A stretch of 40,172 nt of DNA from a virus. The translations under genes and the position numbers were made by a program. Numbering within the stretch: position 1 is the stretch's first letter; each line of letters starts with the position of its first letter. Below the pieces are notes generated by a model, which saw only the letters and a list, made by a program, of their open reading frames with translations, was not told where the DNA came from and did no database searches. Positions 1-40,172 of the stretch are shown one piece after another. The stretch is from the UHGV virus genome UHGV-0207031; one strand, 5' to 3'.

Positions 1-9
1 ATTGGTGAT

Positions 10-714
10 ATGAAAACATTCGCAGATCGACTTAACGCGGCCATGAGTGCCGCTGGCATATCCCAGGGGCAGTTGGCTGAAAAAGTCGGCATATCCCAGC
101 CTGCAATTCAGAAAATGACTTCGGGCAAAACCGCAGGCAGCCGCAAGATGGTTGAGCTTGCCCATGCGTTGAACGTACGACCGGAGTGGCTAAGTTCTGG
201 GGTTGGATCAATGCAGGGTGAGTCACGCAAGGACTCTTCTATTCCACCTGAATCGGAATGGGGTAAGATTGACGCTTGGGATAGCAAAACGGATCTGCCA
301 GATGACGAGGTCGAAGTGCCATATCTGAAAGACATAGAACTTGCTTGTGGTGATGGTTCCTGCATTGACGATGACTACAACGGGTTCAAGCTTCGCTTTG
401 CGAAATCTACCCTGCGTAAAGTGGGGGCCCAAAAGGATAGCGTGCTTTGCTTCCCGGCATCCGGTAATAGCATGGAGCCAATGATCCCAGAGGGGACCAC
501 GGTAGCGATCAATACAAACGACAAAAAAATCGTTGATGGCAAGGTTTATGCGATCAGCCAGGACGGATGGAAGCGACTAAAATCCATTTACCGTGTTAGC
601 CCTACGCGCATTGTGATACGCAGCTTCAACTCTGACGAGTACCCTGATGAAGAGGCTGACATTGAAAACGTAGAGATACTCGGGCGCATGTTCTGGTCCT
701 CTACAATCTGGTGA
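10..714 (+). CDS. CI/C2-type prophage repressor (N-terminal XRE-type HTH, C-terminal LexA-like S24 autocleaving peptidase domain)
   Basis: 234-aa ORF. HTH segment GISQGQLAEKVGISQPAIQKM. S24 Ser motif GNSMEP and catalytic-Lys context DGWKRLK. Divergent from the cro-like gene at the window end and followed by an intrinsic terminator. Confidence 0.85.
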   Translation: MKTFADRLNAAMSAAGISQGQLAEKVGISQPAIQKMTSGKTAGSRKMVELAHALNVRPEWLSSGVGSMQGESRKDSSIPPESEWGKIDAWDSKTDLPDDEVEVPYLKDIELACGDGSCIDDDYNGFKLRFAKSTLRKVGAQKDSVLCFPASGNSMEPMIPEGTTVAINTNDKKIVDGKVYAISQDGWKRLKSIYRVSPTRIVIRSFNSDEYPDEEADIENVEILGRMFWSSTIW

Positions 715-740
715 TTAAACAAATAACCCTTCATAACCTA

Positions 741-763
741 ACCCGCTCCGGCGGGTTTTTTAT
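741..763 (+). terminator. Rho-independent terminator downstream of repressor gene
   Basis: acccgc-tccg-gcgggt stem-loop followed by ttttttatt. Confidence 0.6.
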
Positions 764-802
764 TACCTAAATCCTGCCAAACCCCATTCTTTACAAAATT
801 AA

Positions 803-888
803 ATTAATTTAGTTATCAGTCACATATAACTTTTGTGATGATAAATATAAATTAGGTTATTGCCATCAATCATAACTAAGGTTATCTT
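803..888 (+). promoter_or_regulatory. OL/PL region: operator ATAACtaagGTTAT (873-886, perfect) plus degenerate copies at 847-860, 826-839, 803-816; candidate PL -35 TTGCCA (860-865) / -10 TATCTT (883-888)
   Basis: Same 14-bp dyad ATAAC-N4-GTTAT as the three sites at 40108-40170. The operator overlaps the spacer/-10 of a sigma70-like promoter pointing into the early-left operon. Confidence 0.5.
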
Positions 889-1054
889 TAACCCATCAAA
901 ACAACACAGCGTTTTGGTCAGTCGAACGGCGCGACAGTAAACCCTGCGTCGGGAGCGCGGCGGGTTCAGGATGAACGGCAATGCTGCTCACAAGAGAATT
1001 ACAGATCGCTTTTGCGAGAGCGATGCGTAATTCAATCCTAACTAGGAAATATTC

Positions 1055-1147
1055 ATGAAAAACGTAGACGTGGTTCATCTGATAGGCGGCATCTTGATTA
1101 CTACACCATTAGCCCTGGTAATCCTGCGGTTCACAGTATTTTTCTGA
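1055..1147 (+). CDS. 30-aa hydrophobic peptide (MKNVDVVHLIGGILITTPLALVILRFTVFF), first ORF of early-left operon
   Basis: ATG preceded by AGGAAA 7 nt upstream. Single predicted transmembrane helix. Too short for the ORF track. Confidence 0.35.
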   Translation: MKNVDVVHLIGGILITTPLALVILRFTVFF

Positions 1148-1186
1148 TTAATAGCTGAAAGCATTCCTGCTTTCTTGAGGTGGCCC

Positions 1187-1366
1187 ATGAAGAACAGCAT
1201 CAAGTGCCCGGTATGCGGTCGTGACTTCGATCCGAGGATTCCGACCTGCCACATCAGCAGATATCACCAGGCCGCTAAGAATTGCGAGCTGGAGAAGATA
1301 CGCGATGCACGTCGGCAGCATTACGCGGCAGGTAATCAGTCCGCTAAATATTACCGCGCAATTTGA
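1187..1366 (+). CDS. small zinc-finger-like protein (C-x2-C-x12-H-x4-H)
   Basis: ATG at 1187 with GAGGTGG upstream. CPVCGRDFDPRIPTCHISRYH motif. Confidence 0.5.
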   Translation: MKNSIKCPVCGRDFDPRIPTCHISRYHQAAKNCELEKIRDARRQHYAAGNQSAKYYRAI

Positions 1367-1663
1367 AAGTTCCCGGCTAGCCGCTGCCACCCCACACAGA
1401 CGCGGCATACATCATCGGCGGAGTTATGTAACAGGTAACAGTGACGACTGAAAACCAACATTCAGCCCCGGTTTGTGCCGGGGCACACAATGGAATGTTT
1501 TGGGATTGGATGAATGCGCAGGCTGATGCGCGACCGATGTATAAACAGCGCTCATGGCAAGCAGTAACCAGTCTGCGCCTCAAGACAGAGTCACTGGTGG
1601 TGCGGGCGCTCCAACCAGTAAGCCGGAGATCAGCACCGGCCATCCAATCACCAAAGCATTTCA

Positions 1664-1685
1664 ACCAGCTCCCCAGGGGCTGACG
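1664..1685 (+). repeat. 22-bp perfect direct repeat copy 1 (ACCAGCTCCCCAGGGGCTGACG)
   Basis: Identical 22-mer recurs at 1899-1920. Each copy sits 25-35 bp upstream of an ATG. Confidence 0.9.
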
Positions 1686-1709
1686 TTAAGAACAACTTTC
1701 AACAAGGGT

Positions 1710-1880
1710 ATGACGATGTCCATAAATCAATCTTTTGCCAAAGAGTGTCGAGAAGAAGTTCGGTACTACCGTGAGCGGGCAGCGAATGCCAAGCGTAACG
1801 GCTGGGAGTGCTCTCGTGTCACTTACATCAAGTGCGCTCTTTTCAACCGCGCCAACGCCCGTAAATGGGCTTCGATGTGA
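1710..1880 (+). CDS. hypothetical small basic protein (56 aa); the frame is open from 1554, so the N-terminus may be longer
   Basis: ATG 1710 follows repeat copy 1. The upstream in-frame stretch is low-complexity S/A/P/G-rich. Confidence 0.4.
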   Translation: MTMSINQSFAKECREEVRYYRERAANAKRNGWECSRVTYIKCALFNRANARKWASM

Positions 1881-1898
1881 AACAGGTTAAGTTTTAAT

Positions 1899-1920
1899 AC
1901 CAGCTCCCCAGGGGCTGACG
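1899..1920 (+). repeat. 22-bp perfect direct repeat copy 2
   Basis: Identical to 1664-1685. Followed by RBS AGAGAGG and ATG 1943. Confidence 0.9.
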
Positions 1921-1942
1921 GTAAACAAACAGAGAGGTGGGT

Positions 1943-2308
1943 ATGGGGAACGTAAAAAGCTATACGGTCGATTACGACTGGAAGGCTGAGCTAAAGGTTG
2001 AGATAGACCACGACATCGTAACGGACGACGCACTTCGTGAAATAAACGAATTTTGGAGTAACCACGAGTGGCGTGAAAGCAACCATGGTCTTCTTAACGC
2101 AGTTTTGATCATGTTGGCAAGGCATGTGATGCCAATGGCGTATGAGCTTGGATACAACGCTCATGGCATTCGATCCCTGTTCGATTGGGATAAGGGTAAC
2201 GGTCAAGAGGGGTGGCCTCCGATGGATGGCACGCAAGGCATCAAGATAACGTCAATCGATGTCGATGGCGTGTTTGATGAAGACGATTTCACTGTTAAGG
2301 CCGCCTAA
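1943..2308 (+). CDS. hypothetical early protein (122 aa)
   Basis: ATG with AGAGAGG RBS. Ends inside the loop of an intrinsic terminator. Confidence 0.6.
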   Translation: MGNVKSYTVDYDWKAELKVEIDHDIVTDDALREINEFWSNHEWRESNHGLLNAVLIMLARHVMPMAYELGYNAHGIRSLFDWDKGNGQEGWPPMDGTQGIKITSIDVDGVFDEDDFTVKAA

Positions 2309-2322
2309 CAAGCGGCTTTTTT
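2300..2322 (+). terminator. Rho-independent terminator (gccgc-ctaacaa-gcggc-tttttt)
   Basis: Stem-loop plus T6. The stop codon of the upstream gene lies in the loop. Near-identical cassette at 2611-2633. Confidence 0.65.
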
Positions 2323-2348
2323 ACAGGGTAACTACAGAGGGTAAGGCG

Positions 2349-2435
2349 ATGGAAGACGAAATTGAAGAGTTTGACGAGCATCCGCAGGATGACATGAGCC
2401 AGTACCAGGATTATCCCTATGAATACGACTACTGA
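2349..2435 (+). CDS. 28-aa highly acidic peptide (MEDEIEEFDEHPQDDMSQYQDYPYEYDY)
   Basis: GAGGG RBS before the ATG. Strongly acidic, Tyr-rich. Overlaps the start of the next ORF. Confidence 0.25.
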   Translation: MEDEIEEFDEHPQDDMSQYQDYPYEYDY

Positions 2436-2619
2436 CACCAATCAGTGGTGTAGCCAGTTCCCAAAATGTAAAGGGTGCAAGCTTGATGCAGAGTGCATGG
2501 TGAAACCAGAGGAAATGTCTCTGGTGAGAGAGAATGGAAAGATTGTCGATCGATGGGCAATACGGACAACCGCCATGATTGCAAGAGAGCTTGAAAATCA
2601 GAAAAACAGAGCCGCTTAA
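2419..2619 (+). CDS. small Cys-rich protein (66 aa, C-x5-C-x2-C-x5-C)
   Basis: ORF ends in the loop of the terminator at 2611-2633. Confidence 0.5.
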   Translation: MNTTTDTNQWCSQFPKCKGCKLDAECMVKPEEMSLVRENGKIVDRWAIRTTAMIARELENQKNRAA

Positions 2620-2633
2620 CCAGCGGCTTTTTT
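2611..2633 (+). terminator. Rho-independent terminator (gccgc-ttaacca-gcggc-tttttt)
   Basis: Stem-loop plus T6. Homologous to the 2300-2322 cassette. Confidence 0.65.
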
Positions 2634-2765
2634 CATACCAAAACGGGTTCAAAGAGCCTGTTTCGTTATGACAACCGGCGGCCATCCACCGCCAGCATAT
2701 TTTCGCACAAGCGCAGAAGTCTTGTATTAACCGTTCCGTTCGCCGCGATAAGGCCAAGAGGATTT

Positions 2766-3011
2766 ATGGGTAAGAAAAACGATGGTGGCTTCGCCTTCCC
2801 TATGGAAGCGACAGATGCCACAGCATGGAAGGATTGCAATCAGGGAATGACGCTACGCGACTACTTCGCGGCTAGGGCTATGGCCGCCATTGTGCGCAGA
2901 TGGGACGGGCATTCATTTGGTGGCGGCCCGCAATCACCACAATACAAAGAATTAGCCGAAGATGCGTATTACATTGCCGACGCAATGCTCCGCGCCAGGG
3001 AGGCATCATGA
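2766..3011 (+). CDS. hypothetical early protein (81 aa)
   Basis: AAGAGGA RBS. ATGA overlap with the next ORF. Confidence 0.6.
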   Translation: MGKKNDGGFAFPMEATDATAWKDCNQGMTLRDYFAARAMAAIVRRWDGHSFGGGPQSPQYKELAEDAYYIADAMLRAREAS

Positions 3012-3166
3012 CAGTAACCCACAACGGCAAGCAGTACCACGCATCAAAACTCAACGACAACGAGTGGCAACTCTCATCAGTCGATAAACCTCGCGAGAAA
3101 ATCACAATGAACCGCTGGCAGATGGATTTAGCCGGTTTATTGCAGCAGGTGGAGAGTAAATCATGA
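3008..3166 (+). CDS. hypothetical small protein (52 aa)
   Basis: ATGA start/stop overlaps at both ends (translational coupling). Confidence 0.45.
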   Translation: MTVTHNGKQYHASKLNDNEWQLSSVDKPREKITMNRWQMDLAGLLQQVESKS

Positions 3167-3297
3167 TTAATCACAACATGCTTCGTGCAGCTCAGAACAA
3201 AGCGCTAATCGCCAGATTCATAGGTGATTCGGTGATGTGGATGTCGGCCTACAACGATATGAAGGCGGCAATTGGTTTTCCGTGGCACAGGAAATGA
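3163..3297 (+). CDS. hypothetical small protein (44 aa)
   Basis: Translationally coupled chain. Below the ORF-track length cut-off. Confidence 0.35.
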   Translation: MINHNMLRAAQNKALIARFIGDSVMWMSAYNDMKAAIGFPWHRK

Positions 3298-3299
3298 TT

Positions 3300-3602
3300 A
3301 TGGACCCATTATCTGAATGGCTTACCAGTGGTGAATATCTACCGCACTTCATGCGTGACTTTCACGACCAGAAAGACGTGTTCAAAGCCATGCACAACAC
3401 AATTCATAACGCCAACGATAACGGCAATGCGCGGGATGGTCATATCTATGTGGTTGATACCTTCCTTTGGTATATGGCCCGCTGCGGATACACGCTGCAA
3501 AAATCACGGAAAAACGTCACATTCAAAGATATGCAAGCTGATATTGACCGCTTCAAAAGAGAAATGACCGATGCTTTTTCCAAGATGCTTTCTGATAAGT
3601 AA
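3300..3602 (+). CDS. hypothetical early protein (100 aa)
   Basis: ATG immediately after the previous stop. Sits in the abc/gam-like position of a P22-type recombination module. Confidence 0.55.
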   Translation: MDPLSEWLTSGEYLPHFMRDFHDQKDVFKAMHNTIHNANDNGNARDGHIYVVDTFLWYMARCGYTLQKSRKNVTFKDMQADIDRFKREMTDAFSKMLSDK

Positions 3603-3679
3603 ATACTAAATTCCCCCACTCCCCCTACTCGTCCGGCTATCGCAGACGGGAAGCGCACAACCAAATTTCAGGAGAGACC

Positions 3680-4651
3680 ATGAGCGAAGTAACTGATTTA
3701 GTCGTTATCGAAAAATCGAGCGCAATGGCTGTATTCACCAATAACGAGCAGCTCGATCCAATCATTGAAAAAATCGAGAAAGAAGCTCGTAGCCTGGTAC
3801 CGGATGTATCCACCAAGAAAGGTCGTGATGCTATCGCGTCAATGGCTCACAAGGTTGCGCGTTCAAAAACGTATATCGACAACGCCGGTAAAGACCTGGT
3901 AGCTGAACTTAAAGCACTGCCAAAACAGATTGATGAGAGTCGCCGCATTGTTCGTGAACGCCTGGACGCGCTGAAAGATGAAGTGCGCCGACCGCTAACA
4001 GAGTGGGAGGCAGAACAGGAACGAATTAAGGCAGAGGAAGCAGCCAAGATTAAAGCCGAGGAAGACCGGAAGAAATTCGAATCCGATCATGAAATTGCTT
4101 TGCTGATGAACGACGCATTCGACCGTGAACTGGCAGAGAAGAAAGCGGAAGCAGAACGTCAGCGCATTGCTCATGAAGAAGAGTTAAAGCGTCAGGCAGC
4201 AGAACAGGCCAAGCGCGAAGCAGAAGAGAAAGCAGCGGCTGAACTTGCGGCAGCGAAGAAGCGTGAAGAGGATGCGATTGCAGCAAAAGCTCAGGCTGAA
4301 TTACTGGCTAAGCAAGCTCAGGACCGCGCAGAGCAGGAAGCTAAAGACGCCGCAGCGAAAGCTGAAGCAGAGAAGAAAGCAGCCATTGAAGCGGAACAGC
4401 GTAAAGCTCAGGAAGAAGCAGAGCGCATCAAGCGTGAGGATGAAGCGAAAGAAGCCGCCCGTCTGGCAGAAGAGAAACGCATCGCTGACGAAAAAGCAAA
4501 GCGTGAAGCTGACGTTAAGCACCGCAAGGCCGTTGGAACTGACATCGTTAACGCACTCACCGCTAATACCAGCATCTCACGTGACCAGGCTATTGAAGTC
4601 CTGAAAGCGCTGATGGATGGCCTGGTGCCGAGAACACAAATTAACTACTGA
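3680..4651 (+). CDS. hypothetical protein with long Ala/Glu/Lys-rich coiled-coil low-complexity core (323 aa)
   Basis: CAGGAGAGACC RBS. Conserved-looking N- and C-terminal ends around an AEEAAKIKAEE-type repeat core. Directly upstream of erf. Confidence 0.7.
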   Translation: MSEVTDLVVIEKSSAMAVFTNNEQLDPIIEKIEKEARSLVPDVSTKKGRDAIASMAHKVARSKTYIDNAGKDLVAELKALPKQIDESRRIVRERLDALKDEVRRPLTEWEAEQERIKAEEAAKIKAEEDRKKFESDHEIALLMNDAFDRELAEKKAEAERQRIAHEEELKRQAAEQAKREAEEKAAAELAAAKKREEDAIAAKAQAELLAKQAQDRAEQEAKDAAAKAEAEKKAAIEAEQRKAQEEAERIKREDEAKEAARLAEEKRIADEKAKREADVKHRKAVGTDIVNALTANTSISRDQAIEVLKALMDGLVPRTQINY

Positions 4652-4659
4652 GGTGAAAG

Positions 4660-4848
4660 ATGATCCCAGTTGATTTAGCAACAACACCAGAACTCAGTCG
4701 CATTAAGCGCCAGTACCACGTTACAGAGGCGCTCTACTGGCGTAAGTCAGGCAACAAGTCGATGAAAAGCTTCTGCCTGTCTATGGCTAAACGTGAGCGC
4801 ATGAATAAATGCGAGTTCCTGGCTAACCCTTCCGAACTTCCATTCTGA
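4660..4848 (+). CDS. hypothetical small protein (62 aa), Arf/Kil-position gene upstream of erf
   Basis: AGGTGAAAG RBS. Position immediately upstream of erf. Confidence 0.55.
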   Translation: MIPVDLATTPELSRIKRQYHVTEALYWRKSGNKSMKSFCLSMAKRERMNKCEFLANPSELPF

Positions 4849-4855
4849 GGTGATT

Positions 4856-5464
4856 ATGAGCGCCACATTTTATGAGCGACTGGCATCCATCCAGGAGCAT
4901 CTGAATGCGCCAAAGAATCAGTACAACTCCTTCGGTAAATACAAATACCGCAGTTGCGAGGACATCCTCGAAGGAGTTAAGCCGCTACTGAAAGGGCTTT
5001 TCCTGTCGATTAGCGATGAAATCGTGCTGATTGGCGATCGGTATTACGTCAAGGCCACGGCGACAATCACTGACGGTGAAAATAGGCACACAGCAACCGC
5101 TATGGCGCGAGAAGAAGAAAGCAAGAAAGGTATGGATTCCGCTCAGGTTACTGGCGCTACAAGCTCTTACGCTCGCAAATATTGCCTTAACGGATTGTTC
5201 GGCATTGATGACTCCAAAGATGCTGATACTGATGAGCACAAACATCAGCAGAATTCCGCGCCAGCTAGACAATCAAAACCATCCCCTACTCCTGAGCAGA
5301 TCTTGAAAGCATTCACTGATGCCGCAGCAAAAAAGACATCAGTCGATGAGCTTAAACAGGCGTTCGCTAAAGCATGGAAAATGCTCGAAGGTACTGATGA
5401 GCAACAGAAAGCTCAGGACGTTTACAACATTCGAAAAGATGAACTTGAAGGAGTTATCGCTTAA
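4856..5464 (+). CDS. erf: Erf-family single-strand annealing (essential recombination function) protein
   Basis: N-terminal half (YERLASIQEHLNAPKNQYNSFGKYKYRSCEDILEGVKPLLKGLFLSISDEIVLIGDRYYVKATATITDGEN) is near-identical to P22 Erf as remembered. Translationally coupled to ssb. Confidence 0.9.
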   Translation: MSATFYERLASIQEHLNAPKNQYNSFGKYKYRSCEDILEGVKPLLKGLFLSISDEIVLIGDRYYVKATATITDGENRHTATAMAREEESKKGMDSAQVTGATSSYARKYCLNGLFGIDDSKDADTDEHKHQQNSAPARQSKPSPTPEQILKAFTDAAAKKTSVDELKQAFAKAWKMLEGTDEQQKAQDVYNIRKDELEGVIA

Positions 5465-5841
5465 TGGCGCATTCAATAACAGTACGCTTAAACAAAGCAG
5501 CACGTGAGTTTCAGGCGGGTGAAAACATAGGATTTAATATCCGCGCAGGTGTTCAGTATTACGATCGCCAGAGCAAGCAAAAAGAATGGACTAACTACAG
5601 CGCCGCCGTTTTTGCAAAGCCTGGTGCACAAGCTGACTACTACCGAAATGTTCTGGTTGAAGGTGGAATCGTTGAAATCACCGGAGAGAATATCAAGGTG
5701 GATGTTTACCAGGGGCAGAACGGTCAATCTATCACTCTCGAACTGTTAAACGCTCGCATTGGGTTCGCCACATCAGGAAATAACCAGCAACCATCCAACA
5801 ACCAACCATCTCAGCAATTCGACGATTCGATCCCGTTCTGA
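5464..5841 (+). CDS. ssb: phage single-stranded DNA-binding protein
   Basis: OB-fold-like N-terminus. Gln/Asn/Pro-rich linker. Acidic C-terminal tail DDSIPF. Confidence 0.85.
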   Translation: MAHSITVRLNKAAREFQAGENIGFNIRAGVQYYDRQSKQKEWTNYSAAVFAKPGAQADYYRNVLVEGGIVEITGENIKVDVYQGQNGQSITLELLNARIGFATSGNNQQPSNNQPSQQFDDSIPF

Positions 5842-5864
5842 TTTAACTCAACAAGGAATTAGCC

Positions 5865-6149
5865 ATGCCATCACCTCTTCATGGGGCGGGATATCTGCGC
5901 CCACCAAAGCGATCCGGCACTAAAGAAGAGGTGCTGGCACGTTGTTTTGCAGCTATTGCTAATGACGATTTCCAGAAGCCGACCATGGAAGACAGGCTTC
6001 AGGAATTGCACGAAAAGGAAGTCTGGTACGCCAACTTAGAAGCGTCATTCAGGCCGGGATGGATGGTTGTTGGACCTGTAGAGCCTGATTACGTTGATGA
6101 TCGTATGCGTAAGTATCGTGGTCGTTACGGGGAGGTACGAAGTGACTGA
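5865..6149 (+). CDS. hypothetical protein (94 aa)
   Basis: RBS AAGGAAT. Its stop overlaps the GTG start of the methylase. Confidence 0.6.
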   Translation: MPSPLHGAGYLRPPKRSGTKEEVLARCFAAIANDDFQKPTMEDRLQELHEKEVWYANLEASFRPGWMVVGPVEPDYVDDRMRKYRGRYGEVRSD

Positions 6150-6693
6150 TTATACCGGCAGCAACACGCCAGCGGATCAGCGTGATTTGTGGCGCACACC
6201 ACCGGCACTCTTCACCGCGCTGGATGCTGAGTTCTGCTTTCAACTGGACGCGGCCGCCGCGCCGCACAATACATTGTGTCGAAAGTTCATCACCGCCGAG
6301 CAGAACACGCTGGAAACCCCGTGGACTGATTACCTAATCATTCCCGGCTACGTCTGGCTGAACCCGCCATACAGCGATATCACACCGTTCGTGAAGAAAG
6401 CAGCAGCGGAGAGAAAAAACCAGATCGGCACCGTCATGCTGGTTCCGGCTGATACTTCGGTTGGCTGGTTCAAGGAAGCTATCCAGACCGCCAGCGAGGT
6501 TCGCTTCATCACAGCCGGGAGGCTGGCATTTATCAACCCGGTCACCGGTAAGCCGGTCTCGGGAAATAGCAAAGGCTCGATGCTCATCATCTGGCGACCG
6601 TACCCGCGTACACACTGCCACTTCGCAACTGTGGAACGGGACGAGTTAATGACTTTCGGGGCGAAACTTCTCGCCCGCCGGGAGGCGGCATGA
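6142..6693 (+). CDS. phage orphan DNA N6-adenine methyltransferase (Dam-like)
   Basis: NPPY motif (LNPPYS) plus a WRTPP motif. GTG start overlapping the upstream stop (GTGACTGA). Confidence 0.8.
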   Translation: MTDYTGSNTPADQRDLWRTPPALFTALDAEFCFQLDAAAAPHNTLCRKFITAEQNTLETPWTDYLIIPGYVWLNPPYSDITPFVKKAAAERKNQIGTVMLVPADTSVGWFKEAIQTASEVRFITAGRLAFINPVTGKPVSGNSKGSMLIIWRPYPRTHCHFATVERDELMTFGAKLLARREAA

Positions 6694-6714
6694 CGCTAAC
6701 CAAACGAATCACAA

Positions 6715-6739
6715 GGTCGCTATCGCGGCCTTTTTTATT
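6715..6739 (+). terminator. Rho-independent terminator after methylase gene
   Basis: ggtcgc-tatc-gcggcc followed by ttttttatt. Confidence 0.6.
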
Positions 6740-6790
6740 GCTGGCGTTCACCTTCAACCGAATTAACCGACAGTTCATGGAGCATTGATT

Positions 6791-7063
6791 ATGAGCGAAA
6801 AATTACTAATTGAACTTGGCGATAAGTACGTCGTCACCGGGTCTGCACATGACCTGATTCTTAACGAGAAGAAGATTTCCAAGGAAGGAAAAAACGCCGG
6901 TCAGGAAGTGCTTTCTCGCCTTGGTTACTACAGCAAGTTTGAGCATCTGGTGCGAGAACTAATGCACAAAGAAATCCTGGAATCTGAAGCTCAGACACTC
7001 ACTGAATTACGCGACCACATTTATCAACTCAGCGAGAGGCTGGGTAAGGCTGTTGGGCTATGA
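6791..7063 (+). CDS. hypothetical protein (90 aa)
   Basis: ATG with GGAG upstream. ATGA overlap with the next gene. Confidence 0.55.
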   Translation: MSEKLLIELGDKYVVTGSAHDLILNEKKISKEGKNAGQEVLSRLGYYSKFEHLVRELMHKEILESEAQTLTELRDHIYQLSERLGKAVGL

Positions 7064-7281
7064 CATCAGAAATCATCGATCAGGCCAGCGCTCTCGAAGA
7101 GATGATGCGCGACCATGCTATTCAGTCTCACAGACTCAACCACTCAGCAGTATCAGCAACGCACTGTGAGGAATGCGGCGATCGCCTCAGTAACGAGCGC
7201 CGGAAAGCGTACCCGGGATGCACGATGTGTGTCGAGTGCCAAGGTGAGATGGAATTGCGTAAGAAGATTGGGAGGATGTGA
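7060..7281 (+). CDS. TraR/DksA-family C4 zinc-finger protein
   Basis: C-x2-C-x17-C-x2-C motif (CEECGDRLSNERRKAYPGCTMCVECQ) typical of phage TraR/DksA-like proteins. Confidence 0.75.
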   Translation: MTSEIIDQASALEEMMRDHAIQSHRLNHSAVSATHCEECGDRLSNERRKAYPGCTMCVECQGEMELRKKIGRM

Positions 7282-7628
7282 TGGATTACAGCAAGCTGAG
7301 TGATGGTGAGATTAGCGTCAGGCTGGCATATTTCCTCAAGCCAAAATACAGCGCCACCATTCACCCACATGAAACTACCGGAGCCAATCTGTCATGGAAC
7401 TGGTTCAACACAGTACAGAACACCGGTTATTTCCCGCTGCGTCGTGCTGAAGAGCTTTTCCCGGTAATGAAGAAACGCCGGATCGGACTTACGCCATCAG
7501 GTAAGACGGTATGGCAGGCATCACACGAATCGGGAATTAGTGTCATCCATCGTAACCCACTTCGCGCCGTGGAAATCGTCTTCCTTCTTTTGCAGGATTC
7601 AGCCAATGTTCAGGATAATACAGCCTAA
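7281..7628 (+). CDS. hypothetical phage protein (115 aa)
   Basis: TGATG overlap with the upstream gene. Confidence 0.55.
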   Translation: MDYSKLSDGEISVRLAYFLKPKYSATIHPHETTGANLSWNWFNTVQNTGYFPLRRAEELFPVMKKRRIGLTPSGKTVWQASHESGISVIHRNPLRAVEIVFLLLQDSANVQDNTA

Positions 7629-7845
7629 TACCTGGTACGCCGACCTTCATGGCGCACCCTGCAAAATCATCCGCGCCACTCACGAAGTTATCCACTACAT
7701 CCGCAACGGTCGCACCTGCATTGCCAGTATGGGCCGCTTTCAAGCAGAGTTCGAACCTCTTACTAAAGCACAGGCCGAGCGGATCGCCGAAGAAATCGAA
7801 ACAGCAGAACACTTAAAACGCCTCCGCGCTATGCGGGCGGCATGA
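7606..7845 (+). CDS. hypothetical small phage protein (79 aa)
   Basis: ATG 7606 inside the tail of the previous ORF in another frame. C-terminal amphipathic helix. Confidence 0.45.
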   Translation: MFRIIQPNTWYADLHGAPCKIIRATHEVIHYIRNGRTCIASMGRFQAEFEPLTKAQAERIAEEIETAEHLKRLRAMRAA

Positions 7846-7854
7846 GGAGAGATT

Positions 7855-8181
7855 ATGCAGCAACACGAAACCGGTTCATCGCTTCAGTTACGCAATCTGA
7901 TACGCCAACGGCACGCTGAATGGTCAGAGAAAACTTTCGGCAATGTCGGTCCGATCGGGCCGCTTAAGCACCTGTCGAAAGAGGCACTTGAAGCCGCAGA
8001 TGATGTTGGCGACCTCAGCGAATGGGCTGACATGCAATTCTTGTTATGGGATGCGCAGCGCCGCGCAGGTATCAGTGACCAAGAAATCACCGCGGCTATG
8101 GAAGAAAATCTCAAAGTGAACATGGCTCGCGAATGGCCTGAGCCGAAAGATGGTGAGCCTCGCCTGCACATTAAGCCATGA
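7855..8181 (+). CDS. MazG-like nucleotide pyrophosphohydrolase family protein (DUF550-type dATP/dGTP pyrophosphohydrolase)
   Basis: EWSEKTFGNVGPIGPLKHLSKEALEAADDVGD...EWADMQFLLWDAQRRAG pattern typical of the prophage MazG-like N-terminal domain. Confidence 0.65.
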   Translation: MQQHETGSSLQLRNLIRQRHAEWSEKTFGNVGPIGPLKHLSKEALEAADDVGDLSEWADMQFLLWDAQRRAGISDQEITAAMEENLKVNMAREWPEPKDGEPRLHIKP

Positions 8182-8189
8182 CGCAACTG

Positions 8190-8212
8190 ATAGCCAGTTA
8201 TGAGCTGGCTAT
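8190..8212 (+). other. perfect 8-bp-stem hairpin (ATAGCCAG-ttatgag-CTGGCTAT) immediately after the MazG-like gene
   Basis: Inverted repeat seen directly. No U-tract on either strand. Confidence 0.5.
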
Positions 8213-8229
8213 TGGGTGCGAATGCACTG

Positions 8230-8266
8230 CCACGTTATCCAGTATCAATGTTGTATAATGGAAGAA
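8230..8266 (+). promoter_or_regulatory. candidate promoter for AT-rich moron (perfect -10 TATAAT at 8254-8259)
   Basis: tgttgTATAATgg. No good -35. AT-rich context. Confidence 0.4.
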
Positions 8267-8287
8267 TATTAACCATGTGGTGAAACT

Positions 8288-8467
8288 ATGAACGATATGT
8301 TCCAAGACTTAACAGGAATAAGTAGCAAAGAAATTTTAGGATCAGGAGAGCAACTATATCTCTGCAAAATGCCAATAGATACAGCACAAGATAATGTAGA
8401 AATTGTTGATTCTCATGATGGACGGATAATCCGAGTTATGCGAAGGCTATTCTCATTCATACCATGA
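8288..8467 (+). CDS. AT-rich moron ORF, 59 aa (MNDMFQDLTGISSKEILGSGEQLYLCKMPIDTAQDNVEIVDSHDGRIIRVMRRLFSFIP)
   Basis: About 35 percent GC versus about 50 percent in the flanks. Own TATAAT. GGTGA RBS. Just upstream of xis. Confidence 0.45.
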   Translation: MNDMFQDLTGISSKEILGSGEQLYLCKMPIDTAQDNVEIVDSHDGRIIRVMRRLFSFIP

Positions 8468-8553
8468 CTAACATCATTCCAAAACAACCCGCCAAGTGCG
8501 GGTTTCTTTTTGCCTGGCTTCCAGGTTCGATTTCCAAACCGGAGATGAAACCC

Positions 8554-8754
8554 ATGCAACACCAATTACAGCCCGATTCACTGGTTGATCTGAAATTCAT
8601 CATGGCAGATACTGGTTTCGGAAAGACCTTCATCTATGACCGCATCAAAGAAGGCACCCTGCCAAAAAGCAAACTCATCCACGGCCGCGCCAGATGGCTA
8701 TATAGTGAACACTGCGAGTTCAAACAAAAGCTCTTAAGCCGCCTCGATGGGTAA
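8554..8754 (+). CDS. xis: AlpA-family excisionase / DNA-binding protein
   Basis: 66 aa from the internal ATG with GGAGA RBS. KTFIYDRIKEGTLPKSKLIHGRARWLYSE resembles the AlpA/Xis HTH. Directly upstream of a P4-family integrase. Confidence 0.7.
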   Translation: MQHQLQPDSLVDLKFIMADTGFGKTFIYDRIKEGTLPKSKLIHGRARWLYSEHCEFKQKLLSRLDG

Positions 8755-9002
8755 AATTGCGGGTAAAATAAAATCCACTTCTGAAAATTCCCTTTCTATA
8801 CAATCCCCTGACATGCCAATTCGATGTATGCAGGGGACACCATTCTATAGTTCGCCACTCTCCGCAGTAGTTCGCAAAATCCCTTGCACAGCAGGCTCTC
8901 AATAAAATACCAGTTCGCCATAGTTCGCAATAGAACGTTGACAGCCGCATACTTCGGCGGGTAAAAAACGAGTAAATGATTTTACCCACCGGAATTTTAC
9001 CC
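8749..9002 (+). promoter_or_regulatory. probable attP: core TGCAGGGGACACCA (8829-8842) with upstream TTCGAT; AGTTCGC[C/A]A repeats at 8849, 8869, 8912, 8922; GGGTAAAA at 8749, 8761, 8959 and inverted TTTTACCC at 8980, 8995 abutting int ATG
   Basis: The core matches the 3' end (T-loop remnant, acceptor, ACCA) of E. coli tRNA-Arg(CCU) argW as remembered. It lies about 160 bp upstream of, and co-oriented with, int (canonical P4-family arrangement). The repeat arrays flank it with 10/20-bp phasing. Confidence 0.55.
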
Positions 9003-10160
9003 ATGCTCACCATCAAACAGATCGACGCAGCAAAGCCGAAAGATAAACCGTACCGGCTGCTCGACAGCAACGGGCTGTACCTTTATGTGCCGGTTACCGG
9101 AAAGAAAGTCTGGCAACTGCGTTACAAGCTCAATGGTAAAGAGAAGGTTTTGACGGTAGGCAAATACCCGCTCATGTCATTGCAGGAAGCCAGAGACAAA
9201 GCTTGGCTTGCCAAAAAGGATGTGTCTGTCGGTGTCGATCCGGTAAAGGCCAAAAAACTGTCAGTCAAAGACAACTCGTTCGGCTCTATATACCAGGAAT
9301 GGTACGAGCACAAAAAACAGGTATGGTCAGAGGTATACAGCACCGAACTGTCACGTATGTTCCAGGATGACATTCTGCCGTTGATTGGCGTGATGGAGAT
9401 TCACGAGATAGAACCAATGCAGATACTGGAGGTGATACGTAGGTTCGAAGAACGTGGGGCAATGGAGCGGGCCAATAAGGCGCGTAGGCGGTGCGGAGAA
9501 GTATTCAGGTACGCGATAGTTACCGGGAGAGCGAAGTATAACCCGGCTCCTGACCTTGCTGATGCCATGAAGGGATACAGGAAGAAGAACTATCCTTTCC
9601 TTCCTGCTGACCAGATACCTGCCTTCAACAAAGCACTATCTGGCTTCTCTGGAAGTATCGTATCAAAGATTGCGACACAGGTTTTGCAGTACACGGTACT
9701 GAGGACAAAAGAACTCCGGTCAATGCAATGGTCGAACGTCGACTTTGAAACCAGGACGATTACGATCGCCGAAGATGTGATGAAGGGGCGTCGCCCTCAC
9801 CTTGTACCAATGTCAGATCAGGTCGTCTCTCTGCTTGAAATGCTGAAGCCTATAACGCAGCCGATATCAAGCTTCGTTTTCGCCGGGCGCAATGACAAAA
9901 CAAAGCCGATCAGTGAAAACGCAGTTCTACTGGTTATTCGCCAGATTGGCTATGAAGGATTGGCAAGTGGCCACGGTTTCCGTCACCAGTTCAGCACCAT
10001 AATGAACGAGCATGAATGGCCCGCAGATGCCATTGAGAAGCAACTTGCGCACGCTAACAGCGGCTCCATTCGTGGGATATACAATCATGCTCAGTACATG
10101 GATAAGCGTCGGGAGATGATGCAGTGGTGGGCAGACTGGCTTGATGAGAAGGCATCATAG
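9003..10160 (+). CDS. int: P4/CP4-57-family tyrosine integrase (DUF4102 N-terminal arm-binding domain plus catalytic domain)
   Basis: MLTIKQIDAAKPKDKPYRLLDSNGLYLYV is a canonical N-terminus. C-terminal H..R..H..Y catalytic region (GHGFRHQF...IYNHAQY). Confidence 0.9.
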   Translation: MLTIKQIDAAKPKDKPYRLLDSNGLYLYVPVTGKKVWQLRYKLNGKEKVLTVGKYPLMSLQEARDKAWLAKKDVSVGVDPVKAKKLSVKDNSFGSIYQEWYEHKKQVWSEVYSTELSRMFQDDILPLIGVMEIHEIEPMQILEVIRRFEERGAMERANKARRRCGEVFRYAIVTGRAKYNPAPDLADAMKGYRKKNYPFLPADQIPAFNKALSGFSGSIVSKIATQVLQYTVLRTKELRSMQWSNVDFETRTITIAEDVMKGRRPHLVPMSDQVVSLLEMLKPITQPISSFVFAGRNDKTKPISENAVLLVIRQIGYEGLASGHGFRHQFSTIMNEHEWPADAIEKQLAHANSGSIRGIYNHAQYMDKRREMMQWWADWLDEKAS

Positions 10161-10168
10161 GAAAGCAA

Positions 10169-10202
10169 CACAAAGCCTTGCAAACCGATGCAAAGCTTTG
10201 TG
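10169..10202. repeat. 34-bp nested palindrome (CACAAAGC-cTTGCAaaccgaTGCAAa-GCTTTGTG) between convergent int and tailspike; likely bidirectional terminator
   Basis: 8-bp outer and 5-bp inner inverted repeats. T5 run 8 nt downstream on the plus strand. Confidence 0.45.
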
Positions 10203-10241
10203 TGTCCCGTTTTTGTCTCATCTTCGTTAAGAATCTTTTAA

Positions 10242-12275
10242 CTAGATTATTGCTCTTCCAGTTTCAGACCCAATCCCACCATTATTGACTCTGATTTCAA
10301 TACTGCTGCCTGGAGTAATAACAGCTGGCACTGCACCTGCAAGTTTAAGATTGGAACTGTGTATTATAGTAAAGTTTGAAGACCCTCCATTTGTTAATGT
10401 TACATTTTTCATGCTAGCAGAGTTAACAAAACCTACTACATCAAAATGTGAACTTACTGAGACATTAATAATATCCCATTGAGAAACATCTATTGTTGAT
10501 GATGCTGATGTTATATTTAAAGTCCTCATCACTGTATCTACAACCAGACCATTTCCTGCGGTTACCTTGTCAGTTACATTGTTACTGTAGATGTTCGTGT
10601 CAGTGATTGGGAGGGTATTATCTCCATTCCTTACAGTATTATCATAAACCTCAATTGCAATTGTATCCTGGTTTATTACAACCCCCTGTGGAGTTGGTTG
10701 CGGATCTGAACCGTAATAGTATGTGGCTGAGCTAGGATCCTGAATATTGCAGCTATGTATTTTAACTCTTCCATTTTTAGCCAGAACAGTTATCCCCTCA
10801 CCACCAGGCATGATGATTGTCTCATCGTGAATTGAGCCTTGAGTGAAGTAATCACCAGATAATGGAGAGCCATCAATAACTATCTGAGGAACCGGTATTC
10901 TTTGAGACCCAAAAGCGTATAAATTGTCATGGATGGTAAATCTTGTGCATTTATTAAGGTAAATGCTTGTTCCTCCTGATTCAAAAAACTTATTATCATG
11001 AATATTAATCCATCCACCACCGTTAACAATTCTTATATGAGAGTTCTTTTCATTACTCTTAAGGACACCTCCTGGGAAAAATGGGATGTTATCAGAAACT
11101 GTAAGTCCATCAATTGTGTCAATATATATGTGATCAACGGTTGCATGCCCCTCATTTCCGCTAACAATCCAGTCAGCCATAGGGTACTGCATCCCAGGAG
11201 ACGGCTCGCTAAAGATAAATCTATCTACAGACTCACCATCCTCTGCCCCCTTTCCATAGTGACATCCAGATACAATCCATCTATTAACCATCTGCCCCCA
11301 TGCAGTTGCTGATGAGCCACCTACAGTAGTGCTAGGGATGATATGAATAAAGTTTTTATATCCTCGAACATCTTTAATATCAGATATGTTTCCCATTCTG
11401 GCATATGCAAGCTCAATAGCTGAAGTTATAGCTCTATCTGTTATAAAACTAACACCAGATATTTTAGTATTCATATAAATATCTGAGCTTGTAAGGAATG
11501 TGTCCCGACACACCCTTATGGTTCCATCTATAACACCACTTCCGCTAACTGTTACATTTTGTTTTTTTATCCAAATTCTTGTGAATTTTGTTGTTGTCCC
11601 ATACGGGAAAGTAATTTCTGCACCTTCGCCAAGTTCGTCTACCATCTTTTGTAGGTTGACGTCATTTAATGCAATATCAGAAAGATTATTGCTCCAGTTC
11701 CTTACATCTCCAATGTCATAACCATTAAGATACCCTACTGCTGACCAACTTGAATCAGGTGATGAGTTTGGAGGCACTGATACTGGCAAAGTTCCGTTAT
11801 ATCTATACCAATAACCATCATCATAATTTAAAAGCACCTGTTTTCTTTCTGTGATTGTAGCCCCGGTGTCAAATGTCTGCCCAAACATTCTGTAATAAAC
11901 TTCATATCTAAATGCTGACTTTGCATAAATTGAGAATTGGTCAGGGTCATACTTCAACACGTTGGCGATATAGTCGACTTGCGATCCATAGGCATCGTAG
12001 ATAGCCATGCTATGGCCCTGAACGGTGACAATTTTCACCAACTGTCCGTTGTATACGATTTTGCCGGCTGCGTTGATGATTAACGGCTGAGTAATCTGAA
12101 CGTGAGAGCCGTCCTCATTTTCAATGTATACGGGTATCTGATTGGCAGGATTAACCGGATCAGTATCAATCTGACCAATATAAATCCGACCATTAGCTAC
12201 TGCGCGAAATGTACGTGAATCAGTGAAGATAGGGCGAGGGTTAGACACAACCACGTTTGCAGTGATATCTGACAT
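10242..12275 (-). CDS. tailspike protein: P22-gp9-like N-terminal head-binding domain plus divergent beta-helix receptor-binding/glycanase domain
   Basis: N-terminus ([16 protein letters not shown]...[47 protein letters not shown]) matches P22 tailspike almost residue-for-residue as remembered. The remainder is AT-rich with a beta-helix-like repetitive pattern. Confidence 0.9.
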
Positions 12276-12335
12276 TTAGCTTTGCTCCAGGCGCAAGTAA
12301 TCCCCACAGGCGAGCTGCGGTAAGATATAGTTACA

Positions 12336-12397
12336 TACCAAAATGGTACGATTGTTGATTTATCCAGTAGGTTTTACGATGCCAGTCCACCCACTGG
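12336..12397. promoter_or_regulatory. divergent control region: palindrome TACCAaaaTGGTA (12336-12348), candidate mnt -35 TTGTTG/-10 TACGAT, dyad CCAGTccacccACTGG (12382-12397) over predicted +1
   Basis: Inverted repeats seen directly. GTCCACC resembles the half-site of the P22 mnt operator as remembered. Confidence 0.35.
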
Positions 12398-12410
12398 TGA
12401 GGCATCAAGG

Positions 12411-12665
12411 ATGTATAGCAAATACGATGAGGCGCAGTTCCACTTGAGGCTTACGCACGAACTACACGCGAAGATTAAGCAACGCGCGAAGATGAATAAC
12501 AGATCCATCAATGCAGAGATTGTGGCAACGATGGAGGAATCATTGTCAAAGCCATCACCGGTTAGCGGATACCGTGATGATGCAGAACGCGAGGCTGATT
12601 CAGTCTCAAGGGAGATACAGAAATTGGTTTTCGACAAACTGGCTGAGCACTACAGAAAGAAATAA
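12411..12665 (+). CDS. mnt: Mnt-like ribbon-helix-helix (Arc/MetJ family) repressor
   Basis: 84 aa. FHLRLTHELHAKIKQRAKMNNRSINAEIVATMEESLSKPSPVSGYRDDAERE...KLVFDKLAEHYRKK parallels P22 Mnt (..ALSKPSPVTGYRNDAERLADE..MVFDTLKDLYKK) as remembered. Confidence 0.8.
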   Translation: MYSKYDEAQFHLRLTHELHAKIKQRAKMNNRSINAEIVATMEESLSKPSPVSGYRDDAEREADSVSREIQKLVFDKLAEHYRKK

Positions 12666-12695
12666 TTGATTACACGCAGTGATGTATAGAAATAA

Positions 12696-13094
12696 ATGCT
12701 CTATTCTCTCCATCATTCGACTGTACAAATTTTTGGAATCAAGGCCGTGAAAAAATTAATCGCTGCAATTTTCTTACTATCCTCTTCTGCCGCATATGCC
12801 CAATGCATAGGTAGTAACGCAATGTCCACATGCTACGACAACAACGGAAACACATATCAAGTTAGCAGAATGGGCGGTATGACTACGGTTAATGGAAGAA
12901 ACTCGAATACCGGTTCATCATGGTCTCAAACATCTAACACGATTGGAAATTCCACCTACACAAATGGGCGTGCATCCAATGGTCAAACGTGGAATGAAAC
13001 GCAGACAAACATGGGCGGGACTAGAATGATTTATGGCCGTAACTCACAAGGTCAATCATATAGTCATACATGCAATCAATTCGGCTGTAACTAA
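12696..13094 (+). CDS. secreted small protein with cleavable signal peptide and three Asn/Gly/Ser/Thr-rich GR-x-S repeats flanked by Cys pairs
   Basis: KKLIAAIFLLSSSAAYA/Q signal peptide (alternative GTG start at about 12747). Mature part has C-x9-C at the N-terminus, C-x4-C at the C-terminus, and repeats NGRNSNTGSSWSQTSNT / NGRASNGQTWNETQTN / YGRNSQGQSYSHT. Confidence 0.7.
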   Translation: MLYSLHHSTVQIFGIKAVKKLIAAIFLLSSSAAYAQCIGSNAMSTCYDNNGNTYQVSRMGGMTTVNGRNSNTGSSWSQTSNTIGNSTYTNGRASNGQTWNETQTNMGGTRMIYGRNSQGQSYSHTCNQFGCN

Positions 13095-13095
13095 G

Positions 13096-13119
13096 AAAAA
13101 GCCCACCTAAGTGGGCTGT
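13096..13119 (-). terminator. intrinsic terminator oriented for minus-strand transcripts (gcccac-ttag-gtgggc-ttttt)
   Basis: Stem-loop with the T-run only on the minus strand. Lets plus-strand mnt-operon transcription continue and stops un-antiterminated antisense transcription. Confidence 0.5.
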
Positions 13120-13166
13120 GATACTACGAAGCTCGTGCTACAGTACAGAAAACTAAGGAGGATGGT

Positions 13167-13385
13167 ATGGAATTAACATTTTCAGTGATTACCATACTAT
13201 TGGTGTTGTTAGTGATGTCTGCCTGGAGGGCCGCCTCTTACCTGAAAAAGATTTCGGAGTCCAATGAGCTTGCTGTCAGATGCCTTGACGCTCATGAACT
13301 CTTACTAAGGAAAATGCAAAAAGAGCAGGAGCGACAAGGCGCAGACATTGAGACAATCAAAGATATTGCTGCCGATAGAAAATAG
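13167..13385 (+). CDS. small single-pass inner-membrane protein (72 aa) with cytoplasmic coiled-coil tail
   Basis: Strong RBS AAGGAGG. N-terminal TM helix ITILLVLLVMSAW. Charged helical C-terminus. Occupies the sieA/hkcC position of P22. Confidence 0.65.
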   Translation: MELTFSVITILLVLLVMSAWRAASYLKKISESNELAVRCLDAHELLLRKMQKEQERQGADIETIKDIAADRK

Positions 13386-13389
13386 TAAA

Positions 13390-15708
13390 TTACTCCTCAG
13401 CCTGCCCATTAAGCCAGCCTATTGCGCCAGCCCGACCAATCTGCCTGACTTCATCAGATGAGAGATGCCCGGCAAATCGCTTCCATGATGGGAGGTTTTC
13501 GACAGTTCGGCTAACAGTTGACTGATTTTTGGAGTTAGCTTTGATTAGTGCATTCTGAAATGCTGGATCAGCAAGTAAAGCATCGGCGGCTATTGATCGT
13601 GCTGGACGAGTCATTGCCCTGCCGGCTACGTTAGCCGCCGCTCCACCAAGAGCACCACCAATAGCCGCGCCAACAGGGCCGCCAACCATTGCTCCGAGAG
13701 AGCCACCGGCCACAGCAGCCCCCTTTTCAGTAGCCCCATGCAGGTGAGCTAAAACACCATTTTTTGAGTCAATTGCTTTAATTAACGTTCCGAGTCGGCC
13801 AGTGCTGATGGCCTCTTCATTGGCCCGGCGAATTCCAGATGAAACCTTATAGATATTACTCAGGTTCCGACGTGATTCTTTTGGCAGATACTGCATGACC
13901 CGGTTCAATGCGCCGCTTTTACGCGCCCCCTCATACCAGTCAACAAACCCTGGGATGCTCAATTGCTTCTCTTTGCGGGAGCCAAGCGTAAATACGTCAT
14001 TCAATGCAGAGGCAACAACCTCTTGCCGCATGTGCTGAGGGGTTGCTTCTATCAGTTTATCAAATGCCTGCACATTGCCTTTTCTCAGATTCTGAATGGC
14101 TGGAGACAACTTATTAGTGAACGTCCCGCTGAGGTCTTTCCCGAGCGCGGTAACCATGTGATCTTCGAGTTGCTTACGTTGAGACACAAGTCCCTTGGCG
14201 ACCCCCCACTTATCCCCCATGCCAAACTGCTGAGCAACTTTTTCCTGATCGCTGGTTATGGCTGAATATAACTGCTTGAGTTCGGCAGTTGTCTGGTCTT
14301 TAAATGGTCCTTGATTTTTACCGATTGCCGCTCCAATTTGTTTGCGAACATTATCGACTTGCCCATAAACCGGCTGTCTAGTTGTTTGCCACGAGCGATT
14401 CATGAAGGCATCAGGCAAATATTCTTTTTTCTCCTGAAGTGCGTTTAAAACCTTCTTCTCTGCAGTAGAGAGGTTTTCAACCCCTCCAACCTCTTTCGCT
14501 TTGGCTTGCAACATTGACAGGGTATTACTGGCGCTCATCTTAGTCGATTTTGGTATCGATGAACCTATCTCGTTATAAATCGCATCAGATCTAGTGCCGA
14601 GGTCATCAATTGCCTTCTGCGATTCTGCTTTAAACTTCTCTGACAACCCGACTTTGTTCGTCGTGCCGCCTGCCAGTCCGATCATGTCGTCAGCTTTCTG
14701 AGCAAGTTGGTTAATAGTTTCGTATTCTTTGGCGCGAAGTTGGCTTGCTGGCACGGATTTTAACCCCTGCTCAACAGCACGGTAAGTCTGGCTCTGGCTG
14801 TAGTGAGACGGCAATAGCGCCTCTTCCATGTCTAGATCTTTTGCGGCTTTAAGTATGGATTCCTGAGGTTTTATCTCTCCACCAAGAGACGCATAATCTG
14901 CACGATCAGCAGCGCGACCCACTGCTTGGGCCGATTGCTCCTGTGCCGCATCACTGGTGGCATTAACGCCAGCGTGCATAGCAGCATCTGCATCAGAAGC
15001 AACCTTTTGTGTGGGTGAAAGCCATTCTCGAGCGCTTTTGACAATCGGCCCGGCAACCTTCCCAGCAACTGCTGATGCCGCATGTGCAACTCCACTCCCT
15101 GCAGTGCCAATGGCAAGGTTCTTTGCCAGATCACCCTGCTGACCTTCCCCACTACTCTGAGCCAATGCTCCAGGAACGTTCTCTGCCAGCATTTGAGCAG
15201 CTTTAGTCCCTACTCGTTCAGCAAGACCCGCCCCCTTAACTGCAGCTGATTCTAGTCCAGTAGGCAAAAGATATGGAAGCACCTCACCAGTTATCTGTCC
15301 ACCGACTGTCTTAGGCTTCATACTATCCGGCATTGTAATTCGCGGCGCCGGCTGGTATGTCCCGTCGCCGATACCCATTTTGTTCAACGCCCACACCCCA
15401 GCACTGGAAACCGCATCAGCCATTTCTGCTGGGATATTTAGTACTCCCACACCAGCCTGAGCAATGCCCTTACCAACATCAACAGCTGAGTTACCAAGAT
15501 CTGAAAAGAATCCCTGCCCTTGCGGATGCATGGGCTTAGATTGCTGACTATTTGACATTACCTGTTGATCTACAGCCTGAGTATCTTGCCCTGCTTGCTC
15601 TGCGGTCGCAGATTGCCCAGCAAAATACTCATCAATAGCCGATCCAATATCCTCAGTGCTTGTTCCTTCTGGGAATGTGAATGTCTTACCGTTGGCTGTA
15701 ACTTTCAT
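13390..15708 (-). CDS. ejection/injection protein (P22 gp16 position), 772 aa, Ala/Gly-rich
   Basis: Last gene of the ejection-protein trio. Composition and synteny. Confidence 0.7.
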   Translation of the reverse strand: MKVTANGKTFTFPEGTSTEDIGSAIDEYFAGQSATAEQAGQDTQAVDQQVMSNSQQSKPMHPQGQGFFSDLGNSAVDVGKGIAQAGVGVLNIPAEMADAVSSAGVWALNKMGIGDGTYQPAPRITMPDSMKPKTVGGQITGEVLPYLLPTGLESAAVKGAGLAERVGTKAAQMLAENVPGALAQSSGEGQQGDLAKNLAIGTAGSGVAHAASAVAGKVAGPIVKSAREWLSPTQKVASDADAAMHAGVNATSDAAQEQSAQAVGRAADRADYASLGGEIKPQESILKAAKDLDMEEALLPSHYSQSQTYRAVEQGLKSVPASQLRAKEYETINQLAQKADDMIGLAGGTTNKVGLSEKFKAESQKAIDDLGTRSDAIYNEIGSSIPKSTKMSASNTLSMLQAKAKEVGGVENLSTAEKKVLNALQEKKEYLPDAFMNRSWQTTRQPVYGQVDNVRKQIGAAIGKNQGPFKDQTTAELKQLYSAITSDQEKVAQQFGMGDKWGVAKGLVSQRKQLEDHMVTALGKDLSGTFTNKLSPAIQNLRKGNVQAFDKLIEATPQHMRQEVVASALNDVFTLGSRKEKQLSIPGFVDWYEGARKSGALNRVMQYLPKESRRNLSNIYKVSSGIRRANEEAISTGRLGTLIKAIDSKNGVLAHLHGATEKGAAVAGGSLGAMVGGPVGAAIGGALGGAAANVAGRAMTRPARSIAADALLADPAFQNALIKANSKNQSTVSRTVENLPSWKRFAGHLSSDEVRQIGRAGAIGWLNGQAEE

Positions 15709-17087
15709 TATTCCACCGTGAATCGTATGCCGGATTTAGAGGTATGCGTTGCAGGCTGCTGTGGTGCTTGCTGTTGTTGCTGATTTTGTTCGGGTTGTTG
15801 GTCCTGATTGTTGGCCGCTGTAGACACAACTAACGCGTCATATACTCGCCCAGACTGACCGCGAAGGGAGTTGTATTGCCCCTGCATTTTTCGCATTTTT
15901 GTTTTGGTAGCATCTGGAGAATCACCAGGTTGCGGTAAGTACATTTTCGAATACTCCTGCATTTCAGGAAGAGTAATCGCCGCGCCTGTTTCTGGTCGCA
16001 AAATTGCGTAAAGCGCATCCCTGGCATTAACCATGTACTGCTGTTCTGCTGGAGATAGGCTGAGGTTTGCTATAGTTCCATCACCAAGAGAGCGGTTAAT
16101 TAATGCTACGCGCTTAGGGTCAATGGTTTTTCCAAGCTCATTCATGGAGTCCATTGAATCCTTTAGGCGCAAGGCAAAACCTGCTGCTTTCTTAGATCCT
16201 TCGTTAGCCTTGTCAATGATCGACTGAGCCTGAGGAAGGCTGATTGGCTTAATGCCGTCGCCATTGATGGGCTGGTTAATTTTCCCGGCCTCTTCGCTAC
16301 CGTCCGTGTAGTATTTCGTCACCGAACCATCAGGATTGGTTTCAACCTTCATCAGTTTTTTGGCTGACGGATTGATGCCAGCAGCGGCGGCAAATGTTGC
16401 TGCTGATTCAGGATCTGACTTCAGCAATTGCGCATACTGGTTATAGTTTTGCATCGCTGCAGTTGGTGCATTCGCTGCGCGAATGGAGTTTTCACGACTG
16501 ATGTTTTGCCCGCGAATAGTGTTAGCTTCTCCGGCTTTATTACTGCGCACTTGCTCCTGCAATTTAGCAACATCATTTTGCCGTTGCGCGCGGTCATTCT
16601 GAACGCCGTAATAGTCCTTTGCACCCAGAGCGCTTAACCCAACGGCATCAACAATATTTGCCAGGCCATTAGGATCTTGCTGGAATTGCTGAGTAATATC
16701 ATCAGCAGATGATCCCACAGAGCTAAGAACACCGGCATGTTTAACTGCGGCCAACTGCACCGCCTGAGGATTTCCGGTAGCCATAGCAACTCGCAAATCT
16801 CGAGCGGCATTACCAAGAGACATCTGATGTTGCTCATCCTGAAATCCTATACCAGCTTTGATGGCGGCCATCTGACCTGGGTATTTGGCAACAAGTGCCG
16901 ACATCTTTTGCGGATCACCAAAAGATGCCTGCCAGTCAGACTTGAAAGCGTTCAGTGCTTCTTGCTGTGCTGCGGCCTGTTCATTAGCCATACGCGCTTG
17001 CTGAATCTCCTGCATGCCACCGTATGCCTTTAGCCCCTGCAAGAATCCACTGCCACCGCTGTAATCAATGGGGTTAACAATCGCCAT
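15708..17087 (-). CDS. ejection protein (P22 gp20 position), 459 aa
   Basis: Synteny. Gln/Ala-rich C-terminus. Confidence 0.7.
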
Positions 17088-17096
17088 ATACCCTCC

Positions 17097-17744
17097 TTAA
17101 AACCAGCTTTTAACAATATTCCCAATACCGGTACCAAATTGCTGACCAGCGCTTGTACCTGAAAGGAAACCAAGTCCACTGGTTAGCGCATTCCCATTGG
17201 CGAGGTAATTACCGGCTTTTGCCGCACCGATCTGGGCCATATTGTCGCCGTAGCTATTAGCGTAATTACCAGCAGCAGCATTGGACGCGCCAGCCGCTGA
17301 TAGGCCAACGTTGGATAGCCCCATAAGTTGCTGATACATATTGTTCTGTTGGTCAGTCATCATGTTCAGGTAGTTCTGCCCAAGCTGAGGCGCGATGGAT
17401 GAGAGCATATTCCCGGTAGCCGTAGAACCAAGTCCGCCGGTTGCCTCTGCAGCGTTCAGTCCCTGATAGCGAGCCTGATCTGATAACTGCTGATACTCAG
17501 GGCTGTTGAAATAATTTGTCAGTAGAGCATTCCTGTCGATCGGCTTACCAGCGATTCCCTGCAACCCAGCCAACCCGGTTTTACCTGCTGTAAGCCATGG
17601 AAGCAATCTTTCCTGCTGCTCTCGATAAATCTGTAGGTTTGTCGCATTGGATTGGTTTGCGGCATTCTTTTGTGCGTCTGCCGCCTGATTTGCACCAGTG
17701 ATAGAGCCGACGATATTGCCAATGCCTTTGGTGATGCCGCTCAT
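17097..17744 (-). CDS. ejection protein (P22 gp7 position), 215 aa
   Basis: Synteny. Gly/Ala/Asn-rich, typical of the gp7 class. Confidence 0.65.
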   Translation of the reverse strand: MSGITKGIGNIVGSITGANQAADAQKNAANQSNATNLQIYREQQERLLPWLTAGKTGLAGLQGIAGKPIDRNALLTNYFNSPEYQQLSDQARYQGLNAAEATGGLGSTATGNMLSSIAPQLGQNYLNMMTDQQNNMYQQLMGLSNVGLSAAGASNAAAGNYANSYGDNMAQIGAAKAGNYLANGNALTSGLGFLSGTSAGQQFGTGIGNIVKSWF

Positions 17745-18112
17745 TGCGCGTACCTCTTCATTAAAATAAGTTCTCCGCGGCTATCGTCTATGTACTCAAC
17801 GACACCACGCCATGATTCTGTGAACCCAAACTTTCTAGCCAGATTGCAGACCTGCTTATGCTCAATGCGGATCGGCGCGTGAATCTCCCGGTTACCGATT
17901 AGCGCCAGCACATCAGCAACGGCATCCCGGCATCGGTGACGTTCACCCGGCTTCATAGCCATATGCAGATCAACGTGGTCACCAAAATCCATGCAGACAA
18001 AGATGCCGACACCGTTCCAGAGCAGATAGTCACCTTCAACCAGAGGGAATGACGGCACACCCCACAGGCGCATTAACCCCTGCCCGGTGAGAGCATCGAT
18101 GTTCATTAGCAT
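17741..18112 (-). CDS. P22 gp14-position protein (123 aa)
   Basis: Lies between needle and ejection genes. 4-nt overlaps with both neighbours. Confidence 0.55.
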   Translation of the reverse strand: MLMNIDALTGQGLMRLWGVPSFPLVEGDYLLWNGVGIFVCMDFGDHVDLHMAMKPGERHRCRDAVADVLALIGNREIHAPIRIEHKQVCNLARKFGFTESWRGVVEYIDDSRGELILMKRYAQ

Positions 18113-18114
18113 GG

Positions 18115-18984
18115 TTACTGTTCCGCGATTATCTTGATGGTTGTAGCAGTGAATGCCGCGCCGTTTGCCTGAATGGTGATGGTGCTGCCATTGGTGGCAA
18201 GGAAACCGCCATGATCGACACTGAAGAACGTGGCAAGAAGAATATTGTCTGTAGCCGTTGCTGCGTTACGGCTGGCTACAAGCGTGTCTGGAACTGCTCC
18301 GGAGAAGGTTAGCTGCATTGACCGGTTTGTCGTTCCTCCCGGGTAACTGCCAATCATCGACAACTTGAAATTCAGCGTCTTGTTCTCGTTGTAGACGGTC
18401 AGCTTGTCCGTTGTTGTGTTGAAGAACGGGAGCAATGTTCCTGATGATGGAGTCAACGCTTTCAGCATCGTGATCAGGTTGGTAGCAGTGGTCGGGATAA
18501 CCTGCGATATTCCGGTGTAAAGGACCTCTGATTTCTTGCGTGTAGTGGCATATTCCAGAGCATCAATGCGCGTTTCGTGGTCAGCTAGCTCAGCTTCGTT
18601 AGCCGTTATTCGCGTCTCGTGATCAGCCAACTCTGTTTCAATGTCGATAACCTTATCAAGAAGGTAGTCAACATCATTGCGCAGTACATCAATCTTACCT
18701 TCAGCCGTCGTCAGTCGTACATCGAGTAACTGAATAGCTTGGGTGTTTGCGGTAATTCTTCCCTCGTGATCGGCAAGAGTTACATCCTGCTCATCGTTCT
18801 TAACCTGAGCATCGTAAGCACCTTGACCAGCACCATTAGCTTTATCTGCGACTTTGGTGAAGTCCTGAGCTTGAGAAAGAATGTATGTTTCGTAAGCCCG
18901 GCTAACCCCAACAGGAAGAGATGATGCGTTAATGCCAATTGCCGTAACATTAACGGGTTCCTTTAGAGACGGATCAGCCATCAC
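18115..18984 (-). CDS. tail needle protein (P22 gp26 family) with C-terminal knob extension
   Basis: N-terminus MADPSL...ANGAGQGAYDAQVKNDEQDV and ADHE-repeat trimeric coiled coil match gp26 as remembered. 289 aa implies an Sf6/HK620-type knob. Confidence 0.85.
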   Translation of the reverse strand: MMADPSLKEPVNVTAIGINASSLPVGVSRAYETYILSQAQDFTKVADKANGAGQGAYDAQVKNDEQDVTLADHEGRITANTQAIQLLDVRLTTAEGKIDVLRNDVDYLLDKVIDIETELADHETRITANEAELADHETRIDALEYATTRKKSEVLYTGISQVIPTTATNLITMLKALTPSSGTLLPFFNTTTDKLTVYNENKTLNFKLSMIGSYPGGTTNRSMQLTFSGAVPDTLVASRNAATATDNILLATFFSVDHGGFLATNGSTITIQANGAAFTATTIKIIAEQ

Positions 18985-20399
18985 TCAATCCTTATCTGTG
19001 CGCCTGATAATGTGACAGGTGACTTGGTGATAACCCTGATTTTGAAGCCGACATTTTTACGGATGCGACCGACACGTTTCCAGATGACACGCTTGTCGTA
19101 AACGAATGGCGCGTTCTGCTCAATCATTTGCTCTCGACCATAGTTGATTCCGTCAGTGGTGGCAGAAAGGAATAACCGGTCAGCGTATTGGGCAACTCCG
19201 GTTGATGATTCAACTTCGAAGTCGAACACCCTTGCGTTATCAGCTTTGAAAAGTGGCGTGAATAACAGGTGCTCCTGCTGCTTTTCATACTGGCTGGAGA
19301 TGTCGAACTGAAGAGCGCCCTTCACAGCGTCCAGTTTGTCTCCGCAGGTGATCGTGTTTCCTTCGTACATGAAGTCGATAGCGCGGTAGACGTCGTCATA
19401 TAGTCCTGTTTTCAGAATGCACCACTGCGGACCGTTCTGTGATGCTGTTCCGTCATATACCAGCACGTGTCTCGGCAGGTGAATCATCAACAATTCGTGA
19501 GAGTCAAAGCGCAGAGATTCCATAACGGATGTTGCCAGTTCATCAGCGGTGTATTCGCGAAGAATCTTTTCAACGCTTGCTGTGGCGATCGGAGTTGATC
19601 GGCCAGAGTCGATGATATATACCGAAGGCGCACCGGTTGCCGGGTTGCTGACGATGGCGTAAGCGTCCATGAATACGCACTTGCAGAATGTCCCGGCGAT
19701 ACCTTTTGGAACCATGTATGCAGGGTTAGCAACGTAGAGCGCCGCGCCGACTGTCGATGTGCCTGTCAGCGTGAAAAACTCAATGGTTGATGACCCAAAG
19801 CAGACGATAAAGTCTCGCCATGTACCGATTCCGATGATTCCATCTGGCTGTGACTCAGCGCGATATTCAGCACTGTACCGGTCAGGATGCGATTCATCTT
19901 CAAGGTCAGTAATAAACCATGAATCTGAGTTATCCTTCGCCCATGCGTATCGGCCACGCAAACGGGTTACATCACGCGCAGACCCCAATTCGTATTGCGT
20001 ATATCCAGTATCAACAGGCCAGTTAGCAATCGTCTTTGTGGTGCCGTCGTAACGGTATTCGACGACGTTTCCGTTAACACAAACAGCCTGAGACGTGCGA
20101 CCGTGGGCCAGCGAAACGCGAGATGTACCCGCAACATCACCCACCGCCGAATCAGATCGATACAGCTTGCCTCCCATGACGCGATACACGGCATTCTGAG
20201 AGGTGTTGTACTCTGCACCGCGAGATGTACCGGCGACATCTGATATCTTCGTTACACCCGGGAAGGAGCGCAGATAACCGTTGCTGTTGAGCACCTCTTT
20301 CGGCGTAGCAAGAAGATTGACTGGGAGATAGTCGATGTAGTCGGCGTTGCGGAAGTCTTTGCCGACTCCTTTCATTAAAGGTAATTGCTGAATCGGCAT
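18981..20399 (-). CDS. tail accessory / hub protein (P22 gp10 family), 472 aa
   Basis: Same length as P22 gp10. Synteny between gp4 and the needle. Confidence 0.75.
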   Translation of the reverse strand: MPIQQLPLMKGVGKDFRNADYIDYLPVNLLATPKEVLNSNGYLRSFPGVTKISDVAGTSRGAEYNTSQNAVYRVMGGKLYRSDSAVGDVAGTSRVSLAHGRTSQAVCVNGNVVEYRYDGTTKTIANWPVDTGYTQYELGSARDVTRLRGRYAWAKDNSDSWFITDLEDESHPDRYSAEYRAESQPDGIIGIGTWRDFIVCFGSSTIEFFTLTGTSTVGAALYVANPAYMVPKGIAGTFCKCVFMDAYAIVSNPATGAPSVYIIDSGRSTPIATASVEKILREYTADELATSVMESLRFDSHELLMIHLPRHVLVYDGTASQNGPQWCILKTGLYDDVYRAIDFMYEGNTITCGDKLDAVKGALQFDISSQYEKQQEHLLFTPLFKADNARVFDFEVESSTGVAQYADRLFLSATTDGINYGREQMIEQNAPFVYDKRVIWKRVGRIRKNVGFKIRVITKSPVTLSGAQIRIE

Positions 20400-20407
20400 T
20401 TACTCAC

Positions 20408-20890
20408 CTATGAATTTGGTACATCACCGTCAATTGGTGGCAAGTCGCCAGGGTAATAGCGATCCGATGTGAACACGTCATACTTGTTTCCCTGCCCAAC
20501 CGGGAAGTCTCCCAGGCGGCGCATGGAAGGAACAACCAACGTGTCAGTCAGCAGTGCATCGTATGCCTTGGACGCGTTTGTCTCGATTCGTGGAGTTGGC
20601 TCAATGCCATAATCCGACATCATGCGGAGAAGAAGTTGGTAGCCAACAGCATGCTTGTATTTTCGTGGCAGACCAGAGTCATCATCAGGTAGCGGCTCTT
20701 CGTCATCAGCAGAGAAGATGTACCCGATTTCACCCGGGTTAATTAGCCACTCGGCCATCATATCTTCTAAATCGACTACGCCGTCCTCTACTGATTGCGG
20801 TTCTACGTCTGTAAGCGTTGCGTTAGAGGCAACTGCAAACTTCCGGAGGGAAAAGAGAACAATCTCACCCTTGGTCAGCGTCGTTGACAT
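20408..20890 (-). CDS. tail accessory / head-completion protein (P22 gp4 family), 160 aa
   Basis: Size and synteny. Confidence 0.7.
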   Translation of the reverse strand: MSTTLTKGEIVLFSLRKFAVASNATLTDVEPQSVEDGVVDLEDMMAEWLINPGEIGYIFSADDEEPLPDDDSGLPRKYKHAVGYQLLLRMMSDYGIEPTPRIETNASKAYDALLTDTLVVPSMRRLGDFPVGQGNKYDVFTSDRYYPGDLPPIDGDVPNS

Positions 20891-21050
20891 TATCTGCCGC
20901 CTTGCGTCCGCGCTTGGTTGCTGGCTTCAGATCGTCAACTGAGGCGACAAAGCCTAGCTTTTGGTAAATAGGAAAGTCTTTTTCGACGATAACAGCCTGA
21001 ACGTGACCGGCCTCGTTATCAGCGGTAAGGAATACGCTCATGCGATCCAT
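20865..21050 (-). CDS. small hypothetical protein (61 aa) between coat and gp4
   Basis: ATG at 21050 with GAGGTGA RBS, placed just after the coat terminator. Confidence 0.4.
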   Translation of the reverse strand: MDRMSVFLTADNEAGHVQAVIVEKDFPIYQKLGFVASVDDLKPATKRGRKAADNVNDADQG

Positions 21051-21055
21051 GTTCA

Positions 21056-21092
21056 CCTCAAAAAAAGAAAGGGGCCGAAGCCCCTTGTGATT
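21056..21092 (-). terminator. strong intrinsic terminator after coat gene (aaggggc-ttcg-gcccctt + T7)
   Basis: 7-bp GC-rich stem, tetraloop, T-run on the minus strand. Confidence 0.75.
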
Positions 21093-21102
21093 GCCGTTTC
21101 GA

Positions 21103-22383
21103 TTACGGATTACCGAAGAACTGACCACCCATGTGTGGATTGAAGCACACGTAAGCCGGCAGCAAGTCGAAACGCATTTTCTGAACGTTGGCGTCGCCGT
21201 CAGCGTATTTGTGTACGCGAATGGAGAACCCTTCGTAGGTTGCGACAGCGGAGTCGATGCTGTTCAGTTTCGGCAGCGGGATGGTGCCAAGACCGCAGAA
21301 GAATTTGTTGTAGAACAGGTTCGGCTTCATGGTCTGGCTGGCGGTGCCGATCACAGTAACAGCGTCACCTGCTACAACCTGGCGGCTAACTGCGTTGTAT
21401 TGCTGCTGTGGTGCTGCATCGTAAATCGGAACGCCTGACAGGGTTACAGTTACCTGTCCACCGGCGGTAGAGTTTGCGTCCTGCAGAACGGTTGCCGTGA
21501 AGCTGATCGGGGTTGAGCCGTTATACAGTGCTTGTTTGCTCTGCTGGTTCAGCCAGAAGGTGTTGGTGAACTTAATCTGGTCGCCAGCTTTCAGGAGGCC
21601 GGTGACAGATGCCGTTGCGCCAGCTAGCGTTACGGTAAACTGGTAGGTGTCTTTAACCGCAATATAGGTAACGGTTGGGTTTGCCTGGACGGTCAAGGTG
21701 CCACCGAAAGCACCCTGAGAACGTGAAGCCAGCCCATTGGACATCAGAGCGCGGATGCCACCGAAGTTACCGGAGATTTGCGCATCTTCCCACGCAGTCT
21801 GAATCAGCTTGTCAGAGCCATGCAGACCAGACTGCGCATCAGCCAGGCGCTGAGCAGACCATGGGTCCATAACAGCGTAGTTTTCACCTTCGTTGACACC
21901 CAAATCCTTCAGGAATGACGCAGTTTGCGCTACATCAGACCATTTGTTGATCGGGGTGTTTGGGCTGCCGAGAGAGAGAGCGCCGTTGTTCATCATGAAT
22001 TTGGCTAGCTCAGTCTCCAGATCGGTGACGATACGTTGACGCACTGGCATCAGGATTTCATCCAACTGATTAAGCTTAATAGCTTCTTCCAGTTGGCCGT
22101 ATTCCACTGCGACGGTGATGTAGTTACCGACACGGCCAGTTGCTTTACCTGATACCAGGTTGTTTTTGGTCTGACCGGAAATATCACCGGTAGCAGTACG
22201 CAGAGATGAGAACTGATGCGGGCGCTTGAAACTTACGCTATCACCAGTGCTGGAGTTGATTTCACCTGCCAGCAACTGACGGTCAACGGTTTTAGCCAAC
22301 ACCAGGTCAGACATAAAGCCCGGCAGGAATTTCTTCAGGACGATCTGACTGACGTTGCTGTCGAGGTTGTTAGTAGTAGCCAT
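21103..22383 (-). CDS. major capsid (coat) protein, P22 gp5 family
   Basis: 426 aa. Follows the scaffold gene. Strong terminator downstream. Confidence 0.85.
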   Translation of the reverse strand: MATTNNLDSNVSQIVLKKFLPGFMSDLVLAKTVDRQLLAGEINSSTGDSVSFKRPHQFSSLRTATGDISGQTKNNLVSGKATGRVGNYITVAVEYGQLEEAIKLNQLDEILMPVRQRIVTDLETELAKFMMNNGALSLGSPNTPINKWSDVAQTASFLKDLGVNEGENYAVMDPWSAQRLADAQSGLHGSDKLIQTAWEDAQISGNFGGIRALMSNGLASRSQGAFGGTLTVQANPTVTYIAVKDTYQFTVTLAGATASVTGLLKAGDQIKFTNTFWLNQQSKQALYNGSTPISFTATVLQDANSTAGGQVTVTLSGVPIYDAAPQQQYNAVSRQVVAGDAVTVIGTASQTMKPNLFYNKFFCGLGTIPLPKLNSIDSAVATYEGFSIRVHKYADGDANVQKMRFDLLPAYVCFNPHMGGQFFGNP

Positions 22384-22394
22384 TTATGGTTCCT

Positions 22395-23285
22395 TTATTC
22401 GATGATTGCGCCGGGACATTTTTTGTTGAAGTCGTCTTGTTTCGCATCAGCGCCGCCACCGCGAACTTCCGGCTCTGGTTTGATGGCTTTCTTGGCTTTA
22501 GGTGCAAGGCTTACTTGCTTGCTAATCTGGCCCAAGAGAAATGCTGCGCGAAGTGGGTCTGTCTCAGCGGCTACACGCTGGCGTAGTTGTTGACTCTTAC
22601 CTAGCCCGTAGGCAATCAGTTCTGAGCCTTCGTCGGCGCAGTGAATCAGGATTTCCTTGTGCAGGTCTGGCACCTCAGCACGAACTATTTCCTCCATCTG
22701 CTGGTAATCTTTCACCGGCAATGTGGATGCTCGTTTCTGATGAGCTTCAACCCTCTGCTGGAAACGCTGCTGATATTCCTGCTGCTGACGTTGCTGTTGT
22801 TGCTTGCTCTGCTCGACACGGCTCTTTTTCTCATGCCAATCAGTTACTGCCTGCTCAAACGCCACCTCGTCGTAATCGCACGACTCTAAGGTCGGCTTCG
22901 GAGGGATGACGTCTACTTGCTGCAGTGGTTGCTGCTCGGCTGGCTTGGATTTAACTTGCTCAAGCTCGCGGCGCAGCTCCCGTAACTCTTTATCTTTTTC
23001 TCGGTTGTTCTTGCGTAAGTCTTTCACCCACTGAGGTGCAGGTTGACCATCAACGTGATCGTCATCCTCTTCCGTCAGTTGAATTTCTTCGTCACCGATA
23101 CGCAGGGAGTATTCATCCGGCTGCTCTTCGGCCTGTTCACTTTCGGTCTGCTCTGGCTTATCAGTCGCTTCCTGGCTTTCGTTCTCAGTTGGCTTCTGTT
23201 GCTGCTCAGTGCCTGTTGGCTCGGTCGATTCCTGTTTTTCAGACAGGTCAATAACCTGACCGTCGATGATCAGTTCGCTTTCCAT
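22395..23285 (-). CDS. scaffolding protein (P22 gp8-like)
   Basis: 296 aa. Acidic, Gln/Glu-rich helical protein between portal and coat. Confidence 0.8.
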   Translation of the reverse strand: MESELIIDGQVIDLSEKQESTEPTGTEQQQKPTENESQEATDKPEQTESEQAEEQPDEYSLRIGDEEIQLTEEDDDHVDGQPAPQWVKDLRKNNREKDKELRELRRELEQVKSKPAEQQPLQQVDVIPPKPTLESCDYDEVAFEQAVTDWHEKKSRVEQSKQQQQRQQQEYQQRFQQRVEAHQKRASTLPVKDYQQMEEIVRAEVPDLHKEILIHCADEGSELIAYGLGKSQQLRQRVAAETDPLRAAFLLGQISKQVSLAPKAKKAIKPEPEVRGGGADAKQDDFNKKCPGAIIE

Positions 23286-23298
23286 TGATTACTCCTGA

Positions 23299-25434
23299 TT
23301 AACTCGGCAGTAAGTCTGCCGGTGACTGTGGTGTTGTAGGAATTTGTGATTGTTGCGATTGAAGGACTTCATTCAGGAGCTTGATAGCATCCATGACGCC
23401 CTGTTTATTGATGTGTTCTGCCTGAGAAAGCTTATAAACAACGTTGGCCTGGCTTTCCTGTGCATCCTGCTGCGCAGTAAACGCTTTGATGAGTGTGTTG
23501 CGCGTTTCGTTATCTGCTTTCTTCTCTTCGGCTTGCGCTGCAACCATTTGAGCCTGAGCAAGTACCATTTCAGGGTTAGGCTGGTTAGCCGCTGCCTGCT
23601 GCGCCTGCATGACAATCTGCTGCTCTTTCTCGTTACGTGGCTTAACAATTCCAGAGGTGAGCAACTGGTTGCGGTTGTACTCTTTGAAGTCATCCAGGCC
23701 TTCACCGTCGATGTTATCCAGGATGATTCCCTGAATAGCAGGGCGCATTGGGTCGTTTGGTAGCATAGTGCTAAGGACATTCGTCAGGACTGATACTGTC
23801 GCATCACGACGAGCCGTATAGCTTGGCCCGACATCGACAGTGACATCGTAACGACCAGTAGACAGATCATTCAGTGCAACAACATTACCGGTCTGACGAT
23901 CGACTACCTGCGCATTCATCAGCGCGATATCATCAGTACCATCCTCGTTAACGACGCGAACCTCACGATCTGAACCGTAGACCTCACGAGCCATAGACAA
24001 CCAAACTTCACCTGCGCGTTTCAGGCTCTTTGCCATGTTGTCCAGGTAGATGAATGACGCCATGTCTGCGCGATTCATCAGGTTGTTAACAGTTTCCTGC
24101 GCAACGTTGCTTGGCATCTGCTGCATTGCCTGGCTGCCGCCAGTTACTTCCTGAATGTCCGCGCTTGTCTGCTGAAGTAATGCAGCAAGAGCCTGATTCA
24201 TCACCGCTGGCTGCGTGTAGCCTGCTGGAGTGGCGGGAGCGATAATGTTGCCAGCCTTGTCCTTCACTTCCCGCAATGGGAGGAATGTTGGTCGCTTCTT
24301 GTTACGGTCTTCCCAGTGCTTCTCAAGACCTCTGATTTGGTCCATTCCGACGATGGGTATTGCACTCGGATCCTGAGATGCAGTATCAGCCAACATCGAC
24401 ACCTGAAGGTTATAGAGTCGCTGCGGGTCCATTGCCTTGGCGATGTGCCCTTCGACACGCTCGATATCGTCGATAAACCAGCGCTTGCCATAAACCGGTA
24501 TCAGCGGGATGTGCTCGCCAGGGATGCGACGTGGTTTCTCAAGGAAGTTGTCACCATCTACAACTGAGACGTAAACGCGACGACGTTTGACCGAACGACG
24601 CGCCACTTCAACGAATCCGGCCATTGCAAGCTCATCTTCAATGTCGGCAATCTGATCGCTGTCGTATGTCGCTATCTCGCCAGTGATTGGCTGTTGATAG
24701 CTGATGACATCAACTGATTCCTTCCGCACCTCGTAATACTTGGCGATATACACCACTTCAGGAGCAAACCAGTCATACTCCCAACTGGTCATCGTAGTGA
24801 TGTCTAACGATGCGGGCGGAGTCTTGCCATACTCAGCTTCGTATTTCTCCGGCGAAAGTGAGTACATGCAGAACGCCCACATAGCGTCAGATTTGTCGTA
24901 CTTCTTCGCGTCAGGGTCGAACCATACTGAGCGTGATGGGTCGTAGATTGGCTCGATAGCGATGCGTTGGCGATCATCCATCGGGTCGTACTCATTGACC
25001 AGCATCGACGTCAAGCGGAAGCATCCGAAGCCACCGGTCGCAGCATCATCAAATGCGTTGTCGCATGCCTCGCCGCCGTCTGTTTCTTCGTAGTCAGCGC
25101 GAAACAGTCCATTTAACTTGTTTGCCAACTCTTCGCTGGCTTCTTTATCACCAGGGCGAAACTTAACGGTGATTCGGTTGTTGCGATACTCAGCAATGAT
25201 CCGGTTAAGCTCTGTCGCTACCTTGTTAATTTCAAACTTTGGATATCTTTCAAACTGGTCATTCAGTTTCGAACCTGCCGCCGTTGCACCTTCCCACTGA
25301 CCGCCGGGAACACGAGCAAAACGAGTGGCTTCGATGCACTTCTCACGCACATCTTGCTGCGGAGAATAGGCGCGGTCGAACCTGAGCATGACGCGCTCAT
25401 GTCTTTTCTCTAATGTTTCTGCCATGTTTACCAA
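23299..25434 (-). CDS. portal protein (P22 gp1 family)
   Basis: 711 aa. Follows TerL with an 8-nt overlap. Long helical C-terminal barrel-like tail. Confidence 0.85.
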   Translation of the reverse strand: MVNMAETLEKRHERVMLRFDRAYSPQQDVREKCIEATRFARVPGGQWEGATAAGSKLNDQFERYPKFEINKVATELNRIIAEYRNNRITVKFRPGDKEASEELANKLNGLFRADYEETDGGEACDNAFDDAATGGFGCFRLTSMLVNEYDPMDDRQRIAIEPIYDPSRSVWFDPDAKKYDKSDAMWAFCMYSLSPEKYEAEYGKTPPASLDITTMTSWEYDWFAPEVVYIAKYYEVRKESVDVISYQQPITGEIATYDSDQIADIEDELAMAGFVEVARRSVKRRRVYVSVVDGDNFLEKPRRIPGEHIPLIPVYGKRWFIDDIERVEGHIAKAMDPQRLYNLQVSMLADTASQDPSAIPIVGMDQIRGLEKHWEDRNKKRPTFLPLREVKDKAGNIIAPATPAGYTQPAVMNQALAALLQQTSADIQEVTGGSQAMQQMPSNVAQETVNNLMNRADMASFIYLDNMAKSLKRAGEVWLSMAREVYGSDREVRVVNEDGTDDIALMNAQVVDRQTGNVVALNDLSTGRYDVTVDVGPSYTARRDATVSVLTNVLSTMLPNDPMRPAIQGIILDNIDGEGLDDFKEYNRNQLLTSGIVKPRNEKEQQIVMQAQQAAANQPNPEMVLAQAQMVAAQAEEKKADNETRNTLIKAFTAQQDAQESQANVVYKLSQAEHINKQGVMDAIKLLNEVLQSQQSQIPTTPQSPADLLPS

Positions 25435-26879
25435 CTAGAAGATGAGGGAACATATAAATCCTCTTCAACAGGAGGATTCTTTATGTCTGCATAACGGATT
25501 GCATAGCGCCGCATCATGTAGGCGTATCTGACGGCATCGAGGATGTCGTCTCTCACCTTCACGATTTTTCCTTTCTCGTCGCGATGATAGAAGTTGTACT
25601 CTTCGAAGAAGTCTCGCAGTCCAGAGAACACTCTGAACTTACCTCTCCGCATCAGGTCGTATATCTCAAATAACCCAGGCTCTACAGCCCTACTGCCGTC
25701 TTCCCATTGCGCATGTTCATCTACCATCAGGAATCCAGCTTCTTCGTAATACGATTTCTGCTGCAATCCAGAGCCTTTCTCAGTTTGCAAGCCATCAGGA
25801 GGCCATGCGGTAGGTACGTTTTCTGCCCATGCCTTTACAGCGCTGAATGCTTCAGCTGGAGACACTTGGCGCGCTTTATATGCTCTCGTCAGGTAGAAAG
25901 ATTCGTTTTCTGTATCCCATGCGAGTTGCACGTGCGCCTGAGGGTGATCCCATCCAAAGTCCATGCCGTCAATGACAAGCCAGTGGTCAGGGATGGGGAA
26001 CGGGTCACATTTAATGAAGTCTTCGCTGAGGTCATAGATGCGACCGTGCCCTAGCATCGGAATACCTTTGGTTCGCATGTCTCGCTGATGCGGAGGATAG
26101 GATGCAAGCAAATCCTCTTTCACCTTTTCGCTCAGGTGTGGCGCATCATCCCAACCAACGTTCATACAGCATTGGGCGCGAGATGGATTGTCCATGAAGG
26201 CAATAACCAACTCTGTTCGCCCGTTCTCAGGCGTAAACGTCAGGATCCCCCTACCACCACGGCCTTTGTCACCAGTGGCGGTTCGTGTGAGAACCTGCGG
26301 GTAGATTGTCGCGTCCTTAGGCTCTTCATCGATATGAAACCAATCGACGGCGTCACCCATCAGAGCGTGCTGACCCTGCGAATATGACCAGAACTGAATC
26401 TTCGCCAACTGACCTGATTTATGCCGGATGTACGCAGAACGCACTGCGTTAGGTGTGCCCTGCATGGGCTCAGTATCGACAATCAATTCACTTGGGATTA
26501 ATCCACCATCCCAACCGTTGTCTGTGCGCCGACCGAGGATAGGCGTCTGCAACAGGTCACGGCATTTCTCACCTGAATAGCCAAGGCACCAAATAAGCGG
26601 GGCATGGTCAAACTTATGCCCATCCCACCCTTCTGGGTAATCACCCATTGCATGGATGGCGTCAATTCCAGTTCCTGTATCAGTCTTCCCTGTACGGTTA
26701 GCAGCAATCAAAGCAACCTGAGAAAACTGCGCTGTTGATGCTATGAATTTCTTTTGCCATGGGTATCGAGATTGGTAGAAACGCTTATATCGGAATGTAT
26801 TATCACGCCGTTTTTTTTCTTCAAGAAGTTGTATTAGCTCAACCTTCTGGACTCTCGTCAGTGGTGGAAGCTTGTCCAT
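25428..26879 (-). CDS. terminase large subunit
   Basis: 483 aa. Walker A-like ANRTGKTD. C-terminal nuclease-domain acidic residues. Confidence 0.85.
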
Positions 26880-27339
26880 TGTTCAACTCCTTAATTCGAC
26901 GTTCAATCTCCTCATCGGATAAATCGGAAACTGATTGCTTAACCTCTTTCTTCTCTGCAAGTCCAAGGTCACGTGCGATAATATTAGCGTTCAGCAAGTC
27001 AGCAGCCGCACCTGAGAATTTCTGATCGTAAATAACCTTCTCCGCTCGCGAGACGACCCCTAACAAATCTTCATTGCTGCGGTAGTTTCTCCACGTGTCG
27101 TCACTTATATCCAGGAACAAGCAAAGACCGGTAAGAGTCATTGCTCTCATCTTGGCTACCGGCTCTTGCGTGACTTCTCCCTGATATGCGAACGGTTTCA
27201 TTTCCCATAACGGATTGTCTTCCACCCACTGGAAGTATTCACAGCAGGCAGACCAAAGCTGATCACCAGATTCAAACTTTGGATTTCGCCCATGACTACT
27301 GCGGGCCTCCCAGAATCGGTTTCCCTTTGGAGCTGCCAT
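26839..27339 (-). CDS. terminase small subunit (P22 gp3 family)
   Basis: [24 protein letters not shown]...[25 protein letters not shown] matches P22-group gp3 as remembered. Confidence 0.8.
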
Positions 27340-27343
27340 AGTT

Positions 27344-27676
27344 TTACGCCTTCGTGAATGCCTGAGCGTATTCAACCATACGGCCAGGAGTTAACTGGAT
27401 AACGCTCATGTCGCCGATCGGAAGGAATCCGGAAGCAATCTTTGCGTTGCACTTAATGGTGAAGTCAGCGCGATCGGTACCAACAACGATGTCGTAATCA
27501 GTTACCGTAGTACCGCCAGCGGTCACAACCTGAAAGTATTCAGTTTTGGTTGATGTAGCCTTTACACCTACCAGACCACCATTAGGGAATCGAGAAGCAG
27601 CAATGTGAGCCTTTACGACAGGAACGAGGCTAGCTACAGATCCAGCCGTTGCTGTTTGAATTTCAGTAATAGCCAT
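27344..27676 (-). CDS. hypothetical protein (110 aa)
   Basis: Translationally coupled (TAATG) to the upstream basic peptide. Confidence 0.55.
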
Positions 27677-27816
27677 TACTTAGCTCCTTTCTTTTTCTTC
27701 TTGCCGGCCTTGCTCATAGCAATGGCTACAGCCTGGTCAGGTTTCTTTCCTGACTTGATTTCGGTTGCGATGTTTTCACCGATAACCTTTTTGGATTTAC
27801 CCTTCTTTATCGGCAT
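27676..27816 (-). CDS. 46-aa lysine-rich basic peptide (MPIKKGKSKKVIGENIATEIKSGKKPDQAVAIAMSKAGKKKKKGAK)
   Basis: Good RBS AGGAGCAACAAA before the ATG. Confidence 0.4.
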   Translation of the reverse strand: MPIKKGKSKKVIGENIATEIKSGKKPDQAVAIAMSKAGKKKKKGAK

Positions 27817-28054
27817 TTTGTTGCTCCTGAATGTATGGAAGGAACGCATAAACAATTCGCTGCACCAGGTAGCAAAATGTTTCGTTCATCTCATTGTTGT
27901 TCGTCGGCACACCAACATGATGGCAAATCTCAAAGGCCAAATGACATGCCTCATGAGCGAGCACTGATGGCTCATGCACAAACACACCCATGATAAGCAA
28001 AGGCGTCTTGCCTTCTCGCTGATGGCTGTAAGCAAATCCATTGAATCCTGACAT
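27797..28054 (-). CDS. small HExxH-motif protein (85 aa), possible minimal or truncated Zn-metallopeptidase
   Basis: HEACH plus downstream HH. Same reading frame as Rz, continuing past its TAA. Weak RBS. Confidence 0.35.
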   Translation of the reverse strand: MSGFNGFAYSHQREGKTPLLIMGVFVHEPSVLAHEACHLAFEICHHVGVPTNNNEMNETFCYLVQRIVYAFLPYIQEQQNADKEG

Positions 28055-28159
28055 ATCCCACTCAAGACCCAGCTTAGAAAGATACTCTTTAGCTTCCTCC
28101 CTGCTTCTGAGGAGAATAATGTCAGCGCAATTGAAAAGTGGGACTTGATATCTTGGTGG

Positions 28160-28627
28160 TTATTTCAGGCACTGCGTGTTGATGTATTCCTGCAGCGCTC
28201 TCAGGGCTGACTGGTCTTTCTTGATTCCGGATCGGATACCGAGAACGTTTCGTCCAGCAACTGGAGAGAGTTCGACGGTGGCATCATTGCCCATGCCGGA
28301 GGAGCCGGAGGTTTCGGTTGTGGCTGGCACTGGACACTTGCCTTTGACGAGCACCCGGCCACCATTATCAAGCTTGCGCTGCAGAGCATCATTTTCAGCT
28401 TTAGCATCTGCCAGTTCCTGTGTGTATTTGGCATCGAGCTCAGCAACATCTCGCTGCCGGGTTGTCATATCGGTGATGGTGGCGTTAGCCAGATTCAGCG
28501 CCTGAGTTTTCTCATCGCGCTGCTTCTTGTATTCGGTGGCGTTGTCGCGGTAGTGATTAACAGCCCAGCCAAGCGAAACAATGATGCAAACGACAACAGC
28601 AATGATGATTGCGGTTAACCGGCTCAT
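28160..28627 (-). CDS. Rz: i-spanin Rz
   Basis: [30 protein letters not shown]...[21 protein letters not shown] closely parallels lambda Rz as remembered. Confidence 0.9.
28201..28407 (-). CDS. Rz1: o-spanin Rz1 (outer-membrane lipoprotein) embedded in +1 frame of Rz
   Basis: [19 protein letters not shown] lipobox followed by a Pro-rich segment. Confidence 0.8.
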
Positions 28628-29100
28628 GATTTTGGCTCGTTTACCGTACCGCCAGCCTCTTTGAATTTGGCGATAAGGTTATCTGCTTTGTGCTCAAACT
28701 GACCGTAACCTGCTCCGGGGAGTGATGCCCAGATATTGCTGCAGCGATCGATGGCCTGACGGATGTCACCGGCGTCGATTAACTCCAGAGCGCGGCGCTC
28801 TTTAATCTGCTGCAATGCGACAGCGTCCTGGCTTGCAGGAGAGAAATCTTTCAGGCCAAGCTGCTTGCGGTAGGCATCCCACCAACGAGACAGCAACTGA
28901 TACCGACCGGCTGCCGTAGATTTGAGTTTCGGATTCAGCGTTACCAGCTTGCGAGGGTGATCTGAATAATCAGTGAATAACGAACCACCGACAATCACAT
29001 CGTATCCACGGTTGTTTGTAGGCTGTCCTTTTTTGTCAGTACCTTCTGACCATGCCAGCATGTCGAGGAATGCTTTACGCTGCGAGTTAATTGCTTGCAT
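28624..29100 (-). CDS. endolysin, lambda R-type lytic transglycosylase
   Basis: [19 protein letters not shown]...[41 protein letters not shown] nearly colinear with lambda R as remembered. Confidence 0.9.
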
Positions 29101-29407
29101 CGTCTACCCCTACCTTCTTGGCAGTGAATTTCTTGATAAGCGATCCGATTGTTGCCGTTCCCAGATAGCCAATAAACACGCTGCCGATATAGGCAAGGTT
29201 TGTACTCAGACCAATGAACACGAGAATGTCTCTTACGAACCAGGCAAACATCGCGCACATCAATCCATCAATAAGCGTCTTTGATAGCGTGTCTCCGTTA
29301 TAGCGGCCACGCAGGTACGCCATGATGAATGCCAGAATCGCACCAATGCCCTGCTCTTTGGCAGCTAGCAAAGCAGCGATGAAGTCTTGTTTGTAGGGCA
29401 TCTTCAT
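29087..29407 (-). CDS. class I holin (P22 gp13 / lambda S-like) with dual-start motif
   Basis: MKMPYKQ... dual-start motif. Three TM segments. Strong RBS GAGGAGAGAG. Confidence 0.85.
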
Positions 29408-29510
29408 AGTCTCTCTCCTCGCAAGTGAAGCGGGAGCTGTGCGTTGTAGAGAAGCGACTCACCCATTGCGTTTAAGGGGTAAGTGTTTAGCTGTATGGAT
29501 GGGCGCGAAT

Positions 29511-29534
29511 AAAAAAGCCAGCGGCGATGCTGGC
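29511..29534 (-). terminator. intrinsic terminator between tRNA pair and holin (gccagc-atcgcc-gctggc + T6 on minus strand)
   Basis: Perfect 6-bp stem with the T-run only in minus orientation. Confidence 0.6.
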
Positions 29535-29591
29535 AAGATGAGGGTAAGGCAATGTCGGCTCTCTGTCCGAAGGGTCCCAGGTAGTGGGTTC

Positions 29592-29666
29592 TGGTGCCGG
29601 GCAAAGGAATCGAACCTCTGACGCGCAGCTTACAAGGCTGCCGTTCTGCCACTGAACTAGACCGGC
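29592..29666 (-). tRNA. tRNA-Thr (anticodon UGU)
   Basis: Cloverleaf GCCGGTCTAGTTCAGTGGCAGAACGGCAGCCTTGTAAGCTGCGCGTCAGAGGTTCGATTCCTTTGCCCGGCACCA. Anticodon loop cuUGUaa. One acceptor mismatch (6:67). Encoded CCA. Confidence 0.7.
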
Positions 29667-29671
29667 GAATT

Positions 29672-29747
29672 TGGTGGAACCCGATGGAATCGAACCATCT
29701 CCTAATGCTCTTCAGGCATCCGCGCGAACCATCTACGCCAGAGTTCC
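29672..29747 (-). tRNA. tRNA, anticodon GAA (Phe) by manual fold; unusual G37
   Basis: GGAACTCTGGCGTAGATGGTTCGCGCGGATGCCTGAAGAGCATTAGGAGATGGTTCGATTCCATCGGGTTCCACCA. T-arm GATGG-TTCGATT-CCATC. Anticodon loop cuGAAga. Confidence 0.5.
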
Positions 29748-29754
29748 AGATACG

Positions 29755-29783
29755 AAAAAGCCCAAGGCGTTAACCTCGGGCTT
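29755..29783 (-). terminator. tR'-like terminator downstream of late promoter (aagcccgagg-ttaacg-ccttgggctt + T5)
   Basis: 10-bp stem with one G-U pair, T-run on the minus strand. About 75 nt downstream of the predicted PR'. Confidence 0.55.
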
Positions 29784-29836
29784 GTATTCTTTGTGTCGAC
29801 AATCAAAGCTATGGCGACGATATCAGATTTACATGA

Positions 29837-29865
29837 AATATATGCGTTTCAGTTCGGTTTTGCAA
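29837..29865 (-). promoter_or_regulatory. candidate late promoter PR' (TTGCAA-17-TATATT) overlapping the 3' end of the Q-like gene
   Basis: -35 at 29865-29860 and -10 at 29842-29837 on the minus strand. Positioned like lambda PR'. Confidence 0.45.
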
Positions 29866-30538
29866 GACTTACATCTAAATTTGTCGCCTTTTGTTGTGAA
29901 CGTGATCGCGTTACAGAGATAAGCGCACCGCTATCGAGCCGCTTAAAGCTGTTACGCATAGCCAGCCAGTGAGGCAGATACGTTTCCGTCCAGGTCGATT
30001 TCGCTACGCCCGCCAGTTCTGCGAGCGCCTGGTATTCGTACGTCTCCCTCCCCGCCAGCTCAGCCTTAACGTCCTGAGCCGCCAGCCAGATAAGTTTCTT
30101 CAGGCGCTCCATCGTCTTGCCGGCCACCTTCTTCCCGCCAAGTTGTTCTCGGAACTCTGCCCACGCCCACTGGGTGATCGCCACCTGGTATTCGAAGCGG
30201 GTATTCTCGCTGTAGTTCCACAGCAGCCATGCTTTCTGATAGTCTTCCAGAGACAGGACAGCGCGGCGCCATGATGCGGTCACGAACTCAACCGGGCCCA
30301 CCAGCGCGATAGATGAGCCCTTTGCGCGGGATTGGCTGCCACTCATCGCTGGGCCGTCCGGGTTAACTTTCCGGCCGGTGACCGGGTCAGTGACTTTCTT
30401 CCGTCCCCGGCTGCGCGCCGTCGCGGTGAATTGCGCGTTCTCGGCGAAAGCTACCAGTTGCCCTTTCGTTGCCCCGCTGAGGTCCGCGGTCGCCACAATG
30501 AGCTGCTGACGTACGTATTCCAGTTGCTGACTGTTCAT
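29849..30538 (-). CDS. putative late-gene antiterminator Q
   Basis: 229-aa gene between the nin-like region and the PR'/tR' cassette. No motif was checked. Confidence 0.5.
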   Translation of the reverse strand: MNSQQLEYVRQQLIVATADLSGATKGQLVAFAENAQFTATARSRGRKKVTDPVTGRKVNPDGPAMSGSQSRAKGSSIALVGPVEFVTASWRRAVLSLEDYQKAWLLWNYSENTRFEYQVAITQWAWAEFREQLGGKKVAGKTMERLKKLIWLAAQDVKAELAGRETYEYQALAELAGVAKSTWTETYLPHWLAMRNSFKRLDSGALISVTRSRSQQKATNLDVSLAKPN

Positions 30539-30645
30539 GCGGCTTCCTTCTGAGGTTGTTTGGTCTGGCTGTGCTTTGCTACTGGCGGCAGGTTGGCGCG
30601 CTTAACGCTTTCTTCCTGGTATCTGACAATCTGGTCGCGGGTCAT
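30535..30645 (-). CDS. 36-aa ORF translationally coupled (ATGA) to both neighbours
   Basis: MTRDQIVRYQEESVKRANLPPVAKHSQTKQPQKEAA. Overlaps stop/start on both sides. Confidence 0.3.
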   Translation of the reverse strand: MTRDQIVRYQEESVKRANLPPVAKHSQTKQPQKEAA

Positions 30646-31025
30646 TCATCTACCCTCTCGTTCTGCCAAAGAGGGAATGGAGATTTATCCCCGGCGCGGC
30701 GTATGCGGGACTTGGCGTTCTTCTCAATCTGAATGAGCTTATCGATGTTCTGGCGGCGCTGCTTTTCTTCCCGTCGGAGATATTTCACGCTTTCCATGTA
30801 GCGAGACTCCTGGTCGCAAAGCGTCATCAAAAAGTCAAAAGGCTCGATCAATGTTTCGCACTTACGGCAGCGCAACGTCCTGTCCTTTTCGTTCACCCAC
30901 ACAGTGGAGTGCAGGCACATGACCTTCTGACCTTCGCGCTGAATTACCAGCCCGTCCTGTAGATCGTCATTCTTCGTCGGAAACGCGACAACCTTGCCCA
31001 GTTCAATTTCGGTTTCTGTGCTCAT
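30642..31025 (-). CDS. hypothetical nin-region protein (127 aa)
   Basis: ATGA coupling to the NinG-like gene. Confidence 0.55.
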   Translation of the reverse strand: MSTETEIELGKVVAFPTKNDDLQDGLVIQREGQKVMCLHSTVWVNEKDRTLRCRKCETLIEPFDFLMTLCDQESRYMESVKYLRREEKQRRQNIDKLIQIEKNAKSRIRRAGDKSPFPLWQNERVDE

Positions 31026-31648
31026 GCTGCCTCCTGTCGGCGGGCGCGGCGTTTTTCCAGCGCGCGGGCTTTACGGGTGAAAATGGATTTGATGCGCTGC
31101 AGGTATGGGATGTCGAACCGGCGGACAGTGTTATCGTTGTTTATCGCCTCAACTTTTTCGGCACCGATGCGCTCAATAAGTCCCTGTTCAAAAGCCTTTT
31201 GCGCGCCGTCCCGATCCCGGTTGCAATAGACACACTGGGCTGCGGTATTGTGAAGGTTGAAAGCCAGATGTGCCGCTGCGCCGCGGGTGCGGTAGTGGCC
31301 GCAGTCCATGGTTCCGCCAAACTTCTGCTCAGGCATACGCCCGCAACTGATGCAGGGCTTACCAGCGTCGCGCAGACGTACATAACGGTTAAAAGCGTCC
31401 TGGGCTTCTTTTCTCCATTGAGGTTTCGTCTTCAACGCAATGCGACGCTCGCGCAGACGCTTGCGATCGGCTTTCTCGGCTTCGTGTTTTTCCTTGATGC
31501 GTTTCGCTTCTGCTTTCACCTTCTCCTTAGCGCGCAGATCCATTGCGTAAATAGCGCCATGCTCAGGGCAGCACCAGCGAATGTTGTCGTATGCCGGGAT
31601 GAACCACTCATTGCATACTTTGCACTTACGGCGGGATGGTTTACTCAT
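31022..31648 (-). CDS. ninG: NinG/Rap-like recombination-promoting nuclease
   Basis: [16 protein letters not shown]...CISCG...[26 protein letters not shown] parallels lambda NinG Cys/His clusters as remembered. Confidence 0.8.
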
Positions 31649-32309
31649 GGTCACCACCTTGGACCTGTACCAGCGTGAGGTTTCCGCAAAAAACAGCTCC
31701 TGTGTCGATGTACATCTGGTTGGCATACTTCAGGGGCTGGCGCGCAGGGGTGTGGCCGAAGATAAACAGATCAGCACCGGCTATCGGCGAAACAATGCCG
31801 TCCAGAGCGTCGCTAACCCGCTCACGATTCCAGATCACCATTTCTTCGGGTATTGGCTTATCGAACGCATATTCGTTATGCGGGTAGTCAGCGTGGCAGA
31901 TAACCACCTTCCGGTCGCCAGTCACCAGTTCGATGATTAGCGGAAGTTCAGCGGCCTTGCGTACGAGTGCTTTAGCCAGAATTTCTTTTTCGTAATCGAG
32001 ATAGAAGAACCAGCCGCCGCCGTTTGCCAGCCAGTGGTTAACGTTTCCATACTCCGACAAGCCATCAATCATCATCTGCTCATGGTTTCCGCGCACAGCC
32101 CGGAACCACGGCATGGTAATCAACTCCAGGCACTCGACGTTTTCCGCGCCGCGGTCAACAAGGTCACCAACCGAGATCAGCAAATCACGCGCAGGGTCGA
32201 ACGAAACTTTTTCGAGCTCATTCATCAGCAGCGTGTAGCACCCATGCAGATCGCCGACGACGAAGATATTGCGCCAGTCAGCGCCATTAATGCGTTGATA
32301 CATGCTCAT
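31641..32309 (-). CDS. Ser/Thr protein phosphatase (lambda NinI-like metallophosphoesterase)
   Basis: GDLHGCY, GDLVDRG and GNHE motifs. Confidence 0.85.
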
Positions 32310-32476
32310 GCGGATTTTCTCCTTGCTGCGAGGCGCAGCCATTTCTGATCCACCAGGCGGGCGGTGTAATCTTTCAGGGTCGGGATGTCGGACGGCTTAA
32401 CCACGGGCTTACGCTGGCGGCGCGCCGGAACGCGGAAGATTTCGTTTGTGATGACGCGGGAAAGTGGAGTAGACAT
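32306..32476 (-). CDS. hypothetical small basic protein (56 aa)
   Basis: ATGA coupling at both ends, between the HNH gene and the phosphatase. Confidence 0.4.
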
Positions 32477-33057
32477 CAGGCCTCCTGCTTATCGCGCAGC
32501 TGCTGGAACTCGCAGCCGGACGGGATCGGGCAATAACTCCATTTCATACCCCTGTGCTCACCTTGGTGACCATTAATTGAGGCATGCACCAGCGCAGGGT
32601 TGCATCCGTAATGCTTAGTCGACTGCATTGACGGGAACCAATATCCGAACCCCTTCCCTTCTGCGATTACAGGCCTTTTATTCTTATTTGAAAGGCCTGT
32701 TTCATTAGCATGCTTCATGTTCATCGCATGGGTGCACCACTCAAGGTTTTCTGGCAGGTTATTGTGCTTGTTGCTGTCTATATGGTTTACATGTGGATAG
32801 CCATGAGGGTTTGGAATAAATGCCAATGCCACAAATCTGTGGAGCAATTCATGCTTATTAGACAACGACACTCGAACGTACTGGGATGATGTGCAGCCTT
32901 TCAAAATGCGGCCTGCAATTGCTCTGGTTGTCCATGTCTTCTTGTCTTTTCCGCATGTATTCACTTTACGAGGCAAGCTTCTGACATGAGCAAGTGAGCT
33001 AACCTCAAAGCGGCCTTCATACCCCGGAACCGGCTTCCATACTTCATTCTCAAGCAT
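32476..33057 (-). CDS. HNH homing endonuclease (NUMOD4-type N-terminus plus HNH_3 motif)
   Basis: WKPVPGYEGRFEVSSLAHVRS (NUMOD4) and HVNHIDSNKHNNLPENLEW (HNH). Start overlaps the ninB 3' end by about 8 nt. Confidence 0.8.
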   Translation of the reverse strand: MLENEVWKPVPGYEGRFEVSSLAHVRSLPRKVNTCGKDKKTWTTRAIAGRILKGCTSSQYVRVSLSNKHELLHRFVALAFIPNPHGYPHVNHIDSNKHNNLPENLEWCTHAMNMKHANETGLSNKNKRPVIAEGKGFGYWFPSMQSTKHYGCNPALVHASINGHQGEHRGMKWSYCPIPSGCEFQQLRDKQEA

Positions 33058-33481
33058 GATCATGTCCTTTAGCGTGATATTCGGAATTAGCGGGAATCCG
33101 GAGCTTGATGCCGCGCTCTGCGCACCAGACTTCGATGCGGCGTAGGTAAAAGGTCATCTCTTCGGTGTCGAGTAGCTTTGTTGACTTCACCATCTTGGTA
33201 TCACCAAGAACGGTTACTGGCTTGGCAGGACAGAACATATCCTTCAGAAACTCATGAAGGTCTTCCTCGGTTAACTTGCTTTCGGAGTGATGGTTGACGG
33301 CAGATGCAACATCGCTATTCCACATCCAGAGAAGAGAATTTTGGGAAAGGCTACGCTTGTCCTTCCAGGGTTTGATGATGAGGCGATAGCAGTCGCCAGA
33401 TTCCAGCATTGGCTGTATCTGCTGCCCGATGGCGGAAAAGTTGGATTTGTGCAGACGAATGCCGTCTTTGTTCATGCTCAT
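33050..33481 (-). CDS. ninB: NinB (Orf-family recombination mediator)
   Basis: RSLSQNSLLWMWNSDVA resembles the lambda NinB RSLDQNRKLWA motif as remembered. Position in the nin region. Confidence 0.7.
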   Translation of the reverse strand: MSMNKDGIRLHKSNFSAIGQQIQPMLESGDCYRLIIKPWKDKRSLSQNSLLWMWNSDVASAVNHHSESKLTEEDLHEFLKDMFCPAKPVTVLGDTKMVKSTKLLDTEEMTFYLRRIEVWCAERGIKLRIPANSEYHAKGHDHA

Positions 33482-33692
33482 ACGGTCTCCTTAATGGAAA
33501 CCGCAGAATGCAGAGAATCGCAGGTGCATTTCTGCATCTGTGACAAGGTGAGGAGTTCAGATTGTTGTCGCATTTAAGTCCCCTTAAATGCGCAGAAGTC
33601 ACCGGAGTTGTTCAGGCTCCGATGACTTAATTATGGATGGATGATTATTGGAAATCAAACGTTGCTTGACGTTTAGTTATGCGTCGAATGGG

Positions 33693-34028
33693 TTAGGCAT
33701 CATCCACCTCTGGCTTTTTGAAGTTAGCCTCAATGGACTCGCCAAGGCGCTTTAACCAATCAGCCAGTTTTAGCGCCGCTTCTTCCGGAGATTTCTGCCC
33801 GGGGAAGTCAGTGATGATGATGCTGGCTTGATGATTCCCAAATCCATCTCTGTTTATCACCATACCCTGCTCAAGCACCGTCTGCTGGTTGCTGTGCTTA
33901 ACGTAGTAACGTGCCTCAGAGTTTCCAGTGCTGCGCTCCTTCACGTAAGAGACAAGTTCCACCTCAGTGGTGATGGTCTTACCTCGCTCTGACTCAAGAC
34001 GCTGAACTCGCTTAGCGAAATCGTTCAT
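33693..34028 (-). CDS. hypothetical protein (111 aa)
   Basis: ATGA-coupled to the upstream gene. Confidence 0.55.
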   Translation of the reverse strand: MNDFAKRVQRLESERGKTITTEVELVSYVKERSTGNSEARYYVKHSNQQTVLEQGMVINRDGFGNHQASIIITDFPGQKSPEEAALKLADWLKRLGESIEANFKKPEVDDA

Positions 34029-34690
34029 TTAGCCTCCTGCTGCGGTGCTGCTGGAATTTGAGCCCAGTGTGTTACCTGCTTAAGATGTAGGTCATTCCCA
34101 TCGCCATCATCCCAACATGGACATCCATCGCCGAACCAGTCTGCGTAGATACCAATCTGAATGTTTGGCAAGTTTGCTGGGTACTGCTTTCCACTAAAGT
34201 CAGCAGCCAGCACATAATCGCGCTCCGGCATCCGCTCACTGCACGGAATCCACTCCTTCACAGGTTCTGCACCCTGAAGCATGGCGGCGCGGCAGGCGTT
34301 CCAGCCCCACATCGCAGACCATGCATCCTGTCTACCTGTATCTTCCCTGTATCGCTGTGTATTTTGAAATGTCCATTCATCTGGGACTGAATGTGCCAGC
34401 GGTGGTGCTTTGAATAGCGCTGTACAGATTATCTCATGCTCATTGATATCTTCCGGGCTAACATATTTTGATGCATGACTTCGGCTAAGATGCCCATCAG
34501 TGCCACGCTCTCGCTCGTATTTGTCTTGAATAATGTACGCCACAGGCTCCGCTTCGAGCGATGCCAGCGCCAGCTTCATCGCCGCCAGCGCCCGGGCTGC
34601 ATCTTCGTTTACTGTGCCAGGCACAGCATCGCGCTCTTCTTCAAGCTCCGCTATGGTCTTGAGCAGCCATTCTTTAGTAAGTGTGCTCAT
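34025..34690 (-). CDS. DUF551-like phage protein (221 aa)
   Basis: C-terminal ..VTHWAQIPAAPQ motif typical of DUF551. Confidence 0.55.
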   Translation of the reverse strand: MSTLTKEWLLKTIAELEEERDAVPGTVNEDAARALAAMKLALASLEAEPVAYIIQDKYERERGTDGHLSRSHASKYVSPEDINEHEIICTALFKAPPLAHSVPDEWTFQNTQRYREDTGRQDAWSAMWGWNACRAAMLQGAEPVKEWIPCSERMPERDYVLAADFSGKQYPANLPNIQIGIYADWFGDGCPCWDDGDGNDLHLKQVTHWAQIPAAPQQEAK

Positions 34691-34693
34691 GGG

Positions 34694-34903
34694 TTAGTCC
34701 TCAACCTTTCTGCCGCACATGGGGCAATGGTTAAACTTATTGGCAAAGCCCGGATGAGGGATCGCATAATGACGCGTGCGCTCATTCCAGTCGGCGATTT
34801 TCTTTTCAAATAAGGCAACGCTTTGCTCCCAGTCGCCCTGATAGATCTTTGTCGCGCCGATCATCCCGGTTACACAGCGGAGGCATTTGTCAGCCATGCT
34901 CAC
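34694..34903 (-). CDS. small zinc-ribbon protein (CxxC...CxxC)
   Basis: CLRC...CPMC pairs. 69 aa. Confidence 0.5.
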   Translation of the reverse strand: MSMADKCLRCVTGMIGATKIYQGDWEQSVALFEKKIADWNERTRHYAIPHPGFANKFNHCPMCGRKVED

Positions 34904-35349
34904 TCTCCTTTACCGGCTGCGGCGACGTTGACTCCAGCATCGTGCAGTGCCTCAAGCACCTGATGCTGCTTGTAAACCATTTCCGTGTGATAAGGCTCAT
35001 TGAAATCGACGCGATGCAACATGCTATAGCGCTGTGGAAGTACAACCTCCCGCGCCTCCAGCTCAGCAATCCGCTTCTCTGCGGCTTCCAGCTCATCCTT
35101 CAGGCGCTTTGTTTCACGCTGAACGTGCTCACTGATGAATCTCAAGCCCAACGCAGAGGCTTTACCCTTTGGTGTCAGAAGTCCAAGCTGAGTGCAGATT
35201 GTCGTAGCCGTGTGCCCGCACCGCCAACCCGCAGCGGCATCAATAACCGTTTCGGCCAGAATGTTTTTCAGGTCATCTCTGCCGAAATTTGTTCCTGCGA
35301 AAGCCTGGCTGATCGCTTCGACTGTTAGCGCCTGTTTGTTGATGTTCAT
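34900..35349 (-). CDS. hypothetical protein with C-terminal coiled coil (149 aa)
   Basis: Gene-chain coupling. Confidence 0.55.
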   Translation of the reverse strand: MNINKQALTVEAISQAFAGTNFGRDDLKNILAETVIDAAAGWRCGHTATTICTQLGLLTPKGKASALGLRFISEHVQRETKRLKDELEAAEKRIAELEAREVVLPQRYSMLHRVDFNEPYHTEMVYKQHQVLEALHDAGVNVAAAGKGE

Positions 35350-35750
35350 TGGGCTGCTCCCTGGGTTGATCGGTCACGAATTTTTAACGTTTCTGCGTTG
35401 TAGAATTCTGCATAGGCCTTGCGCCGCTTACTCATTCCGACCGCAAGTCGGTATGCACGAAAAGAGAATTTTCGGTCACCATCTCCCGCTTGCTCCAGCA
35501 AGTGCTCGCGCAACATTGTGTAGAAGAATGAATGCCCATCACCATCAACATCATGAGGCCAGTCGGTTTCTTTCAGCAGCCACTCACGCGCATCACAGCA
35601 GGCCTTGCATGTTTTGAAGTGGCTCGGGTCTCCGTCATAAACGATGAATACGCGTTCGTATTGCTCGCCCGGATTGATAGCTCCATAGCATTCACAGCAA
35701 CGATGATGCTTATTGGCTTTAACCATGGATGTAGTGTCAAAGTTGCTCAT
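35346..35750 (-). CDS. Cys-rich (CC-x-C-x...C-x2-CC) hypothetical protein (134 aa)
   Basis: ATG 35750 overlapping the upstream stop (ATGA). HHRCCECYG...CKACCD. Confidence 0.5.
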   Translation of the reverse strand: MSNFDTTSMVKANKHHRCCECYGAINPGEQYERVFIVYDGDPSHFKTCKACCDAREWLLKETDWPHDVDGDGHSFFYTMLREHLLEQAGDGDRKFSFRAYRLAVGMSKRRKAYAEFYNAETLKIRDRSTQGAAQ

Positions 35751-36067
35751 GCTGATGCTCTCCCGCCCCTGACAGAAGCCAGGCACTGATTGAATAGGTT
35801 GTTAAGAGGATTAGGTGTGTCACGGTTGGACTGTTTTGGAATCCGCTTCGGCGTGATAACTGGCCGGTCTTCCGGGCGAACAACGAAGTATCGATAACGC
35901 TTCTCGAAGCCCTCACGTCGCAAAGTTTTAACCCTGGTCAGCTCGGTTAATGCCGAAGCTATCGCCCCTTTCTGGATGGATGTGTCGCGACGGATATCAG
36001 ACATGTAGCAGCCGGGATGATCGGTTACGTACTGGATGATTTCAGCCTTATGGCCGGTACCTCTCAT
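35747..36067 (-). CDS. hypothetical winged-helix-like DNA-binding protein (106 aa)
   Basis: Coupled chain. Basic C-terminus. Confidence 0.45.
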   Translation of the reverse strand: MRGTGHKAEIIQYVTDHPGCYMSDIRRDTSIQKGAIASALTELTRVKTLRREGFEKRYRYFVVRPEDRPVITPKRIPKQSNRDTPNPLNNLFNQCLASVRGGRASA

Positions 36068-36396
36068 GCCGCCTCCCCGCGCAGTTCGCGCAAGTTATCC
36101 TCTGTCAGGGTCATGTTGCCGACCTCACGACTCAGCGCCCTTTCCATCCGCTCTACGCAGCCGCGGATACGGGTCATCTGCATTTCCGGGAACTGGCTGC
36201 GGGACATCTCGATCAGCGTGTTGTAGAGATTGCGGTTCTTCGCCTGGCGAGCCTTCACCTTTGCGCAGGCCCGGAGCGATTCGCCAATTTTGCGACCGTC
36301 AGCCCGGGCAGTAGCGCGGCATAACTCCAGCGTCAGGAGAGTTTCTGGGAACTCAGCGTATTGTGAGTTCATGATGATTTGCATTGCTGTGTTCAT
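36064..36396 (-). CDS. hypothetical protein (110 aa)
   Basis: Coupled to the primase-helicase gene. Confidence 0.5.
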   Translation of the reverse strand: MNTAMQIIMNSQYAEFPETLLTLELCRATARADGRKIGESLRACAKVKARQAKNRNLYNTLIEMSRSQFPEMQMTRIRGCVERMERALSREVGNMTLTEDNLRELRGEAA

Positions 36397-38276
36397 GTTC
36401 CTTGCCTCACGTTATCGCTGGCCCAGACCTCGTTGTATTCAGAGACCGGCATGTTGGCGATGTAGTTGAATGGGGATGCTGTTTCGGTGGGTAAGAACTG
36501 GTGAGAGTTGGCATCAAGGTAAAGCGGTATTCCGCCCTCCCATCCCTCTCCGTTACGCTGCTTCTCAAGCATAAGGACAGATGCAGGAGCAGCCAGCGCT
36601 TTGCGTTCCTTGTCATCCAGTTCCTCGCCCTGCTGGTCCTTCTGAATGGCTTTCTCACGAACCTTGTTACGCCAGATGATGAACAGGTTATCGGTGAGGT
36701 CGGTTATCGAACCTGAACCCTTAACGTCCATCTTGCCTGTAGGCTTCTCCTCGCTGTCTCCCTTGCGGCTATGGGTGACGAGCAGGACGTGAGTATTGGT
36801 TTTGTTCTTGAAGTCACACAGAGCGTCTACGAAGGCTTTCTGGCCGTTGTAGTCGTCATCCCCTATCCCGCATTTCATCAGGCTGTCGATGATGAACAGT
36901 TCGATGCCGTAACGCTTCCAGGCGTAGGTGAAGATTTCGATCAGCCGATCAGCTTTGGCGGTTCCTGTCAGGCCGAATAGCCATAGCCGGTCATCGTAAA
37001 ACTTGAAGGCTGATTCGATTTCAAGCTGCGGCGGCAGTTTCAGGCAGGTTGACTGCCGGGTCAGACGTTTCAGCAGGATGCCAGGCTTAATCTCCAGCGA
37101 GGCGACGCAGGTCTTAACCCCCTGACGCATGGCTTCCAGTGCCATATGCCCCACCACTTCGGTCTTGCCGTGGCCGTTGACACCGTTGACCAGAGTCAAC
37201 TCTGCCTGGCGGAACGCGAAGTTGTGATTCAGGCTATCCCACGGGCTGTAGAACAGGCTTTGTTCTTTGCCGTAGAAGGCGTTGATGGTGTCCTGATAAA
37301 ACTCCCTGGCGCTGTAAAGCTCCTCCGGATCGAAAAATGATGCCCGTTCCAGATATCCCACGATGTCATCGGAAGAGATTCCAGCCATCAGGCACTCGTT
37401 GATGTCTTTGTGAGGGAGTTTTACCAGGCGGCAGCGGTGCTCACCGAGGCGGGTTGCAATCTCTCTGGCGGCGGTCTGGCCTACTTCATCACTGTCCATG
37501 CTGATCCAGATCTCGTCGAACCGGTCCAGATTGTGATACTCGAACTCAATCCACTGCTGCTTGGCCCCCTTCCCCCCACCAAACGGCACAGACAGCGCCG
37601 GGAAGCCGTACTGGTAGTAACTCATACAGTCGATTTCACCTTCGCAGAGGATGACGATCCGCATGTTCTTTGGGATAGCCTGCCAGCCATACAGACACGG
37701 CTCACAGTCGCCCTCAGCCATGATGACCTTCTTCCCGTCAGGCCGTTCAGTGCTGATGCGCTTAACCTGCAACAGCTCACCGTCACGCTTGTATGGGAAT
37801 GCCAGTGCGTCCAGCTCTCGCTCTCCGTTCCAGACCTTGGCCGCGGCAACTTCGTAAAGCTTGGCCGTCTCTGCGGATATACCGCGAGTGGCAAGATATT
37901 CGATATGCTTTTCGGTTTTGGTGAGGTAACGGGAGATTTTCTTGCGGTCTGGCCGGGAGAATTTCTTTTGCTGCTTAGCTGCGAAGTGGTGATCGTCGTC
38001 CTTGATTCCCAGAAACTCTTTCGCTTCGGTCATCGCCTGGTGTAATCCGCAATCCCTGACAGCTACCCAGAGGTCCAGCAGATCGCCAGCGGTTCCCTCT
38101 GCAAAGTCAGACCAGACTTTCTTACCTGCCAGATTAACCTTGAGGCTCTTCCCTGACTCCCCGTTGATACTGCCTGCCACCCATTCGTGGCTCTCTCGCT
38201 TACCGTTTGGCAGCAGATATTTCGCCACCCTTTCGACCTGATTCCATAGCAGGTCACTCAATTCGCTAGGCGTCAT
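36393..38276 (-). CDS. bifunctional DNA primase/helicase-like replication protein
   Basis: 627 aa. Walker A GVNGHGKT in the C-terminal half. Occupies the lambda-P position downstream of the O-like gene. Confidence 0.65.
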   Translation of the reverse strand: MTPSELSDLLWNQVERVAKYLLPNGKRESHEWVAGSINGESGKSLKVNLAGKKVWSDFAEGTAGDLLDLWVAVRDCGLHQAMTEAKEFLGIKDDDHHFAAKQQKKFSRPDRKKISRYLTKTEKHIEYLATRGISAETAKLYEVAAAKVWNGERELDALAFPYKRDGELLQVKRISTERPDGKKVIMAEGDCEPCLYGWQAIPKNMRIVILCEGEIDCMSYYQYGFPALSVPFGGGKGAKQQWIEFEYHNLDRFDEIWISMDSDEVGQTAAREIATRLGEHRCRLVKLPHKDINECLMAGISSDDIVGYLERASFFDPEELYSAREFYQDTINAFYGKEQSLFYSPWDSLNHNFAFRQAELTLVNGVNGHGKTEVVGHMALEAMRQGVKTCVASLEIKPGILLKRLTRQSTCLKLPPQLEIESAFKFYDDRLWLFGLTGTAKADRLIEIFTYAWKRYGIELFIIDSLMKCGIGDDDYNGQKAFVDALCDFKNKTNTHVLLVTHSRKGDSEEKPTGKMDVKGSGSITDLTDNLFIIWRNKVREKAIQKDQQGEELDDKERKALAAPASVLMLEKQRNGEGWEGGIPLYLDANSHQFLPTETASPFNYIANMPVSEYNEVWASDNVRQGT

Positions 38277-38380
38277 GATGCCCTCAAATCAAACTTGTTG
38301 AACCAGTACCGGACAAACCCATCGCTCAGTAAGCCGTGGTTGTAACCGGCAATCAGCAATGCCTTGACCCGTGATTTCAT
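38273..38380 (-). CDS. 35-aa ORF between initiator and primase-helicase (MKSRVKALLIAGYNHGLLSDGFVRYWFNKFDLRAS)
   Basis: GAGGT RBS. ATGA overlap with the primase-helicase start. Confidence 0.3.
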   Translation of the reverse strand: MKSRVKALLIAGYNHGLLSDGFVRYWFNKFDLRAS

Positions 38381-38387
38381 CCCGACC

Positions 38388-39248
38388 TCAGTAGTAAACG
38401 TACCCACTCTTGCTGACGGTTACGGCTGGCTTCTGGCCGGAAGATTCAGGATCTGCAGCTGGCTTCTCGTCCTCCCACCGCTTGCCGTTCAGGTAGGTCG
38501 CAGGATGAAGTTTTTCGAACCCGAACTGCTTACCCATCCGGGAAGAGATATCTCCTGCAAGGAACGAAGCGAACTGGTCCGGGGTGCCACCGTTAGCGCG
38601 ACGCCACTCCTGGTACTGAGTTCTGAATGCTGACTTGGCGTTTTTCTTTCCGGTCTTACACATGCCTGCAAGCCAGAAAATCTTCTCGAATGCCTCGTCT
38701 GTCGCCTGGTGTTTGTTTGCAGGCTGAGGTGGTTTTTCGTCCTCCGCTCGAACTTGTTCGGGCAGAGTGTTTTTAATGTCTTTATTGTCTTTTGTAATAG
38801 TGTCTTTTGTGTTTGACTCTTTCGGTAAATCACTATTTACCGTTTCGGTGAATGTTTTCTTTACTGATTCGGTAAAGGTTTTACTGAATCCGTTAAACTT
38901 AGTTTTCCACTCTGAAATGTCCTTATTCATGCCAACCATTCGGCCAACCTGAGTGAGCACTCCCATCCTGATGAGTTCGTTTTTGGCGGTGGAGCATTTT
39001 GTTGCTGCCATCCCGGTAAGTGCTGCGAACTGGTCATTACCGATCCAGTCCACCTTCTTGTTGAACCCGTATGTCTTGCGCCACACAGCGATCACAATCA
39101 GCAGTTGGTGTTGAGTAAGGCCGGACAGCATCACGGCCTCCATCAGTGCATTAGCGGTTCGCGTGTAGCCATCATCAAGATCTGCCACCTGACGCTCCAC
39201 GACCGCCAGAGACGGTCTGATCGGTATTACTGTTGCAGGGCTACTCAT
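38388..39248 (-). CDS. replication initiator, lambda O-like (N-terminal DNA-binding domain; internal ori)
   Basis: LTQHQLLIVIAVWRKTYGFNKK N-domain resembles lambda O. Central KTFTE repeats encoded by iterons. Confidence 0.75.
   Translation of the reverse strand: MSSPATVIPIRPSLAVVERQVADLDDGYTRTANALMEAVMLSGLTQHQLLIVIAVWRKTYGFNKKVDWIGNDQFAALTGMAATKCSTAKNELIRMGVLTQVGRMVGMNKDISEWKTKFNGFSKTFTESVKKTFTETVNSDLPKESNTKDTITKDNKDIKNTLPEQVRAEDEKPPQPANKHQATDEAFEKIFWLAGMCKTGKKNAKSAFRTQYQEWRRANGGTPDQFASFLAGDISSRMGKQFGFEKLHPATYLNGKRWEDEKPAADPESSGQKPAVTVSKSGYVYY
38777..38895. repeat. origin-like iterons inside O-like gene: TGTCTTT(T) x3 (38777, 38787, 38801) and TTCGGTRAA x3 (38821, 38844, 38868; 23-24 bp spacing) then AT-rich stretch
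   Basis: Direct repeats seen in sequence. Lambda ori lies analogously inside O. Confidence 0.6.
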
Positions 39249-39387
39249 GACCGTTCTCCTTCCTCTTAAGTTCTTCGATGATGGCTCTCAGCTTTATGCC
39301 AACAGCCGGGTTACAGGATTTAATGAACCGGTCACGAGCAATATTTTTGTGTACTGCCGCCTGGTATAAACGAGGTTTTTTTGGCAT
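39241..39387 (-). CDS. 48-aa ORF between cII-like and O-like genes
   Basis: MPKKPRLYQAAVHKNIARDRFIKSCNPAVGIKLRAIIEELKRKENGHE. Its end overlaps the RBS of the O-like gene. Confidence 0.3.
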   Translation of the reverse strand: MPKKPRLYQAAVHKNIARDRFIKSCNPAVGIKLRAIIEELKRKENGHE

Positions 39388-39428
39388 ACTGACTCCTGAG
39401 ATTAGTGTTGTTGACGTGACACAGTTTC

Positions 39429-39713
39429 TTAAGCGTCCAGACTGCTACCAACAGCTGGACGTTTTTCATTTGTGAGTGCATTGAGCGCATGATGAAAGGC
39501 TCTACTGATAGGGCTGATATCTGATTCCATTCCGAACGAGCACAACACGGCCGCAATAAAGCGCCAGTCTGTCCGGCTAATCTTCGATTCATGACACCCC
39601 ACCATTTCCGCCAGCCCGCGCTGAGTAACCGCAGACAGATTGATGAGCAGATCGGTTTCGGCTCGATCTACGTCCTGACGTGTTGGCTTGCTGTAACTTG
39701 CTTTGTCCTTCAT
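39429..39713 (-). CDS. CII-like transcriptional activator
   Basis: ..AEMVGCHESKISRTDWRF..LTNEKRPAV parallels the lambda CII HTH and C-terminus as remembered. AAGGA RBS. Confidence 0.7.
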   Translation of the reverse strand: MKDKASYSKPTRQDVDRAETDLLINLSAVTQRGLAEMVGCHESKISRTDWRFIAAVLCSFGMESDISPISRAFHHALNALTNEKRPAVGSSLDA

Positions 39714-39852
39714 TGATAATTCCTTGTGTTGAATAAGTTAATTGGTTGTTTGTTTTGTTTATCGTGCACCATTGACAGTCAACCTTGACCACGCCGGGCA
39801 CCCGACCATATACCGGGCCGTTCGGTTATCAGTGGGGTACATCAAGCGGTTT

Positions 39853-40071
39853 TTATGCCGCCGGATGTGGGAAGAGTTCTGGGAGATCAGGTCTGATTTC
39901 ATGCGCCTTAATCTCACCACCTGTGGCATTTACGATTGCAGTCACTTTTTCTGGTGAAACAGCGCCGCCATTCAGCCACTTATGAACCGCTGGCTGGCTA
40001 ACGCCGCAGACATCTGCGAGTCGCTTCTGGCTGCCAACGATTTTCAGGGCTCGTTGAATAACTAAATTCAT
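39853..40071 (-). CDS. cro: Cro-like HTH regulator (YdaS/Cro family)
   Basis: 72 aa. KIVGSQKRLADVCGVSQPAVHKWLNGG HTH. Divergent from the repressor across the operator cluster. Confidence 0.75.
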   Translation of the reverse strand: MNLVIQRALKIVGSQKRLADVCGVSQPAVHKWLNGGAVSPEKVTAIVNATGGEIKAHEIRPDLPELFPHPAA

Positions 40072-40107
40072 GGGTTTTTCCTATCCGATTACTGGATTAA
40101 TGAAAAG

Positions 40108-40170
40108 ATAACTCAAGTTATGACCATTGTCCATAACCTTTGTTATTTTACTCTGCATAACCTCGGTTAT
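40108..40170. promoter_or_regulatory. OR operator cluster: ATAACtcaaGTTAT (40108-40121), ATAACctttGTTAT (40133-40146), ATAACctcgGTTAT (40157-40170); candidate PR -35 TGGACA/-10 TATCTT on minus strand
   Basis: Three 14-bp dyads at 24-25 bp centre spacing. Same consensus as OL. OR1 overlaps the PR spacer. Confidence 0.65.
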
Positions 40171-40172
40171 AT

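Follow-up and report, generated by a model that had tools for sequence, protein, structure and literature searches.

Putative HK022-type put antiterminator RNAs in both early operons of a P22-like mosaic phage genome

The phage genome and its early promoters

The window analysed here is the whole 40,172-nt stretch of viral genome UHGV-0207031, and is a nearly complete genome of a P22-like temperate phage, opened at cI. Its features are collected in Table 1. The early-left operon follows cI on the plus strand, the virion genes, the large ORFs in the position of replication genes, the cII-like gene and cro lie on the minus strand, and PR with its operators forms the extreme end of the window. 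Two tRNA genes are found at 29595-29666 and 29675-29747 (minus strand), adjoined at 29757-29833 (also minus) by an isrJ-like Hfq-binding sRNA (Rfam RF01393; it scores 58.9 bits where the gathering score is 37); this group (29595-29833) sits between the ORF blocks 28160-29100 and 29849-30538.

Table 1. Coordinates of the genes, regulatory sites and RNA elements in the window
Feature	Position	Strand	Remarks
cI	10-714	+	HTH and S24 peptidase domains
Terminator 3′ of cI	740-763	+	
Early-left operon	from the cI terminator down to 8976-10160	+	8976-10160 is an integrase-sized ORF
OL, three operator sites	826-839, 847-860, 872-885		Matches to the motif ATAAC-N4-GTTAT
PL promoter	860-888	+	TTGCCA (860-865), 17-nt spacer, TATCTT (883-888)
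5′ leader hairpin	897-916	+	CAAAAC...GUUUUG (fold), between transcript start and putL
putL antiterminator RNA (putative)	920-989	+	HK022 positions A3-C72
Post-put hairpin	996-1033	+	Outer stem 996-1002/1027-1033; inner stem 1005-1012/1017-1024; loop UGCG
Orphan insertion	1040-1175	+	136 nt, GC about 42%; carries the 30-aa ORF
59-aa Cys/His-rich (zinc-finger-like) protein gene	1187-1366	+	ATG at 1187
Hairpin GCCCCGGU-UUGU-GCCGGGGC	1465-1484	+	boxB position relative to the N-type leader
Structured non-coding element, N-leader homologue	1492-1662	+	91-94% identity
56-aa basic protein gene	1710-1880	+	
Intrinsic terminator after the DUF2528 gene	2297-2322	+	-15.1 kcal/mol, U6 run
Intrinsic terminator after ral	2608-2633	+	-13.1 kcal/mol, z -5.2, U6 run; corresponds to a terminator annotated in HK639
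Intrinsic terminator upstream of the xis/int region	6713-6738	+	GC stem, U6 run
Virion ORF block	10242 to 29100	-	In sequenced relatives, tailspike, DNA-transfer, head and portal genes by annotation
Large ORFs	36393-38276, 38388-39248	-	Position of replication genes
cII-like gene	39713-39429	-	
putR antiterminator RNA (putative)	39762-39829	-	Between cro and the cII-like gene
cro	40071-39853	-	
PR promoter	40105-40133	-	TGGACA, 17-nt spacer, TATCTT; under the OR operators

Matches to the operator motif numbered 24, against 11.4 expected. The OL site that overlaps PL (872-885) reads ATAACTAAGGTTAT; the other two are half-conserved, weaker operator copies, and three perfect copies are found at the PR end (40108-40170). 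PL itself, which had been predicted from the sequence under its operator, is present as described, and together with the operator it is nearly base-for-base the annotated 'putative pL' of phage HK639. Alignment with HK022 places the predicted start of its transcript at about A895. PR has the same -10 hexamer and the same spacing as PL. The N-terminal HTH domain of the cI product (first 60 residues) is about 92% identical to that of HK639 CI, whereas the C-terminal domains are only 29% identical. On the minus strand a promoter-like match, ATGGCA-17-TATCAT (866-838), lies inside OL and points towards cI; it is a consensus match only, with no gene downstream on that strand.

An earlier note on this DNA, made from the letters alone, had counted at least three intrinsic terminators in the early-left operon ahead of int. 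The three that it named hold up as GC stems with U6 runs, and all lie downstream of the putL element described next.

The put elements

A megablast search with window positions 700-2700 matched a feature of the HK639 record annotated as 'putL-like antiterminator RNA'. In a local BLAST alignment, window 923-990 and HK022 28240-28307 were identical at 64 of 68 bases (94%); since the HK022 segment lies directly 3′ of the HK022 PL and 5′ of nun, it is the canonical putL. Numbered as in the cryo-EM study (PMC9378689), HK022 put position n corresponds to window position 917+n. The element thus located sits between PL and the leader hairpin at 1005-1024, to which the earlier note had drawn attention; that was the wrong structure, the put element being at 920-989, and a second copy, putR, had been overlooked.

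The covariance model R1 was built from 24 put sequences, leaving out those of the window, and was run unfiltered over the 40-kb window. It found only two sites: putL at 918-991 on the plus strand (91.5 bits, E 1.7e-19) and putR at 39829-39762 on the minus strand (71.8 bits, E 5.5e-15), the next best match scoring 8.8 bits. The putL and putR of HK022 itself score 96.8 and 71.2 bits under the same model. The window putR, read from the minus strand 3′ of cro as CCGAACGGCCCGGTATATGGTCGGGTGCCCGGCGTGGTCAAGGTTGACTGTCAATGGTGCACG, differs from HK022 putR at 4 positions in 68 nt and is identical to the putR of two other loci in our collection (L073 and L079). The predicted start of PR is about 270 nt away, the same distance as that between PR and putR in HK022 (PMC9378689). 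Each early transcript therefore has one put copy, putL after PL and putR after PR.

Mutation of residues 3-7, A9, U28, G35, G45 or A64 inactivates HK022 put (PMC9378689). Read against this list of mutants, the alignment shows all of these residues kept in the window putL (A9 = A926, U28 = U945, G35 = G952, G45 = G962 and A64 = A981), and the window carries the compensatory change of A5-U17 to U5-A17.

Covariation was scored on an alignment of 33 distinct putL and putR sequences against the pairing derived from cryo-EM, consisting of duplexes 3-7:15-19 and 10-14:30-34, which together form the pseudoknot, and stem II at 36-72. With this pairing 97.1% of the cells are paired, and in 14 of the 22 pairs both partners have changed. 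The covariation score was 0.344, compared with 0.110 in shuffles (none of 500 reached 0.344) and at most 0.089 in a control with slid partners. The rows from the window pair everywhere except at A3/A19, and 15 of the 33 sequences leave that position unpaired too. The published put structure is supported by this covariation.

A pattern scan of IMG/VR located the putL motif in 90 viral contig stretches, many of which proved, under a looser pattern, to carry a putative putR on the opposite strand as well. The 93 putL loci considered below comprise the 90 IMG/VR stretches, the HK022 record and the window, and the motif stands behind at least eight different operator/promoter types among them. The 2022 structure paper refers to 'ten known put sequences' (PMC9378689); against that number the 93 loci would support a curated model.

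Rfam gave no match in the leader at the gathering or at a permissive threshold, although putL is 94% identical to its HK022 counterpart; the null is uninformative because put is not in Rfam, and without an Rfam family annotation pipelines and first-pass readers will keep missing put RNAs. The earlier note had proposed folding 900-1060, and when 895-1060 was folded as one piece the z-score was -1.7 and the minimum-energy fold missed the put fold. Because put is pseudoknotted, thermodynamic folding alone would not have revealed it.

Small early-left genes and a leftover N-type leader

The earlier note had set a 30-aa hydrophobic peptide and a zinc-finger protein at the head of its account of the operon. 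Both turn out to be side issues, belonging to an orphan insertion and to the accessory genes. The 30-aa ORF does exist (1055-1147, plus strand, with AGGA 8 nt upstream of the ATG). The insertion that carries it is lower in GC and replaces five bases, GATAG, of relatives that share both flanks; put-bearing relatives without it directly join ...AACCT-GATAG-TGAGGTGG. Phage, E. coli, viral-contig, genome and metagenome collections gave no match to the ORF or the insertion in searches by DNA, tblastn, exact-product and degenerate-codon patterns. A Kil-like or type I toxin-like product had been suggested; Pfam, PHROGs, NCBIfam and the sequence collections held no toxin-family match or homologue. The ORF may be a small membrane protein gene of the moron type, a view without support from conservation.

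The Cys/His-rich ORF is real, with a different start from that first given: not 63 aa from the TTG at 1175 but 59 aa from the ATG at 1187, a start that all homologues share and that has GAGG ahead of it here. Its motif, which had been read with an x12 spacing, is C-x2-C-x11-H-x4-H (C7, C10, C21/H22, H27). Homologues measure 54-83 aa and conserve C7, C10, C21, H22 and H27, an extra conserved Cys thus adjoining the first His of the family. The protein matches PHROG 20899, Pfam matches are all below threshold (zf-Di19 scores 17.8 bits against a cut-off of 27.5), and an AlphaFold model shows a hairpin and helices with a pLDDT of only 60. It belongs to a small enterobacterial prophage family. The gene is found 3′ of N in ETEC4091 and in locus L010.

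No N or Nun was found among the early-left ORFs by Pfam, PHROGs or NCBIfam, and when four N types and HK022 Nun were compared by phmmer and tblastn with all 947 ORFs, the best E-value was 0.2. The earlier statement that no N-like antiterminator is recognisable is borne out by these searches. N is short and very divergent, and a wholly new type in the window could still escape sequence search. E. coli matches over window 1176-1657 labelled 'antitermination protein N' were considered and rejected as N; they are pieces that flank it, window 1495-1657 matching the non-coding leader upstream of N and 1176-1320 a zinc-finger ORF that lies directly 3′ of N and has no annotation.

In N-type lambdoid phages and prophages (ETEC4091, IME10, Stx2c phages) the DNA from nutL to the N start codon is unannotated, and the leader homologue at 1492-1662 matches it at 91-94% identity; in IME10 this leader type precedes a different N. 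The window element folds into a long-range stem (z -5.4) formed from GGAAUGUUUUGGG... and ...CCAAAGCAUUUC. Two mechanically called ORFs, 1441-1683 and 1554-1709, had been listed as possibly coding; they overlie this conserved structured element, and very probably neither is a gene. In lambda the structured leader ahead of N is a hairpin processed by RNase III. The window element resembles such leaders in being a long stem just upstream of an early-left gene, in addition to its identity with those of other phages, and differs in that the gene it precedes is that of the 56-aa protein and not N. An N-type leader without N looks to be what an exchange of N and put modules has left behind.

Comparable stems of the leader type (GGAAUGUUUUGGG...CCAAAGCAUUUC) occur 3′ of putL in loci L016 and L020, with a related stem in L090. 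In L077 (IMG/VR 2579778715_000004), the DNA about 60-130 nt 3′ of putL appears, read by eye, to encode ...VTCTGRQKVRGRSIPLV, which resembles the C-terminal end of a lambda-type N with no N-terminal part; this remnant is consistent with put having replaced nutL and most of N. In L049 (IMG/VR 2901296437_000004) a 290-aa ORF whose start lies 106 nt 3′ of putL has the C-terminal sequence NHAHRRDPRKKWS, close to the HK022 Nun C-terminus NHAHQRNPNKKWS, the protein being about 2.5 times the length of Nun. Positions 1410-1440 were also considered as a decayed PL/OL1 of a lambda-like phage, a similarity too weak to claim.

The 56-aa protein has five homologues of 54-86 aa. Its gene follows the leader in the place of N and it carries an Arg/Lys-rich stretch, REEVRYYRERAANAKRNGW; moreover, the hairpin at 1465-1484 (-19.2 kcal/mol, no U tract) and the leader stand in the same relative order as boxB and leader in N-type phages. 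One might thus read the protein as an unrecognised N-like factor acting at this hairpin, which we regard as very improbable. The window sequence has no boxA, GCTCTT(T)A, upstream of the hairpin, and the same hairpin is found 3′ of the zinc-finger gene in L069, a locus without the leader. The protein shows no similarity to any N or Nun tested, and two complete put RNAs already account for readthrough. Furthermore, in L010 and L012 genes of the 56-aa family lie two or three genes downstream of a genuine N (Pfam N_peptide, N36), and on this co-occurrence the 56-aa ORF was ruled out as a cryptic N. Since both the zinc-finger and the 56-aa genes also stand beside genuine N genes, they are not N substitutes; both are ordinary accessory genes of the early-left operon.

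Predicted readthrough of the early terminators, and related phages

We estimate a probability of about 0.9 that both early operons use HK022-type put RNA antitermination and not an N protein. In the window this reading is based on sequence identity, structure-preserving covariation, the positions of promoters and terminators, and the absence of N and Nun; binding to the β′ domain and readthrough are carried over from work on HK022. Transcription from PL would produce a short leader hairpin and then the 70-nt putL RNA, predicted to fold with a pseudoknotted stem I of triplex type at its 5′ side, followed by a long stem II. As in HK022, the folded RNA would bind in cis to the zinc-binding domain of β′ of its own RNA polymerase and stay bound, suppressing pausing as well as intrinsic and Rho-dependent termination for many kilobases. 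In this way putL would carry polymerase past the three terminators of Table 1 to xis and int, and putR would do likewise for the PR transcript after cro.

Three routes of escape from these terminators had been offered by the earlier note: an unrecognised protein, a put-like RNA or Q-independent means. It is the put-like RNA that is borne out, by the 94% identity and the R1 match, and not the other two. Three terminators without N are explained by put, so an unknown antiterminator need not be invoked, and the apparent puzzle is resolved by a known mechanism. That mechanism has been known since the 1990s, and the structure was solved in 2022. The putL and putR of HK022 come from the work of the Weisberg and King laboratories, with the cryo-EM structure in PMC9378689.

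In two details the window putL departs from HK022. The -10-like NANNAT hexamer is said to be identical in all known putL and has been proposed to cause a sigma-dependent pause at +23 to +28 (PMC9378689). In the window it is AACCCT instead of AACCAT, a variant common to at least six other viral contigs, and, counted from the predicted start, it falls at about +48 to +53, putL beginning about 25 nt after that start as against +3 in HK022. With the hexamer altered and the element displaced, the sigma-dependent pause may be absent there. The same two departures could be taken to mean that the put copies are relics, the terminators being leaky or passed by other means. We consider this scarcely probable, as the invariant positions and the helices are all intact in both copies, the variants found in the window recur in independent contigs, and no alternative antiterminator is at hand for three canonical terminators.

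Under the preferred reading of active put RNAs, the hairpins on either side of putL also deserve description. The 5′ leader hairpin has the form CGAAAC/GUUUCG or CGAGAC/GUCUCG at the same place in relatives, which amounts to compensatory changes. The post-put hairpin is a 15-bp interrupted structure (-17.4 kcal/mol, z -4.5), and the 8-bp stem with a UGCG loop reported earlier at 1005-1024 is its inner part, correctly seen; because it lacks a U tract, it is not a terminator. Hairpins of this type lie directly 3′ of putL at 26 of the 93 loci, with loops UGCG, UACG, CACG, UUCG or UCCG and one stem pair changed from G-C to A-U. The zinc-finger gene comes next in 14 of the 26 and unrelated sequence in 11; since it precedes differing downstream sequence, the hairpin belongs with putL and not with the zinc-finger gene, and it is a conserved companion of putL.

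Both flanking hairpins thus show compensatory changes and travel with putL across different promoters and downstream genes, and neither is described in PMC9378689 or in the HK639 and HK022 records. That they (the second YNCG-capped) are functional accessories of put is possible, if rather unlikely; they would then serve as folding insulators, or as a processing site freeing the put RNA to ride with polymerase, and for the post-put hairpin itself these two roles are guesses. The stability of that hairpin, its conservation (the compensatory pair and YNCG-type loop variants) and its company with putL might even suggest that it is itself the antitermination element, which is hardly credible given its absence from 67 of the 93 putL loci, HK022 among them, its lack of similarity to put or boxB, and the finding that the HK022 put RNA of about 70 nt suffices alone in purified systems (PMC9378689).

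Antitermination by the two put RNAs themselves would make the window one more case of the HK022 mechanism, already known, set in a new mosaic genome. As in HK022, both elements are 94% identical to their counterparts with the same helices and critical residues, putL comes right after PL and putR between cro and cII, and there is no N gene. Unlike HK022, whose virion genes are HK97-like, the window has P22-like virion genes; its immunity region is HK639-like, no nun lies 3′ of its putL, a 23-nt leader hairpin precedes putL, and the hexamer differs as described. The window shows mosaic exchange: its immunity region is of HK639 type, its put RNAs are of HK022 type and its virion genes of P22 type, and an N-type leader is left over.

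With lambda N/nut the window has in common the task of letting polymerase read processively through the early terminators of both the PL and the PR operon, and a homologue of the leader between nutL and N. It differs in having neither N protein nor boxA: the effector would be the nascent RNA, with no recognisable phage antitermination protein.

HK639 shares the nearly identical PL and operators, the near-identical cI DNA-binding domain and the 5′ half of putL, GGTCAGTCGAACGGCGCGACAGTAAACC (GenBank NC_016158 annotation), and differs in a divergent stem II as well as in the cI C-terminal domain. The right operons differ too. In HK639 an 'M3-like RNA' is annotated after the cII-like gene (37910-37969, or 1711-1770 of our stretch L104), whereas the window has an HK022-type putR, and model R1 detected no standard putR in the HK639 stretch downstream of pR (L104); from this HK639 seems to have another right-operon element than the window and HK022. 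A 2011 paper by King et al. reportedly treats put-like RNAs, that of HK639 among them.

A 20-nt repeat, CAGCTCCCCAGGGGCTGACG, occurs at 1666-1685 and 1901-1920 (plus strand) as a 7-bp hairpin with a 3-nt loop, in each case just upstream of a gene start. Its GGGGCTGACGGYAAA part also precedes genes in HK639, where it comes right after putL, and in L006, L010-L013, L018, L066, L079 and L098; the repeat may represent a conserved junction, or else an element of translation initiation.

Follow-up and report, generated by a model that had tools for sequence, protein, structure and literature searches.

Boundary sequences and intercistronic hairpins are known kinds of element. RNase III sites lie between the early genes of phage T7, the leader of the lambda N gene is cleaved by RNase III, and stabiliser hairpins are exemplified by the REP element in malE-malF and by the 5' stem-loop of ompA. 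The stem of the lambda N leader was reportedly identified as an RNase III substrate by Kameyama et al. 1991 and Wilson et al. 2002, and Clark et al. 2001 are said to have put forward, for phage HK620, a model of modular evolution with boundary sequences. It is an established idea that short conserved flanking sequences mediate lambdoid module exchange (PMC2327257, citing Clark et al. 2001). RNAs of the put type are about 70 nt long and consist of two stem-loops (PMC9378689).

Here we describe a perfect direct repeat of 22 bp in a viral genome sequence of 40,172 nt (UHGV virus genome UHGV-0207031; this whole stretch is referred to as the window). On balance, the 22-mer is probably the core of a reusable gene-boundary (linker) junction in the early-left operon of lambda-like phages; our confidence in any specific RNA role of the 22-mer hairpin is much lower. 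To the known kinds of element this junction adds an unusually clear series of filled, empty and diverging sites.

Results

Operon context of the repeat

The early-left operon (pL) in the window belongs to a lambdoid prophage of the HK639 type, which has a put-like RNA antiterminator instead of N. The operon is framed by the following features:

10-714: cI-type repressor at the start of the window, followed by a terminator and then by operators and a pL-like promoter
860-888, + strand: pL-like promoter; operators and promoter are nearly identical to those of phage HK639
916-989, + strand: HK639-type put-like antiterminator RNA core, 3' of the pL-like promoter
995-1034, + strand: canonical two-helix RNA motif, GAAUUAC-AG-AUCGCUUU-UGCG-AGAGCGAU-GC-GUAAUUC, at the 3' end of the pL leader
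1187-1366, + strand: zinc-ribbon-like small gene, the 3' end of which runs into the 22-mer in relatives (...RRQHFNQLPRG*)
2419-2619: ral
4850-5464: ERF-family recombinase
8976-10160: integrase, an ordinary phage integrase near the prophage end

The RNA core at 916-989 matches the put core of HK639, with compensatory differences in one helix, and in HK639 this core sits within a feature annotated 'putL-like antiterminator RNA'. The match therefore places the window among lambdoid phages with RNA-mediated antitermination. No N homologue was found in the window. Further on, the operon holds small accessory genes, ral, the ERF recombinase, a Dam methylase and the integrase, and a terminator scan identified several true terminators in the early operon. 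A search of positions 900-2000 with 4227 Rfam covariance models, at the gathering threshold and at E values up to 5, returned no match.

The repeat, its spacing and its fold

The repeat and its immediate surroundings are composed as follows:

1491-1663, + strand: long structured RNA like the lambda N leader, with a 22-bp basal stem (UGGAAUGUUUUGGGAUUGGAUG / CAUCCAAUCACCAAAGCAUUUCA) and a variable interior
1664-1685, + strand: 22-mer copy 1, with the hairpin CAGCUCC-CCA-GGGGCUG at 1666-1682, one base past the last pair of the N-leader-like stem
1686-1715, + strand: initiation spacer of the 54-aa gene's own, TTAAGAACAACTTTCAACAAGGGTATGACG, with the Shine-Dalgarno sequence AAGGG at 1702-1706; kept in the homologues L210 and L213
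1716-1880, + strand: small conserved gene of 54 aa (FAKECREEV.YR.RAANAKRNGW..NRANARKWASM), the cassette between the two 22-mers
1899-1920, + strand: 22-mer copy 2, with its hairpin at 1901-1917, flanked by the 54-aa gene's stop codon on the 5' side and by the common ribosome-site spacer on the 3' side
1921-1942, + strand: common spacer with Shine-Dalgarno sequence, GTAAACAAACAGAGAGGTGGGT, near-identical before about 35 unrelated genes in other phages
1943-2308, + strand: DUF2528 (phrog_646) gene, 3' of copy 2

The 22-mer, ACCAGCTCCCCAGGGGCTGACG, is present on the + strand in two exact copies with a start-to-start distance of 235 nt, as the original prediction had it. The window holds no third copy with up to three mismatches allowed, and none of 100 dinucleotide shuffles contained any match to ACCAGCTCCCCAGGGGCTGACG, the chance expectation being none. 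If one mismatch is tolerated (G/T, position 23), the repeat stretches to 26 nt. The predicted TAA-containing spacers follow both copies (GTTAAG and GGTAAAC). The copies had been placed 25-35 bp upstream of start codons at 1710 and 1943; the second of these starts stands, and the first moves to 1716, the position equivalent to the ATG at which the homologues of the 54-aa gene (55-88% identity) start. From the end of the repeat to the start codon there are thus 30 nt at copy 1 and 22 nt at copy 2.

The imperfect dyad noted previously is borne out and is best read as a stem of the sense RNA, in which seven pairs (CAGCUCC/GGGGCUG, including one U.G pair) are predicted to close a CCA loop at -10.6 kcal/mol, with z-scores of -2.4 for copy 1 and -1.6 for copy 2. 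The antisense fold is weaker (-8.9 kcal/mol, z -0.4).

The long N-leader-like stem

The interval 1380-1710 had been proposed to be noncoding and to hold an RNA on account of a hairpin at 1465-1482. This hairpin exists at 1465-1484 (GCCCCGG-TTTGTG-CCGGGGC), the proposed coordinates being one base off, and the proposal of a noncoding interval with an RNA is supported; the reason is a different one, namely the conserved long hairpin at 1491-1663, which has a folding energy of -88 kcal/mol (z -5.5). Of 5426 complete E. coli genomes, 192 carry unannotated copies of about 93% identity, as do 20 phage records. The E. coli prophage L001 encodes a lambda-type N, and its copy lies between the nutL boxB and the N start codon, which is the slot of the N-leader stem in lambda, and the flanks of the lambda N leader are identical (CTTTGGGGTGTGTG...CACACACCACCAAAGC). 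Across loci the basal stem covaries, with at least five versions, and the interior is hypervariable, with a length of 63-157 nt. The RNA at 1491-1663 is a homologue of the lambda N-leader stem. Long N-leader-like hairpins also occur in phages without N; they are widespread in enterobacterial prophages, unannotated and without an Rfam model.

The junction in other phages

Outside the window, the exact 22-mer is found in only five distinct phage or prophage contexts and in one metagenome contig, the single match of the metagenome scan, which is identical to L002; the exact 20-nt core is likewise rare (four IMG/VR contigs). These occurrences lie at gene boundaries, before unrelated genes. In those contigs and in a Yokenella prophage, the 22-mer followed by GGTAAACAAACAGAGAGGTGGGTATG occurs once, each time with a different downstream gene; L002, L003, L004 and L194 have it as a single copy. 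The upstream contexts vary as well, examples being a P22-type N region, a small zinc-ribbon gene at its 3' end and the N-leader-like stem. Counting occurrences of the common 3' arm with a family-like 5' arm, we found 79 family-like junctions, in which about 35 distinct downstream gene starts are combined in 44 ways with about 18 contexts upstream. Two looser scans gave little: a scan of genome contigs with the 17-nt spacer returned mostly chance matches and an unrelated Bathymodiolus symbiont repeat, together with two useful enterobacterial loci, and a loose flank-anchored scan of viral sequences returned chance AT-rich matches almost exclusively.

Three comparisons bear on the arrangement in the window. 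(i) In L034 the site is empty: leader, 22-mer (one mismatch) and spacer are followed by another gene, so that the locus equals the window minus the 235-bp cassette. (ii) In the closest relative, L005/L210, both copies are present and the second one is GTCAGCCCCCCCAGGGGCTGAC, a perfect 9-bp palindrome. (iii) In relatives such as L003, homology to the window stops at 1317 and restarts at about 1657; together with the end of the E. coli and phage matches at 1662/1663, this places homology breakpoints at the element. The zinc-ribbon gene of L003, L004 and L194 takes its last seven codons and its stop from the 22-mer. A 3-nt indel variant changes this overlapping C-terminus from ...HFNQLPRG* to ...HFNSSSLGADSNRNF* and keeps the nucleotide motif, which argues that conservation acts at the level of the nucleotide sequence and not of the protein.

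The gene between the two copies

As a candidate N analogue the 54-aa protein was rejected: it shows no likeness to lambda N, and it matches no family of Pfam or PHROG. Only five homologues were found, all of them unnamed. In the more distant phages L211-L213 the 54-aa gene is bracketed on both sides by related junction hairpins that are unlike one another, and the DUF2528 gene in L017 is preceded by a different hairpin and the same spacer. Because the flanks of the 54-aa gene differ between phages, the gene is not a discrete mobile unit.

Relationship to a two-helix leader motif

Directly after its own put core, the DNA of the window reads GAATTAC-AG-ATCGCTTT-TGCG-AGAGCGAT-GC-GTAATTC (995-1034), and the corresponding sequence in HK639, just 5' of the first pL gene, is ATTTACC-AG-CAGCTCTT-TGCG-AGGGGCTG-AC-GGTAAAC. 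Between the two motifs the loop and two inner pairs are the same, the six other inner pairs are changed yet paired, and several outer pairs are also altered with pairing retained; two further, unrelated inner stems come from other loci. The 22-mer with its downstream spacer has 27 contiguous nt (GGGGCTGACGGTAAACAAACAGAGAGG) and an AGCTC arm in common with the HK639 hairpin, and GGTAAAC in the spacer at 1921-1942 is the 3' strand of the outer helix of this parent motif.

A gapless alignment of 13 diverse copies of the motif, for which some seed sequences were chosen by a filter that required a paired inner helix and never filtered the outer helix, has 93.8% of its cells paired and changes on both sides in 11 of 15 pairs. 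None of 500 shuffles of this alignment matched the observed percentage paired or the covariation score, and slid controls were at most 51% paired (at most 50% for the 13-copy alignment). The four stem classes had already come up before any filter was applied. A covariance model (R1) gave 69 copies in 98 loci, 38 of them distinct, with 94% of cells paired and 12 of 15 pairs double-changed in a second alignment that, being derived from R1, is fitted to the model. Loose regular expressions anchored on the outer-helix strands were too noisy for statistics.

R1 gives 995-1034 a + strand score of 51.8 bits (E 2.5e-13), compared with 18 bits for the - strand; the 22-mers score 10.9 and 8.7 bits (E 1.8 and 8.9), which is within the noise of the window. 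The apex of the parent motif (UU-UNCG-AG) is invariant on freely covarying stems. The 22-mer keeps the CAGCUC/GGGCUG pairs of the HK639-type inner 8-bp helix; the invariant apex, in which a U.G and a U-A pair close a UNCG-type tetraloop, is absent and a C-G pair with a CCA triloop is present instead, and of the outer helix only 3-4 of 7 bp form. By model score, lost apex and loss of most of the outer helix, the 22-mers are ruled out as true R1 members. We conclude that the 22-mer is a trimmed derivative of the two-helix motif that normally ends the pL leader after the put RNA.

The two-helix motif itself is absent from Rfam. In 95 of 102 distinct put-core loci, a stable hairpin module lies directly downstream of the core, a figure that hints at a functional requirement for this module. 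We know of no description of such a requirement at put cores.

Discussion

A gene-boundary junction in the pL operon

The comparative data match one of the alternatives raised in the original prediction, i.e. that the repeat is a gene-boundary linker. The same short sequence occurs with unrelated flanks in several genomes, its place is at gene boundaries, and breaks in homology fall where it lies. The recurrence of the same junction with unrelated genes in many contexts, combined with the empty site, argues for a mosaic gene-boundary sequence, and a near-identical patch between unrelated flanking genes in many phages provides homology for module exchange.

We suggest that on the pL transcript the 22-mer would form a small sense-strand hairpin between the end of a module, which is the N-leader-like stem for copy 1 and the stop codon of the 54-aa gene for copy 2, and the A-rich spacer with the Shine-Dalgarno sequence of the next gene. 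The patch of about 50-54 bp comprising hairpin, spacer and ribosome site would act mainly as a recombination linker, so that the copies would mark places of module exchange and not a new regulatory switch; it would be homology enough to swap, insert or delete accessory genes, by recombination through host enzymes or through a phage single-strand-annealing protein, an ERF-family member of which is encoded here. The two perfect copies in the window would then result from a 54-aa cassette bracketed by the same junction, and these copies may have been homogenised by gene conversion, which is suggested because the copies of the closest relative differ. From the filled and empty sites and the ERF gene we infer that recombination has used the patch, and we also infer a modest RNA role of the hairpin, which might insulate the downstream ribosome site from upstream structure or, alternatively, cap the mRNA ends left when the neighbouring RNase III-type stem is processed.

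Alternative explanations

The 22-mer could also be a neutral relic, i.e. a decayed remnant of the leader motif that is carried along by recombination and has no present function in RNA or DNA beyond being common sequence; we give this explanation a real, if minor, chance of being right. Besides the failure of the 22-mer in the model of the parent motif, the natural variants of the short hairpin speak for it: among about 10 types, 5-6 break one pair, two are loop-only and two keep or strengthen the stem, a tally that gives no clear signal of selection for pairing in the 22-mer stem. Similarly, the element is conserved no better than the adjoining common coding sequence, so that recent common descent without selection could account for the identity of the 22-mer, and some junctions after the same leader are without any hairpin. 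The relic explanation is harder to reconcile with the occurrence, in most junctions, of a GC-rich hairpin in the same slot before the common spacer, formed by at least five unrelated stem sequences, with the strengthening of the stem to nine perfect pairs in L005 and with the bias of stability toward the sense strand. For the suggestion in the original prediction that the repeat is an RNA structure, these data leave a plausible idea with weak support: the sense-strand hairpin is in its favor, and the roughly half of the natural variants that break a pair are against it.

More tentatively, and in our view with a rather low probability, the hairpin family as a whole, with the two-helix motif of the pL leaders and its short derivatives such as the 22-mers, may be an uncharacterised cis-acting RNA module of put-type antitermination operons. 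Through processing or insulation, such a module might separate the put RNA, bound to the polymerase, from the first gene's message, or it might be a third stem required for full antitermination. The 22-mers might then be small working forms of the module, one before each accessory gene of the operon.

It is doubtful that the hairpin is a functional RNA-protein site at which a phage or host factor acts on the two flanked genes, be it on their translation, their processing or antitermination. The binding partner might be an RNase, the bracketed 54-aa protein, which is arginine-rich, or RNA polymerase together with the put RNA. An invariant apex on covarying stems is typical of a recognised RNA element, the parent motif lies inside the experimentally annotated putL-like RNA of HK639, a stable hairpin module accompanies nearly all put cores as described above, and the 54-aa gene is flanked by hairpins in 5/5 lambdoid contexts found. 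Yet it is exactly the invariant apex, together with most of the outer helix, that the 22-mer has lost, the same short hairpin precedes many unrelated genes in stretches in which no 54-aa gene was seen, and the 54-aa protein resembles neither lambda N nor any family.

The original prediction also offered a DNA-level element, an operator or promoter present in duplicate for co-regulation of the two genes by one DNA-binding protein. A dyad, albeit imperfect, that occurs twice upstream of start codons invites this idea, which is nevertheless very improbable: on the + strand from 888 to 2300 there is no promoter-like hexamer pair (-35/-10 with 16-18 nt spacing), and the genes lie within a long antiterminated operon. 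Moreover, the T.G position of the dyad pairs only as sense-strand RNA, the arms are 3 to 8 nt apart depending on the homologue, a variation that no fixed spacing of half-sites would survive, and most phages have a single copy before unrelated genes.

Even less probable is that the repeat is coding sequence, as part of a 108-aa protein (1554-1880) or as the C-terminus of the ORF at 1441-1683. Both ORFs are open in the window, the latter ending ...HFNQLPRG* inside copy 1. Conserved coding across the repeat, for instance by the 108-aa protein, had been named beforehand as the finding that would speak against a role as a noncoding element, and an overlap with coding sequence does exist, in that the 22-mer encodes the last codons of the zinc-ribbon gene in some relatives (L003, L004, L194). 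The 108-aa ORF, by comparison, was rejected as a gene: it is not conserved, since L211-L214 have in-frame stops 3-13 codons before the conserved ATG. When the window is compared with L001 in the frame of 1554, most substitutions are non-synonymous (about 6 versus 1, by inspection), the leader interior is hypervariable in length, the indel variant described above changes the overlapping C-terminus and leaves the nucleotide motif in place, and neither ORF has family matches.

Finally, an intrinsic terminator or a nut-type (boxA/boxB) site has a next to negligible probability, given that, for all that a GC-rich hairpin in an early operon with several true terminators might suggest, neither copy is followed by a U-tract (ACGUUAAG, ACGGUAAAC) or called by the terminator scan, no boxA (CGCTCTTTA-like) is seen upstream of the copies by inspection, the window yielded a put-type RNA but no homologue of N, and boxB is a 5-bp stem with a GNRA-like pentaloop, unlike a CCA triloop on a 7-bp stem.

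Significance and comparison with known systems

As a gene-boundary junction, the repeat cleanly illustrates the way in which an early operon of a phage takes in accessory genes, with a filled site in the window, diverging copies in one close relative and an empty site in another. The by-products of the analysis, i.e. a leader motif supported by covariation and a family of N-leader-like stems, are more interesting than the repeat itself. The two-helix leader motif is widespread in enterobacterial prophages, where it lies unannotated directly after the put RNA at the end of the pL leader, and together with the N-leader-like stems it could refine our understanding of how operons with RNA-mediated antitermination couple transcription, processing and translation.

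Several known systems resemble the junction in part. A single small gene between direct repeats, with an empty site in a relative, is also found in repeat-bounded cassettes such as those of integrons (attC) and in target-site duplications; here there is no attC architecture, the nearest integrase is of the ordinary phage type and lies about 7 kb downstream, and target-site duplications are usually shorter than 22 bp. The stem of the lambda N leader and the RNase III sites of T7 are, like the elements described here, structured and intercistronic, located on early polycistronic mRNA just before ribosome sites. The 7-bp hairpin of the 22-mer is itself too short for an RNase III substrate, and any link would be positional: the 22-mer could serve as the 5'-proximal hairpin after cleavage of the neighbouring stem. 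With the stabiliser hairpins (REP, ompA) the 22-mer has in common that it is small, stable and on the sense strand, without a U-tract and 20-30 nt before a start codon. Its sequence family is phage-specific.

The closest RNA is the putL-like RNA of HK639 (GenBank HM208537, 34187-34312), the 3' end of which is the hairpin CAGCUCUU-UGCG-AGGGGCUG followed by ACGGUAAACAAACAGAG. The put core is a two-stem RNA of about 70 nt (916-989 in the window), whereas the 22-mers lie 700-900 nt downstream, and unlike the HK639 hairpin they have neither the UU-UNCG-AG apex nor the greater part of the outer helix, and they fail the covariance model. The closest DNA counterparts are the lambdoid linker sequences, which likewise are short, lie at gene boundaries and are common to a subset of phages in which the flanking genes are non-homologous; here, too, homologous exchange would fit the pattern of filled and empty sites. 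Compared with these linkers, the junction described here lies in the accessory part of a put-type pL operon, adds an RNA hairpin, a conserved spacer and a Shine-Dalgarno sequence, and is traceable to a structured leader motif.

RNA elements of the pL leader

The early-left (pL) leader of this HK639-like prophage carries two consecutive RNA elements:

916-989, plus strand: put-like antiterminator RNA core, HK639-type
995-1034, plus strand: two-helix RNA motif, directly 3' of the put core

In the put core, the segment that follows stem I covaries with the segment that follows GGCAAT across 102 distinct loci, and positions 916-989 matched no Rfam family. The adjoining motif consists of an outer helix of 7 bp, a 2x2 internal loop and an inner helix of 8 bp with an invariant UU-UNCG-AG apex; this motif displays strong covariation and is absent from Rfam. 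The same two-helix motif closes another pL leader (about 230 nt; locus L025, 2230-2500) that is devoid of put-core sequence.

The N-leader-like stem and its surroundings

Further downstream lie two elements:

1405-1431, plus strand: gene-start remnant, GGCGGAGTTATG followed at once by TAA
1491-1663, plus strand: long structured element, homologue of the lambda N-leader stem

Although the N-leader-like stem is present, no N gene was found within the window. Unannotated copies of the element with approximately 93% identity are carried by 192 complete E. coli genomes and, likewise, by several phages (IME10, Gally, Stx2c phages and vB_EcoM-ep3). At many loci the put core leads directly into the N-leader-like stem. 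Because GGCGGAGTTATG supplies the Shine-Dalgarno sequence and ATG of a real gene in the compared loci L103 and L217, but meets a stop codon in the window (ATG at 1426-1428, abutted by TAA at 1429-1431), the comparison suggests that a past deletion made 1367-1490 noncoding.

The gene junctions of this region have a second type of conserved spacer:

2322-2348, plus strand: second conserved spacer/ribosome-site type, GGGTAACTACAGAGGGTAAGGCGATG

This spacer is related to the one following the second copy of the 22-mer direct repeat (1899-1920). In other phages, the N-leader-like stem and a CCCGCATCAGCGGG hairpin are followed by a GGGTAACTACAGAGGGTAAGGCGATG-type spacer and then by any of more than 20 different genes. 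The closest relative, L005, has a perfect 9-bp palindrome (GTCAGCCCC..GGGGCTGAC, 2764-2794) as its second junction copy, and it looks as if template switching perfected an imperfect one. The spacer 17-mer GTAAACAAACAGAGAGG also occurs dozens of times in genome contigs of Bathymodiolus methanotrophic gill symbionts (L153-L209), which suggests a separate, unconnected dispersed repeat.

Extent of the prophage

29595-29833, minus strand: two tRNA genes and an isrJ-like sRNA (58.9 bits)

These genes lie far past the integrase (8976-10160), so it may be that chromosomal DNA of a Salmonella-like enterobacterial host, and not prophage, makes up the right-hand two-thirds of the window.

A second motif family and its counterparts in HK639 and HK022

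2633-2671, plus strand: second two-helix motif family, TCATACC..variable hairpin..GTTATGA, downstream of ral
2677-2693, plus strand: terminator-like hairpin, 3' of this motif

The motif sits immediately upstream of the terminator GGCGGCCATCCACCGCC, and across loci its inner stems are many, unrelated and all fully paired. HK639 (L325) has an "M3-like RNA", so annotated by its depositors, in the right operon after cII (37910-37969); it did not match the covariance model of the UU-UNCG-AG leader motif, and we found no account of it in the accessible literature. HK022 (L324) carries a member of the TCATACC..GTTATGA family itself at 6449-6490 on the minus strand, and a pair of annotated terminators flanks the one in HK639.

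Follow-up and report, generated by a model that had tools for sequence, protein, structure and literature searches.

A short AT-rich cassette bearing a single gene of 59 codons, ORF59, was recognised between a pyrophosphohydrolase gene and the excisionase gene xis of a P22-like temperate phage, and the comparison of filled and empty sites indicates that it is an insertion, placed within a structured sequence element that precedes xis in phages with and without this gene. The DNA analysed, a stretch of 40,172 nucleotides (UHGV virus genome UHGV-0207031; hereafter the window), is a complete and circularly permuted genome. Morons are defined by a GC content unlike that of their surroundings and by a promoter and a terminator of their own (PMC3594210). 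For ORF59 this designation appears to be largely right, an obvious addition, a deviant GC content and a predicted terminator of its own all having been found. The reading preferred here, in which ORF59 is a moron seated in the boundary element, acquired and expressed in the manner proposed below and coding for a binding protein that benefits the lysogen, is given a probability of about 0.6.

Genome setting and insertion of the cassette

The + strand of the window is the PL direction, and ORF59 is co-oriented with the PL operon; erf, dam, TraR-like, NinX-like and PF04447 genes are located on this strand 3' of the repressor gene (Table 1). The homology of three integrated relatives (L011, L012 and L138) to the window ends at 8843-8853, which places attP between xis and int and, consequently, xis at the very end of the prophage, where it is the final gene; once integrated, the integrase gene is found at the opposite prophage end. 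In the window, int is followed by a tailspike gene on the opposite strand. Prophage L011 of Citrobacter freundii reads N, kil, erf, dam ... ORF59, xis and continues directly into host genes; a search of the Citrobacter flank for a tRNA gene as candidate attB gave none. An uncoupled arrangement of xis and int is known from KplE1, HK620 and Sf6 (PMC2951348). The window resembles the modules of KplE1, HK620, Sf6 and CUS-3 in its uncoupled xis (RDF) and int with attP between them, a likeness that concerns the layout of the neighbourhood and not the ORF59 cassette.

Table 1. Coordinates of the features discussed, numbered from the first base of the window
Feature	Position	Strand	Remarks
CI-type repressor gene	10-714	+	First gene of the window
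PF04447 dATP/dGTP pyrophosphohydrolase gene	7855-8181	+	Directly upstream of the element; termed MazG-like in the preliminary description
5' half of the conserved boundary element	8179-8240	+	Starts at the TGA of the upstream gene: TGACGCAACTG, hairpin, TTGGGTGCGAATGCACTGCCACGTTATCC
Hairpin 1 of the boundary element	8190-8212	+	From folding and covariation
Predicted mini-hairpin GTGC-GAAT-GCAC	8216-8227	+	In the invariant block; from folds
Inserted AT-rich cassette (moron proper), about 265 bp	8241-8504	+	Replaces the spacer of about 26 bp and the terminator stem of empty sites
Candidate sigma-70 -10 hexamer TATAAT, then GG	8254-8259	+	Conserved in L016 and L017
Shine-Dalgarno-like GGTGA	8279-8283	+	4 nt 5' of the ATG; TGGTGA kept in all three lineages
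ORF59, orphan protein-coding gene, 59 aa, ATG start, TGA stop	8288-8467	+	dN/dS 0.13-0.30 and no indels against L016 and L017
Predicted intrinsic terminator AACCCGC-CAAGT-GCGGGTT, then TCTTTTT	8486-8511	+	Fold -12.4 kcal/mol, z -3.2
xis leader (GCCTGGCTTCCAGGTTCGATTTCCAAACCGGAGATGAAACCC)	8512-8553	+	Common to empty sites; outside the cassette
xis, AlpA-like excisionase, 66 aa	8554-8754	+	PHROG 66 at 6.7e-8; weak Pfam AlpA match
attP region between xis and int	8744-8990	none	GGGTAAAA and AGTTCGC repeats; core end about 8843
P4-type tyrosine integrase	8976-10160	+	Pfam Arm-DNA-bind_3, Phage_int_M, Phage_integrase
cro-like gene	39853-40071	opposite	End of the window

Three loci (L080, L126 and L129) match the window in xis and its leader but lack ORF59. 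After CACGTTATCC these empty sites continue with CCCATTTGCCCGGCC-ATAG-TGCCGGG-TTCTTTTTGCCTGGCTTCC, whereas the window has about 265 bp there, with GGG-TTTCTTTTTGCCTGGCTTCC after them; it is from these junctions that the approximate extent of the insert was deduced. The existence of filled and empty sites with the same xis bears out the preliminary description in its claim that a discrete AT-rich gene had been acquired horizontally at this place. The roughly 35 percent GC island reported there was likewise found, the GC content being 0.347 for 8241-8485, which belongs to the lowest 0.6% of 245-bp segments, and 0.361 for ORF59, whereas the upstream gene has 0.53, xis 0.47 and the window as a whole 0.499. 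The full span 8186-8553 has a value of 0.405 because both of its ends are ordinary conserved sequence. AT-richness is not a trait of the ORF59 family, since the homologues in L016 and L017 have 44-47% GC.

The cassette is 97% identical behind different upstream genes in the window, L008/L009, L011 and L012, and in all its upstream neighbour is one of at least five genes and its xis/int module one of three. The first module is that of the window, with its xis and the P4-type integrase; the second (L004) combines a second xis allele with another integrase next to an AIPR gene, and in L001 this second-allele xis is deleted and ORF59 is still present; in the third (L016) an HTH_17-type xis overlaps a lambda-type int. 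The homology of the window to other loci with ORF59 starts at 8177-8179, which is the first base of the element, and extends to 8543 or to the att core. Moreover, the same slot is occupied by unrelated cargo in HK639 (gp31) and in contigs of the L149 and L164 types. At least four unrelated cargo genes are known from it.

The boundary element upstream of xis

The perfect hairpin without a U-tract given in the preliminary description was confirmed. Its arms ATAGCCAG (8190-8197) and CTGGCTAT (8205-8212) form an 8-bp stem which, with G-U pairs in the fold, reaches 13 pairs. Its assignment to the moron had to be given up, the hairpin being part of a widespread element that is shared by over 120 phage contigs, of which nearly all lack ORF59; judged from this distribution, it represents the 5' half of a structured element and lies outside the moron. 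A role as a rho-independent terminator, or as the upstream boundary of the moron, was rejected as well, since the stem is followed by TTGGGTGCG and not by a U-tract, it was absent from the terminator scan, and it is conserved where the gene is missing.

A pattern scan of IMG/VR for the element gave at least 120 contigs, and 129 occurrences were compared. The conserved stretch comprises TGA-CGCAACTG, the hairpin and TTGGGTGCGAAWGCACTGC..CGTTATCC, and what precedes the stop codon differs greatly among the 129 listed occurrences. In 116 of these 129, which are empty copies of the element, an intrinsic terminator begins 35-52 nt after the block and is followed by TTCTTTTTGCCTGGAGA and the next gene, usually xis; a distance of 276-291 nt between block and terminator was encountered, among the same listed occurrences, only in the loci with ORF59. 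The terminator stem of the element occurs in at least five sequence types, all keeping the pairing. The whole element measures about 95 nt: the stop codon comes first, then the covarying hairpin and the invariant block, and an intrinsic terminator closes it, normally directly before xis. Fifty-five base pairs of it (8186-8240) find a match of 94-100% in 39 complete E. coli genomes, none of which is matched by ORF59, and the element is present in about 1% of complete E. coli genomes. Its 5' half is identical or nearly so in E. coli genomes, HK639 and Enterobacter phages, and in the E. coli genomes and HK639 it is situated after the last early-left accessory gene, just before xis.

The pairing of the hairpin is documented by its covariation: in 66 distinct sequences 99.2% of the cells are paired, and three pairs change on both sides, from AU to GC 15 times and from GC to AU 12 times. 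The U-G wobbles in this alignment indicate that the structure probably fits the + strand as RNA. The loop of the mini-hairpin is GAAT in the window and GAAA in most relatives, and the pairing of GCA at 8183-8185 with TGC at 8228-8230 is predicted to close, together with the mini-hairpin, a three-way junction. The invariance of the mini-hairpin and of the GCA/UGC columns is uninformative, because these columns were fixed by the search pattern; the block variants GCGCC and GTGCC are compatible with the mini-hairpin pairing. The Rfam 15 covariance models, applied to the element of the window and of an empty site, gave only terminator-like hits far below the threshold, and full-text literature searches turned up no description of the conserved element.

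Lambdoid phages are known for terminators inside operons and for retroregulatory hairpins, tL and sib/tI of lambda being examples. The element is similar to them in combining a structured RNA with an intrinsic terminator just before an excision gene, and at this position it would stop a polymerase that had not been modified for antitermination. It differs from them in having no sequence similarity and no Rfam entry, and in its location upstream of xis and not downstream of int.

The cargo genes of HK639 (gp31) and of the L149 and L164 types lie, like ORF59, between the conserved hairpin and the terminator that precedes xis. The HK639 cargo is also AT-rich and possesses a similar AAACCCGC/GCGGGTTT terminator. 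The proteins are nevertheless unrelated to the ORF59 product, with which they give no alignment, and the left junction of these inserts is found 25-30 nt further upstream, the invariant block being lost or truncated.

Proposed transcription of ORF59

A stem-loop at 8486-8504, followed by TCTTTTTG, starts 19 nt past the stop codon of ORF59; this predicted terminator is absent from the preliminary description. Its stem is identical in L016 and L017 and occurs at no empty site, and is in this sense cassette-specific, and the T-run with the following GCCTGG is common to the empty sites. From these comparisons the predicted terminator is the best-supported regulatory part of the cassette, and the occurrence of a terminator upstream of xis appears as a property of the slot and not of the cassette alone.

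Of the promoter that the preliminary description had ascribed to ORF59, the perfect hexamer TATAAT was found, 28 nt 5' of the ATG. Read against the sequence, the best -35 match at spacers of 15-19 amounts to 2/6, no TGn of an extended -10 is found, and a promoter scanner run over 7500-9300 gave no two-hexamer promoter. The hexamer is the sole copy on the + strand of the 40-kb window. Both strands together contain 3 copies, where 11.9 +/- 3.3 would be expected, which shows a depletion of the motif in this genome; one TATAAT taken alone could well arise by chance. L016 and L017, with proteins 63-69% identical to that of the window, keep the motif as TGTAYAATGG, 27-28 nt 5' of the ATG. Coding does not explain this retention, since an in-frame TAA at 8270-8272 shuts the upstream frame of ORF59 in the window. 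The evidence is weak: identity over the entire 40-nt leader amounts to about 65-70%, only three lineages are available, and a run of 10-11 nt kept in all three is only mildly unlikely, the chance being estimated at roughly 0.01-0.1; the retention of the -10 in diverged homologues is best taken as suggestive of a promoter. The contacts of sigma region 1.2 bear on the bases after the -10, and the GG that follows the hexamer may favour stable open complexes. The invariant block was considered as a -35 element for this hexamer and rejected, the distance from block to -10 being 15, 25 or 30 nt in the three lineages. A CII-type activator site TTGC-N6-TTGC in TTGGGTGCGAATGC was also dismissed, as a 6/8 match made by eye only.

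These features may be combined in the following model. A cassette of about 265 bp, with -10, ribosome binding site, ORF59 and terminator, would have been acquired by recombination into the boundary element, which in many lambdoid phages of enterobacteria appears to mark off xis from the PL-operon accessory genes. Only the short spacer and the terminator stem of the element would have been replaced, and the flanks that were kept (8179-8240, and the T-run with GCCTGG) would have served as homology arms that move the cassette between phages. During infection or induction, transcription from PL would pass the hairpin, which has no U-tract, into ORF59; unmodified RNA polymerase would halt at the terminator downstream of the gene, and polymerase modified by N would read on into xis. 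During lysogeny a low constitutive transcript of ORF59 alone could arise from the -10-only promoter TATAATGG, and the terminator would keep it out of xis, 87 bp downstream. The entry of PL transcripts into ORF59 follows from the common orientation and from the lack of a terminator between ORF59 and the upstream genes. An expression independent of PL, as asserted in the preliminary description, is only inferred, since the promoter of its own consists of the -10 hexamer alone, and the odds that ORF59 is expressed in the lysogen are, on this reading of the sequence, about even.

It may be asked whether ORF59 is an ordinary early-left gene of the "ea" type, expressed from PL only and silent in the lysogen, with TATAAT as an incidental sequence. 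We regard this as a possible, though on the whole improbable, explanation. It is in keeping with the orientation of the gene, with the nature of the upstream hairpin and with the incomplete promoter, and a terminator is found before xis with or without cargo. Moreover, the other cargo of the slot (HK639 gp31, L149 type) starts right after the hairpin and, unlike ORF59, no TATAAT-like or other promoter-like sequence is seen in HK639 gp31 or the L149 type, nor a TATAAT-like element in the L164 type, so that expression driven by PL may be the rule of the slot. It accounts less well for the preservation of the -10 and the GG, with constant spacing to the ATG, in homologues of 63-69% identity, for the avoidance of TATAAT elsewhere on the + strand of the genome, and for a cassette that supplies its terminator stem itself instead of reusing the resident one.

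On the map of lambda, ea8.5 is found directly upstream of xis. The P22-like phage L also contains early-left accessory genes (PMC8022706). ORF59 is similar to the "ea" genes of lambda and P22 in being small, seemingly non-essential, located between erf and its neighbours and xis, and transcribed from PL; it differs from them in the lack of sequence similarity and of a PHROG hit, and in being bracketed by a structured element and a predicted terminator of its own. A classical lambdoid moron is gene 15 of HK97 (PMC3594210). With morons of this type ORF59 has in common that it is an extra gene, present or absent at the same site, of deviant GC content, with a terminator downstream and a promoter-like element upstream, and that it sits within an operon in the same orientation. 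The differences are its location in the early-left operon next to xis and not in a late or tail operon, its candidate promoter with a -10 only, and a product that is devoid of a signal peptide or membrane segment.

The ORF59 product and its possible role

The open reading frame of 59 codons given in the preliminary description was confirmed by sequence and translation, and its product is acidic, polar and soluble-looking, with an invariant VEIVDSHDG core, predicted to form a beta-hairpin, and a conserved hydrophobic LFSF-x-P C-terminus. This is a very rare family: 5.8 billion proteins, searched by word index, yielded one cluster, 95% identical and with five variants; the product of the window is already deposited as the hypothetical protein DAH60079.1, and the copy from Citrobacter freundii is EMQ2223274.1. 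The 63%-identical P0006 came from 1.84 billion cluster representatives searched exhaustively with HMMER, and the 69%-identical P0009 from a profile search, the family amounting to three 90%-identity clusters in billions of sequences. No relatives were found in 185,579 species-representative genomes (one per GTDB species) or in the IMG/VR scans, nothing above noise (E about 3) emerged when 50,697 phage records were searched by tblastn, and a metagenome scan added a single near-identical locus. ORF59 is an orphan in this sense. P0006 and P0009 contain the same 59-codon core with the same stop, and they align without gaps. Against L016 and L017 the dN/dS values are 0.13-0.30 at dS of 0.8-1.1, and 33 residues are invariant, which argues for purifying selection on the protein. 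In the close clade the changes are few (5-8) and mostly non-synonymous, with dN/dS of 0.4-0.8. These comparisons show ORF59 to be a genuine gene.

The anti-defence, toxin and host-modulation functions suggested in the preliminary description found no support, no match having been obtained in Pfam, PHROGs, PADLOC, NCBIfam or the PDB sequences, and with the PADLOC and PHROGs profiles none even at permissive E-values. A direct reading of the product gave no membrane-spanning hydrophobic stretch of the kind expected for the small toxin of a type I toxin-antitoxin system. Most likely the product is a small cytoplasmic protein that acts by binding a host or phage protein, and our best guess is a role in lysogen benefit or exclusion rather than in excision. 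The alternative that ORF59 is an accessory of site-specific recombination, modulating Xis or Int, is very unlikely. In all loci found ORF59 directly precedes xis, which would agree with such a role; this position is however explained by the docking element, and most phages with the same xis have no ORF59. An excision role is further opposed by the association of ORF59 with three unrelated xis/int modules, and both a recombination role and a two-protein toxin-antitoxin system by its occurrence as a single gene which, besides being shared by unrelated modules, survives the deletion of xis in L001.

Two further explanations, which would deprive ORF59 of the status of an independent gene, are barely credible. 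It might be a spurious frame in an AT-rich non-coding stretch (a spacer, an sRNA or H-NS-bound filler), as its shortness, the lack of matches to known families and the values of the close clade could suggest, together with a poor structure model (AlphaFold2 on a 4-sequence alignment was unreliable, with pLDDT 51 and pTM 0.23). Frame, length, start context and stop are, however, maintained at dS of about 1 with the low dN/dS given above, and no Rfam family matches the region. Nor is it to be expected, with any greater probability, that ORF59 is the remnant of a larger gene, for instance one ankyrin-like repeat: phmmer gave E = 6.8e-7 to one repeat of an ankyrin-type protein of 2718 aa (40% over 42 residues), and gene callers gave versions of 69 aa and 84 aa in two relatives, but P0006 and P0009 are longer only because both were extended upstream, into unconserved read-through that the TAA closes in the window, the shared start following the conserved TGGTGA. 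Every true homologue is a stand-alone gene of 59 codons with the same stop in the same slot. The refutation that the preliminary description had proposed, by homologues showing ORF59 to be a piece of a larger gene, is thus not borne out. The ankyrin-repeat identity itself was rejected, as the Pfam Ank models gave no hit with E up to 1, only one repeat-length stretch is involved and the protein hit is massively repetitive.

ORF59 itself is one more orphan moron on a very long list and an ordinary finding, which would matter only if its product gives the lysogen a phenotype such as exclusion, defence or host modulation. It is tempting to speculate further that the element, with its GNRA-capped mini-hairpin, is an undescribed cis-acting RNA module which gates transcription from PL into xis and docks cassettes, ORF59 being one of several cargoes and, expressed in the lysogen from its -10-only promoter, a small protein effector; we hold this extended view to be doubtful. 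If it is true, the element of about 95 nt would be a universal site for the exchange of accessory cassettes by homologous recombination. The conserved structured element is the unexpected part of the present analysis and is worth a separate look; it could be used as a sequence handle for locating accessory genes in the left-end region of lambdoid prophages and for studying the insulation of transcription into the excision gene.

The boundary element and its cargo

The boundary element, which the cassette splits in this genome, is about 95 nt long and consists of a stop codon, a covarying 13-bp hairpin, an invariant block, in which a GNRA-capped mini-hairpin is predicted, and an intrinsic terminator, in this order. 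IMG/VR holds at least 120 contigs with the element, 39 of the 5426 complete E. coli genomes carry it too, and Rfam has no entry for it. In every occurrence the last early-left accessory gene lies on one side and xis or another gene on the other. Moreover, the slot that follows the conserved hairpin is occupied elsewhere by at least three further unrelated cargo sequences, and the slot is therefore a recurrent insertion hotspot. In locus L014 some 20 bp separate the end of a TnpB (InsQ) gene from the conserved hairpin downstream of it, and the TGACG with which the element usually begins is replaced there by a different sequence.

Features of the genome and of the compared contigs and prophage loci
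Feature	Position	Remark
Boundary element, split by cassette	window 8179-8240 plus 8505-8517	
Boundary element, empty examples	L126:244-342(-); L013:2991-3089	
HK639 gp31	L015 (HK639) 2501-2860	slot cargo; terminator AAACCCGC/GCGGGTTT similar to that of the cassette
Gene behind AAGGAGG	L149-type contigs (L149, L151, L176)	slot cargo
Another gene	L164	slot cargo
IS200/IS605-type TnpB (InsQ) gene	L014 (E. coli EF7-18-51) 1889-2980	
attP region	window 8744-8990	between xis and int
Arm-type repeats GGGTAAAA(T)	8748, 8761, 8958; inverted copy at 8979	attP region
Common core end (GCAGGGGACACCAT)	~8843	attP region
AGTTCGC repeats, n = 4	8849-8933	attP region
Two tRNA genes and isrJ match, side by side	window 29595-29833 (-)	
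Tailspike gene and surroundings	window 10242-12275 (-)	AT-rich

Other features of the genome

The Hfq-binding sRNA family isrJ (RF01393) gave a full-length match of 58.9 bits, compared to a gathering score of 37. TATAAT is strongly under-represented in the whole window: the two strands together have 3 copies, whereas dinucleotide shuffles give 11.9 +/- 3.3. The low GC of the tailspike region adjoining int (0.35-0.40 vs 0.50) suggests that it is a second, separately acquired module.

Attachment site and deletion of xis

At the Citrobacter attB a tRNA gene is absent. About 20 contigs have lost the xis gene that follows the cassette through a precise deletion (L001 320-345 compared to L004 320-660). 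The deletion starts at the xis RBS (CCGGA), reaches as far as the att core (GGACACCAT) and looks microhomology-mediated. In these contigs ORF59 directly adjoins a different integrase, an AIPR abortive-infection gene and a primase-like gene, an arrangement which may represent a tandem island; alternatively, it may be the end of a decayed prophage in which ORF59 is still intact.

Follow-up and report, generated by a model that had tools for sequence, protein, structure and literature searches.

The xis-int interval

The 40,172-bp stretch of DNA analysed in this work (hereafter, the window) corresponds to a P22-like phage genome and carries, on its forward strand, an excisionase gene (xis) followed by an integrase gene (int), both of them intact full-length open reading frames, with the tailspike gene lying beyond int. 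The features recognised in this interval are listed in Table 1.

Table 1. Features of the xis-int interval (positions are those of the window; an empty strand cell means that no strand is assigned)
Feature	Position	Strand	Basis
Terminator-like hairpin and T run upstream of xis (putative function)	8486-8512	+	pattern scan
argW T-arm-like box CAGGTTCGATTTC, 19 nt upstream of the start codon of xis	8522-8534	+	conservation
xis, excisionase (recombination directionality factor, RDF), TorI homolog, 66 aa	8554-8754	+	homology
Putative P-arm Int arm-type sites, two direct GGGTAAAA (8749-8756, 8761-8768)	8749-8768	+	motif count, conservation
TCCCCTG, inverted copy of core CAGGGGA (8831-8837), within the conserved P-arm box CAAnCCCCTG	8804-8810		inverted repeat I11
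attP core TGCAGGGGACACCAT, argW 3' end	8829-8843	+	K-12 argW match, lysogen junctions
Putative excisionase-site block 1: TAGTTCGCCA, TAGTTCGCAA, start-to-start distance 20 bp, counterparts of KplE1 I1, I2	8848-8877	+	alignment to KplE1 attL
Putative excisionase-site block 2: CAGTTCGCCA, TAGTTCGCAA, degenerate TAGAACGTTG, 10-bp register, equivalent to I3, I4, I5	8911-8940	+	alignment to KplE1
Putative int promoter: -35 TTGACA 8938-8943, 18-nt spacer, -10 TAAAAA 8962-8967	8938-8967	+	likeness to KplE1 PintS
Putative P'-arm Int arm-type sites: GGGTAAAA 8959-8966; degenerate GAGTAAAT 8970-8977; inverted TTTTACCC 8980-8987, 8995-9002	8959-9002		motif, likeness to KplE1
int, P4-type tyrosine integrase, IntS homolog, 385 aa	9003-10160	+	homology, Pfam
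int-tailspike intergenic hairpin, a bidirectional terminator	10169-10220		folding, annotation of phages L and epsilon34

The int product displays the Pfam domains Arm-DNA-bind_3, Phage_int_M and Phage_integrase, and is 83% identical to IntS of Escherichia coli K-12 in a gap-free alignment of 383 aa. A mechanical ORF call places its start at 8976, owing to a G at 8978 that is missing from the closest lysogens (contigs L063, L064 and L066); the conserved start is 9003. The identification of Xis as an ortholog of TorI/HkaC is based on TorI of K-12 (85% identity over the full 66 aa) and on PDB entry 1Z4H, 'Tor inhibition protein' (E = 2.8e-36), and no Pfam family was assigned to it. The hairpin and T run preceding xis have an equivalent in HK620, Sf6, E. 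coli L73 and IMG/VR relatives. Downstream of int, the segment 10169-10220 folds on both strands (z = -3.5 and -2.6), and its portion 10171-10220 is 96% identical to the annotated terminator of phages L and epsilon34. Three motifs characterise the sequence between the two genes, namely the AGTTCGC family, GGGTAAAA and the 14-mer TGCAGGGGACACCA, and all of their copies (4, 5 and 1, respectively) fall within 254 bp, at 8749-9002.

Core sequence and prophage junctions

A single occurrence of TGCAGGGGACACCA was counted in the whole window, at 8829-8842. The original prediction had taken this sequence for the 3' end of E. coli argW, and a check against the K-12 genome (NC_000913) showed that the last 14 nt of the gene are indeed identical to it. 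The likeness to argW extends to TTCGAT (8820-8825), which matches the T loop and is followed by a 3-nt gta/tcc difference. The core is co-oriented with int and ends 160 bp before the conserved ATG at 9003, as had been proposed, and its predicted position between xis and int, directed to argW, is sustained by lysogen junctions and by collinearity with the attL and attR of KplE1. The published KplE1 core is CTGCAGGGGACACCAT (PMC2951348), of which the window holds 15 of 16 nt, with A instead of C at 8828. The CAAnCCCCTG box of the P arm is invariant in the six aligned attP and attR sequences, and is also present in the divergent locus L152.

Three contigs (L063, L064 and L066) encode an Int 100% identical to that of the window, and in all of them the sequence switches from tRNA-Arg(CCU) to the window P' arm exactly at TGCAGGGGACACCA, one contig being incomplete upstream and beginning inside the tRNA; lysogens split at 8829-8842, where the original prediction had placed the junction, could therefore be found. 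Both contigs with a full upstream flank display the gene order yfdC-tRNA-int-tailspike-gp16. The window and these lysogens are 99.1% identical at the DNA level over 8820-10234, the homology beginning at 8820 and so including the tRNA-like TTCGAT, and these prophages, whose P' arm differs in one base, are found at argW in several assemblies. Their host flank is 87% identical to Citrobacter sp. wls619 and ~80% identical to E. coli, and the host of the phage is probably Citrobacter-like.

For attR, comparisons were made with relatives ~90% and ~79% identical, rather than with lysogens of exactly this phage; an exact-protein look-up of Xis, aimed at the attR of this very phage, returned non-integrated phage contigs only. 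E. coli L73 and M37H harbor a ~45-kb prophage between yfdC-argW and dsdC, ~90% related in the recombination module, whose attL matches the window from 8820/8829 on and whose attR matches it up to 8846, and E. coli EC21Z-063 shows the same pair of matches. In E. coli L73, a G/A difference between attL and attR puts the crossover left of 8839, and we infer that strand exchange takes place within TGCAGGGGAC (8829-8838).

This arrangement is widespread among related loci. According to ARAGORN, a tRNA-Arg(CCT) adjoins int in 22 of 24 genome loci (Int 60-96% identical), and in 21 of those 22 the tRNA ends ~160 bp before int. Among 34 IMG/VR loci with sequence upstream of int, 28 were of the attL type and 6 carried an intact attP preceded by xis, with no other arrangement in this set. 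In lysogens, argW-int and xis-core-dsdC occupy opposite prophage ends, a gene order that agrees with the earlier proposal, in which xis is placed at the prophage end opposite to int and the tailspike gene. Integration would occur into a 15-bp core identical to the argW 3' end, and would thus rebuild an intact tRNA; the left prophage end would read argW-core-P' arm-int-tailspike, and the right end xis-P arm-core. The predicted attL is argW...GATTCC/TGCAGGGGACACCA/TTCTATAGTTCGCC, and the predicted attR ...CGATGTA/TGCAGGGGACACCA/host.

Repeat families and probable control of int

The motif GGGTAAAA and its inverse TTTTACCC add up to five copies, at 8749, 8761 and 8959 on the forward strand and at 8980 and 8995 on the reverse strand, which are the only ones in the window, as originally counted (0.82 expected; 0 of 100 shuffles reached 5). 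The sequence AGTTCGCMA was found four times, always on the forward strand (8849, 8869, 8912 and 8922) and nowhere else in the 40,172 bp (0.84 expected; 1 of 100 shuffles reached 4), and its start-to-start spacings of 20 and 10 bp reproduce the phasing described before. A fifth, degenerate copy, TAGAACGTT (8932-8940), lies in the 10-bp register and was recognised by position alone, against KplE1 site I5.

The first P-arm copy of GGGTAAAA (8749-8756) overlaps the xis stop codon, and the P-arm pair is conserved in KplE1 attR, E. coli L73 attR, HK620, and Erwinia and Klebsiella phages, being annotated as an attP repeat in the HK620 record. On the opposite arm, the copy at 8959-8966 overlaps the -10 hexamer of the int promoter (8962-8967), and the inverted copies at 8980-8987 and 8995-9002 lie at the int start, with the latter abutting the ATG, in line with the original prediction. 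Furthermore, the P' arm of the window is collinear with KplE1 attL, and the P arm with KplE1 attR. In KplE1, the P' sites of IntS contain TAAA, with P'1 overlapping the -10, and five TorI sites (GTTCG, GTCCG or GATCG) are arranged in blocks of 2 + 3 (PMC2951348); our excisionase-site definitions were taken from this 2010 PLoS Genetics paper.

The earlier view that both repeat families are of the arm type holds for GGGTAAAA; it does not hold for the AGTTCGC repeats, which match the KplE1 TorI sites I1-I5 one for one. From the KplE1 experiments and the comparative patterns, which guide the assignment of proteins to sites, we infer that the AGTTCGC repeats are excisionase (TorI/Xis) sites rather than integrase arm-type sites, and that GGGTAAAA/TTTTACCC alone, of the two families, would represent the integrase arm-type motif. 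The AGTTCGC repeats might otherwise constitute a second class of site for the Int N-terminal domain, given their location in the P' arm and their helical phasing, a property that arm sites can show; we regard this as very unlikely, considering not only their correspondence with I1-I5 but also that mutation of GTTCG in I4 and I5 of KplE1 abolishes repression of intS by TorI, the IntS P' sites being TAAA repeats (PMC2951348). Comparative data argue in the same direction. The excisionase-site layout is fixed across 20 aligned loci. Within a module, the repeat motifs switch together: GTTCG is exchanged for GTAAAC, GAGAAC, GTTACC or TCCAT, and GGGTAAAA for GGGCATA, which in L152 occupies both arms. 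Divergent motifs of this kind occur in prophages of Tatumella punctata, Tatumella saanichensis, Kluyvera and Izhakiella. The GTTCG-type motif and the arm motif evolve independently of each other: in T. saanichensis, GGGTAAAA is retained next to TCCAT, and modules with GGGCATA display four different versions of the second motif. Only the switch between GGGTAAAA and GGGCATA tracks the Int N-terminal domain, which in T. punctata and L152 is 58-60% identical to that of the window, versus 77-82% for the rest of Int.

Under the assignment of GGGTAAAA to Int and of the AGTTCGC family to Xis, the Int N-terminal domain would bind two direct GGGTAAAA sites in the P arm; its sites in the P' arm would comprise a direct copy, a degenerate copy and two inverted ones. 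A TorI-like excisionase would bind five phased (A/T)GTTCG-type sites in the P' arm, with a start-to-start distance of 20 bp in the first block and a 10-bp register for the three sites of the second, and this binding is predicted to drive excision. IHF is a component of the KplE1 in vitro excision reactions, and a 2007 study in J Biol Chem reportedly mapped the KplE1 sites, those of IHF among them. A consensus scan of the window arms with the IHF consensus WATCAANNNNTTR yielded no good match, each having 2 mismatches.

Concerning int expression, the generic sigma-70 scan did not call a promoter, the -10 having no T at position 6, and for this reason the promoter was placed by homology to that mapped in KplE1. 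In the alignment, both hexamers and their spacing are the same as in PintS, which carries TTGACA/TAaAAa and whose start was mapped by primer extension (PMC2951348); the int transcript of the window is accordingly predicted, by this homology, to start near 8973/8974. All 20 aligned loci share TTGAC in the -35 box, and 16 of them have the full TTGACA; in the window, the I5-equivalent site (8932-8940) overlaps this box. In KplE1, where IntS and TorI bind their respective sites and excision requires TorI, repression of intS by both proteins was shown in 2010 (PMC2951348). The int promoter would thus lie inside the P' arm, where Int over the -10 and excisionase at the -35 may each repress int, so that its expression would be low, self-limited and independent of xis. 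The proposed Int autoregulation hence finds support in the collinearity with the dissected KplE1 locus, from which repression itself is extrapolated.

Relation to known modules and a box upstream of xis

We consider it very probable that the segment 8749-9002 is the attP of a KplE1/HK620/Sf6-type recombination module in a P22-like phage; the sequence features, homology, lysogen junctions and comparative footprint come from the present analysis, and site binding, transcription start and repression are extended from KplE1. KplE1 (CPS-53) of E. coli K-12 shares with the window the argW target, the core and the order argW-core-P' arm-int and RDF gene-P arm-core, five equally spaced RDF sites in blocks of 2 + 3, the sequence, positions and orientations of the arm sites, and int promoter hexamers overlapped by I5 and P'1. 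It differs in being a 10-kb defective remnant, whereas here an intact attP resides in a full 40-kb P22-like genome, and their DNA identity is ~73-79%. Further, the 16-nt KplE1 core starts with a C that the window core lacks, the window has more T-loop similarity (TTCGAT) on the left of its core, and its RDF sites are more uniform (four exact AGTTCGC, versus GTTCG/GTCCG/GATCG in KplE1).

Phages HK620 (AF335538), Sf6 (AF547987), Kapi1 and CUS-3 are of the same phage type and display the same xis-attP-int order, terminator and convergent tailspike gene, and the GenBank records of HK620 and Sf6 annotate the attP core and flanking repeats at homologous positions. Their attP regions are ~78% identical to the window at the DNA level, and their host is probably different; in Sf6, oac lies between int and the tailspike gene, whereas the window has nothing there. 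For Kapi1, Sf6, HK620 and KplE1, attP is known to lie between int and xis, so that these genes occupy opposite prophage ends (PMC8787464). When the xis-int region was compared with 50,697 phage records in search of near-identity, no close phage emerged, the best match being Erwinia phage Midgardsormr38 (79%). Judged from its sequence, the module is a diverged copy (~78% DNA identity) of a known kind, in a phage not described before.

Satellite P4 also has a P4-type integrase with Arm-DNA-bind_3 and an attP upstream of int that overlaps the int promoter; this likeness was drawn without a sequence-level comparison, and P4 differs from the window in its RDF and in its tRNA target. The P4 target is leuX. 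Its int is repressed by Int and RDF, a control that has been compared with that of KplE1, and for the P4 RDF, Vis, the proposed target is int mRNA, not DNA at the -35 (PMC2951348).

Phages P22 and L belong to the same phage group and share the 50-bp terminator downstream of int (96% identity), but they are organized as xis-int-attP (tRNA-like fragment)-terminator-gtrABC-tailspike, int and xis stay together in their prophages, and both integrase family and tRNA target are different. The topology unlike that of P22 that the original prediction pointed out is therefore real, as the comparison with phage L shows, though long known from HK620, Sf6 and Kapi1. A P22-like attP downstream of int, at or near the palindrome 10169-10202, with the argW-like 14-mer as a relic, would fit the 96% identity of 10171-10220 to the sequence immediately next to attP in P22 and phage L. 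Such an arrangement is scarcely credible, since the element is annotated in phage L as a terminator, apart from attP and its tRNA-like fragment, and forms a hairpin on both strands; since the integrase is IntS-type and not P22-type; and since in the identical-Int lysogens the window sequence continues from 8820 to 10234 through the palindrome, the break lying at 8820-8829. The palindrome, which the original prediction had named as the alternative place for the junctions, is thus internal and uninterrupted in lysogens and was rejected as an att site, and the window shows neither a P22-type integrase nor an attP with a tRNA-like fragment downstream of int. It is likewise extremely unlikely that the module has decayed to a non-functional state, for instance through the A at 8828, which leaves the core at 15 of the 16 KplE1 nt, or through the extra ATG at 8976, in frame and near the predicted transcription start, which arises from the G at 8978 that the closest lysogens do not have. 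Against decay, int and xis are intact and full-length and all module sites are conserved, the identical-Int prophages with their one-base difference are integrated at argW, and so are E. coli L73-type prophages with the same left junction as the window (GATGTA/TGCAGG); as for the core, 11 nt of identity may be enough, according to L152.

With attP assigned to 8749-9002, it is established for this phage where it integrates, where the ends of its prophage lie and how int is probably controlled. Annotation and host assignment benefit from this, as does the recognition of its prophages, by argW-int on the left and xis-core on the right. What is understood of site-specific recombination does not change, as architecture, target and double negative control of int were established in 2001-2012 for KplE1, HK620 and Sf6. 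A modest by-product is the comparative table, in which excisionase-site and arm-site motifs switch in concert while the core and the -35 box stay invariant, and which could guide the design of orthogonal Int/Xis pairs. With its various specificities of excisionase sites and Int arm sites on a single constant core, the family amounts to a natural orthogonal series.

Upstream of xis, a 13-nt box resembling the argW T arm (AGGTTCGATTCCC; CAGGTTCGATTTC in the window) is located at a fixed 18-19 nt before the start codon. It is conserved in HK620, Sf6, K-12, E. coli L73, an Erwinia phage (two copies) and locus L089, and in HK620, Sf6 and K-12 it equals argW over 16 nt. Two candidate roles were rejected: that of an excisionase operator, suggested by the GTTCG it contains, as the site motif of L152 is now GT(A/T)ACC with the box unchanged, and that of a folded T-arm mimic, as the stem-forming flanking bases are not conserved (by eye). 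Because the box persists in L152, a module with changed specificity of the excisionase, of the sites for it and of the Int arm sites, it could be a functional cis-element not described before, tied to the never-changing argW specificity, a proposal to which we give a limited chance. Bound by the core-binding domain of Int, it could place xis under Int control, as a counterpart to the excisionase control of int, or it could be a conserved joint for module exchange. As a separate observation, the TTGC..TTGC cII box located upstream of xis in HK620 is half conserved in the window.

Integration into argW and the prophage junctions

The attP region is flanked by xis and int, co-oriented on the + strand. 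Counted across the 40,172 bp, all motifs named in the original prediction are present: AGTTCGC[C/A]A at 8849, 8869, 8912 and 8922 (the sole four copies, against 0.84 expected), with the predicted spacings of 20 and 10 bp; GGGTAAAA at 8749, 8761 and 8959 (+) and at 8980 and 8995 (-) (the sole five copies, against 0.82 expected, a number reached in 0 of 100 shuffles), with the final inverted copy touching the int ATG; and TGCAGGGGACACCA, found once, at 8829-8842. The argW 3' end named in the original prediction agrees with that of E. coli K-12 in NC_000913 (...GGTTCGATTCCTGCAGGGGACACCA).

A search of E. coli genomes identified prophages whose match to 8700-9010 begins at 8820/8829, over an annotated tRNA-Arg, with left ends located immediately 3' of yfdC and 5' of an integrase gene. 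At the right end in the same genomes, as read in E. coli L73, the xis-side match extends to window position 8846 and is followed by dsdC, ~45 kb off; a related prophage, ~90% identical in the module, thus has its attL and attR at these ends. The strongest junction evidence comes from contigs recovered by exact-protein look-up, whose Int is 100% identical to that of the window, and which display the order Toluene_X-MlaA-yfdC-tRNA-Arg(CCT)-int-tailspike-gp16. In these, the host tRNA (...GGTTCGATTCC) gives way to the P' arm (the int side of attP) precisely at TGCAGGGGACACCA, and the next 160 bp differ from the window by one base. Further, these lysogens share 99.1% identity with the window over 8820-10234 and show no match elsewhere in it; therefore, the proposed core is where the phage is split, with the int-tailspike palindrome inside the prophage. 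Lysogens split at 8829-8842, as had been anticipated, were thus found among both the identical-Int contigs and the E. coli prophages. Contigs L065/L067 and L068 correspond to the non-integrated phage itself; they are 100% and 99.7% identical and have an intact attP.

ARAGORN placed tRNA-Arg(CCT) at 22 of the 24 genome loci to which it was applied (Int identity 60-96%), its end lying ~160 bp upstream of int in 21 of them, and homology to the window starts at 8820 in every genomic locus aligning that far upstream. The phage genomes of HK620 and Sf6 align continuously to window 8485-10152. Regarding 80 IMG/VR loci, 28 are of attL type, 6 display an intact attP with xis upstream, and 46 begin at int because the prophage calls were trimmed there; no arrangement other than attL type or intact attP with xis was found among the 34 that extend upstream of int.

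The palindrome at 10169-10202, between int and the tailspike gene, was considered as an alternative att site and ruled out: the lysogen match runs unbroken through it, folding yields a strong hairpin on both strands, and the element is 96% identical to the annotated terminator in phages L and epsilon34. The predicted contrast to the prophage topology of P22 is correct, since phage L displays the order xis-int-attP (with a tRNA-like fragment)-terminator-gtrABC-tailspike, whereas the window has xis-attP-int. At 96% identity, the 50-bp terminator matches that beside attP of P22 and phage L, and this shared stretch marks a mosaic joint at which another integration module was attached. The int module including the terminator (10171-10234) is 99.1% in common with the prophages of the closest lysogens (L063, L064 and L066), which carry a different tailspike of 737 aa. 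By these comparisons, the int module is clearly bounded on each side by a mosaic joint.

Site assignment by homology to KplE1

Int of the window is 83% identical to IntS, the integrase of KplE1 (CPS-53, the cryptic prophage in argW of E. coli K-12), and Xis is 85% identical to its excisionase TorI and also matches PDB 1Z4H. By alignment, the P' arm is collinear with KplE1 attL, and xis together with the P arm (the xis side of attP) with KplE1 attR. The KplE1 core comprises 16 nt, CTGCAGGGGACACCAT; five TorI sites (I1-I5) contain GTTCG, GTCCG or GATCG, with gaps of 12 nt between I1 and I2 and of 2 nt among I3, I4 and I5; the arm-type P' sites of IntS contain TAAA, P'1 covering the -10; the intS promoter, TTGACA/TAaAAa, was mapped by primer extension; and intS is repressed by IntS, and by TorI via I4 and I5 (Panis et al., 2010; PMC2951348). 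Mapping I1-I5 onto the window assigns the AGTTCGC family to the excisionase, without an integrase role. Hence, of the two repeat families originally read as arm-type, the GGGTAAAA family retains this reading and the AGTTCGC family does not, which is the sole substantive correction.

Genes and predicted sites of the attP region in the window
Feature	Position	Strand	Sequence	Remark
xis	8554-8754	+		66 aa
P-arm sites, predicted	8749-8756, 8761-8768	+	GGGTAAAA	first copy overlaps xis stop codon
I1 equivalent, predicted	8848-8857		TAGTTCGCCA	mapped from KplE1
I2 equivalent, predicted	8868-8877		TAGTTCGCAA	mapped from KplE1
I3 equivalent, predicted	8911-8920		CAGTTCGCCA	mapped from KplE1
I4 equivalent, predicted	8921-8930		TAGTTCGCAA	mapped from KplE1
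I5 equivalent, predicted	8931-8940		TAGAACGTTG	degenerate, overlooked in the original prediction; mapped from KplE1
int -35, predicted	8938-8943		TTGACA	mapped from KplE1
P'1 equivalent, predicted	8959-8966	+	GGGTAAAA	mapped from KplE1
int -10, predicted	8962-8967		TAAAAA	18-nt spacer as in KplE1; mapped from KplE1
Weak additional arm-type copy	8970-8977		GAGTAAAT	
Inverted P' sites, predicted	8980-8987, 8995-9002	-	TTTTACCC	
int	9003-10160	+		385 aa
P22-type tailspike gene	10242-12275	-		677 aa; convergent on int

Other repeats are also present: TCCCCTG at 8804-8810 in the P arm exactly repeats, in inverted orientation and 20 bp away, the CAGGGGA of the core (8831-8837) and is conserved in every attP sequence examined, and AATCCC[C/T]TG is directly repeated once per arm (8802-8810 and 8878-8886). 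These may represent extra Int core-type or host-factor sites. A 52-aa ORF (8747-8905, +) spans the P arm and core, with counterparts annotated as genes (HK620 hkaB, Sf6 gene 17 and Erwinia phage ORF36); it is probably no gene, because the binding sites account for its sequence. At 8978, the window and the same-phage contig L065 both have a G that gives rise to an in-frame ATG (8976-8978) 27 nt before the conserved int start and ~2 nt past the predicted int transcription start; the three closest lysogens, Citrobacter and K-12 have A.

Strand exchange and variation among relatives

In E. coli L73 and M37H, attL reads GGGGACGCCA, while attR reads GGGGACACCA followed by host sequence; therefore, the phage gave the G and the host the A, and both exchanges lie left of that base. 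On the left, directly before TGCAGG, the tRNA has TCC where the phage has GTA. Together, both differences would confine the strand exchange to TGCAGGGGAC, window 8829-8838, which fits the core identity of just TGCAGGGGACA in the divergent relative L152 (IMGVR_UViG_651703044_000001). Comparison of L001 3008-3023 with L003 ~2830-2850 (M37H and L73) shows the phage-derived G in place of A at the discriminator of the rebuilt argW, GGGGACGCCA, and the host A in attR; the phage is thus able to rewrite the discriminator base. The L152 attP core (1323-1340) is TGCAGGGGACA followed by ATTATC, without CCA, and argW in a lysogen of this type would then not encode its CCA end, except with a crossover lying further to the right.

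Each site was read out from an alignment of attL or attP from 20 sources. The layout of 2 + 3 sites with the -35 directly after I5 is constant, as are the arm site over the -10 and the inverted arm site touching the ATG; within the -35 box TTGAC is invariant, with full TTGACA in 16 of the 20. Within a module, the copies of the excisionase-type motif change together, GTTCG becoming GTAAAC in Tatumella punctata, GAGAAC/GCGAAC in Izhakiella, GTTACC in Kluyvera and TCCAT in T. saanichensis, and GGGTAAAA/TTTTACCC is replaced by GGGCATA/TATGCCC in four divergent genome loci and L152, whose intact attP carries GGGCATA on both arms together with a divergent Xis. The two families switch independently: T. 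saanichensis retains GGGTAAAA, and the GGGCATA group has four versions of the second motif. Int of T. punctata and L152 is 58-60% identical to that of the window in the N-domain and 77-82% in the remainder, and all GGGCATA-class integrases have a distinct N-terminal sequence in common; the arm motif tracks the N-terminal arm-binding domain and not the catalytic part. Such patterns would be expected of two different DNA-binding proteins with co-evolving sites. Overall, the argW-targeting family (L007-L030 and L152) displays at least five excisionase-site and two Int arm-site versions. Every copy of a motif switches together, against a fixed core and -35 box, so that nature provides here a set of specificities that may be orthogonal.

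A further conserved element, CAGGTTCGATT(C/T)CC, lies 18-19 nt upstream of the xis ATG (window 8522-8534, L005 1463-1478, L152 ~997-1010) in almost every relative; it occurs in the window, HK620, Sf6, K-12, L73, L089 and L152, with two copies in Erwinia phage L149. Over 16 nt, the HK620, Sf6 and K-12 copies reproduce the argW T-arm exactly; a T-arm mimic is ruled out, as the would-be stem is unconserved. An excisionase operator is likewise ruled out, since the box is unchanged in L152, where both the excisionase and the arm motifs have switched. In HK620 the box falls within an annotated cII-dependent "phage integration" promoter; neither the window nor L152, however, conserves the TTGC boxes and the -10 of this promoter.

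Place of the module, host and neighboring features

In the HK620 record (AF335538), the interval from hkaC (= torI) to int carries annotations of an "attP core", of "attP" repeats on its flanks and of a promoter for int, all at homologous positions, and the Sf6 record is annotated likewise. In Kapi1, as in Sf6, HK620 and KplE1, attP between int and xis places these genes at opposite prophage ends (PMC8787464), and negative regulation of int, likened to P4, was established for KplE1 (PMC2951348). The module is therefore not new in kind, and its attP adds one more ordinary example to a well-characterized group; the novelty is the carrier phage alone. No such P22-like carrier was present in the phage collection searched, where the best match for the module was 79%; identity to the E. 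coli and Shigella modules is ~78%. The original observation is confirmed and its interpretation supported, with one site family reassigned. The host is probably Citrobacter-like, because the lysogen flank shares 87% identity with Citrobacter sp. wls619, against ~80% with E. coli, and Int of the wls619 prophage is 96% identical to that of the window.

Directly upstream of xis, the E. coli L73 prophage carries a TnpB/InsQ RNA-guided endonuclease gene (L003 1248-2408), absent from the window. Adjacent tRNA-Thr(TGT) and tRNA-Phe(GAA) genes lie on the late-gene strand (29592-29747, -); Kapi1 is likewise reported to have two tRNAs just before its lysis module (PMC8787464). Between the tailspike and ejection-protein genes are two ORFs (12411-12665 and 12696-13094, +), one small and Arc/Mnt-like by eye, the other of 132 aa, which starts with a hydrophobic segment, is rich in Asn, Gly, Ser and Thr over its body, and may be a secreted protein or an exclusion protein.

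Follow-up and report, generated by a model that had tools for sequence, protein, structure and literature searches.

Phage 82 has a Q protein of PF06323 (the Q82 family; PMC9388147), a late promoter adjoining the Q gene and a terminator beyond it; for its pR', the published description gives an extended -10-like element, with GCC at +15-17 and a U at +25 where polymerase pauses (PMC5001585). In the Stx2 phage 933W, the order of parts is Q (Q21 family, PF06530), pR', qut, terminators, ileZ-argN-argO (tRNAs for Ile, Arg and Arg), a terminator and stx. About 370 nt separate qut from the tRNA genes of 933W and hold an annotated putative tRNA promoter, pT; in a Sakai phage a start site has been mapped at the tRNA promoter (PMC7547250). 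The PR'-tR' RNA of Stx phages, StxS, binds Hfq and regulates host genes (PMC7547250). IsrJ, which is found in Gifsy-1, has been described as an Hfq-binding virulence sRNA and not as a late leader (PMC2330248, PMC4825925); it influences invasion and effector translocation in Salmonella, and Hfq binding and regulation in trans are reported for the Salmonella copy only (PMC2330248). Cassettes of tRNA genes are also known from temperate phages of Klebsiella and Enterobacter (e.g. Asn-Phe-Thr-Arg in Mulock and Asn-Gly-Thr in ENT1).

Phage tRNAs have recently been connected with tRNA-cleaving defence systems. The recognition and cleavage site of the PARIS nuclease AriB has been defined as tRNA positions 39-41; changes at 39 and 41 make T5 tRNA-Lys resistant to AriB, and T5 tRNA-Lys, tRNA-Thr and tRNA-Asn together inhibit PARIS (PMC12409363). 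P2 Old cleaves a paired CNG motif, loss of the motif or a shortened anticodon stem being the criterion for resistance, and the tRNA-Thr(UGU) of phage 21 rescues cells from this nuclease (PMC12445682).

Here we analysed the virus genome UHGV-0207031 (40,172 nt; this whole stretch is called the window below). The window is phage DNA throughout, with bet, exo and methylase genes and an integrase in its left arm, and has no close E. coli match. On its minus strand the region of interest probably holds the cassette that regulates the late genes of a P22-like temperate phage, with a Q82-family antiterminator and a two-gene tRNA insert between two leader terminators. The features, all on the minus strand, are as follows.

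29849..30538, minus strand: gene for the late-gene antiterminator Q, Q82 family, 229 aa (PF06323)
29837..29865, minus strand: late promoter PR', TTGCAA (29865..29860), 17-nt spacer, TATATT (29842..29837)
29817..29825, minus strand: candidate sigma-70-dependent pause element TGATATCGT, extended -10-like, in the initial transcribed region (read from the sequence)
29753..29833, minus strand: predicted short PR'-tR' transcript, ~78 nt, tR' hairpin and U-tract included (Rfam RF01393, isrJ)
29783..29758, minus strand: stem of the first terminator, tR', 11 pairs (6 G-C, 2 G-U) with a 4-nt loop, followed by UUUUUCGUAUCU
29672..29747, minus strand: tRNA-Phe(GAA), 76 nt, CCA encoded, G37, 9-nt D-loop (ARAGORN; Rfam tRNA)
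29592..29666, minus strand: tRNA-Thr(UGU), 75 nt, CCA encoded, U6:C67 mismatch, anticodon stem GCAGC/GCUGC (ARAGORN; Rfam tRNA)
29535..29591, minus strand: conserved non-coding block, immediately 5' of the second terminator (comparison of related leaders)
29511..29534, minus strand: second intrinsic terminator, GCCAGC-ATCGCC-GCUGGC plus U6, a 6-bp G+C hairpin (terminator scan)
28160..29407, minus strand: lysis cassette of holin, endolysin, Rz and embedded Rz1 (Pfam PF05106, PF03245, PF06085)
29087..29407, minus strand: holin, lambda-S-like, starting MKM (PF05106)
28624..29100, minus strand: endolysin (ORF without a Pfam match)
28160..28627, minus strand: Rz (in the lysis cassette)
28201..28449, minus strand: Rz1, embedded (in the lysis cassette)

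Read 5' to 3' on this strand, the order is Q, PR', tR', tRNA-Phe, tRNA-Thr, the conserved block with the second terminator, and holin; holin, endolysin, Rz/Rz1 and then the structural genes all lie downstream of the promoter and terminator on the same strand. Each leader part described in an earlier note on this DNA (Q, PR', tR' with a 6S-like short RNA, two tRNAs, a second terminator and holin) was thus recovered at its minus-strand position. This is probably an ordinary late switch (Q antiterminator, always-on promoter and stop signal) with tRNAs, a design known from Shiga-toxin and Klebsiella phages.

Late promoter, first terminator and the IsrJ-like RNA

The Q protein matches PF06323 over profile positions 1-217 of 220 in the Pfam search (279 bits; cut-off 25) and is 61% identical to AntQ of Gifsy-1; a search for solved structures matching Q by sequence found none. 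PR' overlaps the end of the Q ORF (30538..29849), both its final codons and its stop (29851..29849): the promoter scan returned at 29865..29837 the TTGCAA-17-TATATT promoter that the earlier note had placed over the end of a Q-like gene. Across 100 distinct related leaders, hardly any variation is seen in the two hexamers or the leader block. Of the 120 viral contigs with the leader motif, essentially all have a PF06323 homologue (44-100% identical) whose end lies 21-30 nt upstream of the motif. Among complete E. coli genomes, 1,576 out of 5,426 (29%) also contain the promoter and leader, and there the copies are found under or beside genes annotated as 'bacteriophage antitermination protein Q'. 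Over the lysis cassette, matching E. coli prophage stretches (~76% identity) carry genes with the annotations 'glycoside hydrolase family 24 protein' and 'phage holin, lambda family'.

Within the invariant block ATGTAAATCTGATATCGTCGCCATAG lies TGATATCGT, which has an extended TG and matches four of the six hexamer positions (A2 and T6 among them); GCC and then UUU-G follow downstream. It may act as a sigma-70-dependent pause element, being consistent with the description of phage 82 pR', to which it is likened by published description only.

As the earlier note had it, a terminator follows the promoter, but its stem has 11 bp instead of 10; the transcript ending there would be ~78 nt long. A hairpin of at least 7 bp with a T-tail is found at the tR' position in 66 of 91 distinct relatives, with 29 distinct stem sequences, and compensatory changes among relatives back the hairpin. 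Consensus scans alone perform at about the level of chance in this window (three promoter-like sites observed against 1.7 expected, and four terminator-like sites against 2.4); the promoter and terminator calls carry weight because of the isrJ match, the conservation of the leader in the 100 distinct relatives and the compensatory changes in both hairpins.

The short RNA matches the Rfam isrJ family (RF01393) over its full length (model positions 1-75 of 75; 58.9 bits against a cut-off of 37; E = 2e-8), and its predicted fold has a free energy of -24.1 kcal/mol (z = -3.1). The Gifsy-1 isrJ unit has identical -35 and -10 hexamers and identical first ~30 transcribed bases, and it agrees in length and in where the terminator lies. 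It differs in that an 874-nt insert (isrK-orf45-anrP) separates Q from the isrJ unit, and a tRNA-Arg(UCU) gene lies ~300 nt beyond the unit. We considered AnrP, encoded upstream of isrJ, as a diverged Q and rejected it: it has no similarity to Q, and the true Q is encoded further upstream. By sequence comparison, then, Rfam isrJ is the predicted short late-promoter transcript of Q82-family cassettes, a widespread unit.

Two tRNA genes and the second terminator

ARAGORN called both tRNAs with the anticodons that had been assigned, GAA and UGU. Their Rfam scores (RF00005, cut-off 29) are 56.5 bits for tRNA-Phe and 59.1 bits for tRNA-Thr, and both have a 7-nt anticodon loop with U33 (CUGAAGA and CUUGUAA, respectively). 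The peculiarities pointed out in the earlier note are real: G37 of the GAA tRNA is read directly from the sequence, its 9-nt D-loop (AGAUGGUUC) is seen in the Rfam alignment, and the acceptor mismatch of tRNA-Thr is flagged there as U6:C67.

The G37 of tRNA-Phe is present in all 86 complete members of the family, which were collected with a search pattern blind to position 37 (it ends at the anticodon). That the conservation is an artefact of the search was ruled out, as a repeat search without position 37 gave G37 in all 86. G37 recurs in the tRNA-Phe of T5, PG7 (T4-like) and FBKp34; a more distant relative, the tRNA-Phe of Erwinia phage phiEt88, has A37. Among variants of this tRNA, compensatory changes are seen in three stems (acceptor, anticodon and T). 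Given how large the collection is, ~70 chance matches of the 18-nt anticodon-arm pattern are expected in the representative genomes, and 68 out of 162 loci with the pattern (genome and viral scans) have no tRNA at the match; family members were found in the representative genomes only among Enterobacterales (Xenorhabdus, Symbiopectobacterium, Chimaeribacter and Siccibacter). The gene carries what we take to be the E. coli Phe identity set (G34, A35, A36, A73, U20, U59, U60 and G10) and presumably departs from the E. coli tRNA at positions 26, 44 and 45.

The tRNA-Thr sequence is identical in eight loci and in the Enterobacter phages ENT1 and BHUENT3/6. Relatives in Hafnia and Edwardsiella phages (89-93% identical) keep the 6:67 mismatch, with compensatory changes elsewhere. 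It has the pairs G1-C72 and C2-G71 together with G35 and U36, which we assume to be the identity elements for E. coli ThrRS. High scores, the encoded CCA, compensatory stem changes and, in tRNA-Thr, the ThrRS identity elements suggest that both tRNAs are functional. The suggestion that they are specialised for the phage gains support from the invariant and recurrent G37 and from the persistence of the 6:67 mismatch in diverged tRNA-Thr relatives.

tRNA genes are found in about one third of the related leaders (35 out of 104), many of them starting 78-86 nt after the leader motif, and the contents of the slot vary among Arg, Asn, Met, Gly, Thr and Phe; tRNA genes follow late terminators beside all three Q families. 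The second terminator, predicted as in the earlier note to stand between the tRNA genes and holin, was confirmed at 29511..29534, with compensatory changes on both sides at five of its six pairs (15 relatives). Leaders without tRNAs also have it, and there the first late ORF lies ~100-125 nt downstream of it: on this comparison it is not part of the tRNA insert but belongs to a conserved leader block that is found also without tRNAs. Out of 96 related leaders, 39 have the adjoining non-coding block, whether or not they carry tRNAs; the block has no covariation, no Rfam match and a weak fold.

Compared with phage 82, whose leader is likened here by its description (PMC5001585) and not by sequence, the locus shares a Q in PF06323, a promoter adjoining Q and a terminator following it, and differs in having tRNA genes and a second conserved terminator block beyond tR'. 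With 933W it shares the placing of the tRNA genes, which come after the leader terminators and before the first late genes and have a terminator behind them, whereas the Q family and the tRNAs are different and the window has no room for a counterpart of pT. The phages Mulock, ST101-KPC2phi6.1, ST16-OXA48phi5.2 and ENT1 (temperate phages of Klebsiella and Enterobacter) carry the tRNA-Phe(G37) and tRNA-Thr families in the same slot, and the make-up of the cassette is different. The tR' hairpin of Mulock is identical, and the conserved block plus second terminator is present there as a degenerate copy; Mulock differs in its upstream regulator, which has no Pfam match, and in its tRNA-Thr, a different, fully paired variant. 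Judging from these parts, the cassette is a further example of a known Q-leader-plus-tRNA design.

Expression and possible roles of the tRNAs

The 5' end of tRNA-Phe lies 10 nt past the tR' stem, and the consensus scan found no further sigma-70-like site on the minus strand (weak or unusual promoters could escape such a scan). With so short a gap and no further promoter-like site, PR' is the only visible route for transcription of the tRNAs, which makes their dependence on Q a sound inference. Following the established Q paradigm, PR' would fire constitutively and RNA polymerase would pause near the promoter at TGATATCGT. Without Q, polymerase would halt at tR' and release the ~78-nt IsrJ-like RNA; any leak-through would transcribe the tRNAs and end at the second terminator ahead of holin. 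With Q loaded at the pause, both terminators would be ignored and one long late transcript would be made, from whose 5' part RNase P and the 3' processing enzymes would excise both tRNAs, so that tRNA output would rise with late gene expression. The analogy with Stx phages drawn in the earlier note stands as to the order of parts, which is the same in 933W; it is weakened by the putative promoter pT annotated for the 933W tRNAs and by the start site mapped in the Sakai phage (PMC7547250).

The promoters of those phages also bear on a different reading, in which the tRNAs are expressed mainly in the lysogen, by leak-through of tR' or from a promoter that has been missed, and benefit the host or help maintain the prophage, not late gene expression, while the second terminator insulates holin. 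PR'-type promoters are constitutive in lysogens and Stx-phage tRNAs have a promoter of their own (PMC7547250); tR' has a short U-tract of five U and could leak substantially, leaving the tRNAs in part constitutively expressed, and two flanking terminators would permit tRNA output without lysis. Against this, there is no promoter-like site in the 10-nt gap or elsewhere between PR' and the tRNAs, the tR' stem has 11 pairs, and the two-terminator layout is found also in leaders without tRNAs and so did not evolve for them; we consider expression mainly in the lysogen quite unlikely. It is somewhat less improbable, though still doubtful, that the main product of the region is the short RNA, a trans-acting, Hfq-binding regulator of the IsrJ/StxS type, with the tRNAs as incidental passengers. 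The isrJ match is full length, and effects on Salmonella invasion and effector translocation are reported for IsrJ (PMC2330248), Hfq binding and regulation of host genes for StxS (PMC7547250). But conservation of the RNA peaks in the first ~25 nt by the promoter, where the Q-loading and pause site is expected, and a role in trans is not needed to account for it; besides, a regulatory role for the short RNA is compatible with the late-cassette explanation and does not exclude it.

What the tRNAs are for was approached through codon use. The window is all phage and no host codon usage can be obtained from it, so E. coli served as a stand-in for the host, with a 50-kb sample of E. coli K-12 as proxy. 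ACA makes up 15.3 per 1000 codons (27% of Thr codons) in the phage against 5.7 per 1000 (11%) in the sample, an enrichment of 2.7-fold overall and 2.95-fold in the late genes, which places it among the three most enriched codons. Phe codons are not enriched (32 per 1000 in the phage and 46 in the sample). Among 94 related loci tRNA carriage does not track codon use: ACA stands at 10.3 per 1000 in relatives with the tRNA and 10.7 in those without, and p > 0.15 for all five tRNA/codon pairs tested. The codon comparison proposed earlier for ACA and UUC thus came out as expected for ACA, failed for Phe, and left unexplained which relatives carry which tRNA.

Pure codon compensation, in which the tRNAs are decoders for codons used more by a phage of ~50% G+C than by a more G+C-rich host and their oddities are neutral drift, is accordingly a possibility that we rate below an even chance: the excess of ACA speaks for it, as do the other slot tRNAs, which read the classic rare codons AGA, GGA and probably AUA, while the lower frequency of Phe codons than in E. 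coli and the equal use of a tRNA's codons by relatives with and without it speak against it, and an invariant G37 that recurs in unrelated phages is not what drift predicts. That the genes are decaying passengers or recombination scars without function is very unlikely. The acceptor-stem mismatch of tRNA-Thr, a damaged anticodon loop in one relative (L034) and the patchy distribution of the cassette could be taken as signs of decay; yet both tRNA families show compensatory stem changes, the 6:67 mismatch is itself conserved in the relatives at 89-93% identity, and the tRNA scores are well above the thresholds.

We favour the interpretation that late in infection the tRNAs stand in for host decoders, as replacements supplied by the phage itself. 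The tRNA-Thr(UGU) would serve the ACA-rich phage genes. In the anticodon arm it has UAAGC|U, where E. coli thrU has UAAUC|A and T5 tRNA-Thr UAAGC|A. It shares the UGU anticodon with nuclease-evading phage tRNA-Thr and, like the T5 tRNA, has G39 in place of the host U39. If the host has an E. coli-like thrU, as we assume, the phage tRNA differs from it at 39 and 41, within the AriB recognition and cleavage site, and these are the positions where changes made T5 tRNA-Lys resistant to AriB, so that a similar effect may be proposed. Resistance to P2 Old is not expected, since tRNA-Thr retains the paired CNG motif (C28-A-G30 / C40-U-G42) in a full 5-bp anticodon stem. As for tRNA-Phe, G37 cannot take the MiaA/MiaB modification of A37, and we propose that this tRNA would be independent of MiaA/MiaB or of factors recognising the host anticodon loop; no defence nuclease targeting bacterial tRNA-Phe was found in the literature searched. 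Unlike the known nuclease-evading phage tRNAs, these belong to a temperate phage and lie in a late leader and not in a large tRNA cluster.

A more far-reaching idea, which we regard as speculative and rather unlikely, is that in temperate enterobacterial phages the space between the terminators is a hot-swappable slot for nuclease-resistant replacement tRNAs, which would be made by leak-through at a low but protective level in lysogens and in a Q-driven burst in lytic growth, with G37, as in T5 and T4-like phages, marking escape from a host factor that recognises the A37 (ms2i6A) loop of tRNA-Phe. The factor escaped by G37 would then be a defence nuclease, or the escape might simply be from dependence on MiaA/MiaB.

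Significance of the leader

In itself the locus is of little import: the late switch is of the textbook kind, and public phage genomes already include annotated copies of the Phe-Thr cassette. The set of related leaders can serve directly as an alignment of the Q-loading region in the only Q family that still lacks a structure. That isrJ appears to be a late leader bears on how IsrJ phenotypes are interpreted. G37 in the phage tRNA-Phe is a clean, recurrent and testable difference from the host tRNA, and a variable slot between conserved terminators, with contents that codon use does not predict, is in keeping with recent thinking, in which phage tRNAs serve counter-defence.

Layout and conservation of the late leader

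The window is P22-like phage throughout, with structural genes ~77% identical to their HK620 and Sf6 counterparts and no host DNA visible anywhere in it. It appears to be a single temperate phage genome in permuted order (1-40172; G+C 49.9%): the integrase (8976-10160) and the arm with the recombination and methylase genes lie on the plus strand, and the genes for replication, lysis and structure lie on the minus strand together with nin and Q. Within nin, the 195-aa ORF at 32476-33063 (minus strand) encodes a putative HNH-type homing endonuclease by its motif HVNHIDSNKHNN... read in the sequence. Every feature of the late leader is on the minus strand.

Features of the late leader and adjoining genes
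30538..29849, minus strand: late antiterminator Q, 229 aa (full-length PF06323, 279 bits)
29865..29837, minus strand: promoter TTGCAA-17-TATATT (PR'), across the Q stop codon (promoter scan)
29783..29758, minus strand: tR' hairpin, 11 pairs, then UUUUUCGUAUCU; starts ~50 nt into the transcript (terminator scan and fold)
29747..29672, minus strand: tRNA-Phe(GAA), 10 bases past the tR' stem (ARAGORN and Rfam)
29666..29592, minus strand: tRNA-Thr(UGU), 5 bases past tRNA-Phe (ARAGORN and Rfam)
29534..29511, minus strand: second terminator (terminator scan)
3' of the second terminator, minus strand: lambda-S-like holin, endolysin, Rz/Rz1, then structural genes

The layout claimed by the earlier note is present as stated, and its interpretation is supported with three corrections. 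The tR' terminator is there, with a stem of 11 pairs and not 10, and both ARAGORN and Rfam call the two tRNAs with the anticodons the note had assigned. PF06323 has been equated with the Q82-family lambdoid late antiterminators (PMC9388147); by sequence, the window Q matched no solved structure. The holin begins Met-Lys-Met (ATGAAGATG; 29399-29407, minus strand), a dual start like the one that gives holin and antiholin in lambda S.

Consensus scans alone do not rise above chance (three promoter-like sites versus 1.7 expected, and four terminator-like sites versus 2.4 expected); sequence comparison provides strong support beyond chance for the putative leader. Positions 29833..29757 (minus strand) are a full-length match to Rfam isrJ (RF01393; 58.9 bits, cut-off 37 bits). 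A core of 18 nt at the start of the transcribed region (the motif) is found in at least 120 IMG/VR contigs, and in essentially all of them 21-30 nt separate it from the end of an upstream homologue of the window Q (44-100% identity). Among 100 distinct versions, the block ATGTAAATCTGATATCGTCGCCATAG and both promoter hexamers hardly vary; the tR' stem varies in sequence with its pairing kept (29 distinct stems among related leaders), and a hairpin of at least 7 bp with a T-tail is found in 66 out of 91 distinct segments. The leader also occurs in 1,576 of 5,426 complete E. coli genomes (29%), overlapping or adjoining genes that carry an antitermination protein Q annotation.

The invariant leader holds TGATATCGT (extended -10-like), then GCC, then UUU-G. 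It fits phage 82 pR' as published, where the pause element is extended -10-like, a GCC occupies +15-17 and polymerase pauses at a U at +25 (PMC5001585). By analogy with the Q paradigm, the most likely mechanism is a switch: when Q is absent, polymerase would stop at tR' and release a ~78-nt RNA; when Q is present, both terminators would be read through, with transcription of the tRNAs and lysis genes; and leak-through at tR' would yield the tRNAs and not the holin.

IsrJ of Gifsy-1

The Gifsy-1 copy of the window-type promoter and leader (2001-2087 of the Gifsy-1 locus L002) is the published sRNA gene isrJ (PMC2330248). An 874-nt insert (isrK-orf45-anrP) lies there between the leader and AntQ, a homologue that shares 61% identity with the window Q. 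The Gifsy-1 arrangement is taken as derived, because the isrJ-type leader directly adjoins Q proteins that are 80% identical to AntQ. AnrP was also considered as a Q relative and ruled out, having no relation to Q. Gifsy-1 has two promoter and terminator units 3' of Q (L002 1164-1290 and 2001-2087), isrK beside Q and isrJ after anrP; their leaders have AAATCTG in common, and either is a candidate cognate Q-loading site.

IsrJ has been treated as a free-standing Hfq-binding sRNA and not called a late-promoter leader (PMC2330248, PMC4825925, PMC7380047), and late leaders have been proposed as a source of sRNAs with IsrK and lambda 6S RNA cited, without IsrJ (PMC7547250). We found no link between isrJ and Q82-family late leaders in the IsrJ literature examined. 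We conclude that the RNAs of the isrJ family are short transcripts of the 6S/StxS type made from Q82-family cassettes.

The second terminator and the tRNA slot

The second terminator does precede the holin; judging by the relatives, however, it is part of a conserved leader block and not of the tRNA insert. It closes a ~75-nt block (29591..29511, minus strand) found in 39 out of 96 relatives, including many that lack tRNAs, and in degenerate form in Mulock, one of the annotated Klebsiella and Enterobacter temperate phages, whose regulator differs. Compensatory changes are seen at five out of six pairs of the hairpin. The ~55 nt directly 5' of it (29535-29591, minus strand) are almost invariant and non-coding, with no covariation among relatives, no Rfam match and no evident function. 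Since the block is kept in leaders without tRNAs, the basic leader consists of two terminators, with the tRNAs placed between.

Of 104 related leaders whose downstream sequence is long enough, 35 have tRNAs, the first one starting 78-86 nt past the motif in many of these. The contents of the slot vary (Arg(UCU), Asn(GUU), Met/Ile(CAU), Gly(UCC), Thr(UGU) and Phe(GAA)), and tRNAs are found 3' of late terminators beside Qs of all three families. The Phe-Thr pair of the window occurs in at least 15 viral contigs and is already annotated in public Klebsiella phage records. The likeness to Stx phages proposed earlier holds for the annotated order of parts, which is the same in 933W; but it is imperfect in that the tRNAs of Stx phages have a promoter to themselves. 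A putative tRNA promoter is annotated in 933W (start site reported, PMC7547250), whereas the window leaves no space for such a promoter, and the consensus scan gave no promoter-like site for a separate tRNA promoter there.

Features and possible roles of the tRNAs

The unusual G37 and 9-nt D-loop described for tRNA-Phe are both correct (the loop reads CUGAAGA). G37 is found in 86 out of 86 complete family members, collected with a search pattern that stopped at the anticodon and was blind to position 37; the variants show compensatory changes in the acceptor, anticodon and T stems. The same loop recurs among unrelated enterobacterial phages, in tRNA-Phe of the virulent Klebsiella phage FBKp34 (Stephanstirmvirinae; L286 61-136; 97% identical), the T4-like Enterobacter phage PG7 (Karamvirus; L284 48-122) and T5 (GAA anticodon; L291 7097-7171), with A37 instead in E. 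coli pheV and in an Erwinia-phage relative. G37 cannot serve as a MiaA/MiaB substrate, and bacterial TrmD acts poorly on A36-G37. No description of recurrent G37 in phage tRNA-Phe was found in the literature searched. Many solo copies of G37 tRNA-Phe are also seen in Xenorhabdus (L133, L156, L175, L188 and ~25 further loci; at least nine contigs in X. hominickii), with shared sequence around the tRNA from ~100 nt to several kb; at L133, the only locus read, the tRNA lies between two hairpins, one of them terminator-like.

The acceptor mismatch noted in tRNA-Thr is U6:C67, and it is kept in Hafnia- and Edwardsiella-phage relatives with compensatory changes at other pairs. At one viral locus (L034, IMGVR_UViG_2811995303_000009) an otherwise identical tRNA-Thr has the anticodon loop CGCUGUAA for CCUUGUAA, with U33 lost, through either decay of the copy or an error in sequencing.

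Codon use was suggested as a check on these tRNAs. ACA is enriched (15.3 per 1000 codons, 27% of Thr, versus 5.7, 11%, in 50 kb of E. coli, a sample that may not represent the true host), but Phe codons are rarer (32 versus 46 per 1000 in that sample). Carriage of a tRNA is not tied to higher use of its codons (94 interrelated, partial loci). Codon compensation can thus account for Thr but not for Phe, and it leaves the patchy cassette unexplained. A putative replacement or counter-defence role is at least as likely. The anticodon arm reads UAAGC|U in the window tRNA-Thr, versus UAAUC|A in E. coli thrU and UAAGC|A in T5 tRNA-Thr. The T5 tRNA-Lys mutations giving resistance to AriB of PARIS lie at positions 39 and 41, and tRNA-Lys, tRNA-Thr and tRNA-Asn of T5 jointly inhibit PARIS (PMC12409363). 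The window tRNA-Thr keeps the paired CNG motif that P2 Old cleaves (PMC12445682).

The two-terminator leader with tRNAs is another instance of a known design, and its by-products are the IsrJ identity, the two-terminator slot and the recurrent G37. Rfam isrJ, known from publications as an Hfq-binding virulence sRNA of Salmonella, is the short late-promoter transcript of Q82-family cassettes.
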